Shown: positions 1 to 64,000 of the stretch, piece by piece
Layout: each line of letters begins with the position of its first letter
Numbering within the stretch: the first letter of the stretch is position 1
Assembly (NCBI GenBank): GCA_964016885.1
Contig: OZ024743.1
Span: 18,352,001-18,416,000, forward strand
Length of the DNA stretch: 64,000 bases
DNA from: Eledone cirrhosa
Taxonomy: Eukaryota
Direction: 5' to 3'
Position numbers and translations under genes: made by a program
Notes under the pieces: generated by a model
Database searches by the model: none
What the model was told of the DNA's origin: nothing
Seen by the model: the letters and a program-made list of their open reading frames with translations, nothing else

Positions 1-345
1 AATATATATTTTTTCTCAGTTGTAAAGGCTATCTCTCTCTCTCTATCACCCATATCTCCTCCTCTCTCATCCTTCCCTCTCATACTTAACCCCCACCATT
101 CTTTACTCCCATCTCCTCCTCTTCCTTATCTTTTCCAACCCCCTCCATTTTTCCGAATCTCATACATCAATCTTAAATTATTTTTCGCATGTTGATTTAA
201 AACTGCACTACTCACAAGTGTTTTTTAAGCTTCATATCATTATCCCTATTTTATCTGATGAAAACGCAGATATCATCCCATGATGATATTTGTTTTTGAA
301 ATGCGCATAATAAAATACTTGGAACTTTTTAAACCATATTTTGAT

Positions 346-348
<3 letters not shown>
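1..348 (+). mobile_element. 3' end of a PLE pseudo-LTR or retrozyme-like element (cut by window start)
   Basis: Pyrimidine-rich tract, then an intact HHR (247-317), about 30 nt, then (TA)n from 349. Same layout as the PLE terminus at 49697-50000. Confidence 0.45.
247..317 (+). ncRNA. Type I hammerhead ribozyme, canonical core
   Basis: Stem I UAUUUUAU(247-254)/AUAAAAUA(310-317); CUGAUGA 255-261; long stem II AAACGCAGAUAUCAUC-CCAU-GAUGAUAUUUGUUUUU; GAAA 298-301; palindromic stem III UGCGCA; UA cleavage site 308-309. Confidence 0.88.
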
Positions 349-396
<48 letters not shown>

Positions 397-1048
397 GAAA
401 AAATGGGGAGAAGAATACTGCAGGTTGCACATGGATAACATGTTATAAAATGAGTCGCTCATCAGTGATTTGCCAAACGATCATAGATATTTCATTGCAT
501 TAAAAATCATATACCTCACGTTGGTGCAATAATAACTAAATTAAGTTATTAGGACAATTAAAACGCGTAAAGCGAGTGAAACAAGTAAACAACAAAGAGG
601 GAAGCTAACCGTAGATAGGAAGGGCACAAGCTAGATAGTTATTCTGAAAGCATAAGCTGGGTGAATATATGAGCGCGTAGAAAAAAAAACTTTCGAGATG
701 AATCCAAATGTAAGAAAGAAGGAAATTGTATTCGTCGCGAACGGGCTGAAGTGAGAAGGGGAGAAACAGTGAGTGAGTTAGTGGAAGTGTGAGAAAGAGG
801 TCAGTAGAGAGAAAGTGTTAACTGACATGACAGAGGGGGCGAAAGAAAGTAAGAGAAACAGAGAGAACGAGGGAGCAGTAAGAGAGAGAGAGAGAAAAAC
901 AGAATTGCAGTTTAGGTAAATATATGTGAAAAAATGGGGAGAAGAATACTGCAGGTTGCACATGGATAACATGTTATAAAATGAGTCCCTCATCAGTGAT
1001 TTGCCAACGACCATAGATATTTCATTGCATTAAAAATCATATACCTCA
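397..1048. repeat. About 120-bp direct repeats (397-518, 928-1048) flanking a purine-rich spacer; diverged inverted relative at about 8570-8668
   Basis: Near-identical GAAAAAATGGGGAGAAGAATACTGCAGG...ATACCTCA in both copies; the ORF track gives near-identical peptides at 232-462 and 778-1014. Confidence 0.8.
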
Positions 1049-1123
1049 GGTTATACTTTGGGAGGGACATGTTGCCAATAAGAAACGTATATATATATAT
1101 ATATATAAATATATATATATATT

Positions 1124-1292
1124 CGACCCAGCAACCCCACAATTAGAACAGAACTACCTGGATTTTAACGTACGGAATACATACCATCACACCGCTATTA
1201 GCTGCCAACGGAATGGTCACTGGATCATAAATCTCTTAACATCTCTGTCACCCTCTCGCCCTGAATCCACATCAACCCCACTAAGACAAGAC
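1124..1292 (+). repeat. Unclassified interspersed repeat; second copy at about 63850-64000
   Basis: Colinear similarity CCAGCAA.CCCA.AATTAG...GGTCACTGGATCATA.ATCTCT...CCCTGAA.CCACAT. Confidence 0.7.
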
Positions 1293-2310
1293 AATCAGCA
1301 AAACATTTACCACACAAACATATCAAAAACCCCCATTCACCATCCATTTCGCCGTTGAGTAGCTCCCACTTAATTTATAATTTATTACTTTTTCTTTTAT
1401 CTTTCATTTGTTACCACCTCAGATTCTCTACACGTATCTATGTTTGTTTCGAATATGGCTTTTCATGTTAGCACTCCATCCACCCAAGCATCCTTATACA
1501 GGCACTTACTCACCACCACCACTATTATCAACTATCGTATTCTGTACTTATATGATTTTATTTATGTTTATTTATTTATATTTTTTATTATTTTTACTTT
1601 ATTTTCTTACTTTTTTAATGTATCTTTATATTTCATCTTTTATTTCTCATTTTCTTTTTCTAATAGGATTATATCGATAAACGTTTCAAAAATAAATGGA
1701 ACATTGACAAATAAATGTTCACTGTATACTAAAGATATCTTATGTTTTAATAGATACACGTTATTTTTTCCAACATTCCTTTGTATATTACATTTAAGTT
1801 CTACTTTGTAGTAAATTAGATGGATATTATATTATATAATCATTAATGTTTGTCAATTGGCAGCACTTGTGTTTTTATATAGAGATAGATAGAAAAGATC
1901 ATAAGTAGGTAAGAATACAAAAATATATCGTTATGTATACATAGATGGAACTCCGATAAATTAGACGATGTATGAATGTCAATTCCCTTTCTGAAAAATA
2001 CGCGGAATGTGTGCATTTGACAGACACATGCAAATATGAAGTAATTCTCTAGAAAATTACATGTGACACATTGCGGGGACAAGACTGGCCCATTCAATTA
2101 CATATGCAGTCACCCTTCTATTCTTAAGCCAATATCACTGACTCGTTTTGGTTGGAGCCCCAGCTATAGTAAACACTTCCCAAAGACGTGTGCGTATATA
2201 TATACATACATATATTCTAATTTTCAATTTCTGCTTGACCGGCAGCCGCTCTGTATAATCGGTTCCTGATTATTTACTAGAATTCTATAAGAACAAAACA
2301 TCCATGATAT

Positions 2311-2396
2311 CAGCAGACAGGAGGAGTAGTTGGCTTTGATAAGCATCAATAAATGCGAAACAAGGCCTTGTCAGCTTTATCTCCCCCTGTTTGCTG
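2311..2396 (+). ncRNA. Type I hammerhead ribozyme, U3-A8 variant core
   Basis: Stem I GGCU/AGCU extended by CAGCAGACAGGAGGAG/CUCCCCCUGUUUGCUG; core UUGAUAA 2336-2342; stem II GCAU/AUGC; GAAA 2357-2360; palindromic stem III CAAGGCCUUG; UC 2371-2372. Confidence 0.82.
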
Positions 2397-2630
2397 AAAT
2401 TAAAGTAAGTGAGTCTGTCACTACTCTAAAACAATAGCATAAGGTCTTCGAAATGCTTTTAATTAAGCATACAGTGTATTGCAAAATACACTATATATAC
2501 ATTCATATATATATAGCTATTTCAGAGCACCAATTCTAATTTTCAATTTCTGCTTGACCGGCGAGCCGCTCTGTATAATCAGTTCCTGATTATTTACTAG
2601 AATTCTATAAGAAGCAAACATCCATGATTT

Positions 2631-2716
2631 CACCAGACAGGAGGAGTAGTTGGCTTTGATAAGCATAAAAAAATGCGAAACAAGGCCTTGTCAGCTTTAT
2701 CTCCTCTTGTTTGTTG
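2631..2716 (+). ncRNA. Type I hammerhead ribozyme, U3-A8 variant core (second copy)
   Basis: Same fold; core UUGAUAA 2656-2662; loop II differs (AAAAAA vs CAAUAA) while the core, stem II and stem III are unchanged; UC 2691-2692. Confidence 0.82.
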
Positions 2717-2896
2717 AAATTAAAGTAAGTGAGTATGTCACTACTCTAAAACAATAGCATAAGGTCTTCGAAATGCTTTTAATTAAGCATACAGTGTATT
2801 GCAAAATACACTATATATACATTCATATATATATAGCTATTTCAGAGCACCAATTCTAATATATATATACATACATATATGCATATATATATATAT

Positions 2897-3050
2897 ATAT
2901 TTATTAAAATAACAGATTAAAGTTTAAGCAAAGAATCGCTGCTTTCACCCTTAACGGAATCTTCTGAAACTGATCTTCTTCAGAGGATCCAGTTAAGGGT
3001 GAATGCAGCGATTCTTTGCTTAAACTTTAATCTGTTATTTTAATAAATAT
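2897..3050. repeat. Near-perfect fold-back, about 70-bp arms with about 10-nt loop
   Basis: ATATTTATTAAAATAACAGATTAAAGTTTAAGCAAAGAATCGCTGC... is the reverse complement of ...GCAGCGATTCTTTGCTTAAACTTTAATCTGTTATTTTAATAAATAT. Confidence 0.9.
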
Positions 3051-3151
3051 TTACTCTACGGTTATTATATATTGGATATATATTTATCCTTATCGAGCCG
3101 TCTTTGGATTTTAGTCTTCACATTTATTATTATTACTATATATATATATAC

Positions 3152-3300
3152 TAGCGCACTACAGACTCTTTGGTTTGCATTTTGATATTTATCCTGAAAT
3201 ATGTTGAAATATAGTGGGTAAAACACATTACTTTGTTTTGTTCTATTTGTCATCAATTGCCATTAATATATTTATACCGGGTCAGGCTTACCAAACACAC
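3152..3300. repeat. Interspersed repeat; inverted copy at about 10900-11045
   Basis: Shared CCTGAAATATGTTGAAATATAGTGGGTAAAACACATTACTTTG...ATACCGGGTCA; both copies abut CA/TA microsatellites. Confidence 0.8.
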
Positions 3301-3305
3301 ACACG

Positions 3306-3485
<180 letters not shown>

Positions 3486-3543
3486 CAGGTTTAGCAAAGT
3501 TTAAAAATAATTTTTTAAAAATTAACTTTACTCACTATGGTTA

Positions 3544-3626
3544 CCTTTACCGGTCGGTTTCGAGTCTCAAAAATAAACGGACAGTCCATACGCCATCCGT
3601 TGCAAAGTTAAACTCTCGTTAGAAGG
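3544..3626 (-). ncRNA. Type I hammerhead ribozyme with mutated core (CUAACGA)
   Basis: Stem I CCUU/AAGG; stem II GAGUUU/AGACUC with long insert; GAAA; stem III CCG-AC-CGG; UA. G5>A is probably inactivating. Confidence 0.7.
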
Positions 3627-4025
3627 ATCTTTTCACTCGGAGAATAGAAATTTCCCGAGTTCAAATTACGAACTGGCGCTATTCAAAATTGTTCCCGAGA
3701 TGAGAATAAATGGTGTGGGAGCAATTCCTTCAAGTGCCGTGTGTAAAGAAAGAAGGAAAGGCAGGGAGGTCAGTTTACTACCACTATAACTAGCAGCAGT
3801 CAGAACGACCAAATTTGTTCTCGACCAAGAGGAGATTAATAATAAAGTATATATATCCCTACACGCACAATGCGCTTAGAGAAACATGTATTGTCCAACC
3901 ATATTCCAATGTGGTTTAATGGCAGGTTAATAAATTAACGAGCCAGAACATATATAATCAGGTTTAGCAAATAAGAAAAAGTTTCAAAATAAATTTTTAA
4001 AAATTAACTTTACTCACTATGGTTA

Positions 4026-4110
4026 CTTTTACCGAATCGGTTTCGAGTTTCAAAATATAAACGGACAGTCCATACGGCATCCGTTGCAAAGATAAACTCT
4101 CTTCAGAAGG
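4026..4110 (-). ncRNA. Type I hammerhead ribozyme, canonical core
   Basis: CCUU-CUGAAGA-GAGUUU...AAACUC-GAAA-CCG-AUU-CGG-UA-AAAG; one mismatch in stem I. Confidence 0.78.
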
Positions 4111-4259
4111 ATCTTTTTACTCGGAGAATATAAAATTCCCGAGTTCAAATTACCTAACTTAATAGCACCACCTGGCAAAATCTTAAAAATAAGTGTTTGG
4201 GCACCATGGCCGACTCTAGCAGAGAATTATTGTTTACGGAGGCATATCCGGGTGTAGGA

Positions 4260-7100
4260 GGCTTATCCAGGATACCTTGCAGGATTTATCCAAAGACTTC
4301 TTGAACTTGATGGGGTCTGTCTCTGCTTTGATGTGTTTTGGTTTGGTGTACTGTTAAAGAGTGCAGGACCAATTGAGGTGAAATAATTGTGCCGTATTGT
4401 TGTTATGTGATGTGAGTGGGATTTTTACCGTGGGCGGATAACACGGGGCCCAACCTTGTGTGTACACTAAAGGTGATGCCAACATCATTTGGGCTAAGCT
4501 GATGGAATATTTTCCACATCATACAGATAATATAGCGCTCACGGCGACGTTGAAGTGAATAGAGTTTGAGCTTTTGTAATTGACCCCAATAATCAAGGCC
4601 TGTCTTGCCAACTATCTTTTTTGTAATTGACCTTTGGTGTGCTTCGACTTTCATGATATTTTGTTTCGTGTGGGGTGACCACATTGCACAACATTATTCA
4701 AGGTGGTGTCGGGCAAAAGTGGAGAAAAGAAGGATAACAGTGTGGATATCTTTCGACTGGAAAGTTCTGAGAATCCAGGAACACATTCTGCGGGCCATAT
4801 CAACTTTGCTGTCTATATGAGCGGTCCATATTATATTGTTGTCCACAATTACTCCCAGGTCTCTGATGTTATTGGAAGCCACTAGAGTTTCACCCGAAGG
4901 AAAAGAGTGTGGTAGTTTCAGGGCATCCTTTTTTCCAAAGTGGATTAGTTCAAATTTATCCTCATTCAACAGCATATTATTCATCTCTGCCCATGGGATA
5001 ACAGCCACCTCATCGATGACTCTTTGGAGCTTGGAATAATCTGCGAAGATTCTGATGTGGCTGTGTTTGATGATGTCAGTAATGTCATTAATGTAGATGA
5101 TGAAAGGAAGTGGGCCCAACACAGTGCCTTGTGGGACGCCACTGCTGACTTTGGCAGGGCTTGGATTTACTCCTTCGACTACAACATGCTAGGTTCTTCC
5201 TGTCCGGAAACATTTGATCCACTGTAGTAACCTTCCAGAGACACCAACATTGGATAGTTTTTTCAGTAGAATCTTATGATCAACCCTGTCGAAGTCCTTG
5301 CTGAAATCAAGGTAGATGACATCAGTGTTGGAGCCCTCTCCCAAGGCTCTCAAAACATCGTCAAAGTGATGCAGGAGCTGCGTTAGGCAGTCCCTTCCAT
5401 TACGGAACCAATGTTTGTTGGAGTTCAGCAGGCCGTTGTTTTCAAGAAAGTGGGTTATTCATGAACTCACCACCCTCTCAAATGCCTTGATAATATGAGA
5501 GGTGAGTGAGATCGGACGGTAGTTCACTACAAGGGACTTATTTCCCTTTTTGAAGACTGGGACAACGGACTGGGACAGAAAGTTTTCAGGGATATAGCCA
5601 GTGTCCAGAGAGTTTCCTCCACAGATTAGCAAGAGGAGATGCAAGTTGGTGTCGACACACCTTCAGGTCAAAAGCAGGGAACTTGTCAGGGCCTACTGCT
5701 GAATTGTGTTTAATTTCGTTTATTGCCGCTGAGACATCAGGGGCGCCAAAGGTTATGTCTGATATAGTGTGTTGGGGATGAATATCACTGATAAGGCCCA
5801 GATCGGCCATATCAGGGTTGCTAAAACAGAGAAGTATTATTTCTGCAGTATCTTGCCCATGGATTTGGCATTGTCCTGGAGTGTGCCATTTTCATCAACT
5901 AGGGGCCAACAGTGGAGAAGGTGACCTTGTGTTTTTTAGCGAATGAGAAGAACACTTTGGGGTTGAGTTTTGTTTTATCAATGGCCCACCTCTCTTCAGC
6001 TATTCTCTGGTTATTGATGATGGTCATCATGCATTGCTGGAGGTTATATTTGTTTGACTCAAGCAGGGTGATACCCATTGACTGTGTGTGTTGCTGTTGG
6101 CAGTATTTTAGTGTTTTGATTTTTTTGTTTGTTCATTTTATTTTTCTTATAATTGTTTTTTCTGTTTTGGGGGATACTGTACTTCGTTTTGTTCACAGGT
6201 TTTGCTGGGGTGTGTTTTATACATATATTTGTGACAGTGTCTACAAAGATCTGCCAAGATGTTTTGATGTTGGTGGAAGTGTGTGCGTGTGTAAAAGTCC
6301 AGTCGACATGTGATAGTTCGTTCAAAATTGCATCCCAGTTGGCATTGTAGAGATCCATGTTATCAAAGGGGTGGGCTGGAGAGATGTCTCTGGGATTAGT
6401 TTTCGGCTGGTGGAATCTCAGGTTACAAAGAACCAATTCATGGTCTGAGAGAAGGGTTTTTTCCACTGTAATGTATTGTGTTAGTGTGGTTACTAAACAC
6501 TAGATCCATAATGTTCTTCTGATGCCTCGTTGGTGCAAGGACAAGTTGGGACAAGAAAAACTCATTCATGAAGTCAAGAAGTGACTCGACAGCCTCTTTG
6601 AGAGTGGTTGAGGCTGAGGAGCCTGGTTTCAAACTACATATAGACCTATCGACACAGGGTAGATTCAAGTCTCCCATCGAAAGTATGTTGCTAGAATGTC
6701 ACTTTAATAAAGCATTTAATACTGTTGAGGCATTCTTTGAAACAGATTATGGGTGTTTGTGGTGGCCTATAGAGCCCAACTAATGTCAGGTCATTGGCTT
6801 TATTGTGCACAGTGACTGATTCACTGTATCCATTAGAGAGTGTAGTGTTGCCATCTGGCGTAAAGGAATCATGCAGGAAAATGGCAGTTCCACCCTTCCT
6901 TCTGCCAACACGATCCGCACGGATGGTTGTGAAATTTCTCACTCTTACTTCGGCCTCCAAGTGGGAGTGTTAAGGTGGGTCTCAGTAAGAATGAAGAAGG
7001 GGGTGTGAAATGGATGGTTACCAACCTAATCCTCAATGAATTGGATTTTCCATTTCTGAGCATTGATGGATGGGCTGATACCTTGTGTATTGAGTAAGAA
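4260..7100 (-). pseudogene. ORF2 (APE endonuclease + reverse transcriptase) of the CR1-group LINE
   Basis: Colinear ORF fragments 6691-6960, 6438-6677, 6059-6466, 5586-5810, 5459-5644, 4694-5122, 4403-4684. Confidence 0.88.
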
Positions 7101-7109
7101 TGTGGAGGC

Positions 7110-8180
7110 TAGTGTGGTGGCTGGTTTTGACTGTTACAGGGGGCTTGTTTTGTGATTGTGTTTTAGTGACAGCAAGGTTGGTTTTGGGTGATGGCTAACA
7201 TGTTTTTCTCTATCCTCTTTGCCAGGTTCATGGCTAAACTAGAAGTTTTTTGGGGGGGTTCAGTGAGCAGTTTTCGATTGGATTTGAGGTTACAACATTG
7301 GATGGGTTGCAGTTCCCTCTTTTGTTGTTGTTGTTGTATTTGTTGTAATTGTGTATGTGCGGGAGGACTGGAGCAGCGTTATTTTTGTTGTTGTTGTATT
7401 TGTTGTTGTTGTGATCGTGTCTTTGTGACAAGACTGGAGCAGCATTACTTTTGTTGTTTTTGTTGTTGTAATCATGTCTTTGTGAGGAGACTGGAGCAGC
7501 ATTACCGCAGCAGGGGGTGGCTTTATTGCGGTTTGTTGGTTGGCATGAAGCCCCTTTTCTGTGCGTGTGTTGTGTCCCTGGAAGATAAGTGAAGGGAAAG
7601 TCAGTCAGCAGACATAGCCTCTCACGTTGGGAATGTTGGCAGATTTGGGGACTGCGACCTATACGTGCAGGCAACGTGCTTTGGTGATGACTGGCAGTGT
7701 TAGTGCGCCTAGTACCACGGTAAATGGGTAAATATACAGTCACTACGTATGCATAGTCTTTAACGTAGTGAGTAGCGGCATATTTGGGGGTTTCTAGTAT
7801 GTGTAGTGGGAGGTGCATACGGCTCCATAGAACTTTTTTTTTATAGTTCTTTTGACTATGGCATGGTTGTGGTGGTGATGTGGGGGTGGAAAGCATTGAT
7901 GGTGATGAGGATGATGACAACTGTGGTGGGAGAGAGAGCAGTGGTCCATTACTAGCAGTTGGCGTGGCAGAAGGTGTAGATGTGGCAGGAGATGGTGATG
8001 GCGATAATGATGCCAGAGTGAGTGGCTGAGTGATACTGTCATTTAGTAGTTCAGCGATTATGCCTGAATTCAGTAGTGGTTGCCCCTGGCTTTCTGGCTG
8101 TTGTTGGTGTGGCTGTTGTTGTTGCTGTTGTCGTGGCTGTTGTTGTTGTTGTTGTTGTTTTTATTGTTGTGTTTGTCCAT
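7110..8180 (-). pseudogene. ORF1 of the CR1-group LINE with duplicated CCCH-like zinc finger and low-complexity tracts
   Basis: ATG at 8180; PQICRYSLR*RLCIRSDCIFTHLP and PQICQHSQRERLCLLTDFPFTYLP; internal repeat AAPVxxQRHDxNNN at 7310-7510. Confidence 0.55.
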
Positions 8181-8665
8181 TAGAGTAAATATGTCGAAAT
8201 TTTTCAAAATGGTTTTGAATTAGTTTGATCTCGTCGTAAATGTTTGTGCTGTTTTTTTCAGCAATTTCATTCAGACATGACGCGTTAATGTTTGATGTTT
8301 GTGACAGAGAAAACCATGTGTTTATTAAGAGGTCAATTTAATTATCAGACCAATTTCATCCGTTGTGGGTTTGCTGGTCAGTAGTCATATTTTTTTTTTT
8401 TTTTTAATTATCCTTGTGTGCGTTTTAAGATATTTGTTATTTGCTACGTGAGTGAGAAATTCGTTATTTGAAGAAATTAAAGAATCGCGTATATATATAT
8501 ATTTTTTTTCTCTCTTATCGATGTGCGTTTGGTTGTTTGAAGATATCCATATGTATATGTATATATATTGAAATACCAATGATGGTTGGAAAATCACTGA
8601 CGAAGGACTATTTTTATCATATGTAACCCATGTGTAAACCACGCAGTATTCTTCTTTCTTCTCAT

Positions 8666-8726
<61 letters not shown>

Positions 8727-9385
8727 TAAAAATTAGCAAGAATCGAATTTCAGCCCATGATATAACGAAAAAACACTTTCGAGTTGTGAGGCAAGCGCTC
8801 AATAATTCAAATGAATTAGAGCTTACAACTTACGTTAAAGGCCAAACATACTGAGATGGTGGTTAAACTATTTATCCACACAGCGTAGATTCGATCTACT
8901 ATTTCGGGTCAAACAGATATAGAGATATAAAAATATTTGAAAGCATAAATGTTTTATACTCACCCGGACCCCTGGAATGATGGTAAAGTCCAGTGTTGGG
9001 GTTTCTGCGGATCCATAAGACATTTACTGTCCACTTACATAAAGGATGTTAAGTTTCTCGTATCCTGACTGAACTAGGAGTACGCGTTATCAACGGGATT
9101 CAGTTCGAAAGACCACATAGATGTGTCTGTAACTGACCCCATGCGGGTTTCAGCAAGGGAGGCAACACCTAAATTAGGCGAATGAATTCATCTGTGGATA
9201 ATATTGCGAAAATGCAAAATATCACAAATCGAATGAAGCTCTCGACGGAGTGGTTAAATGTAACAAAGCTATTCGGCAGTCAATAGAATAGACCAAAACC
9301 TGTCAAGAAAATTAACTGGCCAATAGCTAGACTCTGGAGATTAATACAAGTAAAAATATATGTATGTATGTATGTACCTATGTAC

Positions 9386-9451
<66 letters not shown>

Positions 9452-9656
9452 TTTCTGAATTTGTTTAGCAAGATTCTCTATCTGAAAACATGTGTTGAAA
9501 CCGATATTGTTATACTTTGGGAGGGTCATGTTGCCAATAAGAAACACACGCACCAGCATTTTCACTTCAATTTATTATAATAAATTTATAAGTTTATGAA
9601 TTTATAAATTTCCGGTTGATTGGTTGATTCCACAACCAGATGGTTGTTTATATATT

Positions 9657-9699
9657 GTCAAAGTTCTTTCGTCAAACATTATGTGACCTTTTCAGTGAC
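9657..9699 (-). ncRNA. Minimal type I HHR relic in PLE pseudo-LTR (G8>A)
   Basis: GUCA-CUGAAAA-G-GUCA..UGAC-GAAA-GAAC-UU-UGAC; homologue at 18027-18070 reads UUGAGGA-G-GUCAC..GAC-GAAA. Confidence 0.6.
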
Positions 9700-10039
9700 T
9701 GGGGATAATTTTTTTTGTTTTTGTGCCGCTCCTTTGTTCTGTCCTACGCCATCTTGTTTTTGTGTGTGTATTGTGTGCTTAGTTTCCGCATGTGTTACAT
9801 CCGGGTGTGTGTGTGTCTTTATATTCGTTTATTTATTTGTTTATTTACATGTTACTGGATGGTTGTTTGTTCTATGTGCGTGTTTGTTTTCATTTTGTCC
9901 TTAATTGTAAGTTGTGATGTTGCTGTTCCACTCATGTTTTCTATTTAATTTTGGTTGTAATTCATTTATGTTTATTGCCTCTGTGATTTGTCTAAACATT
10001 GCGTCTTTTCTGTGTGTAGATTCTATTTTTATTTCTATG

Positions 10040-10638
10040 AAAGAACTAGGAATAAGGCTAATAGAATAACATTATGGTATGATAACAATAAATACCATAG
10101 TGTAATGTTCATCGATACAACCCCTGGAGGTGAATTAGCTTACACATTTAGAAGGGCCCTAGATAAACATAAACTCAATATTAAGATAGTAGAAAGACCA
10201 GGTACCTCCATAAAAACAATTATTAGCAATACATACCCTTTTCAAAGATCTCCCTGTATAGATAAGAAATGTATAATCTGTAAATTAAGCCCCCATATTA
10301 ACTGTAAAACTAGAATTGTAGTATATAGCATAATATGTACTGAAGGACAATGTAGAGATAAAAATATAGTGTACATAGGTGAGACAGCTCGTAGTATAGG
10401 GGAACGGATAAATGAACACTGGCGAGACGTTCAAGATAGTAAAGAATCATTTGTACTCTACCAACATGCTAAAATAGAACACAAGGGTAAATTAGAGAAC
10501 ATAGAAATAAAAATAGAATCTACACACAGAAAAGACGCAATGTTTAGACAAATCACAGAGGCAATAAACATAAATGAATTACAACCAAAATTAAACAGAA
10601 AACATGAGTGGAACAGCAACATCACAACTTACTATTAA
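10040..10638 (+). pseudogene. PLE C-terminus: Cys-rich linker and GIY-YIG endonuclease
   Basis: SVMFIDTTPGGELA, KIVERPG, CIDKKCIIC..NC, VVYSIIC..VYIGETARSIGERINEH, RQITEA..PKLNRKHEW. Confidence 0.88.
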
Positions 10639-10743
10639 GGACAAAATGAAAACACACACGCACATAGAACAAACAACCAACCAGTAACAAACCGTTGGTG
10701 CGTGTGTTTCTTATTGGCAACATGACCCTCCCAAAGTATAACA

Positions 10744-10842
<99 letters not shown>

Positions 10843-10855
10843 GTATACATACATA

Positions 10856-10897
<42 letters not shown>

Positions 10898-11339
10898 TAT
10901 GTGTTTGGTAAGTATGACCCGGTATAAATATATTAAGAGCAATTGATGATAAATAGGACAAAACAAAGTAATGTGTTTTACCCACTATATTTCAACATAT
11001 TTCAGGATAAATATCAAATTACAAAACAAAGTGTCTGTAGTGAGCATGAGATGCGCAGTCGTAGAAGGAAATCTGCTCCATTTAGGTATGTTCTATTGTT
11101 TATTTATGGCTTCTCTGTGTTGATGATTATTCATATATTTCATGCATTCATTTCTGTTGCTTCTATAATGAATTCATTTTCGCGCTTGCAGCAAGATTCA
11201 AGTGGTTTTCTCTCAAATGATCATCACTTCCAATCCTGCTGCGTGCCACTTGGCAGTATATCTATGAGGTTCATGTTGGAGATCACCATCGTACTAGTTA
11301 AGTAATATCAAGTCCTCCGCAAATTCTGGCGGGCAGATA

Positions 11340-13897
11340 GTAAACAGGTTATAACAAGATAGAAATCGGGCTAGAAATAAATAAAAAAAATTCAAACAAC
11401 AAATATTCCCCAAAAAGCGGGGAAACCTTCAACGGTCACTCATGGCAAAAACGACACAAGAGACTACGGCCATCCTGGCCACCAAGGCAAGAGCCCTCTC
11501 TCAGTTTTGCCACTCCTCAGTCTACAGGCGCATACTCAGCCCGGGCCCGTTCACTCGGACTAGACTCGCCAATTTCACCCACCTTTCAACAAATTTGCTA
11601 AAAGACGCCACTTGCCTCTCCACCCTGATTTTCTTCTTCAAGTGAAACTTGAAAAAGATAGTCAGCGATTGGCCGAAGAGGAAAGTGTCCGTCTTCAACC
11701 CTTTCAACCTTGTCCACCACTAAATCTATTTTGCCATGGCCACCAGGCATATGAAAACTGCCTGCCCTTCCTCCTCTTTAAAGGAGGATGGTGGGGCTAT
11801 CTGCACAATGGACTAAGTCGCTAACCGGATCCGTCCTACACGCGACAGCAACTGTTCGACATAGCTCTACAAGTCAGCAATCCTCTGACACTGAAAGAGT
11901 GCGTGCAGGACGGTTTCGTCGCCTGCGCACATCTCGGACGGGCTCGGTTGACAGCACCTCCGTGCCTGTAGAGCTTATCCCGAACCGGCAACGCTCCCCG
12001 GTAGTACTAGCAGGTCAGAGATTTCTGGAAGCTGTACATAGGCTTCAGACTGAAGGATCTCTTGAAGAAAGCGAACAGCTGATCGTCTTCTCCTCGAGAA
12101 TGTTGTCGTACTTCCCCTCCACTAGCCTTCTATAGAACGCCGAAGTGGATGTTCCACCGATATTAGTGCCCAGCTGCTAGAAGGCGGTGAGTTATTCCAA
12201 CTTCCACGCGCTATCCCTCGGTCTTTTCGTGATCCAGGACTTCAGTTCGGTCAAGGAGACGAGCTGGGGAAAAGCGCGTCAGGCAAACGGTGACCACACC
12301 TGTTCACCATCAAGGAAGCACCAGAGATGTTGCAGCCTCAGCGCATGTTTGTGCATCATCAGCCACGGCATGCGCAGTACTCCACGCAACAGGTGATGAC
12401 AGCATATGTATCGTCAGTTTATGGGAGCACGTCCCTTCCACAAAAAAAGAGAAAGCGTTCTATTTTGGTCGGGGGCAAGGTACGACAGTCAGGCGGTAGC
12501 AGATGACGGACGCGATGTACGCATTTGCCACCTCCGCCCCATCTTTCAGAGATAGCGTCCTTTCGGCGCATTTCTGGGTGAGAGAGGCCACCCTGCTAGT
12601 CACCTCGCTCCAGTTTTCCTCCAGTTACATGGCGCTGTCGGACGGCGGGGACCTGCCTCTCCAGGTGCCGAGTTGCAAGCCCTCCGACGTTTCCCGGTTT
12701 ATATTTGCTCCTGTCACCGCTTCGTATTCCTTGAGAGAGCTGGCGAGCATCTGCACGTGTTTGGTGCATGACACCACAATGGTGACGTCGTCGGCGTAAG
12801 CTGAGACGGATGTTCCGCATCCCAGGTCACGTGGAACGCCCCTTATCGTCTCTAATTCGTGCTGTAATGGCTCGAGGGCTACTACGTACAAGAGGACAAC
12901 CCTAGCGGACCGAGCACGTGTTGCTGATCGGCTGCGGCAGGTGACTATTCACCCTCAAAATTGAGCAGATGCCGCTGTGCATCGCAGCAATCTCGCCCCT
13001 GAAAACTGTCCACCTCGAGGACCGCAGCCAGGTACCGATGGTCGACCCTATCAAATGGTTTAGATAGATCCAATTTGTTCAGAGCCTCACACGTGCCAGG
13101 TTCCTTAACTAGCCTCTCTATGATGTATCGCATAAGATGGAGGTTGTCGTGGATGTATCTGAACAAAATGGCGCATATATGGGCCTCTCCCTCCAGATCA
13201 CCAACGACAGGCGCCAATATCTTTGTTAACACCTTGAACAAAATCTTGAACTCTGCGTATAGTAGAGTTATAGGCCAGAGGTTGTGATAACGTCCACCTT
13301 GTTCCGGTCTTTTCTCGGCAGCGTGACCGCTCCCCGTCTCACAAAACTGAGAATGCTCCCGTTCTGCTGCCAGTTGTAGTAGACATCTGCGAAGAGGTCG
13401 ACAAACAAGTCTGGAATGTAAGCATCAAAACTCGAAGGGCAGACCGTCCAAACCTGGCGATTTACCCCTGGTGCTGTTACAAATCACTTCCCGTATTACA
13501 TCTGTTGTTATTGGCTTTTCACAACACTATGCTGCGGTCGTCCAGAGCCGCTGCATTCCGCCGCGGTATGCACCGAAGTCCATACTACTCTGATCTCGAC
13601 TGCCGCATCTCCCGAGCAATTGAGCAACGTACTGTTAAAAAGCCGCTCACATCTGCTCGGGTTCGAGTAACATGCACCCGTCTTGATCAGGCAAAGACCG
13701 AATTGTGGTTTTGTTGCAACGTCGGGCCTCCACCACCCGGCCTCTTGAATGGCTTTCGTCCCCTCCTCTCTTAGAGCAAATATTATACATTCCCCTTCAC
13801 AGGGCAAAGTCCAAGGGCTTATATCCCATACACGACAACAAAAATTTAACAATAAATAATTTATGACAGATAAATAAAGAGACTTATGAGAACGAGC
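11340..13897 (-). mobile_element. L1/Tx1-type LINE copy A, internally deleted
   Basis: RT motifs (HDNLHLMRY, DRVDHRYL, AYADDVT); 13775-13897 resembles the 5' UTR of copy D (25790-25910) and is joined directly to mid-ORF2; TAA tract 13898-13930 at the 5' side. Confidence 0.85.
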
Positions 13898-13898
13898 A

Positions 13899-13930
<32 letters not shown>

Positions 13931-13933
<3 letters not shown>

Positions 13934-14690
13934 TTTCTGTATTGGCCACAAGGGCTGAAATCAAGAAAAACATTACAGACGGCACAGGATGGTACAGGAC
14001 GGCACGATGTGGGTTCTGTGCGCGTAAAGATTTGTATTATATAAGAAACGAAAAAGAAAAAAAGGACATAGAAACATATATATATATAAACAATAAAAAT
14101 GAAAATTCAAACAATGAAAAATTCCCCAGTAGGGGGGAATTCTCCGAGGGTTACTCGTGGAGAAAACCACACAAAAGACGACGGCCTCCCTGACCACCAG
14201 GGCATGCGCCTCCCTCAATTATTTCACATTCCTGAAACTACAAGCGTATATTCAGAGCGGTTCCGTTCACTCGGACCATTCTCGCTGCATTCACCCACCT
14301 TTCAACAAACTTGCTAGAAGACACCACTTGCCACTCCACCCTGATTTTCCTATTCAAGTGAAACTTGAAAAAGTTAATCAGCGATTCGCCGAAGGGGAAA
14401 GTGTCTGTCTTTAACCCTTTTAACCTTGTCCACCAAACAATCTCTTTCACCATGGCCACCATGCAGATGAAAACCGCCTGTCCCTCCTCCTCGAAGGAAG
14501 AGGGCGAGACCATCTGCACAATGGGCTCAGTCGATAACCAGATCGGTCCTACACGCGACAGCAACTGTTCGACATAGCTCTACGAGTCAGCAATGCTCGC
14601 GCACTGAACGAGTGCGTGCACGACGGTCTCGTCGTCTGCGCGCATCTCGGACAGACTCAGCTTACGACACTTCCGTGCCTGTAGAGCTTA
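13931..14690 (-). mobile_element. L1/Tx1-type LINE copy B, 3' fragment
   Basis: ORF2 C-terminus (NFFKFHLNRKIRVE..FVERWVN) plus 3' UTR ending at the TAA tract. Confidence 0.88.
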
Positions 14691-14728
14691 TATACTTTCA
14701 AACGTTCAATCAACTGACAGGAAGGTAT

Positions 14729-14771
14729 ACGGTACTGATGACAGCTAATAATCTAGAAACTAATTCATCGT
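14729..14771 (+). ncRNA. Degenerate minimal HHR-like motif
   Basis: CGGUA-CUGAUGA-CAG..CUA-GAAA-CUAAUU-CAUCG; core boxes intact but all three stems have mismatches. Confidence 0.4.
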
Positions 14772-14892
14772 TCCTTTGTCAGTGTTGAACAAAATGGCAA
14801 CGATGGTTAACCGAACACTGTACGGCTAATAATTCGGGCTGTTTGTTTACAAACAAACCGAGCATTATAATAAATGTTCGGTAAAACCATAC

Positions 14893-14959
<67 letters not shown>

Positions 14960-15042
14960 TGCATATATGTGTGTATATACATACTACTGTACGTCTGTAT
15001 ACATATATGTATGTACGTATACATACTTATATATATAAATAT

Positions 15043-15159
<117 letters not shown>

Positions 15160-16520
15160 CACACACACATACTCATCTACACATACATGGACGGAGAGAT
15201 ATCTTTCTTACAATGATAGTGATTTCTCAATACGTTTGCAATACAAGTGAAAACAACTTTTGCACCTCTTGCAGAGAGGGTAAACAAGGGAATATTCTAA
15301 AATAGTTTTCTGTTCCTTTCTTGATAATTTCCAGTGCAACTACAATCGCAGGTATTGTAACGGCCATATATCGTTAGAGCACACAGTGTTTGTATATACA
15401 CATAAAGCATATGCTATTCAAGAAAATATGCTTTCCTTGCCCTCGCGGTTTCCTCGTTCGAAAAAAAAAGAATGTTTTCGGTTATGTATTATTTTGTACA
15501 AGAATATGTCCCAGCTGGATGAATACAAACGCCGCTATTTATACAAAACTAACTTAACATGAAATGAGAGTGAAAACGATGACAATGAGGGTGATGATTA
15601 TATTGTTGATTCTGATGACGATATAGATTATGCTGGTTGATGAAAGCCACGGCGGATGCAATGCTAACATTGACGCATATATTACAAGCGGTGTATTCAT
15701 ACACATTCCTGTCGTATATTAAATGAAATTGTCGATTGCCAAATATTTATCTTCATTCATTTTGATTTTCATTGGTAATATATAAGTCCATTTCTCTTTG
15801 CATGTAATATAAATTTTGGTTGACATTGAAGTAGAAAGAGGTCTTTTAGAAATCTGCTTATAACTGGCAACGAAAAGACAAATCAGCGCACTAATAAATA
15901 AAACATTATGCTTAATATAAATATATGTACGTCTACAATCCTTTTTACAAACACTTAGACATAATTAATTCTGACACCGATAGTCCTTCTTCAGTTTGAC
16001 TATACTTCTCTAATTGTATTGCCGATTTGCTTTGGCTGGAAAATCTCTTGAATTTGAAGACAATAACCGACATATTTTGCCACCTCATAAAGAAATAGTA
16101 ATGCTGCTTCAAAAGAAGTCATAACATAGAATTTAAAAAACGTCACATATACACATCACCTGCCCAGACTATTACAGAAAATTATTTCTAATGCAATAAC
16201 ATCAGGACAGCACTATTTTGAAATAACCGCAAACTTAAGAATATTCGAGAAATGTTCTTTTTAATGCCACTCACAGCTGGATTGATCAGATTATATTTTA
16301 TTATTCTATGTCCATTACATTCACTTTTGGAAATGATCAATATAATTCTTTTACTCGGGTTTTCAGTGAAGCATGTTCTAAGAAGGTGTATATATAGATA
16401 AGCTATATGAACAAACATTTGAAAAAAGAATTAACAAAACAAAAAAATAAAAGTTCAATGTGCCAAATAGTATGTGAGTATACCATCCCTATACATAAAT
16501 ATTCACAACTCATTATTATA

Positions 16521-16709
16521 ATTGTTTCTACTTTTGGCACAAGGCCAGCGATTATCCCAGTGCATTACTGGTACTTTATTTTATCGACCCCGTAAGGATG
16601 AAAGGCAAAGTTAAACTCGGCGGGATTTGAACTCAGAATGACAAGGGCCGTAACTCTATGCGTCAAAGCATGGTGTCCGATCCTCTACCGATACTGCCAA
16701 TCCACCGCT
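16521..16709 (-). mobile_element. tRNA-derived SINE (Meta/MESC-like core; octopus OK/OR-like)
   Basis: A-box TGGCAGTATCGG, B-box GAGTTCAAATCC, core GCCTTTCATCCTTACGGGGTCGATAAAATAAAGTACCAG. Confidence 0.88.
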
Positions 16710-16720
16710 CATTATTATAA

Positions 16721-16909
16721 TTGTTTCTACTTTTTGGCACAAGGCCAGCATTTTACTCAGTACATTACTGGTACTTTATTTTATCGACCCCGTAAGGATG
16801 AAAGGCAAAGTTAACCTCGGCGGGATTTGAACTCAGAATGGCAAGGTCCGTAACTCTATGCGTCAAAGCATGGCGTCCGACCCTCTACCGATACTACCAA
16901 TTCACCGCT
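16721..16909 (-). mobile_element. tRNA-derived SINE, tandem copy
   Basis: Same family; junctions repeat CTCATTATTATAAT. Confidence 0.88.
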
Positions 16910-16921
16910 CATTATTATAAT

Positions 16922-17100
16922 TGGCAGTATCGATAGAGGGTTGGACGCCCAGCTTTCTAGCATAGTTACGTCATTTTACCGTCTGAGTTCAAATCCCGCC
17001 AAGGTTAACTTTGCCTTTCACCCTTACGGGGTCGATAAAACAAAGTACCAGTAATGTACTGGATAATTGCTGGCCTTGTGCCTGAAGTAGAAACAATCAT
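16922..17100 (+). mobile_element. tRNA-derived SINE, head-to-head with the previous copy
   Basis: TGGCAGTATCGATAG...GAGTTCAAATCCC...GTAGAAACAATCAT. Confidence 0.88.
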
Positions 17101-17303
17101 TATAATGTGTGTGTATGTCGCGTGTTTGAAACCAAGAAGAAATAAAACAAATACTACTGTAGATGACAATAATACTAATTTTCATCGTAGGAATTATGAT
17201 GCACTTAAGCTAAATCGACAGATTGTGTATATGTGTATATTGAATGTGACACACATGAATATATTAACAATTAAACAATCCCCCTCCCCACAAACAGAGA
17301 TAC

Positions 17304-17391
<88 letters not shown>

Positions 17392-17430
17392 TTGAATCTA
17401 ACTGTTTATAGCAGGACATGTATATACATG

Positions 17431-17503
<73 letters not shown>

Positions 17504-17737
17504 AAACAATGAAATTTCATTTCTCACTCTTAGTACGGCTGATACTTAAATATAAGTATGTATACGTACATACATATATGTATACAGACGCACAGTAGCA
17601 TGTATATACATACATACATGCACACACATATATATATATATATATGTATGTATGGGTTTACCGAACATATATTATAATGCTCGGTTTGTAAACAATCTAT
17701 ACATATATATATATATATACATGTATATATATTTTTT

Positions 17738-17769
<32 letters not shown>

Positions 17770-17869
17770 TTTGCATCTACCTGTTTATAGTACATCTTAT
17801 AACATTTGAGAACATCATACTGCCTTACAAAGTGTGGAGGTGTGGAGGTGTATATGTACAGGTTTAGGT

Positions 17870-18075
17870 TTTTATTCTGCAAGACATTTGACATTAAATC
17901 ATGTGTTGAAACTGATATTGTTATATTTGGTGATGGTCACGGTGACTATATAGCTAATAGAAAGAAACACACGCACCATATAATTCTCACTGTATCTGTA
18001 CCTTTACTGTTACTTATTCATTCGTTTTGAAAGTTATTTCGTCCCACATTTTGTGACCTCCTCAATGAGTATTTG
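17870..18075 (-). mobile_element. Diverged PLE pseudo-LTR relic related to 9470-9700
   Basis: Shares CATGTGTTGAAAC.GATATTGTTATA and AAGAAACACACGCACCA plus an HHR relic at 18027-18070. Confidence 0.65.
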
Positions 18076-18209
18076 TTTTGTTCCTCATAATTTTTGTGGT
18101 CTTCCACTTCTACGAAAACATCGTTTGTTTTTAAAAGATTGACACGATAATGTGCAGTGATACTTATTTTCTTGTTAGACCTGATGAGTCGATGTTGTAA
18201 ATAAAAATA

Positions 18210-18395
18210 ATTGTTTCTACTTTTGGCACAAGGCCAGCAATTATCCCAGTGAATTACTGGTACTTTATTTTATCGACCTCGTATGGATGAAAGATAAAGT
18301 TAACGTCGGTGGGATTTGAACTCAGAATGTGAAGGGCCGTAGCTCTATGCGTCAAAGCGTGTCCTCCGACCCTCTACTGATGCTGCCAATCCACC
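18210..18395 (-). mobile_element. tRNA-derived SINE
   Basis: Same family as 16521-16709. Confidence 0.88.
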
Positions 18396-19052
18396 AATGA
18401 TCTACACGGTGTTTGCAATAGAACTTAAGATTATACATGAAAAGGGTTACATAAACTATATCTGTGCGTCAAAAAATGCTGTTTAGAGCATTGTACTGAT
18501 TCCGATGAATAGGAATTGAAGTTGCTAGCCCTATAATTATAGATCTATTTTATTCTATATTATTGGGACAAAAATATCACCGCTCGAAATCAATACAGTT
18601 GAGTGCTTCAATGTTTATTTACGACGTTTTTTACGGAATTCTTAGATCTGTTAATCAAAGCAAGATTTTAAAGAGTTAGTCAAACCGGTACCAGGCATAT
18701 TACCGTCTGAGGTGATTGTATTGGTGCGTACAAACTGATTCATAATACACAAATATATTATGTCCATACATATGGAAATGGCATTACTAACAATGAAGTA
18801 GCTGATGAGATTATTGTGATGGTGAAATTGTTGTTGATAACATGGGGGATTATTGTCATTATTGTTATTATGTTTTTCCTTTTTCTTCAGTATTGTTTCC
18901 ATTACATCCCGAGTGCACCTAGTACAATGAACTCACTGTATTGGTACGCTGGTTAACACACCAAATTGATGACAATTTACAGCTAAAAATAAAAAGATTA
19001 TTATTATTATTATTATTATTATTGGTCTTTGAGTCTTAGTCATTGATGTTAA

Positions 19053-19232
19053 TGGCAGTATCGGTAGAGGGTCGGACGCCATGCTTTGACGCATATAGTT
19101 ACAGCACTTGCCATTCTGAGTTCAAATCGCGGCGAGTCTGACTTTGCCTTTCATCCTTACGGGGTCGATAAAATAAAGTACCAGTAATGCACTGGGATAA
19201 TTGCTGGCATTGTGCCAAAAGTAGAAATAATA
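19053..19232 (+). mobile_element. tRNA-derived SINE flanked by an approximately 40-bp duplication
   Basis: ATTATTATTATTGGTCTTTGAGTCTTAGTCATTGATGTTA on both sides (about 19012-19051 and 19233-19272). Confidence 0.88.
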
Positions 19233-19243
19233 ATTATTATTAT

Positions 19244-20663
19244 TGGTCTTTGAGTCTTAGTCATTGATGTTATTTAAATGGAAAGTTTGTTGAAATGAAT
19301 ATCAAGGCGCTACCTGCAGCCTTAATATTCAGGACGTCTAGGTGGGTTCTTGCTGTTCCCAGCAAGCATGGCTTTTGAAGTGTTCCAAAAAGCGGGGCTG
19401 GACTAAAATGATTTAACCATCCTTGGAAACTCTTTGAGATAGTACCTAGTGCGCCTATGACAATCGGGATGACCTTGATTTCATGGCAGTTCCAAATCCT
19501 TTTTAGCCCCCACTTTAAATCCTGGTATGGGTTAATTTTCTCCCTCTCCTTTTCTTGCACACTCGTGTCAAATGAACAGGCTACATCTACAATCAGGCGC
19601 GATCGATTTTCTTTGTACAAAACCACCAGGTCCGGCCTATTGTATTATAATTGTTTGTCCGTCTGTATCCTAAAATCCCATAGTACCTTCACCTGATCGT
19701 TTTCTACCACCGACTCTGACTTAAGCTCATATCACTTCTACAAAATGTGGTAAATTGTTTACTTTGCATGGATGCCGGTGGATCACCCTGCCTAGCACAT
19801 CATGTCTCCAGCCATTATAGTGAGTCTGGGCTAGGTGTTTACACTCGGATACGATGTGAGACAGTCTGCTCTCTCTCTCTCAACAGATCCTACACAGTGA
19901 GCTAGCCTCCTCCTTGTCAATATGGTGTTTCACCCATTTCGTTCTGATGGCTTCCTCTTGCGCAGCCATTAACATTCCTTCTGTAGCCTTTGTAAGGTCC
20001 TCTTTTTAACCAGTTCCATGTCTGTGGATCTCTAAATTCAGTTTTCTCAAAGAAGGTACTATGAAAGGATTTTTCATGAATGTTGCTCTTCCTTCTTGTT
20101 GTTATTTCCTCCTTGGACATCCCCTGGTCTATTGTCCTCTCCTTCAGTACTATTTTGAGCATTAGCTCCCTACTGTCAGTCACATACTTGTGCAGGTTGT
20201 TTTTCTCCGTCTGAACACAGTCCTCTATGCTGATAAGACATCTTCCAACTTCAGATCTCTTTAAGTAGAGTCTATCGACATCACCCCTCTTGTGGAACAT
20301 GCTGTAGATAATCAATAGCTTCCTAGTCTTGCTATCCACTTATTTTTGTTCAGCAACAATCCATTTCAGAATTCCCGCACTGTACCTAACAATAGACACA
20401 GCTCGGGAATTTACTGCACTTATGACATTCCTACTATTTAGATGTGATTTTAGTACTCTCCTTACTCGCCTTATGTACTCGGATCTTATCAATTCTTTCA
20501 TTTTTTTGTTCTTGATGTCATCTACCTCCAGAACACCTAAATATTTTTGTATGCCTCCTCAGTGACAATTTCCGTTATCATCTCACCTGTTGGTACCTGG
20601 ATTCCGTTGCTTCTGCTCAACTTACTACTCTTCATCACTAGAACACCACACTTATTAATACCA
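19244..20663 (-). mobile_element. R4/Dong-type RLE non-LTR retrotransposon, family 2, 5'-truncated and decayed
   Basis: DVDRLYLKRSEVGRCL; restriction-like endonuclease RPDLVV..IVDVAC..EKINPYQDL..VIPIVIGALG; TTA tracts at both ends. Confidence 0.85.
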
Positions 20664-20682
20664 ATTATTATTATTATTATTG

Positions 20683-20980
20683 TTGAAAGATGGGTGAGAG
20701 AAGCAAGTATGGCCCGTGTGAATGGGCCTACTCTGAGTATGTGTCTGTAAATTAAAGGCGGAAAACTGGGAGCGGGCACTTGCCCTGTAGCCTTTTACTG
20801 GGCTTTCTCCACAAATGTCTCTCGGAAGTCTCCCCCCTATTGGGGAATTTTTCATTGTTATTTTTTATTACATCCTCTGTTTTTTTTACACGCAGAAATG
20901 CCCATTTGTACCGTCCTGTATTGTCCTGTACTGTCCTTAATGTCTACGTTATGTAAACCCTTGTGGTTAATAAAGAAAGT
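20683..20980 (+). mobile_element. L1/Tx1-type LINE extreme 3' fragment (E/F subfamily)
   Basis: VERWVREASMARVNGPTLSMCL* plus 3' UTR with AATAAA; TTA tracts on both sides. Confidence 0.88.
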
Positions 20981-21016
20981 ATTATTATTGTTGTTGTTGT
21001 TATTATTATTATTATT

Positions 21017-24000
21017 GTGGAAGTATACGCGTCACAGGAAATTTTGTTCCCGTAAGTTTGTGATTTTTGAACAGTTTTTTATTGCGAACTTATTGTAAAC
21101 AGTTATACGGTTGTGTGTTTAAACACACCCCGCTTCTCTTGTGGTTGTAGAAATTAATCGGTATTTACCCCTTCGCTGCTAAATTCCAATTGAAAAAAAT
21201 CTGTTTCTCTACCATATCTCCACACAAAAATTACTCCTTCAGCAAGCTAACTTTCTCTACCTTATCTTCATCACAACAATTTCTTTCTTCACCCTACTGT
21301 CAGCGTGGACTTTCGCTTTCCTTTTCGTCTTCTTCATCGTCACATAGTGAAAGTCAGGCAAAGGCCATTTCATACTCTCCTTCATCAAGCGGCGGTCGAG
21401 AAGCCGCTGCTGCTGGTGCATTTGACAACAAGGGAGGTAGCAGCAGCAGCAGCGGAAGTATTAACAATAACACCAATGGTAGCAGTAGCAGCAGCAGAGC
21501 AACACCAACAATACCGTTTGTAGCAGTAACATCAACGACAGCACCAACGACAACAAGACCAGTTGCAGCAGTACCGGTGGCAACAATGAGGCCACTGAAA
21601 AAGAGACCATCTCTTTTGCAAAGGTGGCTCGCAACGTAGAAACGGTCCTGATCGCAGATGAGAAGGTGGCGGTCGCAAGACACATATAACCAGAACCAAA
21701 TTTTCAGTGTCCTGGAAACCACCAACCGATTTCCTGGAGGAAGAAAAGCGACGCACAGTGTCATACCGCAAAATTTGCCACGCAATCGCGTCGTGTGGAA
21801 AGAGCCTCGGAGGCCCAAATCCAGAAGGTCTTGGGAACTGTGTGGGAACGGAAAATCCACGTCACTCGTGGCAAGAAATATGCTACTCTGGACGTCCTTT
21901 TTGCTACCACCCAGGAATCAAAATTGCACTCATTGAGGCACCCTACGGAGTGATGACATAACGTCAGTCCCGTTTTACTGCGGGAAACAAATATTGCAAA
22001 CGTCAGGGTAACACGGGTCCCGCTCTACGTACCCGTGACTTGGCTGGTCGTGTCAGTTCTTGCGGGCATCTAGGATAGAAGGGGAGAGAGGACTGGTCCG
22101 GTATTAGAATGGAGCTGCTCATCCAAACCGACCAGGACTGCATCTGTGCTATTCCCGTCGTAATACACCTCGGGAATGGCTCCCAACTTCCCATATCTGT
22201 GGAAGGAATGCGCCCAAAGTGCTTCAATTGTGGAACGAAGTCTCACCTCAGGGACTTCTGCCCACAGAAAATAACTAAGGTGAAGGTCCTCCTCCTTCCA
22301 ACACCGGAACCGCTGACATCAGAAATAGAGCAGTCAGCGAAAAAGTCGGGACATTCTACAGAGAGTAGGAGGAAAACGTCCGTGGCACCCACAACAAAGC
22401 CACGAACAACAAAACCGCAGCGGCAACTGCAGCAACAGAAATAGTTGCACTAGCTGCACATGTGCCAAGAACAGCAGAGCAGACACCACCACCACAACCA
22501 CCAACAACAACAACAAAGACAAATGAGAGGGTAGAACTCATACCACTCCCCAACCTCTCAGTCGGACATGGAGTATGAGGCGGCTGAGGAGTGGAAAACG
22601 GTTGTCAACAGAAAGAACAAACGCAAAAACACCACAGCTTCACCCTCCAAAAGCGAAGGCAAAGAAACACTAACACCACAAGCATCACCACCAACAACCA
22701 CCACACCACCACCAGCATCACCAAAAACACCAACATCGCAAAACACAACAAAGCACACAACATCAACAAGAAAACAGACACAAAATTGACAGGCCCCCAA
22801 AAAGTACGCAGCGATAAATATTACACACAAAGGATCAATGGAACATATATAACAACACACAAACATTACAGACTTAAATTACCACACCACACCACACCAA
22901 CACCAAGAACATTACACAAAAACATTACAATTGTCGAAATTAAACTAGATGTCTATAAGCAATTAAAGCAAATATTCTCAAATGGAGTTGGGGATTTCAG
23001 GGGGTAACTCGCCAAAAGAATCTATATAGATATCATCTTGTGAACACCCATGGCCAGCCGAAGTGACGGTTCTACTGTCCCTTCCTCACACGATCAAGGT
23101 GAGTGATCCTTTCTAACTTACACCGCTTCGTCATCCAGCATGATCGTTCTTAGAATAGGCAGTGTAAATGTACGTAGTCTAGGGTCATCTTGGAAGCAGG
23201 GTCAGCTGCTGAACGACCTCAGGTCACTAAACATAGATGTGGTGGCCATCAGCGAGACCAGAATCTCCGAAGCACGAGCCTTCACACCCATCTTCGGCGG
23301 CAACGATGTATACGCATCTCCCAGTCGTCCGGTATCACAGGGAGGAATTGCTGTGATTTTTCGGAGATCTGTGAAGTTTACTTAGATAGACTCCATAGAC
23401 AAAGGCCCGGTCACTGTAAGCTGAACGCGTCGTTCCCGCGCGCAAAGCTTACAAAGAACGGATCAGCGATTTAGTTAAGCGTGCGTTGTCGGGTGCGATC
23501 GTCAACAACAGGTGGTGGTTTACCCTGAAAAGGGCCATTAGAGTAGAATCGATAAGGTTTAACAAAGGACTAGTGGTTGGGGAAAATAGAGTAGAGGGAG
23601 AGCTAGTTAGAAAGCTAGAAGAAAGGCGTTTAGGACAGGCATCGCAATCGACATGCTTGCGGCGAGATTGGCACTCGACCAATTCTACAACACAAAGCAT
23701 GAAGGCTGCGTTGTCAGAGCTAGAGCACGTGCTCTGAAACACGAGAGGATTAAAGCCGTTCAATGGGCCTGGGTGGTGGAGTACTACGTGGCAACAAGTC
23801 CATCATTCGGTCGTTGCCTGATCAAAACGGGACAATGTTGCTCTAACCTAAGCAGATGTGTGCAGCTTTTCAACAGCACTTTGTATAATTGTTCGGAAGA
23901 GGCGGCGGGCCGGATCGGATTAAGGACTTCGGTGCATACCTTGACAGACCGCCGCGGTTCACGAAGGCAATGCTACTAAAAGCCGATAACAGCAGGTGAA

Positions 24001-25735
24001 ATACAGGAAGCGATGTCTCACTGCACGAGGTGTAAATCGCCAGGCTTGGATGGTCTGTCCTACGAGCTTCATGCGTATATGCTAGACTTGTTCGGCGACC
24101 TCTTGGCAGATTTCTACTACAACTGGCAACAGAACGAAAGCATTCCCAGCTTTGTGAGCCGGGGCGCGGTGGCGTGCTGCAAAAAGACCCGAACAAGGAA
24201 GACGTTATAGACACCCTCAGGCCCATAACTCTGCTAAACTCAGAGTTCAAGATTTTGGCCAAGGTGTTAGCAAATAGATTGGCGCTTGTCGTCGGTGATC
24301 TGGTGGCAGGAGCGCAGACATGCGCCATTCCAGATAGATCCATCCACGACAACCTACATCCGATGTGATACATAATAGAGAGGGTGGTTAAGGAACCTGG
24401 CACGGGTAGGACCCTGATCAACTTGGATCAATCTAAAGCATTTAAAAGGGTCGACCATCGATACCTGACTACGCTCTGCGAGGCAGCCGGCTTGGGCCCG
24501 TTTCTAGCCTTCTCTTCTGCTTTTTGTGGAAGGGACGTGTTCTCATGGTCAGACGATCCATTTGCTGTCAACACCCATTGCGTGGAGGACTGGGCATTCC
24601 ATGGCTGATGATTCGCAAACATGCGCTGAGGCTGCGACATCTCTGGTGCTTCCTTGACGGTGAACAGACGTGATCGCCGTTCGCCAGGCACGTTTTCCCA
24701 TAGCTCGTCTCCTTGACGGAGCTGCAGTCCTGGGTCAGAAAAAGACCGAGGGATAGCGCTTGGAAACTGGAATGTCTCCAGACACTCACTGCCCTCTGCC
24801 AGCTGGGCACCAGTATCGGTGGAACATCCACCTCGGCGTTCTATAGAGGACTAATGGAGAGGAAGGGCGACGACGTTCTCGGAGAGATCCTAGGCGTCGA
24901 AGAAGATCAGCTGTTTGCTCTCTTCCGGAGAACTTTCATCCCAGGGCTTATGGATAACTTCCAAAAATCCCTGGCCTGGCAGTGCTACCAGGGAGCGCTG
25001 CCGGTTCGAGAGGAACTTTACAGGCACGGAAGTGCCGTCAGCCGAGCCTGTCCGAGATGCGCGCAGAGCGACGAAACCGTCGTGAACGCACTCGTTCAGT
25101 GCCCAAGCATTGCTGGCTTGTGGAGCTATGTCGAACAGTTGCTGTCGCGTGTAGGACTGATCCGTTTATCGGCTGAATCCATTGTGCAGATAGTCTCGCC
25201 GTCTTCCTTCGAGGAGGAAGAGTAGCCGGTTTTCATCTGCTTGGTGGCCATGGCGAAAGAGATTTAGTGGTGGACAAGTTTGAAAGGGTTGAAGACAGAC
25301 ACTTTCCTCTTCGGCGAATCACTGATTAACTTTTTCAAGTTTCACTTGAAGAGGAAAATCAGGGTGTAAAGGCAAGTGCTGCCTTCTGGCAAGTTTGTTG
25401 AAAGGTGGGTGAATGTAGCGAGAATGGTCCGAGTGAACGGGACCGTTCTGAATATACGTGTGTAGTTTGAGAGGTGGAAAAATTGAGAGAGAGCGCTTGC
25501 CCTGGTGGTCAGGGTGGCCGTGGTCTTTTGTGTGGTTTTCGCTACGAGTAACCCTCGGAGGTTTCTCCCCTATTGGGGAATTTTTCATTCTTTCAATTTT
25601 CATTTTTATTGTTTATATATATATATATGTGTGTTTCTATGTCTTTTTCTTTTTCTTTTTTTATATGAATGATAAAAATATTTACACGCACCGTCCTGTA
25701 CCGTCCTGTGCCGTCTGTGGCCAATAAAGAAATCA
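21017..25735 (+). mobile_element. L1/Tx1-type LINE copy C with internal deletions in EN and RT
   Basis: ORF1 knuckle CFNCGTKSHLRDFC; ORF2 from ATG 23140 (IGSVNVRSL, VVAISET) to about 25465 with CPRC..ALVQC; deletions near 23375 and 24505; TTA flanks. Confidence 0.9.
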
Positions 25736-25770
25736 TTATTATTGTTATTAGTAATATTATTATAATTATT

Positions 25771-28700
25771 GGTCTAAGCGGACGTCTTTTGCTCGCTCAC
25801 AGTAATTCGCTTTATTTGCCTGTTAAAATTATTTGCTGTTAAATATTTCTTGTTGTGTAAGGGATATAAGGCCTTAGACTTTGCCCCGTGAATGGGAAGC
25901 TATAATATTTGGGCCTTTTGGACCAAATATTTGAACTTTTTTTTACATGTTAAAAAATTTACGAAGAAAAAAAAACATGGCTGAGCCACGCCCCTAGCGA
26001 TATGTCGGCTGTCGTGCGACAACTACGTAGAAGTTGAGAGGAGCGCTACAGTGAAATTAACACACATTGATAACACAAACACCACCACAAACAAGGTAAA
26101 CAAAAACACCAATGATACCAATAAGAACACTAATTTTGAAAAGAATGACAGTAACATCCACAACGAAAATACAGATAACAAAATAAAAATAACAAATACA
26201 ACAACAATATCAACACCACTAACATGAAAACAAATAGCGACAACAACAACAGCAACAATACCAACTGCACCGAGAACAACGGTGGCAACAAAGACAACAA
26301 TGATAACAGCGACAGTGTTAACAACAACACCAACAAGAACAACGACAACAAAACCCCAACGAAAACAAGAAGAACACTTTCGCTGGAGATCCTTCTCCTG
26401 ATCAGGCCCGAGGATGTGAAGACAATCCCGGACCACATTCGCCTTCAGAATGGGACGGTCATTAACATTATGACCGAAGGCAAAAGGCCGCAGTGTTTTG
26501 TTTGTGGGAAAAAAACCCATTTGCGAAATTTCTTTCCTCAACTGCTGAAAGAGGCAAGGGGTCGAAACGCTCCACTGCTGCTGACGCCGGAGCGAGGACC
26601 ACAACCGACACCAGCACCGGCAAACCACCAACAACAACACCAATAGAAAGACCACCACCAACATTGACCACCCAGGGTGAAACGAGAAAAGCTGTCAAAA
26701 TCTCCCTCCCCCCCAAAAAAAATACACACACCAATAAAACCATAAACACACACACAGACACACTTACAGACACAGACCCCTCATCTACCAGTAGTGAAAA
26801 TGAGGGAAAACCCAAATCCCCCAAAATACAAAAAAGGAAACACAAAAAGAAAAAAAAACTCAACAAAGTACAAAAGCACCTACAATAAAAAATGCAGACA
26901 CCACCCACGCAAACATCTCTCCAATAACACCAACATCAACACCACCATCACCATCACCAGAATCACCCTAACGCAAACAACTGAAACAGACGCAAGAACA
27001 AATATACAAACAAACATCTGAAACCACAGACACCGCACTCACAACAAACACAGATACAACCGAAAAACACCACCAAAACCATCACCACCACAGTCACGCA
27101 AACAAATAAAATCACACCAACAAAACATACAAAACTTTGTGCTCGTCAGGAGAGCCAACAAGGAACTGATGGCCACCGTAGTACGAAGTGAAAATATACA
27201 AAAAGAGGGTGACATTTTTAAATCGAGCACATTTCGCGTGCAGGAAGATCTGGTTCTGGTGCGAATGTCGCTCGACATATTCAAAGAAATACGAGACAGC
27301 TTTCCTCGGGACGTGGGAACCCCGGACGTAAAACCCACTTCAAGACTTTTAAAGAGGTTCCCAAAAGAAACCCCACTAACTATGGAGGTCGAAAAATCCG
27401 ACCTTCACAAGAGCCCGGAAGGTAAGTAAACCTTTCTCTCTCTCTCTGTTTAACCTGCCAACATGGCCGTATTAAGAGTAGGATGTTTAAATGTTCGAGG
27501 CATGGGATCGTCCTGGAAGCAGGGTAACCTGCTCAACGACCTCAGGTCTATAGAAATGGATGTAATTGCAGTCAGCGCACTAGCCCCCATTTTCGAAGAC
27601 GATCAGATCTTTGCATCTGTTAGCCGGCCGGGTATGGGAGGCGGGGTGGTAGTGCTGTTTAGGAAAGGCCTGGATCTCGAGTTAAAGTCGATCTTCCGGG
27701 ACCCGGACGTAAGTTGGTGGTCCTGGACGTGAACAATAATGAAGGTGGTGCCTTTAGACTGGTGGCCGTCTATGCTCCTACTGGGGCAGGACGGCCGGAC
27801 TTCTTTAGACGCCTGGAGGCTTTCTGAGTACGTTCGCCCTTTACTGTTAGTAGGGGACTAGAACGGCATCTTAGACCCACGCTGGGACTGTGTGGGTGTA
27901 TCCGATAGGAGCGTGGGGTGCAAAAGCCTCAAGAACCTGATCAGCCAGTTCCAGCTGTCTGACAGGTACCGACTAGATTTCCCTAATGCGCCAGTGTGGA
28001 CCTGGGCTAACCGCGTAGTGTCATCTAGATCGTATATAGACAGGATATTCATTAGGAAAATAAACAGAAATAGTGTAAGCAGTCCACGTTTTGAAACGGT
28101 AGCCTATTCAGATCACAAGTTTGTGATCTGTATGGTCGACCTAGATAAGACGCGTAGGTTAGGACCTGGTTACTGGAAGCTAAACATGTCATTTCCGGCA
28201 CGTAAGGCTTACAGAGACCAGGTCAACAATTTAGTTAAGAAAAAGTTGACAGGGGGAATCGTCAACAATAGATGGTGGGGGGCTCTCAAAAGAGAGATTA
28301 GAGTAATGTCGATAGAGTTTAGCAAAGAAGTAGCATTAGACAAAAATAGAAAGGTGGGGGAGTTGGTAGATGAGTTAGACGAGGCTATTGGTAGTGGCAT
28401 TGCAACTGATGTGCTAGCGGCGAGAATGGCATTAGACTATTTCTTCAATGCGAAACACGAAGGTTGCATTGTCTGAGCTAAGGCGCGTGCTCTGAGAAAC
28501 GAGGGATCCAAAGCTGTTCGATGAGCCCGCGTGGCAGAGGCGCAGCGTGGTAATAAAACAACGATTCGGTCTTTGACGGACCGAGACGGGCACGAGCTGA
28601 GCGATTCCAAGAGGATGTGTGAGGCCTTTCGACAACATGTTGCTAGGTTGTTCGGGGGAAGTGGCGGGTCAGAGATGGTGGAGGACTTCAGTCCCTACCT

Positions 28701-31130
28701 GGATGGCTTGCCGCAACTCTCGATGGCTGACGCTGGGCGCTGAGAAAGGCCAACTACTTCAGCCGAGATTCAGGATGCCCTTGTCGGCTGCATGAGGCGC
28801 AAGTCACCCGGTTTGGATGGTCTGCCCTACGAGCTTTACGTAAATAGGACAGACTTCTTCTCCAATCTCATCGAAGGCCTCTACTGCAACCGGCAGCAAA
28901 ACGGGAGTATTCCCAGTTCTGTGAGCCGGGGCGTAGTGACGCTGACAAGGAAAGACGAGAACAAGAGGGACACATTAGACAATGTCAGGCCCATAACTCT
29001 GCTGAACACAGAGTTTAAGATTTTGGCCAGGGTGTTAGTGAAGAGGTTGGCGCTTGTCGTCGGGGATTTGGTTGGGGAGGCGCAAACTTGCGCAATCCCA
29101 AACAGGTCCATACACGACAACCTCCACCTAATGCGATACATCATAGAGAGGGTAGGGTGTAAACCTGGCTTCGGTGGGGCTCTGATCAATTTAGATCAAT
29201 AGAAAGCTTTCGATAGGGTCGATCATCAGTACCTGGAGGCTCTCCTCAAGGCGGCTGGCTTCGGCCCCGTCTTCGGAAGCTGGATCGCGGCAATGCACAG
29301 CGGCACCTGCTCAATGGTCAAAATGAATGGCCACCTCTCGGAACCGTTTCAGGTCTCCCGATCGGTCCGCCAAGGGTGCCCTCTCTCCTCCCTTCTCTAT
29401 GTATTGACTCTCGAGCCTTTACTGCGGAAGCTGGAGCAGTTGCAGGGCATCCCACTCGAACCGGGCGCGGAAAGGCTGTGTCGGCTTATGCGGACGACAT
29501 CACCGTGATGGTGTCGGACACCTCAGAAATCGAGGTAGTCGGCACCTTATTGAAGGAATATGAAAGTTTGATAGGATCAAAACTTAACACGGAAAAGTCG
29601 GTGGGCTTGCAGCTCGGAACCTGGAGAGGCAAGCCTAGGCCGTCCAACAGCGTCGTTAGGCGCTGGACGGATGGACCGGTAAAGTATCTAGGGGTTTGGT
29701 TCGGGCCAGACCTCCAGGTGGTTAAGAATTGGGACGATGTGACGAGCAGGGTAGTCAGTCTCATCCAGAAATGGGCTGGGATGAAGCTATCACTGAAAGG
29801 TCGGGCGGAGGTGGCGAACGCGTACATTGCGTACGTCATCTACTACCGTCTGACTGTCGTCCCTTTCCCCCGTTCGCGCCTCGCCATCTTGGAGCGGCTC
29901 CTCTCCAATTCTTGTGGAGGGGTCAGGTTCCGCTGGTGAGGCAGTCCATCTGCTGCCAGCACCCTCTACGTGGAGGGCTGGGCATGCCGTGACTAATGAT
30001 GCACAGACACGCGCTGAGGCTGCGGCATCTCCTGATATCCTGCCTAAACGGTGAACAGGTGTGTCGCCGTTTGTCAGACGGGCCTTTCCGCAGCTCGTTT
30101 CTTTGACTGAGTTGCAGTCCTGGGTCAAGAAGAGACCGAAACTGGGTGACTGGCATCTGGAATGTTGCCAGGCACTCACTGCCCTCTACCACGCGGGCAA
30201 TGCGGTCAGTGGAACTTCCACTCACGAGTTCTATAGAGGATTATTGGGGCACATGTGCGACGACGCACTTGGAGAGGCTCTGGGAGTCAACGGAGTCGAG
30301 CTAACCAGTCTGTACCGGAGGACCTTCGAGCCGGGGACGATGGATAATTTCCAAAAATCCCTCGCTTGGCAATGCTACCTGGGGGGCACTGCCGGTTCGA
30401 GATAAACTCTACAGGCACGGAAATGCTGTCAGACGACCTGCCCGAGATGCGCGCAGTACGACGAAACCGTTCTGCACGCACTCGTCCAGTGTCCGTGCAT
30501 TACTGACTTGTGGAGTTATGTTGAACAGCTGTTGTCGCGCGTAGAAAGGAACCGACTATCGCCCGAGTCCATAGTGAAGGTCGACCCGCCGCCTTCTTTT
30601 GGCCAGGAAGGGCAGACAATTTTCCCCTGTCTGGTAAATTAGCGAAAGAGGTTGTATGGTGGACGAGGTTGAAAGGACTGAAGACAGACACTTTTCTCTT
30701 CGGCCAATCCCTCATCAACTTGTTCAAGTTCCACTTGGAAAGGAAGGTGAGGGTGGAGAGAGAAGTGCTGCCCCCCCCCCCCCCCCCAGTACATTTGCTG
30801 AAAGGTGGGTGAATGTGGCGAGAATGGCCCGTGTGAGTGGGCTTACTCTAGTCATGCGGATGTAGGTAGGTAAATTTGAACAGGAGAGGGGTGCCCTTCC
30901 AGGGTGCTCTCGAAGCGTCGTGTCGTTCAGGACTGGTGGGGTACCTGAGCGAACCCTAGGTGGTCATCCCTCCTATTGGGGAATTTTATCTTGTTGTAAT
31001 TTTATTGTTACTTTATTGTTATTTTGTTATTGTTATTCATATTGTTTACTCGATTTTTCTGTAAAACCCCACTGCCCCAGACTTTTGTATTGTCCCCTAT
31101 ATCTCGGCCTTTGTGGCCAATAAATGAAAT
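25771..31130 (+). mobile_element. L1/Tx1-type LINE copy D (divergent subfamily; ORF1 partly deleted)
   Basis: Knuckle CFVCGKKTHLRN; ORF2 27463-30865 with GPGYWKLN, KSPGLDGLPYE, VRQGCPLS, AYADDIT; stops and frameshifts; AATAAA then TTA tract. Confidence 0.92.
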
Positions 31131-31158
31131 CATTATTATTATTGTTATTGTTATTATT

Positions 31159-34100
31159 TGCGACCTACTTAGTAAATCGTATCATCGTGAGCTCCGCAAA
31201 TATTTGTTATTTTCAGTTGTTTAAAATTGCCATTTATGGTCATTTGTTATTGTTAACTGTATATAAGTGCACATACATTGATTTCTGAAAAGGACACTCA
31301 AACATATTGGGGCATTGAGCCCAAAATTTAAACTTTTTATAATTATCAAACAAAAATCTTTTCTTTGAAAATCATGGATGACTCAGATTCACTCCTTCCT
31401 CACAATCCAACATCTCACACCGACACCACCATTGTAAACACTGCTACGTTTGCCAACACTGGAATTGTAAGCAGTAGCAATATTATAAATTTGTCTCAGG
31501 CAGATGTTCATTTCCCGCCATTAACAATGACTGCAGGGGTTAAAGCCGCCACCAACACTACCACCACCGCGACAACCCCCCCCCCCCCACCCACCCCACC
31601 ACCGCGACAACAGAAATAAATGAAAAAAATAAATTAACTCATGATATCGAAATGAATTCAACCAAATGAACTATTCCCCACCGAATACCACTGACGCCAC
31701 CACCACAACTGAAACTAAAATTAACAATAGCAAAAATAACGATAATAACAACAGCAACAATGAAATTAAGAAAACTACCCTGAGTTTTGCCAGAGTAGCA
31801 AACATGTGCGAAGCGATCCAGGTAACTCAGGAAGATTAGACGAAGCCAAAGGAATGGTAAAGAAAGATGGGTACAGGGTCAGCCCCCCCCCCCCTCACAA
31901 AAATAAAATGTAGCAACGTCGCCTATGCACCGTGTCTTATCGGACAATTAAAATAAATTGCGCCGAGGGGAACGGGCATCCGAGTCCCAAATCCAAAAAG
32001 CTTTGGGACATGTGTGGGCAAAAAAACCCACATCAGACGTGGGCAGAAGTATGGAACCGTGGACGTGTTCTTTGAAACACCACAGGAGGCCAGAGAACAC
32101 TCCATGGCCCCATTAAGAAGTGACAACTTCACACCCATCCCAAGCTATTGTGGCCAGAGACGTGTGAAGATCAGGGTGACCCACGTTCCACCGGCCATCG
32201 AAATTCCCTGGCAAATGGCTGCCGTCCTCGCCAGCATCGAGGCCAACACCAAAATAATAGAAATAGCAAAAGAAAAGCAGGCGAACTGGTCCGGATGGGA
32301 TGGAGCTCCTGATCCAAGCGGACCATAAAAGCATTGAGGAGATCCCAGAGGTAATAGACGTCACTGACGGCAGCCACCTCACCGTAATCGTCGAGGGCAG
32401 AAGACCTAGGTGTGTCCTTTGTGGTGAAGGAACCCACCTAAGGGCTTTCTGCCCACAGGCTAAATGGTTGAGGCTACCTCTCTTACTCACCCCAGTGACT
32501 CAACAATCAAGACCACCAGCAGCAGAAATAGCAGCAACAACAGAAGCAACTGTAACAGCAACAAACCCCAGCAACAATAGCAAAAGCAACACCACTACCA
32601 CCCAACGCTCCAGAACTAGCACCAGCGCCTACACAATCCACTACGCCACAACCAAAACCAACGCCTGCGGAGGATTTTTCACTCCCCGGCTTATCGCAAC
32701 TGGAGACAGATTGTGACAACGAGTATCAGGAAAAAAGAAAAAAAAGAAACCAAAAAAGAAAAAATTCTCTTCCTTCCCCCTCCAAAAACAAAATACAGAG
32801 GGAAACAAATAAATTATCGAACAAGAAAGTTAAGACAGGTATGCCACCATCCACACCAGCATCACCAACCCCATCACCACAAACACCAACAGTTCACCAT
32901 CATTAACCCCAACACCACCATCACCAACACCACAAACGTCACCAAAAAGCGTAACAGAAACAAACCCACAACAAACGCAAACAAAACAAAACAACCAAAA
33001 CGATACACACTACACAGCATTAAATTTGAACAACAACCAATTATTACACTACATGCAACACAACACCAGCATCACATAAAAGACTACACAACAACCCCAA
33101 AGTGAACACCACCTCCACACATACAAATCACTCGCATCACACAGAAAACGTGCACACACTAAAACAAAAATTCCCTAAAGACATCGGAGACTCCGACAAA
33201 CACTCTCCAGGAGGATTTATAAGGACATCCTTCTGGAGGAGGCCACAAGCAGTGAAAAGGATGGACAAACCCTCCTTCCTCTACGAGAAGTAAGGTAAGT
33301 GGTCTTTCCCATCTTTTTCACTCCATTTCAACATGACCTCACTCAGAATAGGCAGCATAAATGCGCGTGGCTTGGGGTCGTCATGGAAGCAGGGCCACCT
33401 GCTCAACGACCTCAGGTCACTAAACATAGATGTAGTGACCGTCAGCGGTCCAGAATCTCCGAAGCACGGGGCTTCGCACCGATCTTCGGCGGCTACGATG
33501 TGGAAGGAATCTCCTAGCCGTCCGGGATCGTGGGGAAGGAGTTGCTTTGCTTTTTCGGAGAGGTTTGGATTTCGCCATACGGGCCATCTTCCTGGACCCA
33601 GAAGGTAAGTTGGTGGTTCTGGACGTGACCAGCGGAGACGGGCAAGCTTTAAGGCTAGTAGCCGTCTATGCCCCGACAGGAGCAGGGCGGCCTGATTTCT
33701 TCCGGCGTCTGGATACCTTTCTTGGAACGTCCCGCTCTTTAGTGTTAGTGGCAACTGGAACGGGATCTTAGATGCACGCTGGGACTGTGTGTGATTAGCG
33801 GATAGGGAGGTGGGTGCAAGAGCCACACCAACCTGCTCAGGCGTTTTGAACTGTCTGACAGGTACCGATTGGATTTCCCGAATGTGCCAATGTGGACTTG
33901 GACAAATCACATAGGGTCATCCAGATCATATCTAGATAGAGTATTTTGTAGAGAAATAGATAGGTCTAGCATAGGCTGTCCACAATTCAAGATAGTCAGC
34001 TACACGGACCACAAATTCGTGATCTGTGTGTTTGACTTAGATAGGCTTCATAGACGAGGACCCGGCTACTGGAAGCTAAACGCGTCTTTACCAGCGCGCA

Positions 34101-36962
34101 AGACCTACAGAGACCGGATTAGCGAACTAGTTAAGCTGGCGTTGACGGGGGCCATCGTCAACAACAAGTGGTGGTTTGCTCTGAAAAGAGCAATTAGAAC
34201 AGAGTCCATTAGGTTTAGTAAGGCTTTAGCAATAGAGAAAAATAGACCGCGACCGACGAGAAAAATAGCATCGCGACCGACGTACTTGCGGCGAAATTGG
34301 CCCTTGACCAAGAACGAAAGCCGCGTTGTCAGAGCTAGAGTGCGTGCTCTGAGACACAAGAGGGAACGAAAGCCGACAGTGGGCCCGAGTGGTGGAGGCT
34401 CGTCGTGGCAAGAAAGCCACGATCCGGTCTTTGGTGGAGCACGACGGGCGCATGCTACTCGATCCCGGGCCAATGTGTGAAGCTTTTCAGCGACAATTCA
34501 CTCAGTTGTTCGGGGGCAGCGGCGGGCCGGATCGAGGGATGGACTTTAGTGTCTACCTCGACAGACTACCGCGGCTCTCGGCCACTGAGGCGGAGGGTTG
34601 CGAAAAGCCAATAAGAGCCGCTGAAGTACGGGAGGCAATGACTAGCTACACAAGCGGTTAATCGCCTGGTTTGGATGGTCTGCCCTATGAACTTTACTTA
34701 CAGATGCCAGACTTGTTCGGAGGCCTCTTGGCGGACGTCTACTGCAACCGGCAACAGAACGGGAGAATTCCCAGCTCTGTGAGCCGAGGAGCTGTGGCGC
34801 TGCTGAGAATGGATCCGAACAAGGGGGATAACATAGATAATTTTAGGCCCCTAACTCTGCTAAACACAGAGTTCAAGATTTTGGTCAAAGTGTAGCAAAG
34901 AGGTTGGCGCTTGTCGTTGGCGGTCTGGTGGGAGAAGCGCAGACATGCGCCATTCCCGACAGAACCATCCACGACAACCTCCACCTCATGCGATACATCG
35001 TAGAGAGGGTAACTAGGGAACCTGGCATGGGTGGGTCGTTGATCAATTTAGATCAGTCGAAAGCTTTCGATAGTGTCGACCATCGTTACCTAGCGGCAGT
35101 CCTGAGGGCGGCTGTCTTTGAGCTCGTCTTGAGAGCCTGGATCGCTGCCATGCACAGCGACATCTGCTCTGTGGTGAGAGTGAACGGTCACCATTCGGAA
35201 CCGTTCAACATCATGCGCTCGGTCCGCCAAGGATGTCCCATCTCGTCCCTCTTGTACGTATTGACTCTCGAGACTTTACTGCACAAACTGGAGACGTTGA
35301 GGGTGGTCCCGCGCGAACTAGGATGCGGAAGATCTGTGTCAGCATATGCGGACGATGTCACCGTAGTTGTGTCGAACGCCAATCACATCGAGGCGATCGG
35401 CACTACACTAAAATAATACGAAGAGGTGACAGGAGCAATGATCAACCAGGAAAAGTCAGTGGGCCTGCAGCTCAGCACCTGGAGAGACAGGTCCATGCCG
35501 TCCAACAGCGTCGTCGGTCGCTGGACAGACGCACCAGTTAAATTGCTCGGGGTCTGGTTCGGTCCGGATCTCCAGACGGACAGAAACTGGGACGAGGTGA
35601 CGAGCAGGGTGGCTTCTCTCACCCAGAAATGGGCCGAGAGGAAGCTATCCCTGAAAGGTCGAGCGGAGGTGGCTAACGCGTATATCGCGTCCATCATCTA
35701 CTACCGCCTGACCGTCGTACCTTGTCCTAAGCCCCGCTTCACTGCGCTGGAGCGTTTGCTCTTTCGCTTTTTGTGACAGGGACGCGCTCCGATGGTCAGG
35801 CGGTCCATCTGCTGTCAACACCCTCTACGTGGAGGGCTGGGAATGCCGTGGCTGATGATGCGCAGACACGCGCTCAGGCTATGACATCTTCACCTGTTCC
35901 TCGACGGTGATCAGGTGTGCTCTCCGTTTGCTAGACGCGTCTTTCCCCAGCTCGTCTCCTTGATGGAGCTGCAGTCCTGGGTCAAGCGAACACCGAGAGG
36001 GAGCGCTTCGAGACTGGAATGTCTTCAGGCGCTCACATCCCTCGACCAATCGTGCAATGTGATCTGTGGAAACTGCACCTTGGCGTTCTATAGATGATTA
36101 GTGGAGGGGAAGAGCGACAACGTACTTGGGGAAACTCTAGGCGTCGACGAAAATCAACTAGCCAATCTCTTCGGAAGAATTTCGGGCCGGTGCCTATGGA
36201 CAATTTCCAGAAATCCCTGGCCTGGCAGTGCTGCCGAGGAGCTTTGCCAGTTCGGGATAAACTCTACAGGCATGGAGATGCCGTCAGCCGGGCATGTCCG
36301 AGATGTGCGCAGGGCCACGTAACCGTCCTGCACGCACTCGTCCAGTGTCCAAGCATTGCAGACTTGTGGATTTATGTCGAACACCTGCTGTCGCGTGTGG
36401 GACGGATCAAGCTATCAGCTGAGTCCATCGTGAGGATTGCCCTGCCCTCTTCCTTTAGCCGGGAAGGGCAGGCAGTTTTTTATCTGTCTGGTGGCCATGG
36501 TGAAAGAGATAGCATGGTGGACAGGTTTGAAAGTGCTGAAGACGAGCACTTACCTCTTCGGTGATGCCCTGATTAACTTTTTCAAATTTCATTTGAAAAG
36601 GAAAGTCAGGGTAGAAAGGGAAGTGCACTCTTCCCAGCATTTTGTTGAAAGATGGGTGAGAGAGGCAAGAATGGCCCGAGTGAATGGGCCTACTCTGAGT
36701 ATGTGTCTGTAAATTAAAGATAGAACACTGGGAGAGGGCACTTGCCCTGGTGGTCAGAGTCACTGTGGCTTTTTAATGGGCTTTCTCCACGAATGTCCTA
36801 CGGAAGTCTCCCTCCTTTTGTGGAATGTTTTCATTGTCCTATTATTACATCCTCTGTTTCTTGTCTTTTTTACACGCAGAAATTCCCAATTGTACCGCCC
36901 TGTATTGTCCTGTACTGTCCTTAATGTCTACTTTATATAAACCCTTGTGGTTAATAAAAAAA
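31159..36962 (+). mobile_element. L1/Tx1-type LINE copy E, full length, decayed
   Basis: 5' UTR, ORF1 31374-33293 (CVLCGEGTHLRAFC), ORF2 33333-36712, AATAAA 36953-36958, TTA tracts on both sides. Confidence 0.93.
33333..36712 (+). pseudogene. ORF2 of copy E (APE-RT-zinc finger)
   Basis: SINARG, VYAP, SYLDR, YTDHK, GPGYWKLN, NLDQSKAFD, VRQGCPIS, AYADDVT, CPRC..HALVQC; frameshifted. Confidence 0.92.
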
Positions 36963-37000
36963 TCATTATTATTATAATTATTATTATTATTATTATCATT

Positions 37001-38883
37001 ACAGTTGCATTTATCTTATTATTATTATTACAGTTGAATTTATCTTGCTTTATGTTCATACGCGTTATCACCAAGTCACAACCAGTGACCTCAAGAGACA
37101 ACAAGGTCCGCCATGTTAAAGAAAGAACATACATACTCACACATGCATCTTTAGTGTTTAGACTTGTGATGTACTTATATTGACAGAATCTTCCTTAGTA
37201 TATGGGCAGTTCCCATTAGTACTATCTTTTGTATTTCTCCTATACGCGGGTTTCCTGGGATTTGCGATAAGTAATCATTAGACCCCTTATGTATCATTCC
37301 CAGAGCGCCTACAACCACTGGTATTGTTTTATTTCTCAATTTCCACATTTTTCCAATTTCTCTCTCCAGGACCTTATACTTGCTCAATTTTTCAAATGTT
37401 TTTATAGATACATTCTTGTCTATTGGAACAGACATATCAATTAGCAGGCATACCCTCTTTTTAAAGTCCTTCAATATTATATCAGGTCTATTTGCATCTA
37501 GTTTTCGGTCTGTTTGGGTGCTAAAGTTCCACAAGATTGAGATGTGATCTTTTTCAAGTATGGGATGTGGTTGATGCTCCCACCAATTCTTTTGAATGGG
37601 GCAGGTCAAAATGCTTACACATTATCCAATGTATGTATTGTGCAGCTCTGTCATGCCTGTTTAGGTATTCGGTTGGAGCTATAGGACTGCACATTGAAAT
37701 TATATGGTCAATGGTCTCTGGTTGTTTTTTGCATACACGGCATAATGGGCTGCATCCATTTTTTATTATGTTGGCTTGGTAATTTTTTGTTGGCAGACAC
37801 TGATCTTGTGCTGATATAATCAGTCCTTCAGTCTCCGATTTCAGTCCAGAGGATGCCAACCAGTGATGGGTTAAAGTTTTGTCAACATCAGGATTGTTAG
37901 CTCGCTCTGGGTATTTTCCATACAGAGGCCTTTCTTGACATTTCTTAGCCAGTTTCTGTAGCAGTTCTTTCTTTGCAGTTACTTTTACCTGCTTTGCTTT
38001 TTCTGTGTTTTCCATTTCATCAGTAAATGGGAATTCTGAAATTTGTAGTCCATTACTGTATCTTTGTGCATCTTTTGTAATGGAATATGATCTTTTGATG
38101 CTTTCGTGTTTCAAAACGAGTTTGATCATCCAATCATCTGATTCCCTTAGATATGTAGATAATCCAATTGTTGCAGTGTTCAACGCAATGTCTAACTGGA
38201 TTAACCCACGTCCTCCTTCTTTCCTAGGGAGATTTATTCTATCTATATCTGCCTTCGGGTGATGCATTCTGTGCATGGTTAAGAATTTTCGAATTTTTGT
38301 ATCGAGCCTACGGATCTCTGTGCTTGACCAGTTGATGACATTGTAACTGTAGGTTACTACTGGTATGGCAAGCGTGTTTATGGCATCGATCCTATTCCTT
38401 GTATTCAATTCCGTTCTTAAGATTGCTCCTACTCTGCGATAACATTCCTTCCTTATCCTTTTTCCTCATTGTCGAGTGCTTGATTCCGTCTCCTTCACAA
38501 ACACCTAGATATTTGTAAGTTTTTTCTTGATCAAGTTCTCTTATCACGTTCCCCCGATCAAGATTAATGTCTGAACACTTCAGCAGCTTTCCTCTGGTGA
38601 ACGTTTCTTTGGCGCATTTATCTAGTCCAAACTCCATTTTAATGTCATCACTGAACTGCTCCACAGTGGATAATAGCCCTTGCAATTCTTCATCATTTTT
38701 TGCAAATAGTTTCAGGTCATCCATGTAGAACAGGTGATTAATGGTTTTGTCATAGACTTTATATCCATGTTTTGTTTCATTGAGCATTTTACTTAATGGT
38801 ATAAGTGAGATGCAGAATAAAAGCGGTGATACAGAGTCACCCTGAAAAATTCCACATTTAATATTAACTTCTCCAGCTTCCAG
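37001..38883 (-). mobile_element. R4/Dong-type RLE non-LTR retrotransposon, family 1, 5'-truncated
   Basis: RT GIFQGDSVSPLLFC and HLFYMDDLKLFA; CRVCKKQPETIDHIISMC..RHD; RPDIIL..LIDMSVP..EKLSKY; two frameshifts; 3' end in a TAA tract. Confidence 0.92.
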
Positions 38884-39000
38884 TTATTTTGTTTCACTAT
38901 TCAAACGGAGTGTCGTTTCCATGTCTTCATACTGAATGACAAAAACCTCCTGACAACGGGGGATATTTTGAAAATCTCTAAACATTTTTATTATTATTAA

Positions 39001-39038
<38 letters not shown>

Positions 39039-39049
39039 GGGCAATGCAT

Positions 39050-39215
39050 TGCGGCAGTGAGTTACGGCCCTTCACGATAGGTGTTCAAATCCCACCGAGG
39101 TTAGCCATGCCTTTCATCCTTACGGGGTCGTTGATATAAAGTACCAGTAATGCTCTAATCGACTTTTTCCTCCATTTTATTTTGCTGGCAGTGTGCCTAA
39201 AGTAGAAACAATTAT
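39050..39215 (+). mobile_element. Partial, diverged SINE
   Basis: GTTCAAATCCC, GCCTTTCATCCTTACGGGGTCG, GTAGAAACAATTAT. Confidence 0.8.
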
Positions 39216-40739
39216 TATCATTATAGTTATGATATGTAAATGATGATGATAATTATGATGATGATATTAATGACGATGGTGATTATGTCGTGAGATTGTG
39301 GTTGAATACAAAAAGTGAAATAATTGTGATATGTGTAGTCGATTGTCGTGCTAGTGATGGTAGTACACATCTTTATATGTGCTTATGAAAGCATATTTTC
39401 TTACCATAAATCATTTCCTGACCTATCTGTAAATTTGTAACCTTGTCCAAACATTTTAGTGGATCACATGGCATATTATCTGACGTTTCTCACCTCGTGT
39501 TGTTTTAATGCAATGCAATATGAAGACGAAATAAATTGCTTTTTGAGATTTTACTTAACACCGAATCAAGTCTTTATCTACATTCACAGCTGCAGATTTG
39601 AAATTTCTGCACAGGCTCTTTCGAATGAATTCTATACACTTTGGATTACTGTCCTCATAGTAAACAAATATAACATCAATTGCATACAATCTTAATTGAG
39701 TGAAATACGGCAAAACGCAAATATTAGCATAAACTGCATAACAGTGGGCGCTGGATTAATGAAGCATTTGCATAGCAACTGTGACACTCTACTACTGCTA
39801 ATAGACACATTATGCTATTTCAAATTTTGATTAGAATAGCGTCCACTTATTTACACGTATGAAGTACATTGCAGCATGGTATAATCTATTCCATTATATG
39901 TTAGTAAAGCTGTAAGAAAATGATATCAAATTTCAAATCAGCAATGCTACATTGGAGATTGAATGTTAATATTTTAATCCACGAAATATTAATCTGATAT
40001 TCATATTATTTTTCAAACATTTTCATAAAGAGAAATAGTTAAGATGTGCATTGAATGTTAGTGTTTTTATAACTAAACTTATTATTTTACGATTTATTAA
40101 TATCAATAACAGAAATGTAAAAGCCCAAAATGCTAAAATCTTATAAAATTAATATTGTTAAATACTCCATTTCGTTGCAAATTGTCTTTTTTACATAATA
40201 TTGACATAATATGAAATGAGCTACATTAATAAGCTTCGGCGTTCCGTTACATATAAATATTATTATGTAACTTTACTGCTGTGTTCGTTATTGATATTAT
40301 TGAATTGTTATTACTGTTTATTGCATTCTCTTTTAATACCAGGCATTAAACATTCAAAAATTATCGTTCGATGTAATTGACGAAAGAATTCCTTACGAGG
40401 ATATTGCAAATACTTAAGAACTTTAAACAGTGAGATTTCTCTCGTTGAGATTGGATACGAAGCCAAGAGCTTTTAGTCACTGGCAAGTTGCCTGCCTGTT
40501 AAAATGCTTCATGTCTCTTAAAAGGTCCTTAAGTGGTTTATGCTTGAACTAGCTTGATGGAAGTAGATTGGAAGAAATTATCATTATGTGACGTGTTGTA
40601 AAATATATATTTCTTGATGCGTTTGAAAGAAGTACGCACACAAACACTTAGTCGCATACGCACATCAACGCACACTCACTCGCACACACATGCACACACA
40701 CACACACATATATATAGAGAGAGATAGATATACATACGT

Positions 40740-40799
<60 letters not shown>

Positions 40800-41507
40800 A
40801 AGTGGTTGACGACTTAGAGAAAAGAGTATTCAATACTAAAATAGAGTTTTAATATTGTTGTGCTTTGCTTGAAGTATTGTGTAAAGTTAGAACATATTCT
40901 CTGTTTTTAAAAGCTACTGCAATGTCAAATGGACATTGAACGGCAAAATTTGAGAACAATCATTTTCGAGTGTTGAGTTGCAGTTCATTATAGTGTCCTT
41001 GTATTAAGAGAGAAACTCCATTCATCAAAAGACTAAGAGTAAAAAACTATATTTTATAGGATCACGTCGTATATTATTTTATAGGATCACTTCGTATATT
41101 ATTTTGATTATATCTGATTTCAGAAAATGCTAGAAATTACGAGGTATATCATGATATCAGTGACATCCCATTAAATCTATCCATAATAATATGAAATAGT
41201 GCAGTAATATACAACATCAGTTAACTTAAAATTACGAAAGGAAACCTCGAAGTAGTAACAATTTTGATGTAGCTTCTAATATATAAATCCCCTGGTTATT
41301 GCTTTATTTGAAAGTAGATATGTATGGACCGTTTCTTCTAAGTGAGTCAAATGAATGCGTATATGACGTTCAAGTTTATTTTAAAACCTGCCGAAGCTCA
41401 TCTACTCTCTAGTTCAGAAAACAACAGCTTTCTTCAAGAGAACGATAGTTAGTGAGAGAACGTAATGAGAAAGTTGTAAAGAGCAAGATGTGATTCAAGT
41501 GAAAGAC

Positions 41508-41630
41508 TAGTACTTTCTTTATTGATACCCAATGGATGAAAGGCAAAGAGGGATTCGAAATCAGAGAGCAGAGGTTCGGAACAAATATTTTAACGCATTC
41601 TATTCTACAATCTATCGACGCTGTAAATCT
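41508..41630 (-). mobile_element. Old SINE remnant
   Basis: GTACTTT..GGATGAAAGGCAAAG..GGATTCGAAATCAG. Confidence 0.55.
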
Positions 41631-41724
41631 GACGCCTAGAGTGGAATTACAACCATACACGTATATATATATATATAGAGAAAAACAGAGAGAGAGAGAC
41701 TTTTAAAACAAATGAAAAATGCAT

Positions 41725-41896
41725 ATTCGAAAACATGTGTTTCACCAGAGGGGTTTTCAACACCAACAGAAAATCCCTCTGAAACACGTGTCCCCAAATA
41801 TGGTCTGCTAATTTTCGGGCGATCTAACTCTATACCGAACTCGTCCAATGGAATGAGTGATCTACCATATTCGGTTGTAACCACCCGGGTATTAAA

Positions 41897-41900
<4 letters not shown>
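41725..41900. repeat. Structured non-coding element with two hairpins next to (TA)n
   Basis: ACATGTGTTTCA.CAGAGGGGTTTTC/GAAAATCCCTCTGAAACACGTGT and CCAAATATGGT/ACCATATTCGG. Confidence 0.55.
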
Positions 41901-41988
<88 letters not shown>

Positions 41989-42758
41989 TTGTGTTTGTGT
42001 GCGTGTGTGTGTGCGTGTGTGTGTGTGTATATATATATATTTGTTTTTTTGTGTGTTGGTGTACGGAATAATCATTTTGTATTATTTAACTATAAACGTG
42101 TTGTATATGTAGTATGTAATCATATGTGTGGCCGTTAATGTAGAAAATGAGGATTCGTCTCTAAATGAATTCTGTAGATGTATTGAATAGCTTCCAAGAT
42201 CTGTTGATAAACTAATATTTACATGATTCAGTTAGAACTTAATTGATTGTCATGAAAGAGAGTATTGCATTTTTCAAAATATGTAGAAAAGAGGTCAACA
42301 ATCATATCATAAAAGAGGTCAACAAATATCACATCGGAAATTTTGGAAATGTATTGAATTATCTGAGAAATATGCAATTTTACTTTAAAGCATACCTGAA
42401 ATAATTCGTACATTTAAATGCATCTGAAATCTTTAAACTAGAATGTCTCTCTGTTTATGCAGCTATTATGTTTTTGGTTGCAATGATCTATATTAAGAAG
42501 CAATGACATTCTAATCATGGATCGCATTTTATTTCCTGGTAACATATATATTCTTGAGTGAGAAAGTTTACACACGAACTGTATTTTAATGTACTGTACT
42601 GATTGGTTTGAACGTAACGCGCTTCAATTACTAAAAGCATATTATAATTTGGAGTACGCACACCCACACACAAACACACGCACACACATACACTCACGCA
42701 TATATATATATCCACCACTCCCCTACACACCATTTGAACTCTGTTCCCTCACACTTAT

Positions 42759-42791
42759 CACCTGAGGAAGGGCTTATGCCCGAAACGTCGT
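42759..42791 (+). ncRNA. Minimal type I hammerhead ribozyme motif in a short PLE-like terminal fragment (about 42710-42882)
   Basis: CUGAGGA-A-GGGC-UUAU-GCCC-GAAA-CG-UC; palindromic ACGU stem III; stem I only about 2 bp; AATAAA and (TA)n downstream. Confidence 0.72.
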
Positions 42792-42879
42792 TCCCCACCA
42801 CCATCCCATTCTCCAGAGCGTGAAATTAATAAACATTCGTTGTACTGCCTCTCTGTTTTGTTCCTGTTCAAATTGTTCC

Positions 42880-42929
<50 letters not shown>

Positions 42930-43560
42930 ATACCTAAAATGAAGGTGAACGTAAAATGACTATAGTTGAAGAGATGATACTGGAAAGTTGATAGAGTGTA
43001 GGCATTTCTATTTTATGTTGAGATGGCTTCTACGTGGCTTGAATTGTTTCATTATATTCCGAGGATTTCATATGAATGAAAAACTTCGTGTTCAATACAA
43101 GAATTTCTCTATATAATATATATGCATATGTGTAACTGTATGTGCGTATGTGGCTGTGCGTGTGTGTGTGTGGGTGTGTGGTGCATTAATCTGTGTTTAT
43201 GAGTGTGCGTTGGTTTGTGTATACAGTGTATGTATATATGAATCTGTAATTCAATTTTTGTAAACAATTCCAAACTGATATGTTTACATGTTTCTATTAG
43301 ATGAAATGAATCACGTGGAGAGAGCAGTATGTTTCCAAATATGTGTTTTACCTTTTCTTTAATAATGTAAGATACGCAATACTTATGTAATTTATCTAAT
43401 TATCCCGATTTAGTTCATCTGTGTTTCATCAACTATTGTTAGTTTTCAGTTAATTTAGATATTTTTCTCAATAATAATCATCATCCTACCTAAGTTGCAT
43501 ATTTATTCTTTGTCCCCTATTTACGAAATTAAAGCGTCTTGTAACATTTTGTCTAATAAT

Positions 43561-43712
43561 TGTTTCTAGCTTTGGCACAAAGCCAGTTATTATCGCAGTG
43601 CATTACTGGTACTTTATTTCATCGACCCCGTAAGGATGAAAGGCAAAATTATCCTCTGCGGGATTGAACTCACACCTTAAATGGATGTAACTCTACCGAT
43701 ACTGCCAATCCA
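43561..43712 (-). mobile_element. SINE with internal deletion
   Basis: Same family core; TCTAATAAT on both flanks. Confidence 0.82.
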
Positions 43713-44389
43713 TCTTTTTCTAATAATATTAAGCTATTAGGAACATAATATATTATTCACAATATATATTATCATTCAGTACGAGATGGAAGACTCCGAA
43801 GTTACTAATTGGTCGCTGGAGAATGGATTGTTTTCCGAAATACATCAGGATTAATACATATTACCAAAGTTTATTATATATTGGTTTCTTCCTCATTTGC
43901 ATTTCACTCTATTCGGTATTCTTATCTCTCTCTTTCTTCCTTATCCAACATTGTTTCCTCCATACTGTTTAGGTATACTCACGTTTTGCTCAATGTTATA
44001 AATCTGAATTGAAGCACAGTTCTCAACTAGCGCAGCTTTCATAACAAAAGATGTGTAATATGTTATCTCATATATTATCAGAGTTTTATGTCATTTAAGT
44101 ATTTGTGTTTCTTTTAATAGCCTACTATTATTAATGAAATGTTTAAAAGGTTTGAAAGAGTTTCGGTTCCCTCAAAGTGTTTAATGTATTTAATCTAAAT
44201 TTCGCGTAATTTCTGAATGGAATTTTAATATAATAAGCCGAATTATGGCAGAATACCAAGATAAAAGAACGTTGATTTCCTTGTAGCTCTTAGAGAGTGT
44301 ATAGTTAAATGAAGGCAATAGTTATTCACATTTGTATCTCGAGCGTAAATATTAAGGTGATAACATATATTTCTTGATTTCAGCTAGAC

Positions 44390-44990
44390 AGAGACGGCTT
44401 GGTCATCGCTGTTTCCCTGAAGTTCAGCCTCAGTATTTGTAAGCCTCATAAAATCCGCTGTTGATCAACTGTAGATTATTTCTGTCAGCAACCACTGCCA
44501 AATCGTTAGATTGGTCGCCGCCCCACACATGATTCCTCTCTCAATTAGATCATAAAGCATGGTTTGCACGGAACAGGCTTCATGTTCCATCTAGGTCCAG
44601 ATGGAGGTGACGGCAAAAACCAGAATGCATAACATTTTCCCCGAACATTGAGTCTTAAAACCCCATATGGGATGCCGTATTTGACACATACTCTGGCGCC
44701 AACAGTTTAGGTTTTCCTCCACGCTAGGTTGTAGAGCTAGTGTGTCAGAATATTGGTCGCTCCCTAGTTGATGTGTGGTTGAGCCTGTGGCAGTGGAGAC
44801 TTCCGACGTTTGAGCCCACATACCATATCTCTAGTCGCAGATATCGGACTGGAGTTGGCTACACGTAGACGCAAGCTGTGGTGGATTGGCTGTTCCACCG
44901 CTTCACACTCTTCATCCTTCGGGGCAATGTCTTTTCTGGTCTGTCGGCCTAGACCACGAAGCACACTGTCGCTTACATTTCATTGAGAGA
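44390..44990 (-). mobile_element. Possible decayed LINE 5' region (RTE-like), unresolved
   Basis: GC-richer island in AT-rich DNA; weak WNMK (WNVR-like) and GGAGGAAAACC motifs only. Confidence 0.25.
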
Positions 44991-45614
44991 GTTCAATAAT
45001 TAATTCAGTTTGAAGAAGTTAGACATCACAAACTTCACAATCCAACGTTACATAATTGGGTTATACTACAGAGCCTAATATAAATTTACATCGCTATTAA
45101 TGCAGCCTATCTGAATTAAAATTCGTTGCCATTTTATACTATCCACTAGAGTTAATAAAGATATACTAATCTTATTTAAACATGCGTTATAACTTTATAC
45201 TTGTTGAGTGACTATTATTATTGATTCCTATAGAAACCGATATTTAACGTGAAATTATGTTGACGTATCTTGTATCGCTTTCAACGTTTATCCGAGGATA
45301 CTATGTTGACGATTTTGCTTTATGCTTTTGATAATCGATATTGTTCCATGCGATATGATGTTTTATTTCCACTATGCTGAGGAATATATATGGCATACGA
45401 GGTTGACTCAGAATATTCTGATACGTTCCTTTTCATGCACCTTTATATTACCTACGTAACTGTCACTTTAAGAAATTCTTGGTCTGGTTTTATTAAGGTA
45501 ACAGGCCTAATCGTTTTTGCAGGTTAAAGTTTCAGGCCACTACACCACGTTAAACAATACCTGCCATACATGTTTCGAAACATCTTACTGATTCAACAGT
45601 GCAGTCCGGACATG

Positions 45615-46600
45615 GGAACGATGGTCAGGCTCGATATGCAATAAGGTATTGTGAAAGTTCGCTAAACGCTTCAGAAACCTATGCAATTGTCAAAAGTGCT
45701 ATCAGACTAGCTTCCATGAAGCGGGCGACTCTTTCAACTGGCACAAGAGGTTCCGGTAGGGCATGGAGTACCTGAGGGATGATGAGACGTGTGTCAGGTT
45801 GAGAGACATTAGGAAACCAAAGGTGGTTAACAACATTTGCAAATATCTGGACAAGGAACGTCTAGCTAAATTTGAAGAGTCATTCATGATGAGCTGAACA
45901 TGCGCATAGTTTGAACAGAATTTCTTCCCAAGGTCTTTAATGAACATCAGGGGAAGAAGAGTGTTGTTGACAGGAGGGAGATGGAAGAGAGATCACTTGA
46001 AAACCAAGTGTATTTGACCTTCTGGTAAGCTGTGATCAGAGCTGGGTTCATTGTTATGATACAGAGGCCAAGAGACAGAGTAAGCAGAGGAAATTTTCTG
46101 ATTCCCTAAGACCAAAGAAAGCTAGTCTAAGAATGTCCACTAGAAAGCTCACGATGGTCCCATTATTTGACTGCAAGGGTATAATATAAATCCGCTGTCT
46201 CGCCCATGACCAGGCAGTCAACACGAAATATTATGTAAAGGTGTTAAGGCAATTCAGAAAGAGATTTTGCCGCAAGAGACCAGATATCTTAAAGTCTGGT
46301 CAGTGGCAGCTGCACCAGGACAATGCCCCCTGCCGAAAAGCCATTCTGGTTCCTAAATATTTGACCGATATGGGAATCAATACTGACTCTCATCCACCCT
46401 ACAGCCCATAATTAGCCCTATGTGACTTCTAGATGTTACCTAAACTAAATCAGAAGCTCGAGGGTATCCGATTTGAGGATGTGGAAGAGACGACAGAAGG
46501 TACGACAAGCGCACTGGACACCTTTACTTTGGAGGACTAGAGAAGGCCATTCGAAATCTGATTGGAGAGCTACAACACAAGTGCATTGAAGTTTGACGGA
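45615..46600 (+). pseudogene. Mariner transposase pseudogene
   Basis: ASETYAIVKSA..NWHKRFR*G..LRDDE; DQSWVHCYDTEAKRQS; LFDCKGII; VNTKYYVKVL; WQLHQDNAP; HPPYSP*LALCDF*MLPKL. TIRs not resolved. Confidence 0.9.
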
Positions 46601-49537
46601 GAGTAGAAATTTTGCTGATCCGCAAATGAAAGTTTCAAAAGCTCTTGAGTGTACATATATATTTATTTCTATAGTGAAATACCTAAGTTGTCTCTAATTG
46701 CACACATGGCATCAATGTTAGTCCTGCAGAAATAACGAAGGTTAGCCAATCTACTAAGAAAATGCTTACTAAATATTGAGCTGTTGATGTACATCAGAAA
46801 GGAATTCGTTTTATCGGGCCTGTGAACGTGTGAAATATATTGGGATAGGGCACATATCAACATTATCTTTTGCAATTTTTATCTGACAAGTTTCACACGA
46901 GTGTGGGCATATTTTATGATAGTATACTTATGATTTACTCCCAATGTGAATACAGTTGAATGTCCATTACGAATTTGAAAATATTGATCTATTCTTTTCG
47001 TGTATACACACTTCCAAATAGAAAAGCGGAAAACTATGCGCATTCGCATTTTAAGTCCATTTTCTCAAGCTGAAATGAGAGCATTTCCCACTGATCAATA
47101 TCACTTGCCACTCTACATCATTCAATATTTATATTCTCAGACAGATAACGTTCAAATATATAATTATGATTGTAATATTATTCTTATATATCATATCTGA
47201 TTATTTGAGATTTACATGTTCATAGAGTTTATATAATTGGGATATTAAGAACGTTGTCTTCTCTTACATATTTACAAGTGTTAGAAGGCATGAATATAAT
47301 CGGTCTTAATCGAAAATCAAAAATGTATCCTCTTTTTTTCACTGCATTTAATATTTATGTATTTCATTATATTTTGACGTACTTATATATTTACTATGCC
47401 ATGACACGTTACACATAAAAACACGTAACACATAAAAAACAAAGCAAGAACGATGAAGAGATATCGAATGACCAACGGGAGAGAAAAGAAGCTTAGATAA
47501 AATGTTTAATGTGAAAAACTGGAGTAGCTACTATGTTAGCTAAAATCTTTTTCCGAAAGTTTCCATAGCCGCCATATACTGAGAGATCGTATTTATAGTT
47601 GGTATATCCTTAGCAATATAATTTACTTTCAATCTCTATAGTTTATGATAATGATCAGCTTCGAGAAGTCCTCATTCTCAAACTGGCAGTTGCTGCATTG
47701 GAACAAATCATGCCAAAGAATTTTCCGGCACTTTACGTTGGAGCATAAATGTGATTGTCTACGACGCATCTGTGATTATATAGAGTTCAACGGTGTATAG
47801 CATATTCGAAGCCAGCTAAATGATTTGGTTAGCGATGTGTTTGGAATATAGTGTATACATATTATCTCTCTTGTTATTACATCTGATTTCTTAGTTGCTC
47901 TAATATATGTATTGCCTGATATGTATTTAGCCCCACACCTTTTCATTGATTGAAAAATCTCTAGGTTCGATAAAGCACTATTTCATCAGCAGCCCATTCA
48001 CAATATAGTGTGAATGCATATAGTATGCAGAAAATTCATAACACACAACTCACAGATCAGGTTAAAATAATATGTAATATGCAATGTGAGACATGTTTAT
48101 CATCAGTAACATTGTAGTTATGTAAAGATAAGCATCTTCTCTACGCATTTTCCGCATCACATTTTCCAACCTAATCCGCCATTTTGTTCTTTTCTGCATT
48201 TAATCTGTTTATCATCACTTCACTACTCCACTGCGCCACGAACATCAGTATATTTATCCTCCTTCTCCATAACATCCTCATCAATATCACCAATACCATA
48301 ATTTCCATTACCGACAACACTACTACAAGCACTGCCACCACTAAAATACACATTATCAGCATCATCATTATCGGATTGTTTGTCTATTTTTCTCACCTAT
48401 AAAAATATCTAATGTGCACTATAAGAGAAATATGAAAAGGCTCTAACAAATATGTTTATCCTTATACAATAAGATCATTGTTCTCCAACCGTGACTGAAA
48501 CAATCCTCTTAACGACTGTTTTGACATTACTGCTAGATAAATCCTCTATGACTAATTTGCGGGTGATATAAATCGAAAAGACAGAAACTAATTTACTGAA
48601 AGAAAAGGTTAGACTAAAATTAAATCAGACGGGAATTATCTCTATCCGTAAAATGATTTGTTTATACGGAACTTGTAAACTATATATTCTCTGACTCATT
48701 GTTTTTAGGCGAAGCCTCTTGAAATACCCACCAAAATATTACGATGACTAACATTATGTTGTGTTCACTATTGCATTTCAGCAACTTTGTGGCTTTTCGT
48801 TACTTGCATATATTTTACTTTATATTTCAGAATGTCGTTTTTATAAGCGAAGGTTATACATTTTGAAATTTAAAACATTCATTTCTACTAACAGTGCTCC
48901 AGTGACATCCTATCAACTGGCATATTAAGTTCTAAAGACTGTTGTGAGTTATCGAAACAACCAAATATGCTACCCTTTATACATTTACTATAGTCCATTT
49001 GCCTTAATAACCTAAACACTGAACAATACTAATTAATTTTAAGTTTCATATCCTATCCCACTGACTATTACGGCATTTTCAACCACTGTTCATTAAAAAG
49101 TTATGTGACCGTCACTGCTGCATTTTCAGTCATAATTCAGAGAGTCAATAAACATTAATAATGTGAGATATGTTCTTTCATCAAAAATGAATAATCCATG
49201 TTCAATTATTGTTTTTCTATTTTTCTAATATTTCAGGGTTTTTTTTCCAATTTGCTTATGAAGTCATGTTGCCAAATATATTCACGAAAATCGATAGCCT
49301 ATTATATATATCATATTGATATTTATTGTTTTGTAGTTCAAATTTCCATTGGAACTCAGGAAAAGCATCTGCCGTAATATTAATTTTATAATATAAATAC
49401 TATTGAGTTCAAAAGTATTTATAATTTCCAAAAAATTGAAATTATATATATGCACGCACTCACAAACACACACACATACTGACAGACAGACATACACACA
49501 AATACACGCACACACACATACACGCATATATATATAT

Positions 49538-49588
<51 letters not shown>

Positions 49589-49660
49589 GTGTGTTCCAAA
49601 ATATGTAAAATCACTTCAACGGCATTCCAATATAAAGGTTTATACACATTTTTGGGACGA

Positions 49661-49700
<40 letters not shown>

Positions 49701-49710
49701 AACCAGTAAG

Positions 49711-49804
49711 ACCCCGACAGCTGAGCTCAAGCCGTTTCGACGGCTAATTCTGGACTAAATGAAAATTTATCCTGGTATTTAAATAGCCGATCTACTCAAG
49801 GGGT
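49711..49804 (-). ncRNA. PLE type I HHR, 3' copy (core UUGAGUA, probably damaged)
   Basis: Same fold as 53256-53349 with A8>U. Confidence 0.7.
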
Positions 49805-50916
49805 AATTCCATATATGGTCAAAGTGATTGTCAAAAATCAGTAGTAATTCTGTGGTTGCAAATTAGTAGGGGAGATGGTGGCTAAACCTGCCAGTAGGAG
49901 AAAGATGGGAGGGGGTGGAGTAGACCCAATCAAGCGTTGGTAGTGCCAGCTACAGCTGGGCATGAGGTCAAAGAAGATACAGGGGAGGGGGAGGGGGAGG
50001 AAGTCGGAACGGTAGGTAGAACAATGGGGGGTAGAAATATATAGGAAAGAAAAAAAATACTGAGAGTGAAGAAAAGCAAATAAGTGTAAAGAAAAAAGTA
50101 AAGTAAATTAAATTCTACGACCTAGGTCTCAGGCTATTGTTAGGCTAGAATAAAATAAAGAAAGAAAGAAAGAAGTAAAGAAATAAAGAAATAAAGAAAT
50201 AACGAAATAAGTAAAAGAACTAGGTGGGACGGGATAGGCAAGGACCCTTTTAAGAGGTATAAGTACGTAAATGATACGGTGACGGGTCAACAAAAGGGGC
50301 CAAAATACTAAAGAGACTACCACGAAATAAACAATAAAGGTTTCCATCCCGGGCCAGCAACGACCCAGTGCAGCAAAGTGAACTTGTACGAGATAATAAT
50401 TCTGAGTCCCGAGAAAAATATATACTAATGCTAACTCTAAAAGATCTAAAACAAGCTACATGAAAGTTCGTACGAAATAAAGGTAGAATACGGAGAAATA
50501 AATTCAGAATCCACCCCGCCCAGAAGAAAAGCGAAGCAAGAAATACTGAAACGAAAAAATAAGGCATAAGTGCCACTAAGAAATATAGAGGGCACAGAGA
50601 ATAGTGGGAGCCGGCGGAAAAAGGGGGCAAGTATCGGGGTCTAAGCCAACTGCTATAAAGGGCGGAGTCCGCCAAATCTATCATAGACTAGGGGAGGGGT
50701 GGTGGGGGTACTAAGGCTACATGGGGCCAAAGGGCAGCCTCGGGTGGGCGAGAAAAGACGCCGACAAAGGAGAAGAGCTGGGGTAGAAGGACTAAGGAGA
50801 GAGGGGGGAAGGAAATAAAGGAAGCGATAAAAGAATACAAAGAAGATCTTACGTCTTCCTTGGCAAGCAGGGGTTACCCATTGCAAAATCGGCAAGTGGG
50901 GTGTTATAGCCCTAGT

Positions 50917-53070
50917 CTACCCCCCCGGGTCATTATGGGGTTTGAGGGCGAGGTAAGTCCTACGCAATCTATGTTTACATGCAGTGACCAGTTCATCTTT
51001 CTTGTTTAGGAGTTGGTCCGTCGAAAACAGCATTTGTAAAGTTTCCTCCGAGCATAAATTGCACGGACGGCATCCTCCCGTGTAAGAATTAGTTCTGGAC
51101 AGTAATCTCCAAGTGAGATCATAGGTGATGTTGTTGTCCTTGAAGTCCCATATGTGGCCCGAAAGTGTAGTGGCGTGACGCCGGGCTGGGTTTCGGAAGG
51201 TATGTCTATGTTGGTATAGCCGGGTTTTGAAGTCACATGCGGTAAGTCCTATATAGGCTTTGTTGGAGGTATCCGTCCTCACGTTGTACTGGTAGATCAC
51301 ATTACGGTCTCTGCATCTATTGTCGAGTGGGCAAATAGATCTATCCGGGCAGTTACACCTCCTGGTCGGTTCTCCACTGCTATTTAGGTTATTTCTGCCA
51401 TCGGGGTTGAGTTTTTTGTTGTTAGAGGAGACGATGTTTTGTGCGAAGTTTGGTGTAGTGCTGTAAGAGAGTTTGATGGTATTTTTGTTAATTATGTTGT
51501 GGTAGCGGTGTTGTAATGGGAAGTGTTTTTCAATAAGTCTAAAGAATAGTTTCCCGATGGGAGTTGTCACCTCTGCGTTGTGGGGAGCATTGAACCATGT
51601 TACATTGCGTGAGCGGCGGTGTCTCCTGCTGGTTCCGCTAATGGGAGCTGGGCATTAGGATATTTCCTCCCGGAAACCACTCCGCTTGAGGGCCTGGTTG
51701 TGATAAGGCGCATGTTCATCGAATATCCGCTCATTAGCTGACAAACGGGATATGCGGAGGGAGATGTTTTTGACCAGGTTGATTGTGATGTTCCTAGGAT
51801 GGTTTGATCGGCTGTGGATGTAGTGCAGATTGTCATTAGGTTTCCTGGATGGGTAGTACAGGTCGTTTTCGAGGTCGAGGGTCACGTCCAGGAAGTTTAC
51901 TCGGGTCAGGGACGTTTGTAGGGTTATTTTAAATCCCCAGTCGCGGAAGAATCTGATTAATTGTTTCCGGACCCGATCTGTACTACTGGGGTTGTACCCT
52001 TTAAGGGTAAGGAGCCCATCATCACGGTACAATCCACCACCGAATGCAGGAAACATATCAGTGAGTTTGGCTATTAGGAATAATCCTATAAGATCTGTGA
52101 CCTCCGCCGAATCCGTGGCGCCCATGCTGACGTCGAAGGGTGAGTCGGGAGCTCTTTTTATCCATTTAGAGTCGTCAAAGAGTAAGACTGTCTTCCTGGC
52201 GTGGAGGATGATTTTTCTTTCCTGGTCGGTGATGGGCACAAGTGTTTCGGCGAAGTCCAAGGCGGCAGTAAGTAGCGGTAAGGTGATTGAAGCATAGTAG
52301 CTCTCTATGTCGAACTGTATGAATTTAGTTTCTCGTTTATCCTCCATATTGCTGAACCAGGAGATTACTTCCTGGGTGTTGATCCATAGGCTAAGTCGGG
52401 TGTGTTGCTTGACTTTTGGTATCATGCGGTCTAGGATTTTTTTGCTGATTCTCCCTATGTCGGACTTCGTTGGGTTAATAAGCTTGATAGAGGGTTTACG
52501 GTCAAAATCGGATTTATGGTCCTTCAGTGTGAAGTATGGTGTCCGTGGGTCTAGAGGTTCGGTGCTGTCGGCGACCCCGAGGCTGGAGGTGATTTGTTGT
52601 CCATCTCGATTTATGTCCTCGATGCAAGAGTGGTTGGCCTTTTTATAGGTGGAGTTTAGGCTGCTCCTGATCAGTGTGTGGTATCTGTCAGGGTTGACAA
52701 AGTATAGGTTCCCAGTTTTATCCGAATGCACCATGATGTCATTTGTGTTATCATACTCTGTTAAGTTGCTACGGAGTTTTTGTAGGAATCGGTTGTGTCT
52801 GGGTTTAAATTTAATGTTCTTGACCAGTTGGAAGAGGTCATTCTAGAAGGGTGCGAGCAAGGGGTTCAGGGGCGGAGATTTGTAGGTAATAAATCCGAAT
52901 CTCTCCTTGGTGCCGAAGTCTTGGTTGTCGCAATATCTGTCATAGAAAAAAGTTCTCCATCTAAGTCTTTTCGCAAATAGATCGATTTTTTGCGTGAGCA
53001 TCCGAAGGTAAAGTTTTTTCGGTGGGATTGGGATGTTCTTGGTAGAGAAGTCAATGTTGTGTTTTCGCAT
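50917..53070 (-). pseudogene. PLE polyprotein (RT + GIY-YIG), single 718-codon frame with two premature stops
   Basis: MRKHNIDFSTKNIPIP; SDKTGNLY; FIQFDIESYY; SMGATDSAEV; GLYRDDGL; NFLDV; CNCPDRSICPLDNRC; VIYQ..AYIGLT..FKTRLYQH. In-frame TAG at 52843-52845 and TAA at 51655-51657; no frameshift. Confidence 0.93.
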
Positions 53071-53255
53071 GGTGCGGGTGAAATGAATTGAGCTTAGCGG
53101 AAAAGTCTGGATACGGCGTGGTAGGGTCGGAAAGTGCTCTACTACGGGAGTAGGAGCTAGATAACGAAGGAAATGTGGTAAGGAACCAGGTGGACCATAA
53201 CGCACCAAAGTACTCAATACTTGAGGTAGTAGAGTGGGTAATAGGAACCAGTAAG

Positions 53256-53349
53256 ACCCCGACAGCTGAGCTCAAGCCGTTTCGACGGCTAATTCTGGAC
53301 TAAATGAAAATTTATCCTGGTATTTAAATAGCCGATCTTCTCAAGGGGT
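53256..53349 (-). ncRNA. PLE type I hammerhead ribozyme, U3-A8 variant core, intact
   Basis: ACCCC-UUGAGAA-GA(U)CGGCUA..37 nt..UAGCCGUC-GAAA-CGGCU-UGAGCUC-AGCUG-UC-GGGGU. Confidence 0.82.
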
Positions 53350-54209
53350 AATTCCATATATGGTCAAAGTGATTGTCAAAAATCAGTAGTAATTCTGTGG
53401 TTGCAAATTAGTCGGGGAGATGGTGGCTAAACCTGCCAGTAGGAGAAAGAGGGGAGGGGTGGAGTAGACCCAATCAAGCGTTGGTAGTGCCAGCTACAGC
53501 TGGGCATGAGGTCAAATAAGATACAGGGGAGGGGGAGGGGGAGGAAGTCGGAACGGTAGGTAGAACAATGGGGGTAGAAATATATAGGAAAGAAAAAAAA
53601 TACTGAGAGTGAAGAAAAGCAAATAAGTGTAAAGAAAAAAGTAAAGTAAATTAAATTCTACGACCTAGGTCTCAGGCTATTGTTAGGCTAGAATAAAATA
53701 AAGAAAGAAAGAAAGAAGTAAAGAAATAAAGAAATAAAGAAATAACGAAATAAGTAAAAGAACTAGGTGGGACGGGATAGGCAAGGACCCTTTTAAGAGG
53801 TATAAGTACGTAAATGATACGGTGACGGGTCAACAAAAGGGGCCAAAATACTAAAGAGACTACCACGAAATAAACAATAAAGGTTTCCATCCCGGGCCAG
53901 CAACGACCCAGTGCAGCAAAGTGAACTTGTACGAGATAATAATTCTGAGTCCCGAGAAAAATATATACTAATGCTAACTCTAAAAGATCTAAAACAAGCT
54001 ACCGTTCCGACTTCCTCCCCCTCCCCCTCCCCTGTATCTTCTTTGACCTCATGCCCAGCTGTAGCCGGCACTACCAACGCTTGATTGGGTCTACTCCACC
54101 CCCTCCCATCTTTCTCCTACTGGCAGGTTTAGCCACCATCTCCCCTACTAATTTGCAACCTCAGAATTACTACTGATTTTTGACAATCACTTTGACCATA
54201 TATGGAATT

Positions 54210-54303
54210 ACCCCTTGGGAAGATCGGCTATTTAAATACCAGGATAAATTTTCATTTAGTCCAGAATTAGCCGTCGAAACGGCTTGAGCTCAGCTGTCGG
54301 GGT
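54210..54303 (+). ncRNA. PLE type I HHR, inverted copy (core UUGGGAA, probably damaged)
   Basis: Same fold with A6>G. Confidence 0.7.
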
Positions 54304-54394
54304 CTTACTGGTTCCTATTACCCACTCTACTACCTCAAGTATTGAGTACTTTGGTGCGTTATGGTCCACCTGGTTCCTTACCACATTTCCTTCG

Positions 54395-54438
<44 letters not shown>

Positions 54439-54767
54439 GTATGTATGTAAATACACATTTAAGTGGTTTATATCTAATAATATTATTATTATCATTATCA
54501 AAATAATAATAATAATAATAATAATGCTTTCTTTATTAACCACAAGGGTTTACATAAAGTAGACATTAAGGACAGTACAGGACAATACAAGACAGTACAA
54601 ATGGGCATTTCTGCGTGTAAAAAAACAGAAGATGTAATAAAAATAACAATGAAAAATTCCCCAATATGCGGGAGACTTCCGAAGGTCTTGTGGAGAAAGC
54701 CCATTAAAAGGCTACAGTGACCCTGACCACCAGGGCAAGTGCCCTCTCCCAGTTTTCCACCTTTAAT

Positions 54768-57700
54768 TTACAGACACATACTCAGAGTAGGCCCATTCAC
54801 TCGGGCCATACTTGCTCCTCTCACCCATATTTCAACAAAATGCTGGGAAGAGAGCATTTCCCTCTTCACCCTGATTTTCCTTTTCAAATGAAATTTGAAA
54901 AAGTTAATCAGGGCATCGCCGAAGAGGTAAGTGCTCGTCTTCAGCATTTTCAAAGGTGTGCACCATACTATCTCTTTCGCCATAGCCACTAGACAGATAA
55001 AAAACTGCCTGCCCTTCCCGGCTAAAGGAAGAGGGTGAGGCAATCCTCACGATAGACTCAGCTGATAGCTGGATCCGTCCTACACGTGACAGCAGGTGTT
55101 CGACATAAACCCACAAGTCAGCAATGCTCGGACAATGGACGAGTGCGTGCAAGACGGTTTTGTCGCCCTGCGCGCATCTCGGACATGCCCGGCTGACGGC
55201 ACCTCCATGCCTATAGAGTTTATCCCGAACTGGCAAAGCTCCTCGGTAGCACTGCCAGGTCAGAGATTTCTGGAAGTTGTCCATAGGCCCCGGCCCGAAA
55301 GTCCTTCCGAAGAGATTGGCTAGTTGATTTTCGTTGACGCCTAGATTTTCTCCAAGTACGTCGTCGTTCTTCGCCTCCACTAATCCTCTATAGAACGCCA
55401 AGGTGGAGTTTCCACCGATCACATTGTGCGATTGGTCGAGGGCTGTGAGCACCTGAATACATTCCAGTCTCCAAGCGCTCCCTCTCGGTCTTCGCTTGAC
55501 CCAGGACTGCAGCTCCGTCAATGAGACGAGCTGGGGAAAGACGTGTCTAGCAAACGGCGACCACACCTGATTACCATCGAGGAAGAGGTGGAGATGTCGT
55601 AGCCTGAGCGCGTGTCTCCGCAACATCAGCCACGGCATGCCCAGCCCTCCACGTAGCGGGTGTTGACAGCAGATGGACAGCCTGACCATCGGAGCGCGTC
55701 CCTTCCATACAAAGCGAAAGAGCAAACGCTCAAGCGCAGTCAGGCGGGGCTTAGGACAAGGTACGACGGTCAGGCGGTAGCAGATGACACACGCGATATA
55801 CGCGTTAGCCACCTCCGCTCGACAATTCAGGGATAGCTTCCTCTCCGCCCATTTGTCGGTGAGAGAAGCCACCCTGCTCGTCCCTTCGTCCCAGTCTTTG
55901 ACCGTCAGGAGATCCCAACCCAACCAGATCCCTAGCAATTTAACGGGTCCGTCCGTCCAGCGCCTGACGACGCTGTTGGACGGCATGGACGTGCCTCTCC
56001 AGGTGCCGAGCCTCACCCCACTGACTTTTCATGGTTGATCATTGCTCCTGTCAACGATTCGTATTCTCTTAGTGTAGGGCCGATCGCCTCGATGTGTTTG
56101 GCGTTCGACACAACTACGGTGACATCGTCCACCATATGCGGACACGGATCTTCCGCATCCTAGTTCGCGCGGGACCCCCTTCAACGTCTGCAGTTTGTGC
56201 AGTAATGGCTCGAGAATCAATACGTAAAAGAGGGACGAGAGGGGACACCCTTGGCGGTCCAAGCGCATGATGTTGAACGGTTCCGAAAGTTGACCATTCA
56301 GTCTCACCACAGAGCAGATGTCGCTGTGCATGGCAGCGATCCAGCCTCTGAAGACGGGCCCAAAGCCAGCCGCCCTCAGGACTGCCGCTCGGTAACGATG
56401 TCGACCCTATCGAAAGCTTTCGACTGATCTAAATTTATCAAGGACCCACTCGTGCCAGGTTCCCTAGCTACCCTCTCTACGATGTATCGCATGAGGTGGA
56501 GGTTGTCGTGGATGGATCTGTCGAGAATGGCGCACGTCTGCGTCTCTCCCACGAGACCACCAACGACAAGCACCAACCTCTTTGCTAGCACCTTGTCCAA
56601 AATCGTGAACTCTGCGTTTAGCAGAGTTATGGGCCTAAAATTATCTATGTTACCCCCTTGTTCGGATCCTTTCTCAGCAGCGCCACAGATCCTCGTCTCA
56701 CAGAGCTGGGAATTCTCCCGTTCTGTTGCCAGTTGGAATAGACGTCAGCCAAGAGGCCCCCGAACAAGTCTGGCATATATACGTAAAGTTCATAGGTCAG
56801 ACCATCCAAACCAGCCGATTTATCCCTTGTGCAACCAGTCATTGCCTCCCGTACTTCAGCGGCTGTTATCGGCTTTTCGCAACACTCCGCCTGAGTGGCC
56901 GAGAGCCGCGGCAGTCCGTCGAGGTAGACACTAAAGTCCATCCCTCGATCCGGCCCGCCGCTGCACCCGAACAGCTGTGCGAAATGTCGCTGAAAAGCTT
57001 CACACCTTTGCCCGGGATCGAGTAGCATGCGCCCGTCGTGGTCCACCAAAGACCGGATCGTAGCTTTGTTGCCACGACGCGCCTCCGCCACTCGGGCCCA
57101 TTGAACGGCTTTCGTCCCCTCGTGTCTGAGAGCACGCACCCTAGTTCTGACAACGCAGCCTTCGTTCTTTGCATTGAAGAATTGGTCAAGGGCCAATTTC
57201 GCCGCAAGTACGTCGGTCGCGATGCCTTTGCTAAGCGACTCGTCTAATTTTCTCACTAATTCTCCCTGTGCTCTATTTTTCTCTATTGCTAAAGCCTTAC
57301 TAAACCTAATGAACACTATTCTAATTGCTCTTTTCAGAGCAAACCACCACTTGTTGTTGACGATGGCCCCCATCAACGCCCGCTTAACTAGTTCGCTAAT
57401 CCGGTCTCTGTAGGCTTTGCGCGCTGGTAAGGACGCGTTTAGCTTCAGTAGCCAGGTCCTCGTCTATGAAGCCTATCTAAGTCAAGCACACATATCACGA
57501 ATTTGTGGTCCGTGTAGCTGACTATCTTGAATTGAGGACAGCCTATGCTAGGCCTATCTATTTCCCTACAAAATACTCTATCTAGATATGATCTGGATGA
57601 CCCGATACGATTTGTCCAAGTCCACATTGGCACATTGAGGAAATCCAATCGGTACCTGGCAGACAGTTCAAAACGCCTGAGCAGGTTGGTGAGACACTTG

Positions 57701-58184
57701 CACCCTCCTCTCCAATCCGCTAATCCCACACAGTCCCAGCGTGCATCTAAGATCCCGTTCCAGTCGCCCACTAACACTAAAGAGCGGGACGTTCTAAGAA
57801 AGGTCTCCAGATACCGAAATGAATCAGGCCGCCCTGCTCCTGTCGGCGCATAGACGGCCACTAGCCTTAAAGCTTGCCCGTCTCCACTGGTCACGTCCAG
57901 AACCACCAACTTACCTTCTGGGTCCAGGAAGATGGCCCGTATGGCGAGTCCAAACCTCTCCGAAAAAGCACAGCAACTCCAACCCCCGATCCCGGACGGT
58001 TGGCAGATGCGTACACATCGTAGCCGCCGAAGATCGGTGCGAGGGCCCGTGCTTCGGATATGCTGGTCTCGCTGCTGGTCACTACATCTATGTTTAGTGA
58101 CCTGAGGTCGTTGAGCAGGTGGCCCTGCTTCCATGACGACCCCATGCCACGCGCATTTACGCTGCCTATTCTGAGTGAGGTCAT
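54768..58184 (-). pseudogene. ORF2 of copy F (APE-RT-zinc finger), frameshifted
   Basis: SVNARG, LVGDWNG, YTDHK, NLDQSKAFDRVD, RQGCPLS, KLSLNCRAEVAN, CPRC..HALVHC. Confidence 0.92.
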
Positions 58185-58223
58185 GTTGAAATGGAGTGGA
58201 AAGGATGTGAAAGACCACTTACC

Positions 58224-60143
58224 TTACTTCTCGTAGAGGAAGGACGGTTTCTCCATCCTTTTCATTGCTTGTGGCCTCCTCCAGAAGAATGTGCTTATAA
58301 ATCCTCCTGGAGAGTGCTTGTCGGAAGTCTCCGATGTGATTGTTTTTCTTTGTTTTAGTGTCATGTACGTTTTCTGTGTGATGCGAGTGATTTGTATGTG
58401 TGTATGTGGTGTGAACTTTTGGGTTGTTGTGTAGTCGTTTTCTGTGATGTTGTTGTTGTGTTGCATGTAGTGTAATAATTGGTTGTTGTTCAAATGTAAT
58501 GCTGTATAGTGTGTATCGTTTTGGTTGTTTTGTTATGTTTGCGTTTGTTGTGGGTTTGTTTCTGTCTCGCTTTTTGGTGACTTTTGTGGTGTTGGTGATG
58601 GTGGTGTTGGGGTTAATGATGGTGATGGTTTGGTGTTTGGGTGATGGGTTTGGTGATGCTGGTGTGGATGGTGGCATATCTGTCCTAACTTTTTTGTTCG
58701 ATAGTTTATTTGTTTCCCTCTGTATTTTGTTTTTGGAGGGGGAAGGAAGTGAATCTTTTCTTTATTTATTTTTTTTTTATTTTTTCCTGATACCGATTCC
58801 CACTCCTCGTCGTGACAATCTGTCTCCAGTTGTGATAGGCCGGTGAGTGGAAAATCTTCCACAGGCGTTTGTTTTGGTTGTGGCGTGGTGGATGGTGTAG
58901 GCGCTGGTGCTAGTTCTGGGGCGTTGGGTGGTGGTGGTGTTGGTTTTGCTACTGTTGCTGGGTTTGTTGCTGTTACAGTTGCTTCTGTTGTTGCTGCTAC
59001 AGCTGTTGCTGCCATTTCTGCTGCTGGTGGTGTTCATGGTTGAGTCACTGGTGTGGGTAAGAGAGGTGGCCTCAACCTTTTAGCCTGAGGGCAGAAATCC
59101 CTTAGGTGGGTTCCTTCAATACAAACGACACACCTACGTCTTCTGCCCTCGACGATTACGGTGAAGTGGCTGCGGTCAGTGAGGTCTATTACCTCTGGGA
59201 ACTCCTCAATGCCTTTATGGTCCGCTTGGTTCAGGAGATCCATCCCAGATCCGGACCAGTTCTCCTGCTTTTCTTTCGCTATTTCGATTATTTTGGTGTT
59301 GGCCTCGATGCCGGCGAGGACGGCAGCTATTAACCAGGGAATTTCGATGGCTGGCGGAACGTGGGTCACCCTGATCTTCACAAGTCTCTGGCCACAATAG
59401 CTTGGGATGAGTGTGAAGTCGTCACTTCTTAATGGGGCCATGGAGTGTTCTCTAGCCTCCTGTGGTGTTTCAAAGAATACGTCCACGGTTCCATACTTCT
59501 CCCCACGTCTGATGTGTTTTTTTTTTGCCCACACATGTCCCAAAGCTTTTTGGATATGGGACTCGGATGCCCGTTTCACTCGGCGCGATTTTATATTAAT
59601 TGTTCGATAAGACACGGTGCATAGGCGCCGATGTTCCATTTTATTACGTGTGTGTGTTGGGGGGGGGGTTCTGACGCTGTACCCATCTTTCTTTACCATT
59701 TTTTTGGCTTCTTCTAATTCCTCCTGAGTTACCTGAAATGCTTCGCACTGTTTTGCTACTCTGGCAAAACTCAGGGTGGTTTTCTTAATGTCATTGTTGC
59801 TGCTGTTGTTGTTATCGTTATTTTTCTTATTATTAATTTTAGTTTCAGTTGTGGTGGTGGTGGCGTCAGTGGTGTTCGGTGTGGAAGAGTTCATTTTGGT
59901 TGAATTCATTTCGATATCACGAGTTAATTTAGTTTTTTCTTTTGTTTCTGTTGTCGCGGTGGTGGTGGTGGTGGTGGCGGCTTTAACACCTGCAGTCATT
60001 GGTAATGGCGGGAAATGAATGTCTGCCTGAGACGAATTAAAAATATTGCTACTGCTTATATTTTTAGTGTTGCCAAACGTAGTAATGGTGGTGTCGGTGT
60101 GAAATGTTAGTTTGTGAGAAAGGAGTGACTCTGCGTCAGCCAT
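58224..60143 (-). pseudogene. ORF1 of copy F (CCHC knuckle, Thr/Pro/Lys-rich tail), frameshifted after about 369 aa
   Basis: LSFARVAK, YGTVDVFFETPQEA, CVVCIEGTHLRDFC. Confidence 0.85.
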
Positions 60144-60385
60144 GACGTTTCAAAGAAAAATGTGTGTTTGATAATTATTAAATTTTACATTTTTGGCTCA
60201 AGGCCCCAATCTTTTTGGGTGTCCTTTTCAGATAACATTGTATGTGTACTTATGTACAGTTAACAATAAAATTTTCCATGAATGGCAGTTTTGAACAACT
60301 GAAAATAACAAACCTTTGCGGAGCTCACGATGATACGATTTACTACGTAGGTCGCCAATAATAATAATAATAATAATAATAGTAA

Positions 60386-61480
60386 TGATTGGATCATCAA
60401 ACTCGTTTTGAAACACGTAAGCATAAAAAGATCATACTCAATTACAAAAGATGCACAAAGATACAATAATGGACTACACATTTAAGAAGTCCCATTTACT
60501 GCTGAAATGGAAAACACAGAACAAGCAAAGCAGGTAAAAGTAACTGCAAAGAAAGAACTGCTACAGAAACTGGCTAAGAAAAGCCTCTGTATGGAAAATA
60601 CCCAGAACGAGCTAACAATCCTGATGTTCACAAAACTTTAACCCATCAGTGGTTGGCATCCTCTGGACTGAAATCGGAGACTGAAGGACTGATTATATCA
60701 GCACAAGATCAGTGTCTGCCAACAAAATATTACCAAGCCAACATAATAGAAAATGGATGCAACCCATTATGCCGTGTATGTAAATAAAAAAACAGAGACC
60801 ATTGATCATATAATTTCAATGTGCAGTCCTATAGCTCCAACCGAATACCTAAACAGGCATGACAGAGCTGCACAATACATACATTGGATAATGTGTAAGC
60901 ATTTTGACCTGCCCAATCAAAAGGATTGGTGGGAGCATCAACCACCTCCCATACTTGAAACAGATCACATCTCAATCTGGTGGAACTTTAGCATCCAAAT
61001 AGACCGAAAAATAGATGCAAATAGACCTGATATAATACTGAAGGACTTTAAAAAGAGGGTATGCCTGCTAATTGATATGTCCGTTCCAATAGACAAGAAT
61101 GTATCTATAAAAACATTTGAAAAATTGAGCAAGTATAAGGACCTGGAGATAGAAATTGGAAAAATGTGGAAATTGAGAACTAAAACAATACCAGTGGTTG
61201 TAGGCGCTCTAGGAATGATACCTAAGCGGTCTAATGATTACTTATCGCAAATCCCAGGAAATCCGCGTATAGGAGAAATACAAAAGATACTACTAATGGG
61301 AACTGCCCATATACTAAGAAGATTCTGTCAATATAAGTACATCACAAGTCTAAACACCTAAAGATGCATGTGTGTGTATGTATGTTCTTTCTTGAAAATG
61401 GCGGACCTTGTTGTCTCTTCCGGTCACTGGTTGTGACTTGGTGATAACTAGTATGAACATAAAGCAAGATAAATGCAACT
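60386..61480 (+). mobile_element. R4/Dong-type RLE element, family 1, 3' fragment
   Basis: Close match to 37030-38137 in inverted orientation; ETIDHIISMC, RPDIIL..IDMSVP..EKLSKYKDL; TAA tracts on both sides. Confidence 0.92.
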
Positions 61481-61487
61481 ATAATAA

Positions 61488-61534
<47 letters not shown>

Positions 61535-61536
<2 letters not shown>

Positions 61537-61786
61537 TTGGAACTGCCATGAAGTCAAAGTGATCCCGATTGTCATAGGCGCACTGGGGACTATCTCCAAA
61601 GGTTTCCAGGGATGGTTAAAGAAAATCGGCCCCTTCACGCTTTTTGGAACGCTTCAAAAGGCATGCTTGCTTGGAACGGCAAGAACCCTCCGATACGTCC
61701 TGAATATCTGAGGCTGCAGGTAGTGGCTTGATATTCAATCCAACGGACCTTCCAGTTAACCAACATCAATGACTGAGATTCAAGGA
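61535..61786 (+). mobile_element. R4/Dong-type RLE element, family 2, extreme 3' fragment
   Basis: IWNCHEVKVIPIVIGALG..LQKACLLGTA; matches 19244-19500; TAA tracts on both sides. Confidence 0.88.
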
Positions 61787-62212
61787 ATAACAATAACAAT
61801 AATAATAATAATAATAATAATAATCGAATCTTTTGCAAGCAAATAGCCTCAATACGCTGGTGTTTATTTTATAATTGACATCCGTTCCTTCCAGCTATCT
61901 GCATAGTAACCATCGATCAACTCTTTGATTCTCATCGTCAATATATGTCTTCGCTATAATCCATTTATATATTGTAGTATCTACCCTTGGGAAAATTACA
62001 TTTCAATATTCATCACGTGATGTATTATAGAATTGTAGTTAAACAGGACAGGTCTTAAGGAATTTTAGAAAGAGTTTCAAGCGCTTTTCGGTCAATTCAA
62101 AACTAATTTAGAAGAATTACGAAGATAATTTTAATCAATATTAAAATATAAAATATCTATCGATAAGTAAATGTATCAATAAATATCAATTCAGAGATTC
62201 AATAGTCTAAAC

Positions 62213-62523
62213 CAGTACTAATCAAAGTGGTGGTTGCGCGGAGCGGTGCTGGTTCGGGAGGCACCAGCTACCGGTATGCGGCCAGTGTCCAGGTCATGCT
62301 AAGGAATCATTTGAGGAATTTTTTTTATTACTTTTTTATATGATTTGATATTGTATTATTTGTTTACAAAATAAATAGAAGATAAGAAAATGGTCAACTA
62401 TTATTATATTCATTATGTATATCGTTTCCGGTATAAATTAATATTACTACGAAATATTAGCGGTACGTGGCACATTGAAAAAAAAAAGACGGTCCGCCAC
62501 ATGAGATAATTTGAGAAGAAATG
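62213..62523. mobile_element. hAT (Charlie-like) MITE, decayed
   Basis: Degenerate TIRs CAGTACTAATCAAA / TTTGAGAAGAAATG; 8-bp flanks GTCTAAAC (62205-62212) and ATCTAAAC (62524-62531). Confidence 0.55.
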
Positions 62524-62897
62524 ATCTAAACTATTTTAAAAGATATACAAAGATATATTAATTGAGAAACAACCTAGCATTTTCTACATATATAGCAATG
62601 ATATACATATATTCATATTATAGTTGAATATGTGCAACCAATGTTAAACTCTCGTAATATAACACTTGTAATATGGCTAAAAGTAACATTGTGATTTACA
62701 TTTCTCTTTTCAATAAAATATGTTTACTACTAAGCAAGAGATTTTCAATCGCACTTTTGTACGAACAGGCATTTAATGGTGCACACACACAGACACGCAT
62801 CTATCTATCTACTAATCTGTCTGTCTGTCTCTCTCTCCTGAGAGAGGCAGGGACACATGCACAGACACAGACGCACACACACACATATACCCCCCCC

Positions 62898-62966
<69 letters not shown>

Positions 62967-63075
62967 GATAACATGTTATCGCTATAGGTAATCCAGTTAG
63001 AGGTTGTAAGTGCTCTGCTTTCATAGTTATGCAGCGAGTTCGCGATAATTTTTATGCAGACTATACTTAAATAAT

Positions 63076-63264
63076 TGTTTCTACTTTTTTGGCACAAGGC
63101 CAGCAATTTTCCAGTGTATTACTGGTACTTTATTTTATCGACCCCCGTAAGGATGAAAGGCAAAGTTAACCTCGGCGGGATTTGAACTCAGAATGGCAAG
63201 GGCCGTATATCTATGCGTCAAAGCATGGCGTCCGACCCTCTACCGATACTGCCAATTCACCGCC
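63076..63264 (-). mobile_element. Full-length tRNA-derived SINE with 19-bp target-site duplication
   Basis: CAGACTATACTTAAATAAT at 63057-63075 and 63265-63283; A and B boxes present. Confidence 0.92.
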
Positions 63265-64000
63265 CAGACTATACTTAAATAATGAAGACTAACATGGTTG
63301 GCTCTACTATAAGGCCTTTATTTAAAGTACTGACAACTGTTTTGTTGATTATGTGGGTCTAGAGTTCGCTAATCGCTTGATGTTGCGTTATTGGATCTCC
63401 AATACATTATTCACCTATGGTCAATACATCAGAGTATGTAGATATGAAAATAATTCACTCGAGGCAAGACTTACATCGAGAAATAGCGTATAATTAAAAC
63501 AATAACATCAATAATAAAACAATGTATAATCTAAACAATAACATCAATAATAATACATGTATGGTAAATAGGTAGAGCATTTACAGATGTAAAAAGTAAA
63601 AGGGAATATAAGATAGGTACATACAAAAGTAAGAAAATTAGAGAATGGAAAATATAAAGAGATAAATAAATAAATAAATAAGAGCTTGTAAGTACATAGT
63701 ATTAGTTTTGGAGTAAGTGTTCTTATAATGATTCGTTGGTGGAAACTAGATTTCAGATGGGATGCTGCTTAACAGCAAAATAGAAAGATCTATTTTCAGT
63801 AGACATAAAATAGCTACTAGATTCACAAACTTTAAACCACCATTGATTGAACCAGCAATCCCAAAATTAGCACTGAACCATCTAGATTTTAACATATAGA
63901 ATACACACCATCGCACTGCTATTAGCTATCAAACGGCCGACTGGTCACTGGATCATACATCTCTGAACATTTCTTTCACCCTCTCTCCCTGAAACCACAT

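What the first reader, a model, noticed from the sequence alone, without database searches (positions are those of the whole stretch)
49697..54398. Near-intact Penelope-like element whose pseudo-LTRs carry three copies of a U3-A8 hammerhead
Seen: a single 718-codon RT + GIY-YIG frame broken only by two stops, and an HHR in each pLTR copy (49711-49804, 53256-53349, 54210-54303). Cores read UUGAGUA, UUGAGAA and UUGGGAA, so the majority consensus is UUGAGAA (U3-A8); the intact copy is the one just upstream of the ORF. It has a full 5-bp stem III with palindromic loop GAGCUC and a long stem II insert, unlike minimal PLE HHRs. The element's 3' end lies under 20 nt past the predicted cleavage site. 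Established: PLE pLTRs commonly hold HHRs. Inference: cleavage defines the unit-length RNA, and this PLE lineage is a candidate autonomous partner for the U3-A8 retrozyme at 2.2-2.9 kb; the two share the variant core and TA-rich flanks but not obvious primary sequence.
Basis: partly seen in the sequence, partly recalled or inferred. Interest (0 to 1): 0.75.

Follow-up and report, generated by a model that had tools for sequence, protein, structure and literature searches.

The report
Penelope ribozyme hiding its own promoter
This is a slightly damaged copy of a young, abundant Penelope-type jumping gene; the cut-short ends of its many sister copies pile up at two exact spots, which likely mark where its self-cutting RNA cuts in the living animal and where a promoter inside that RNA motif starts transcription, so that full-length copies are likely made from an RNA circle.

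Summary
Observation confirmed. The element is a Hydra-clade Penelope-like element (PLE) of a young family with stop-free sister copies; 2102 of 2141 hammerhead sites read UUGAGAA. U3-A8 itself is already known from Schistosoma PLEs. New evidence comes from where truncated copies end. Insertions have two arms primed at two fixed sites, about 19 and 101 nt past the cleavage site, so cleavage does not set the DNA 3' end. Both arms share one haplotype. Back-to-back arms peak exactly at the cleavage site (31 of 50 listed loci), a likely footprint of cleavage in vivo. Far more stop at about -41, inside stem II, at an initiator-like A 29 nt behind a TATA-like box, often with an extra G: a likely capped start. 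Long copies read through -41 (1 of 39 insertions stops), which favours a circular template over capped linear multimers. No RNA data were available. The 320-nt retrozyme has PLE-type ends but no homology and other end spacing; this family as its partner is unproven. The scan noted Hydra stubs, twin hairpins and circle-type readings before on other DNA; one word search of its notes gave nothing on the promoter.

The parts
49697..54398 (.). Whole two-armed insertion of a Hydra-clade PLE between (TA)n tracts
49698..53241 (-). One full unit (3544 nt)
50917..53070 (-). RT plus C-terminal GIY-YIG ORF, 717 aa, with two in-frame stops (52843-45, 51655-57)
   Evidence: fold closest to TERT
53256..53349 (-). 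Intact type I hammerhead, core UUGAGAA (U3-A8); predicted cut between 53261 and 53260
   Evidence: run-off peak
53323..53330 (-). TATA-like box (TATTTAAA) in the stem II insert, 29 nt before the likely start
   Evidence: function inferred
53295..53307 (-). Initiator-like elements in stem II; likely transcription starts at A 53301 (-41) and A 53305 (-45)
   Evidence: inferred from ends of truncated copies
53268..53273 (-). Palindrome GAGCTC in loop III
   Evidence: dimer fold
53242..54002 (-). 5'-truncated upstream unit (pseudo-LTR)
53209..53234 (-). Repeated motif about 10-35 nt after priming site E1
53133..53156 (-). Second copy of the motif, after priming site E2
49711..49804 (-). Downstream hammerhead, core UUGAGUA (position 8 mutated in this copy)
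49697..49698 (-). Outer end E1, 18-20 nt past the cleavage site
53999..54398 (+). Inverted arm, ending at E2 (100-103 nt past the cleavage site; 82-85 nt tail)
54210..54303 (+). Hammerhead of the inverted arm, core UUGGGAA (position 6 mutated in this copy)
2214..2860 (+). Two units of the 320-nt U3-A8 retrozyme; unrelated in sequence, partner unproven

Best explanation
This is a damaged copy of a young Hydra-clade Penelope-like retrotransposon whose U3-A8 hammerhead likely cuts its RNA in the germ line, likely holds the element's promoter inside stem II, and likely serves to make a unit-length RNA circle from which long copies are reverse-transcribed. Steps: (1, inferred) Pol II starts at about -41, inside stem II, so the capped 5' end carries only the 3' half of the ribozyme. 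(2, inferred from run-off ends) the complete downstream ribozyme cuts at position 0; (3, predicted only) it can also pair with the capped end through the loop III palindrome as a double hammerhead and cut that end too. (4, inferred) the ends are ligated to a 3.5-kb circle. (5, shown in DNA) two reverse transcription events start at two fixed internal sites, E1 and E2, from the two sides of a break in (TA)n, on one haplotype. (6, inferred) on capped or cut linear RNA both run off after 20-140 nt and leave thousands of fold-back stubs; on the circle they pass the joint and stop at scattered places, leaving unit plus pseudo-LTR of variable length.
For: Clade: DKT, RWR for RWK, CxCX5C, CxxC and CxH motifs, (TA)n targets as defined in PMC8557442 section 11. 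Activity: stop-free 717-722 aa ORFs in 16 of 20 best-hit stretches and 3 of 37 regions taken in order along contig C1; shared ORF variants 9 synonymous to 3 not, private 80 to 160 (p 0.005). Two ends: 35 E1, 29 E2 of 73 sites (8 continue, 1 other); 24 of 25 back-to-back pairs use one of each. One template: differences at 56 polymorphic sites 9 of 1996 between tandem units, 21 of 1093 between inverted arms, 60443 of 191703 between insertions (pairs are not independent). Cleavage: 181 loci have arms meeting close to the site; of the 50 listed, 31 have both arms and 45 at least one arm ending exactly at it, 19 of the 31 with filler bases between (hand count). Start site: 38 of 60 sampled stubs stop at -35 to -45, and 39 of their 49 inverted arms; 3697 loci have both arms ending just beyond -39; 5644 arms end at -41 with a next base other than the templated one (older subfamilies included); among 34 informative of 100 listed, 20 carry the extra base expected from a copied cap, 6 and 8 other bases (hand count; p 0.002); TATTTAAA starts at -70. 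Read-through: 39 of 45 first-pass arms that reach -35 stop by -45, against 1 of 39 insertions on the second pass (p 2e-16); 43 of 44 joints outside the mini-array keep the exact 84-nt spacing. The minimum-energy co-fold of the capped 5' piece with the 3' ribozyme is the double hammerhead.
Against: No RNA, cleavage or promoter assay; all steps are read from DNA ends. 12 of the 31 double stops at position 0 are blunt CCCCGGGG joints that a 2-nt microhomology at -1 would also give. The cap count is by hand, mixes subfamilies in which G is templated at -42, and could not count A; a script count on fetched loci was confounded by the opposite arm. No pair of the hammerhead shows a change on both sides in 16 related copies. 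The two four-unit arrays show alternating ABAB private variants, so they probably grew by dimer duplication after insertion and are no evidence for rolling-circle copying. Same-haplotype arms are also expected from any homogeneous source locus. 'Long' copies were judged on 1-1.6 kb of ORF, not on the whole unit. In the anole PLE, ribozyme mutants did not change insertion in vitro and no RNA reads ended at the cut site (PMC11167929). A stable stem III makes the double hammerhead unnecessary for the downstream cut, and the palindrome sits where a downstream promoter element would lie.
Confidence: 0.6

Rival explanations
1. No covalent circle: the linear RNA from the cap (-41) to the downstream cut has a 41-nt terminal repeat, and the short cDNA transfers from the 5' end to the 3' end of the same RNA, as in retroviral strong-stop transfer, giving a pseudo-circle.
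For: Explains seamless joints and same-haplotype units without a 5' cut. Template jumps after run-off are common: 15 of 70 sampled ORF-start loci are short mosaics, several jumping from -30..-44 or 0 to +160..+545; in L271 the joint runs from about -42 to about -63 of a ribozyme. One long copy stops at -40 (L290).
Against: Transfer would have to fail in most first passes yet succeed in 38 of 39 second passes, unless the stubs come from a separate pool of short RNAs. Arms that ran off at position 0 and jumped into ORF sequence (L259, L275, L276) suggest 5'-cut RNAs that extend into the ORF, the precursor a circle needs.
Confidence: 0.2
2. The ribozyme is incidental: long copies come from uncleaved multimeric or read-through transcripts of tandem loci with internal priming, as proposed for the anole PLE.
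For: PMC11167929. Tandem arrays of 2-4 full units exist. Stops at position 0 are only a few percent of stubs (2 of 60).
Against: U3, A8 and the other core bases stay fixed across subfamilies while position 7 varies freely. It survives only if long templates start at host or unknown promoters far upstream.
Confidence: 0.12
3. The -41 pile-up is a reverse transcriptase stall at a hairpin or bound protein in stem II, or a nuclease cut, not a transcription start.
For: The predicted distal stem II hairpin has its 3' base at -37 to -40; stops are spread from -35 to -45.
Against: A stall should recur on the second pass and does not; the hairpin is poorly kept across subfamilies (79% of cells paired, one pair broken in 10 of 16) while the TATA-like and initiator-like letters are mostly kept; extra cap-type base.
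Confidence: 0.08

Closest known systems
Hydra clade of C-terminal EN+ PLEs, incl. Hydra-1_Obim (Craig et al. 2021, PMC8557442; passages, section 11, supplement parts 1-2 and search hits read)
   Same: Single RT-EN ORF, DKT, RW[K/R], CxCX5C, CxxC and CxH, (TA)n targets, type I hammerhead near the 3' end, inverted 5'-truncated arm and optional tail.
   Different: Unit 3.5 kb (published consensi mostly under 3 kb); every hammerhead core listed in File S2 begins with C3 and has a short stem III, here U3-A8, 6-pair stem III and a 48-nt stem II insert; tail 82-85 nt against 30-40. By eye related to, but not the same family as, Hydra-1_Obim.
PLE hammerheads, incl. U3-A8 variant of Schistosoma Cercyon (Cervera and de la Pena 2014, PMC4209133; parts 1-2 of 4 read)
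   Same: U3-A8 core in PLE repeats (about 1300 hits there); palindromic loop III, dimer model; circle model proposed for the tandem structure.
   Different: Those are minimal motifs with weak in vitro activity and no in vivo evidence; here a full stem III, and DNA footprints of run-off at the cut site and at a start inside stem II.
Poseidon from Anolis, PAc (Frangieh et al. 2024, PMC11167929; parts 1-2 of 4 read)
   Same: Two internal RT start sites downstream of the ribozyme define the tail; both strands of AT-rich DNA are cut and extended.
   Different: There the sites are 30-40 nt apart inside the ORF, cleavage was not needed in vitro and no reads ended at the cut site; here 82-85 nt apart in the 5' UTR, with genomic run-off at the cut site.
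Animal non-LTR retrozymes (PMC7229834, passages and Discussion read; bioRxiv 10.64898/2026.07.22.740005, parts 1-3 of 5 read, supplements closed)
   Same: Ribozyme-cut, ligated circles proposed as RT templates; retrozymes derived from PLE repeats. L271 is a 299-nt array cut out of this very PLE.
   Different: This element is autonomous. The 320-nt retrozyme of the window lacks the pLTR homology that the preprint reports for 24 of 57 Xenopus families.
L1Tc Pr77 promoter-ribozyme (PMC3185411, abstract read) and D. virilis Penelope internal promoter (PMC2377424, passages read)
   Same: Internal promoter overlapping a self-cleaving ribozyme; Inr-type internal promoter in a pseudo-LTR.
   Different: L1Tc has an HDV-like ribozyme cutting at +1; here the likely start lies inside a hammerhead and splits it between the two ends of the RNA.

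Membership tests
Penelope-like elements (EN+) | Single ORF with telomerase-like RT | tested here: met
   YRDDG motif; model pLDDT 90, best PDB fold matches are TERT. Pfam and PDB sequence searches gave no hit.
Penelope-like elements (EN+) | GIY-YIG endonuclease | tested here: met
   VIY...YIG motif in the C-terminal part; YIG column kept in 38 of 40 homologues. Read from motifs, no profile hit.
Penelope-like elements (EN+) | Partial tandem (pLTR), inverted truncated arm, optional tail | tested here: met
Hydra clade | RWK motif and DKT for DKG | tested here: met
   RWR and DKT in this protein; RW[K/R] and DKT nearly invariant in 40 aligned proteins; definition
Hydra clade | CxCX5C linker, CxxC and CxH motifs, no CCHH | tested here: met
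   CNCPDRSIC, CNLC, CKH; absence of CCHH judged by eye
Hydra clade | Insertion into (TA)n | tested here: met
   All 64 E1 and E2 ends run into TA repeats
Hydra clade | Monophyly with reference Hydra RTs in a tree | not tested
   Reference sequences were seen only in a supplement and compared by eye; no tree was built
Hydra clade | Canonical C3-G8 hammerhead (descriptive trait, not part of the phylogenetic definition) | tested here: not met
   U3-A8 in 2102 of 2141 sites against C3 in all listed Hydra motifs
Type I hammerhead ribozyme | Core with paired positions 3 and 8, GAAA, UH site, three stems | tested here: met
   U3-A8 reported as natural and active in vitro in PMC3088659 (passage)
Type I hammerhead ribozyme | Compensatory changes in stems | tested here: inconclusive
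   0 of 31 pairs change on both sides in 16 close copies; stem I 100% paired
Type I hammerhead ribozyme | Self-cleavage | not testable with these tools
   Indirect only: run-off peak at the predicted site
Autonomous partner of the 320-nt retrozyme | Shared terminal sequence | tested here: not met
   best E 2.4
Autonomous partner of the 320-nt retrozyme | Same insertion signature | tested here: inconclusive
   Two ends, two arms and (TA)n shared; ends near +120-143 and +168 against +19 and +101

The most novel reading that the evidence does not exclude
A retrotransposon whose promoter lies inside its hammerhead, so that the transcript carries half a ribozyme at its capped end and a whole one at its 3' end; the two assemble as a double hammerhead that removes the cap, frees both ends for ligation and switches the RNA from messenger to circular template. 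The genome records each RNA species (capped, cut, circular) as a class of truncated insertions, and new retrozymes arise directly from mis-jumps of the same enzyme (L271).
Probability: 0.35. Interest if true: 0.85.

Novelty: new variant of a known kind. Interest (0 to 1): 0.68.

Why it matters
What PLE hammerheads do is open: the 2014 paper proposed circles without in vivo evidence, the 2021 paper calls the function unclear, and the only in vitro PLE system found cleavage dispensable. This family offers thousands of natural run-off records that point to cleavage at the predicted base and to a start site inside the ribozyme, plus stop-free copies and exact coordinates for CAGE, cleavage and circle assays. 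If long copies need the circle, the origin of pseudo-LTRs and of retrozymes would be explained by one mechanism.

Tried and rejected
Rfam: no hit in the window. Pfam and PDB sequence searches: none. No RNA holder listed; only contigs could be laid. One search used a mis-spaced pattern and is uninformative. One search found nothing through a script error, redone. I first read the very high contig depth over the tail as non-autonomous passenger families; the fetched examples were truncated stubs of this and older subfamilies. ADAR editing as source of the UUGGGAA allele: no A>G excess in 131 segments (31 private A>G against 128 C>T). Long arrays as rolling-circle products: weakened by ABAB variants. 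Covariation test: uninformative. Search for an autonomous element sharing the retrozyme tail in 1.18 Mb of fetched loci: none; a genome-wide search for it was not made. No tree against reference clades was built. Literature: searches (listings; only the papers named were opened) showed no report of a promoter inside a PLE hammerhead or of genomic run-off at its cut site; subscription papers and the preprint's supplements were not seen and may bear on this. The host is probably an octopus (3.0-Gb assembly, earlier notes); not tested.
Full report
1. Observation. A 718-codon frame runs from 53070 to 50917 on the minus strand with two internal stops. Three copies of a type I hammerhead lie at the stated places with the stated cores. 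The insertion spans 49697-54398 and has a main arm (a 5'-truncated unit, 54002-53242, then a full 3544-nt unit) and an inverted arm (53999-54398), both ending in (TA)n. Rfam does not find the motif and its fold is no more stable than shuffles.

2. Family and clade. The 411-nt junction has 1066 candidate places in the 3.0-Gb genome, the best 40 at 99% or more. 2102 of 2141 sites with the ribozyme flanks read TTGAGAA, so the other two cores are damage in this copy. 2481 more sites have A, C or T at position 7; 94 of the first 100 are U3-A8, 4 C3-A8, 2 U3-G8, none C3-G8 (hand count). Stop-free ORFs occur in 16 of 20 best-hit stretches and 3 of 37 regions taken in order along C1. Shared ORF variants are mostly synonymous (9 to 3, against 80 to 160 for private ones). 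The protein has the Hydra motifs given in PMC8557442: RWR, DKT, CxCX5C, CxxC, CxH. It has 2049 homologues at E below 1e-20, the best 120 at 38-54%; its predicted fold is closest to TERT. No tree was built. All hammerhead cores listed for Hydra elements begin with C3, but U3-A8 is known from Schistosoma PLEs and as a natural active variant.

3. Ends of insertions. Positions are counted from the predicted cut (53261|53260). Of 73 ribozyme 3' sites in the C1 sample, 35 end at E1 (+18-20), 29 at E2 (+100-103), 8 continue, 1 is rearranged. 24 of 25 back-to-back pairs use one E1 and one E2. This matches the two internal RT start sites of the anole PLE, with a longer tail. Each site is followed by a copy of one motif, as an earlier scan note suggested. 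So the cut does not set the DNA 3' end. At 56 polymorphic sites, units and arms of one insertion differ at 0.5% and 1.9% of comparisons, different insertions at 31.5%: both arms come from one haplotype, most simply one RNA.

4. Where copying stopped. A tail 25-mer occurs 5840 times but a 26-mer just past E2 only 156 times: most insertions are stubs. I fetched 60 of the first 69 listed tail sites, leaving out 9 already held. 38 of 60 E2 arms and 39 of 49 inverted arms stop between -35 and -45. Genome-wide, 3697 loci have both arms ending just beyond -39 and 5644 arms end at -41 (older subfamilies included). -41 is the A of TTAGTC (TCAGTC in several older copies), -45 the A of TCATTT, and TATTTAAA starts at -70; that these resemble initiator and TATA elements is my own knowledge. 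Of 100 listed -41 arms, 66 were set aside because the next base could come from the opposite arm; of 34, 20 carry the extra base that a copied cap gives, 6 and 8 others (p 0.002). Extra G at full-length 5' ends is read as a copied cap for L1 and SVA (PMC4859970, passages). I infer a promoter inside the long stem II insert. A second, sharp peak lies at the cut itself: 181 loci have arms meeting near it, and of 50 listed 31 have both arms and 45 at least one arm ending exactly at position 0; none is symmetric at -1 to -3 or +1 to +3 apart from 12 blunt joints that are ambiguous with -1. A stall at stem I would end at +4 or +5, a stall at stem III at -1; the cut predicts 0. L259, L275 and L276 ran off at about 0 and then jumped into ORF sequence.

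5. Long copies. I examined 70 loci covering 77 of the first 100 listed ORF-start sites; most of those left out were held already and were found with a query that extends upstream. 15 are short mosaics, 7 long copies stop before -35, and 48 sites in 39 insertions reach -35; one stops there (L290). A structural stall should recur; capped transcripts of 2-4-unit arrays should give 25-50% stops (p 2e-4). The template of long copies therefore seems to have no 5' end there. A circle closed at the cut site fits, as proposed in 2014 and shown for retrozymes; joints are exact in 43 of 44 cases. A transcript starting at -41 lacks the 5' half of its upstream ribozyme, but the co-fold of that piece with the downstream ribozyme gives a double hammerhead through the GAGCUC palindrome: a prediction only. 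Strand transfer over the 41-nt terminal repeat is a real rival. Against my reading: the four-unit arrays show ABAB variants and probably grew after insertion; no covariation was found; PAc did not need cleavage in vitro; there is no RNA evidence here either way.

6. The retrozyme. The 320-nt unit has 1941 candidate places, core TTGATAA in 47 of 48 motifs (overlapping loci included), tandem and two-armed insertions in (TA)n with two ends: a PLE-type footprint. It shares no sequence with this element, its ends lie elsewhere, and other U3-A8 families and many other Hydra-like families exist in the fetched DNA. Both are in the contigs of organisms A and B. I put mobilisation by some PLE at about 0.85 and by this family at about 0.25. 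A better-linked case is L271: seven full 299-nt units, differing at 0-1 bases, made of this element's ribozyme with a shortened stem II, both priming sites and the ORF start; it is one locus.

7. Verdict. Shown: a Hydra-type PLE, family-wide U3-A8, two priming sites, one haplotype per insertion, two truncation peaks, read-through by long copies. Inferred: cleavage in vivo (about 0.85), start inside stem II (0.8), circle (0.55-0.6), double hammerhead (0.35). New variant of a known kind; interest 0.68, mainly because it makes the role of PLE hammerheads testable at exact bases.

Noticed in passing
L271 (G000:C2:356030057-356031876): Seven full 299-nt tandem units cut out of this PLE, with a whole U3-A8 hammerhead (stem II shortened by 20 nt), ending at E2 in (TA)n: a candidate newborn retrozyme. 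A diverged two-armed 320-nt retrozyme insertion lies in the same TA tract.
   Followed up: partly
L272 (G000:C3:139311049-139311300): Two 226-nt repeats of -30..+197 inside a stub, a smaller case of repeated template jumping.
   Followed up: partly
L117-L118 (G000:C1:91489170-91492740): About 65 tandem copies of a 55-nt piece of the ORF at the junction between the two arms of a 4-unit insertion.
   Followed up: no
L031-L032 and L116-L117: Four-unit arrays with alternating ABAB private variants: dimer duplication after insertion, a dimeric template, or assembly artefact.
   Followed up: partly
L085, L109, L110, L113, L105: Five near-full copies in the C1 sample stop at unit positions 209-306, just inside the ORF start; possibly another stop zone.
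   Followed up: no
L121-L150: An older, very abundant subfamily with the same tail and a different stem II also folds back about 40 nt before its cut site.
   Followed up: partly
L013/L045, L061/L254, L035: Other hammerhead families: U3-A8 cores with TTGAAAA and TTGATAA in unrelated contexts; several C3-G8 families; a 311-nt repeat about 77% like part of the 320-nt retrozyme.
   Followed up: no
L086, L087, L094, L101, L104, L107, L111 and others: Fragments of many further Hydra-like RT and EN sequences, about 25-60% identical to this protein, often in neighbouring TA tracts.
   Followed up: no
window 251-313 (+): A C3-G8 type I hammerhead match next to a TA tract.
   Followed up: no
window 54690-57100 and 23978-36790, 11380-14691: Several copies of another non-LTR retroelement (374-aa frame at 54904-56028, minus strand) in both orientations.
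   Followed up: no
PMC8557442 File S7, Hydra-2_Amil 3' end: By eye, the coral element's tail has a CTCTAC...GTATTGAG hairpin motif like the one after E1 here; the 320-nt retrozyme has a GTATTG hairpin about 62 nt before its distal end, a spacing close to that before E2. Post hoc, untested.
   Followed up: no
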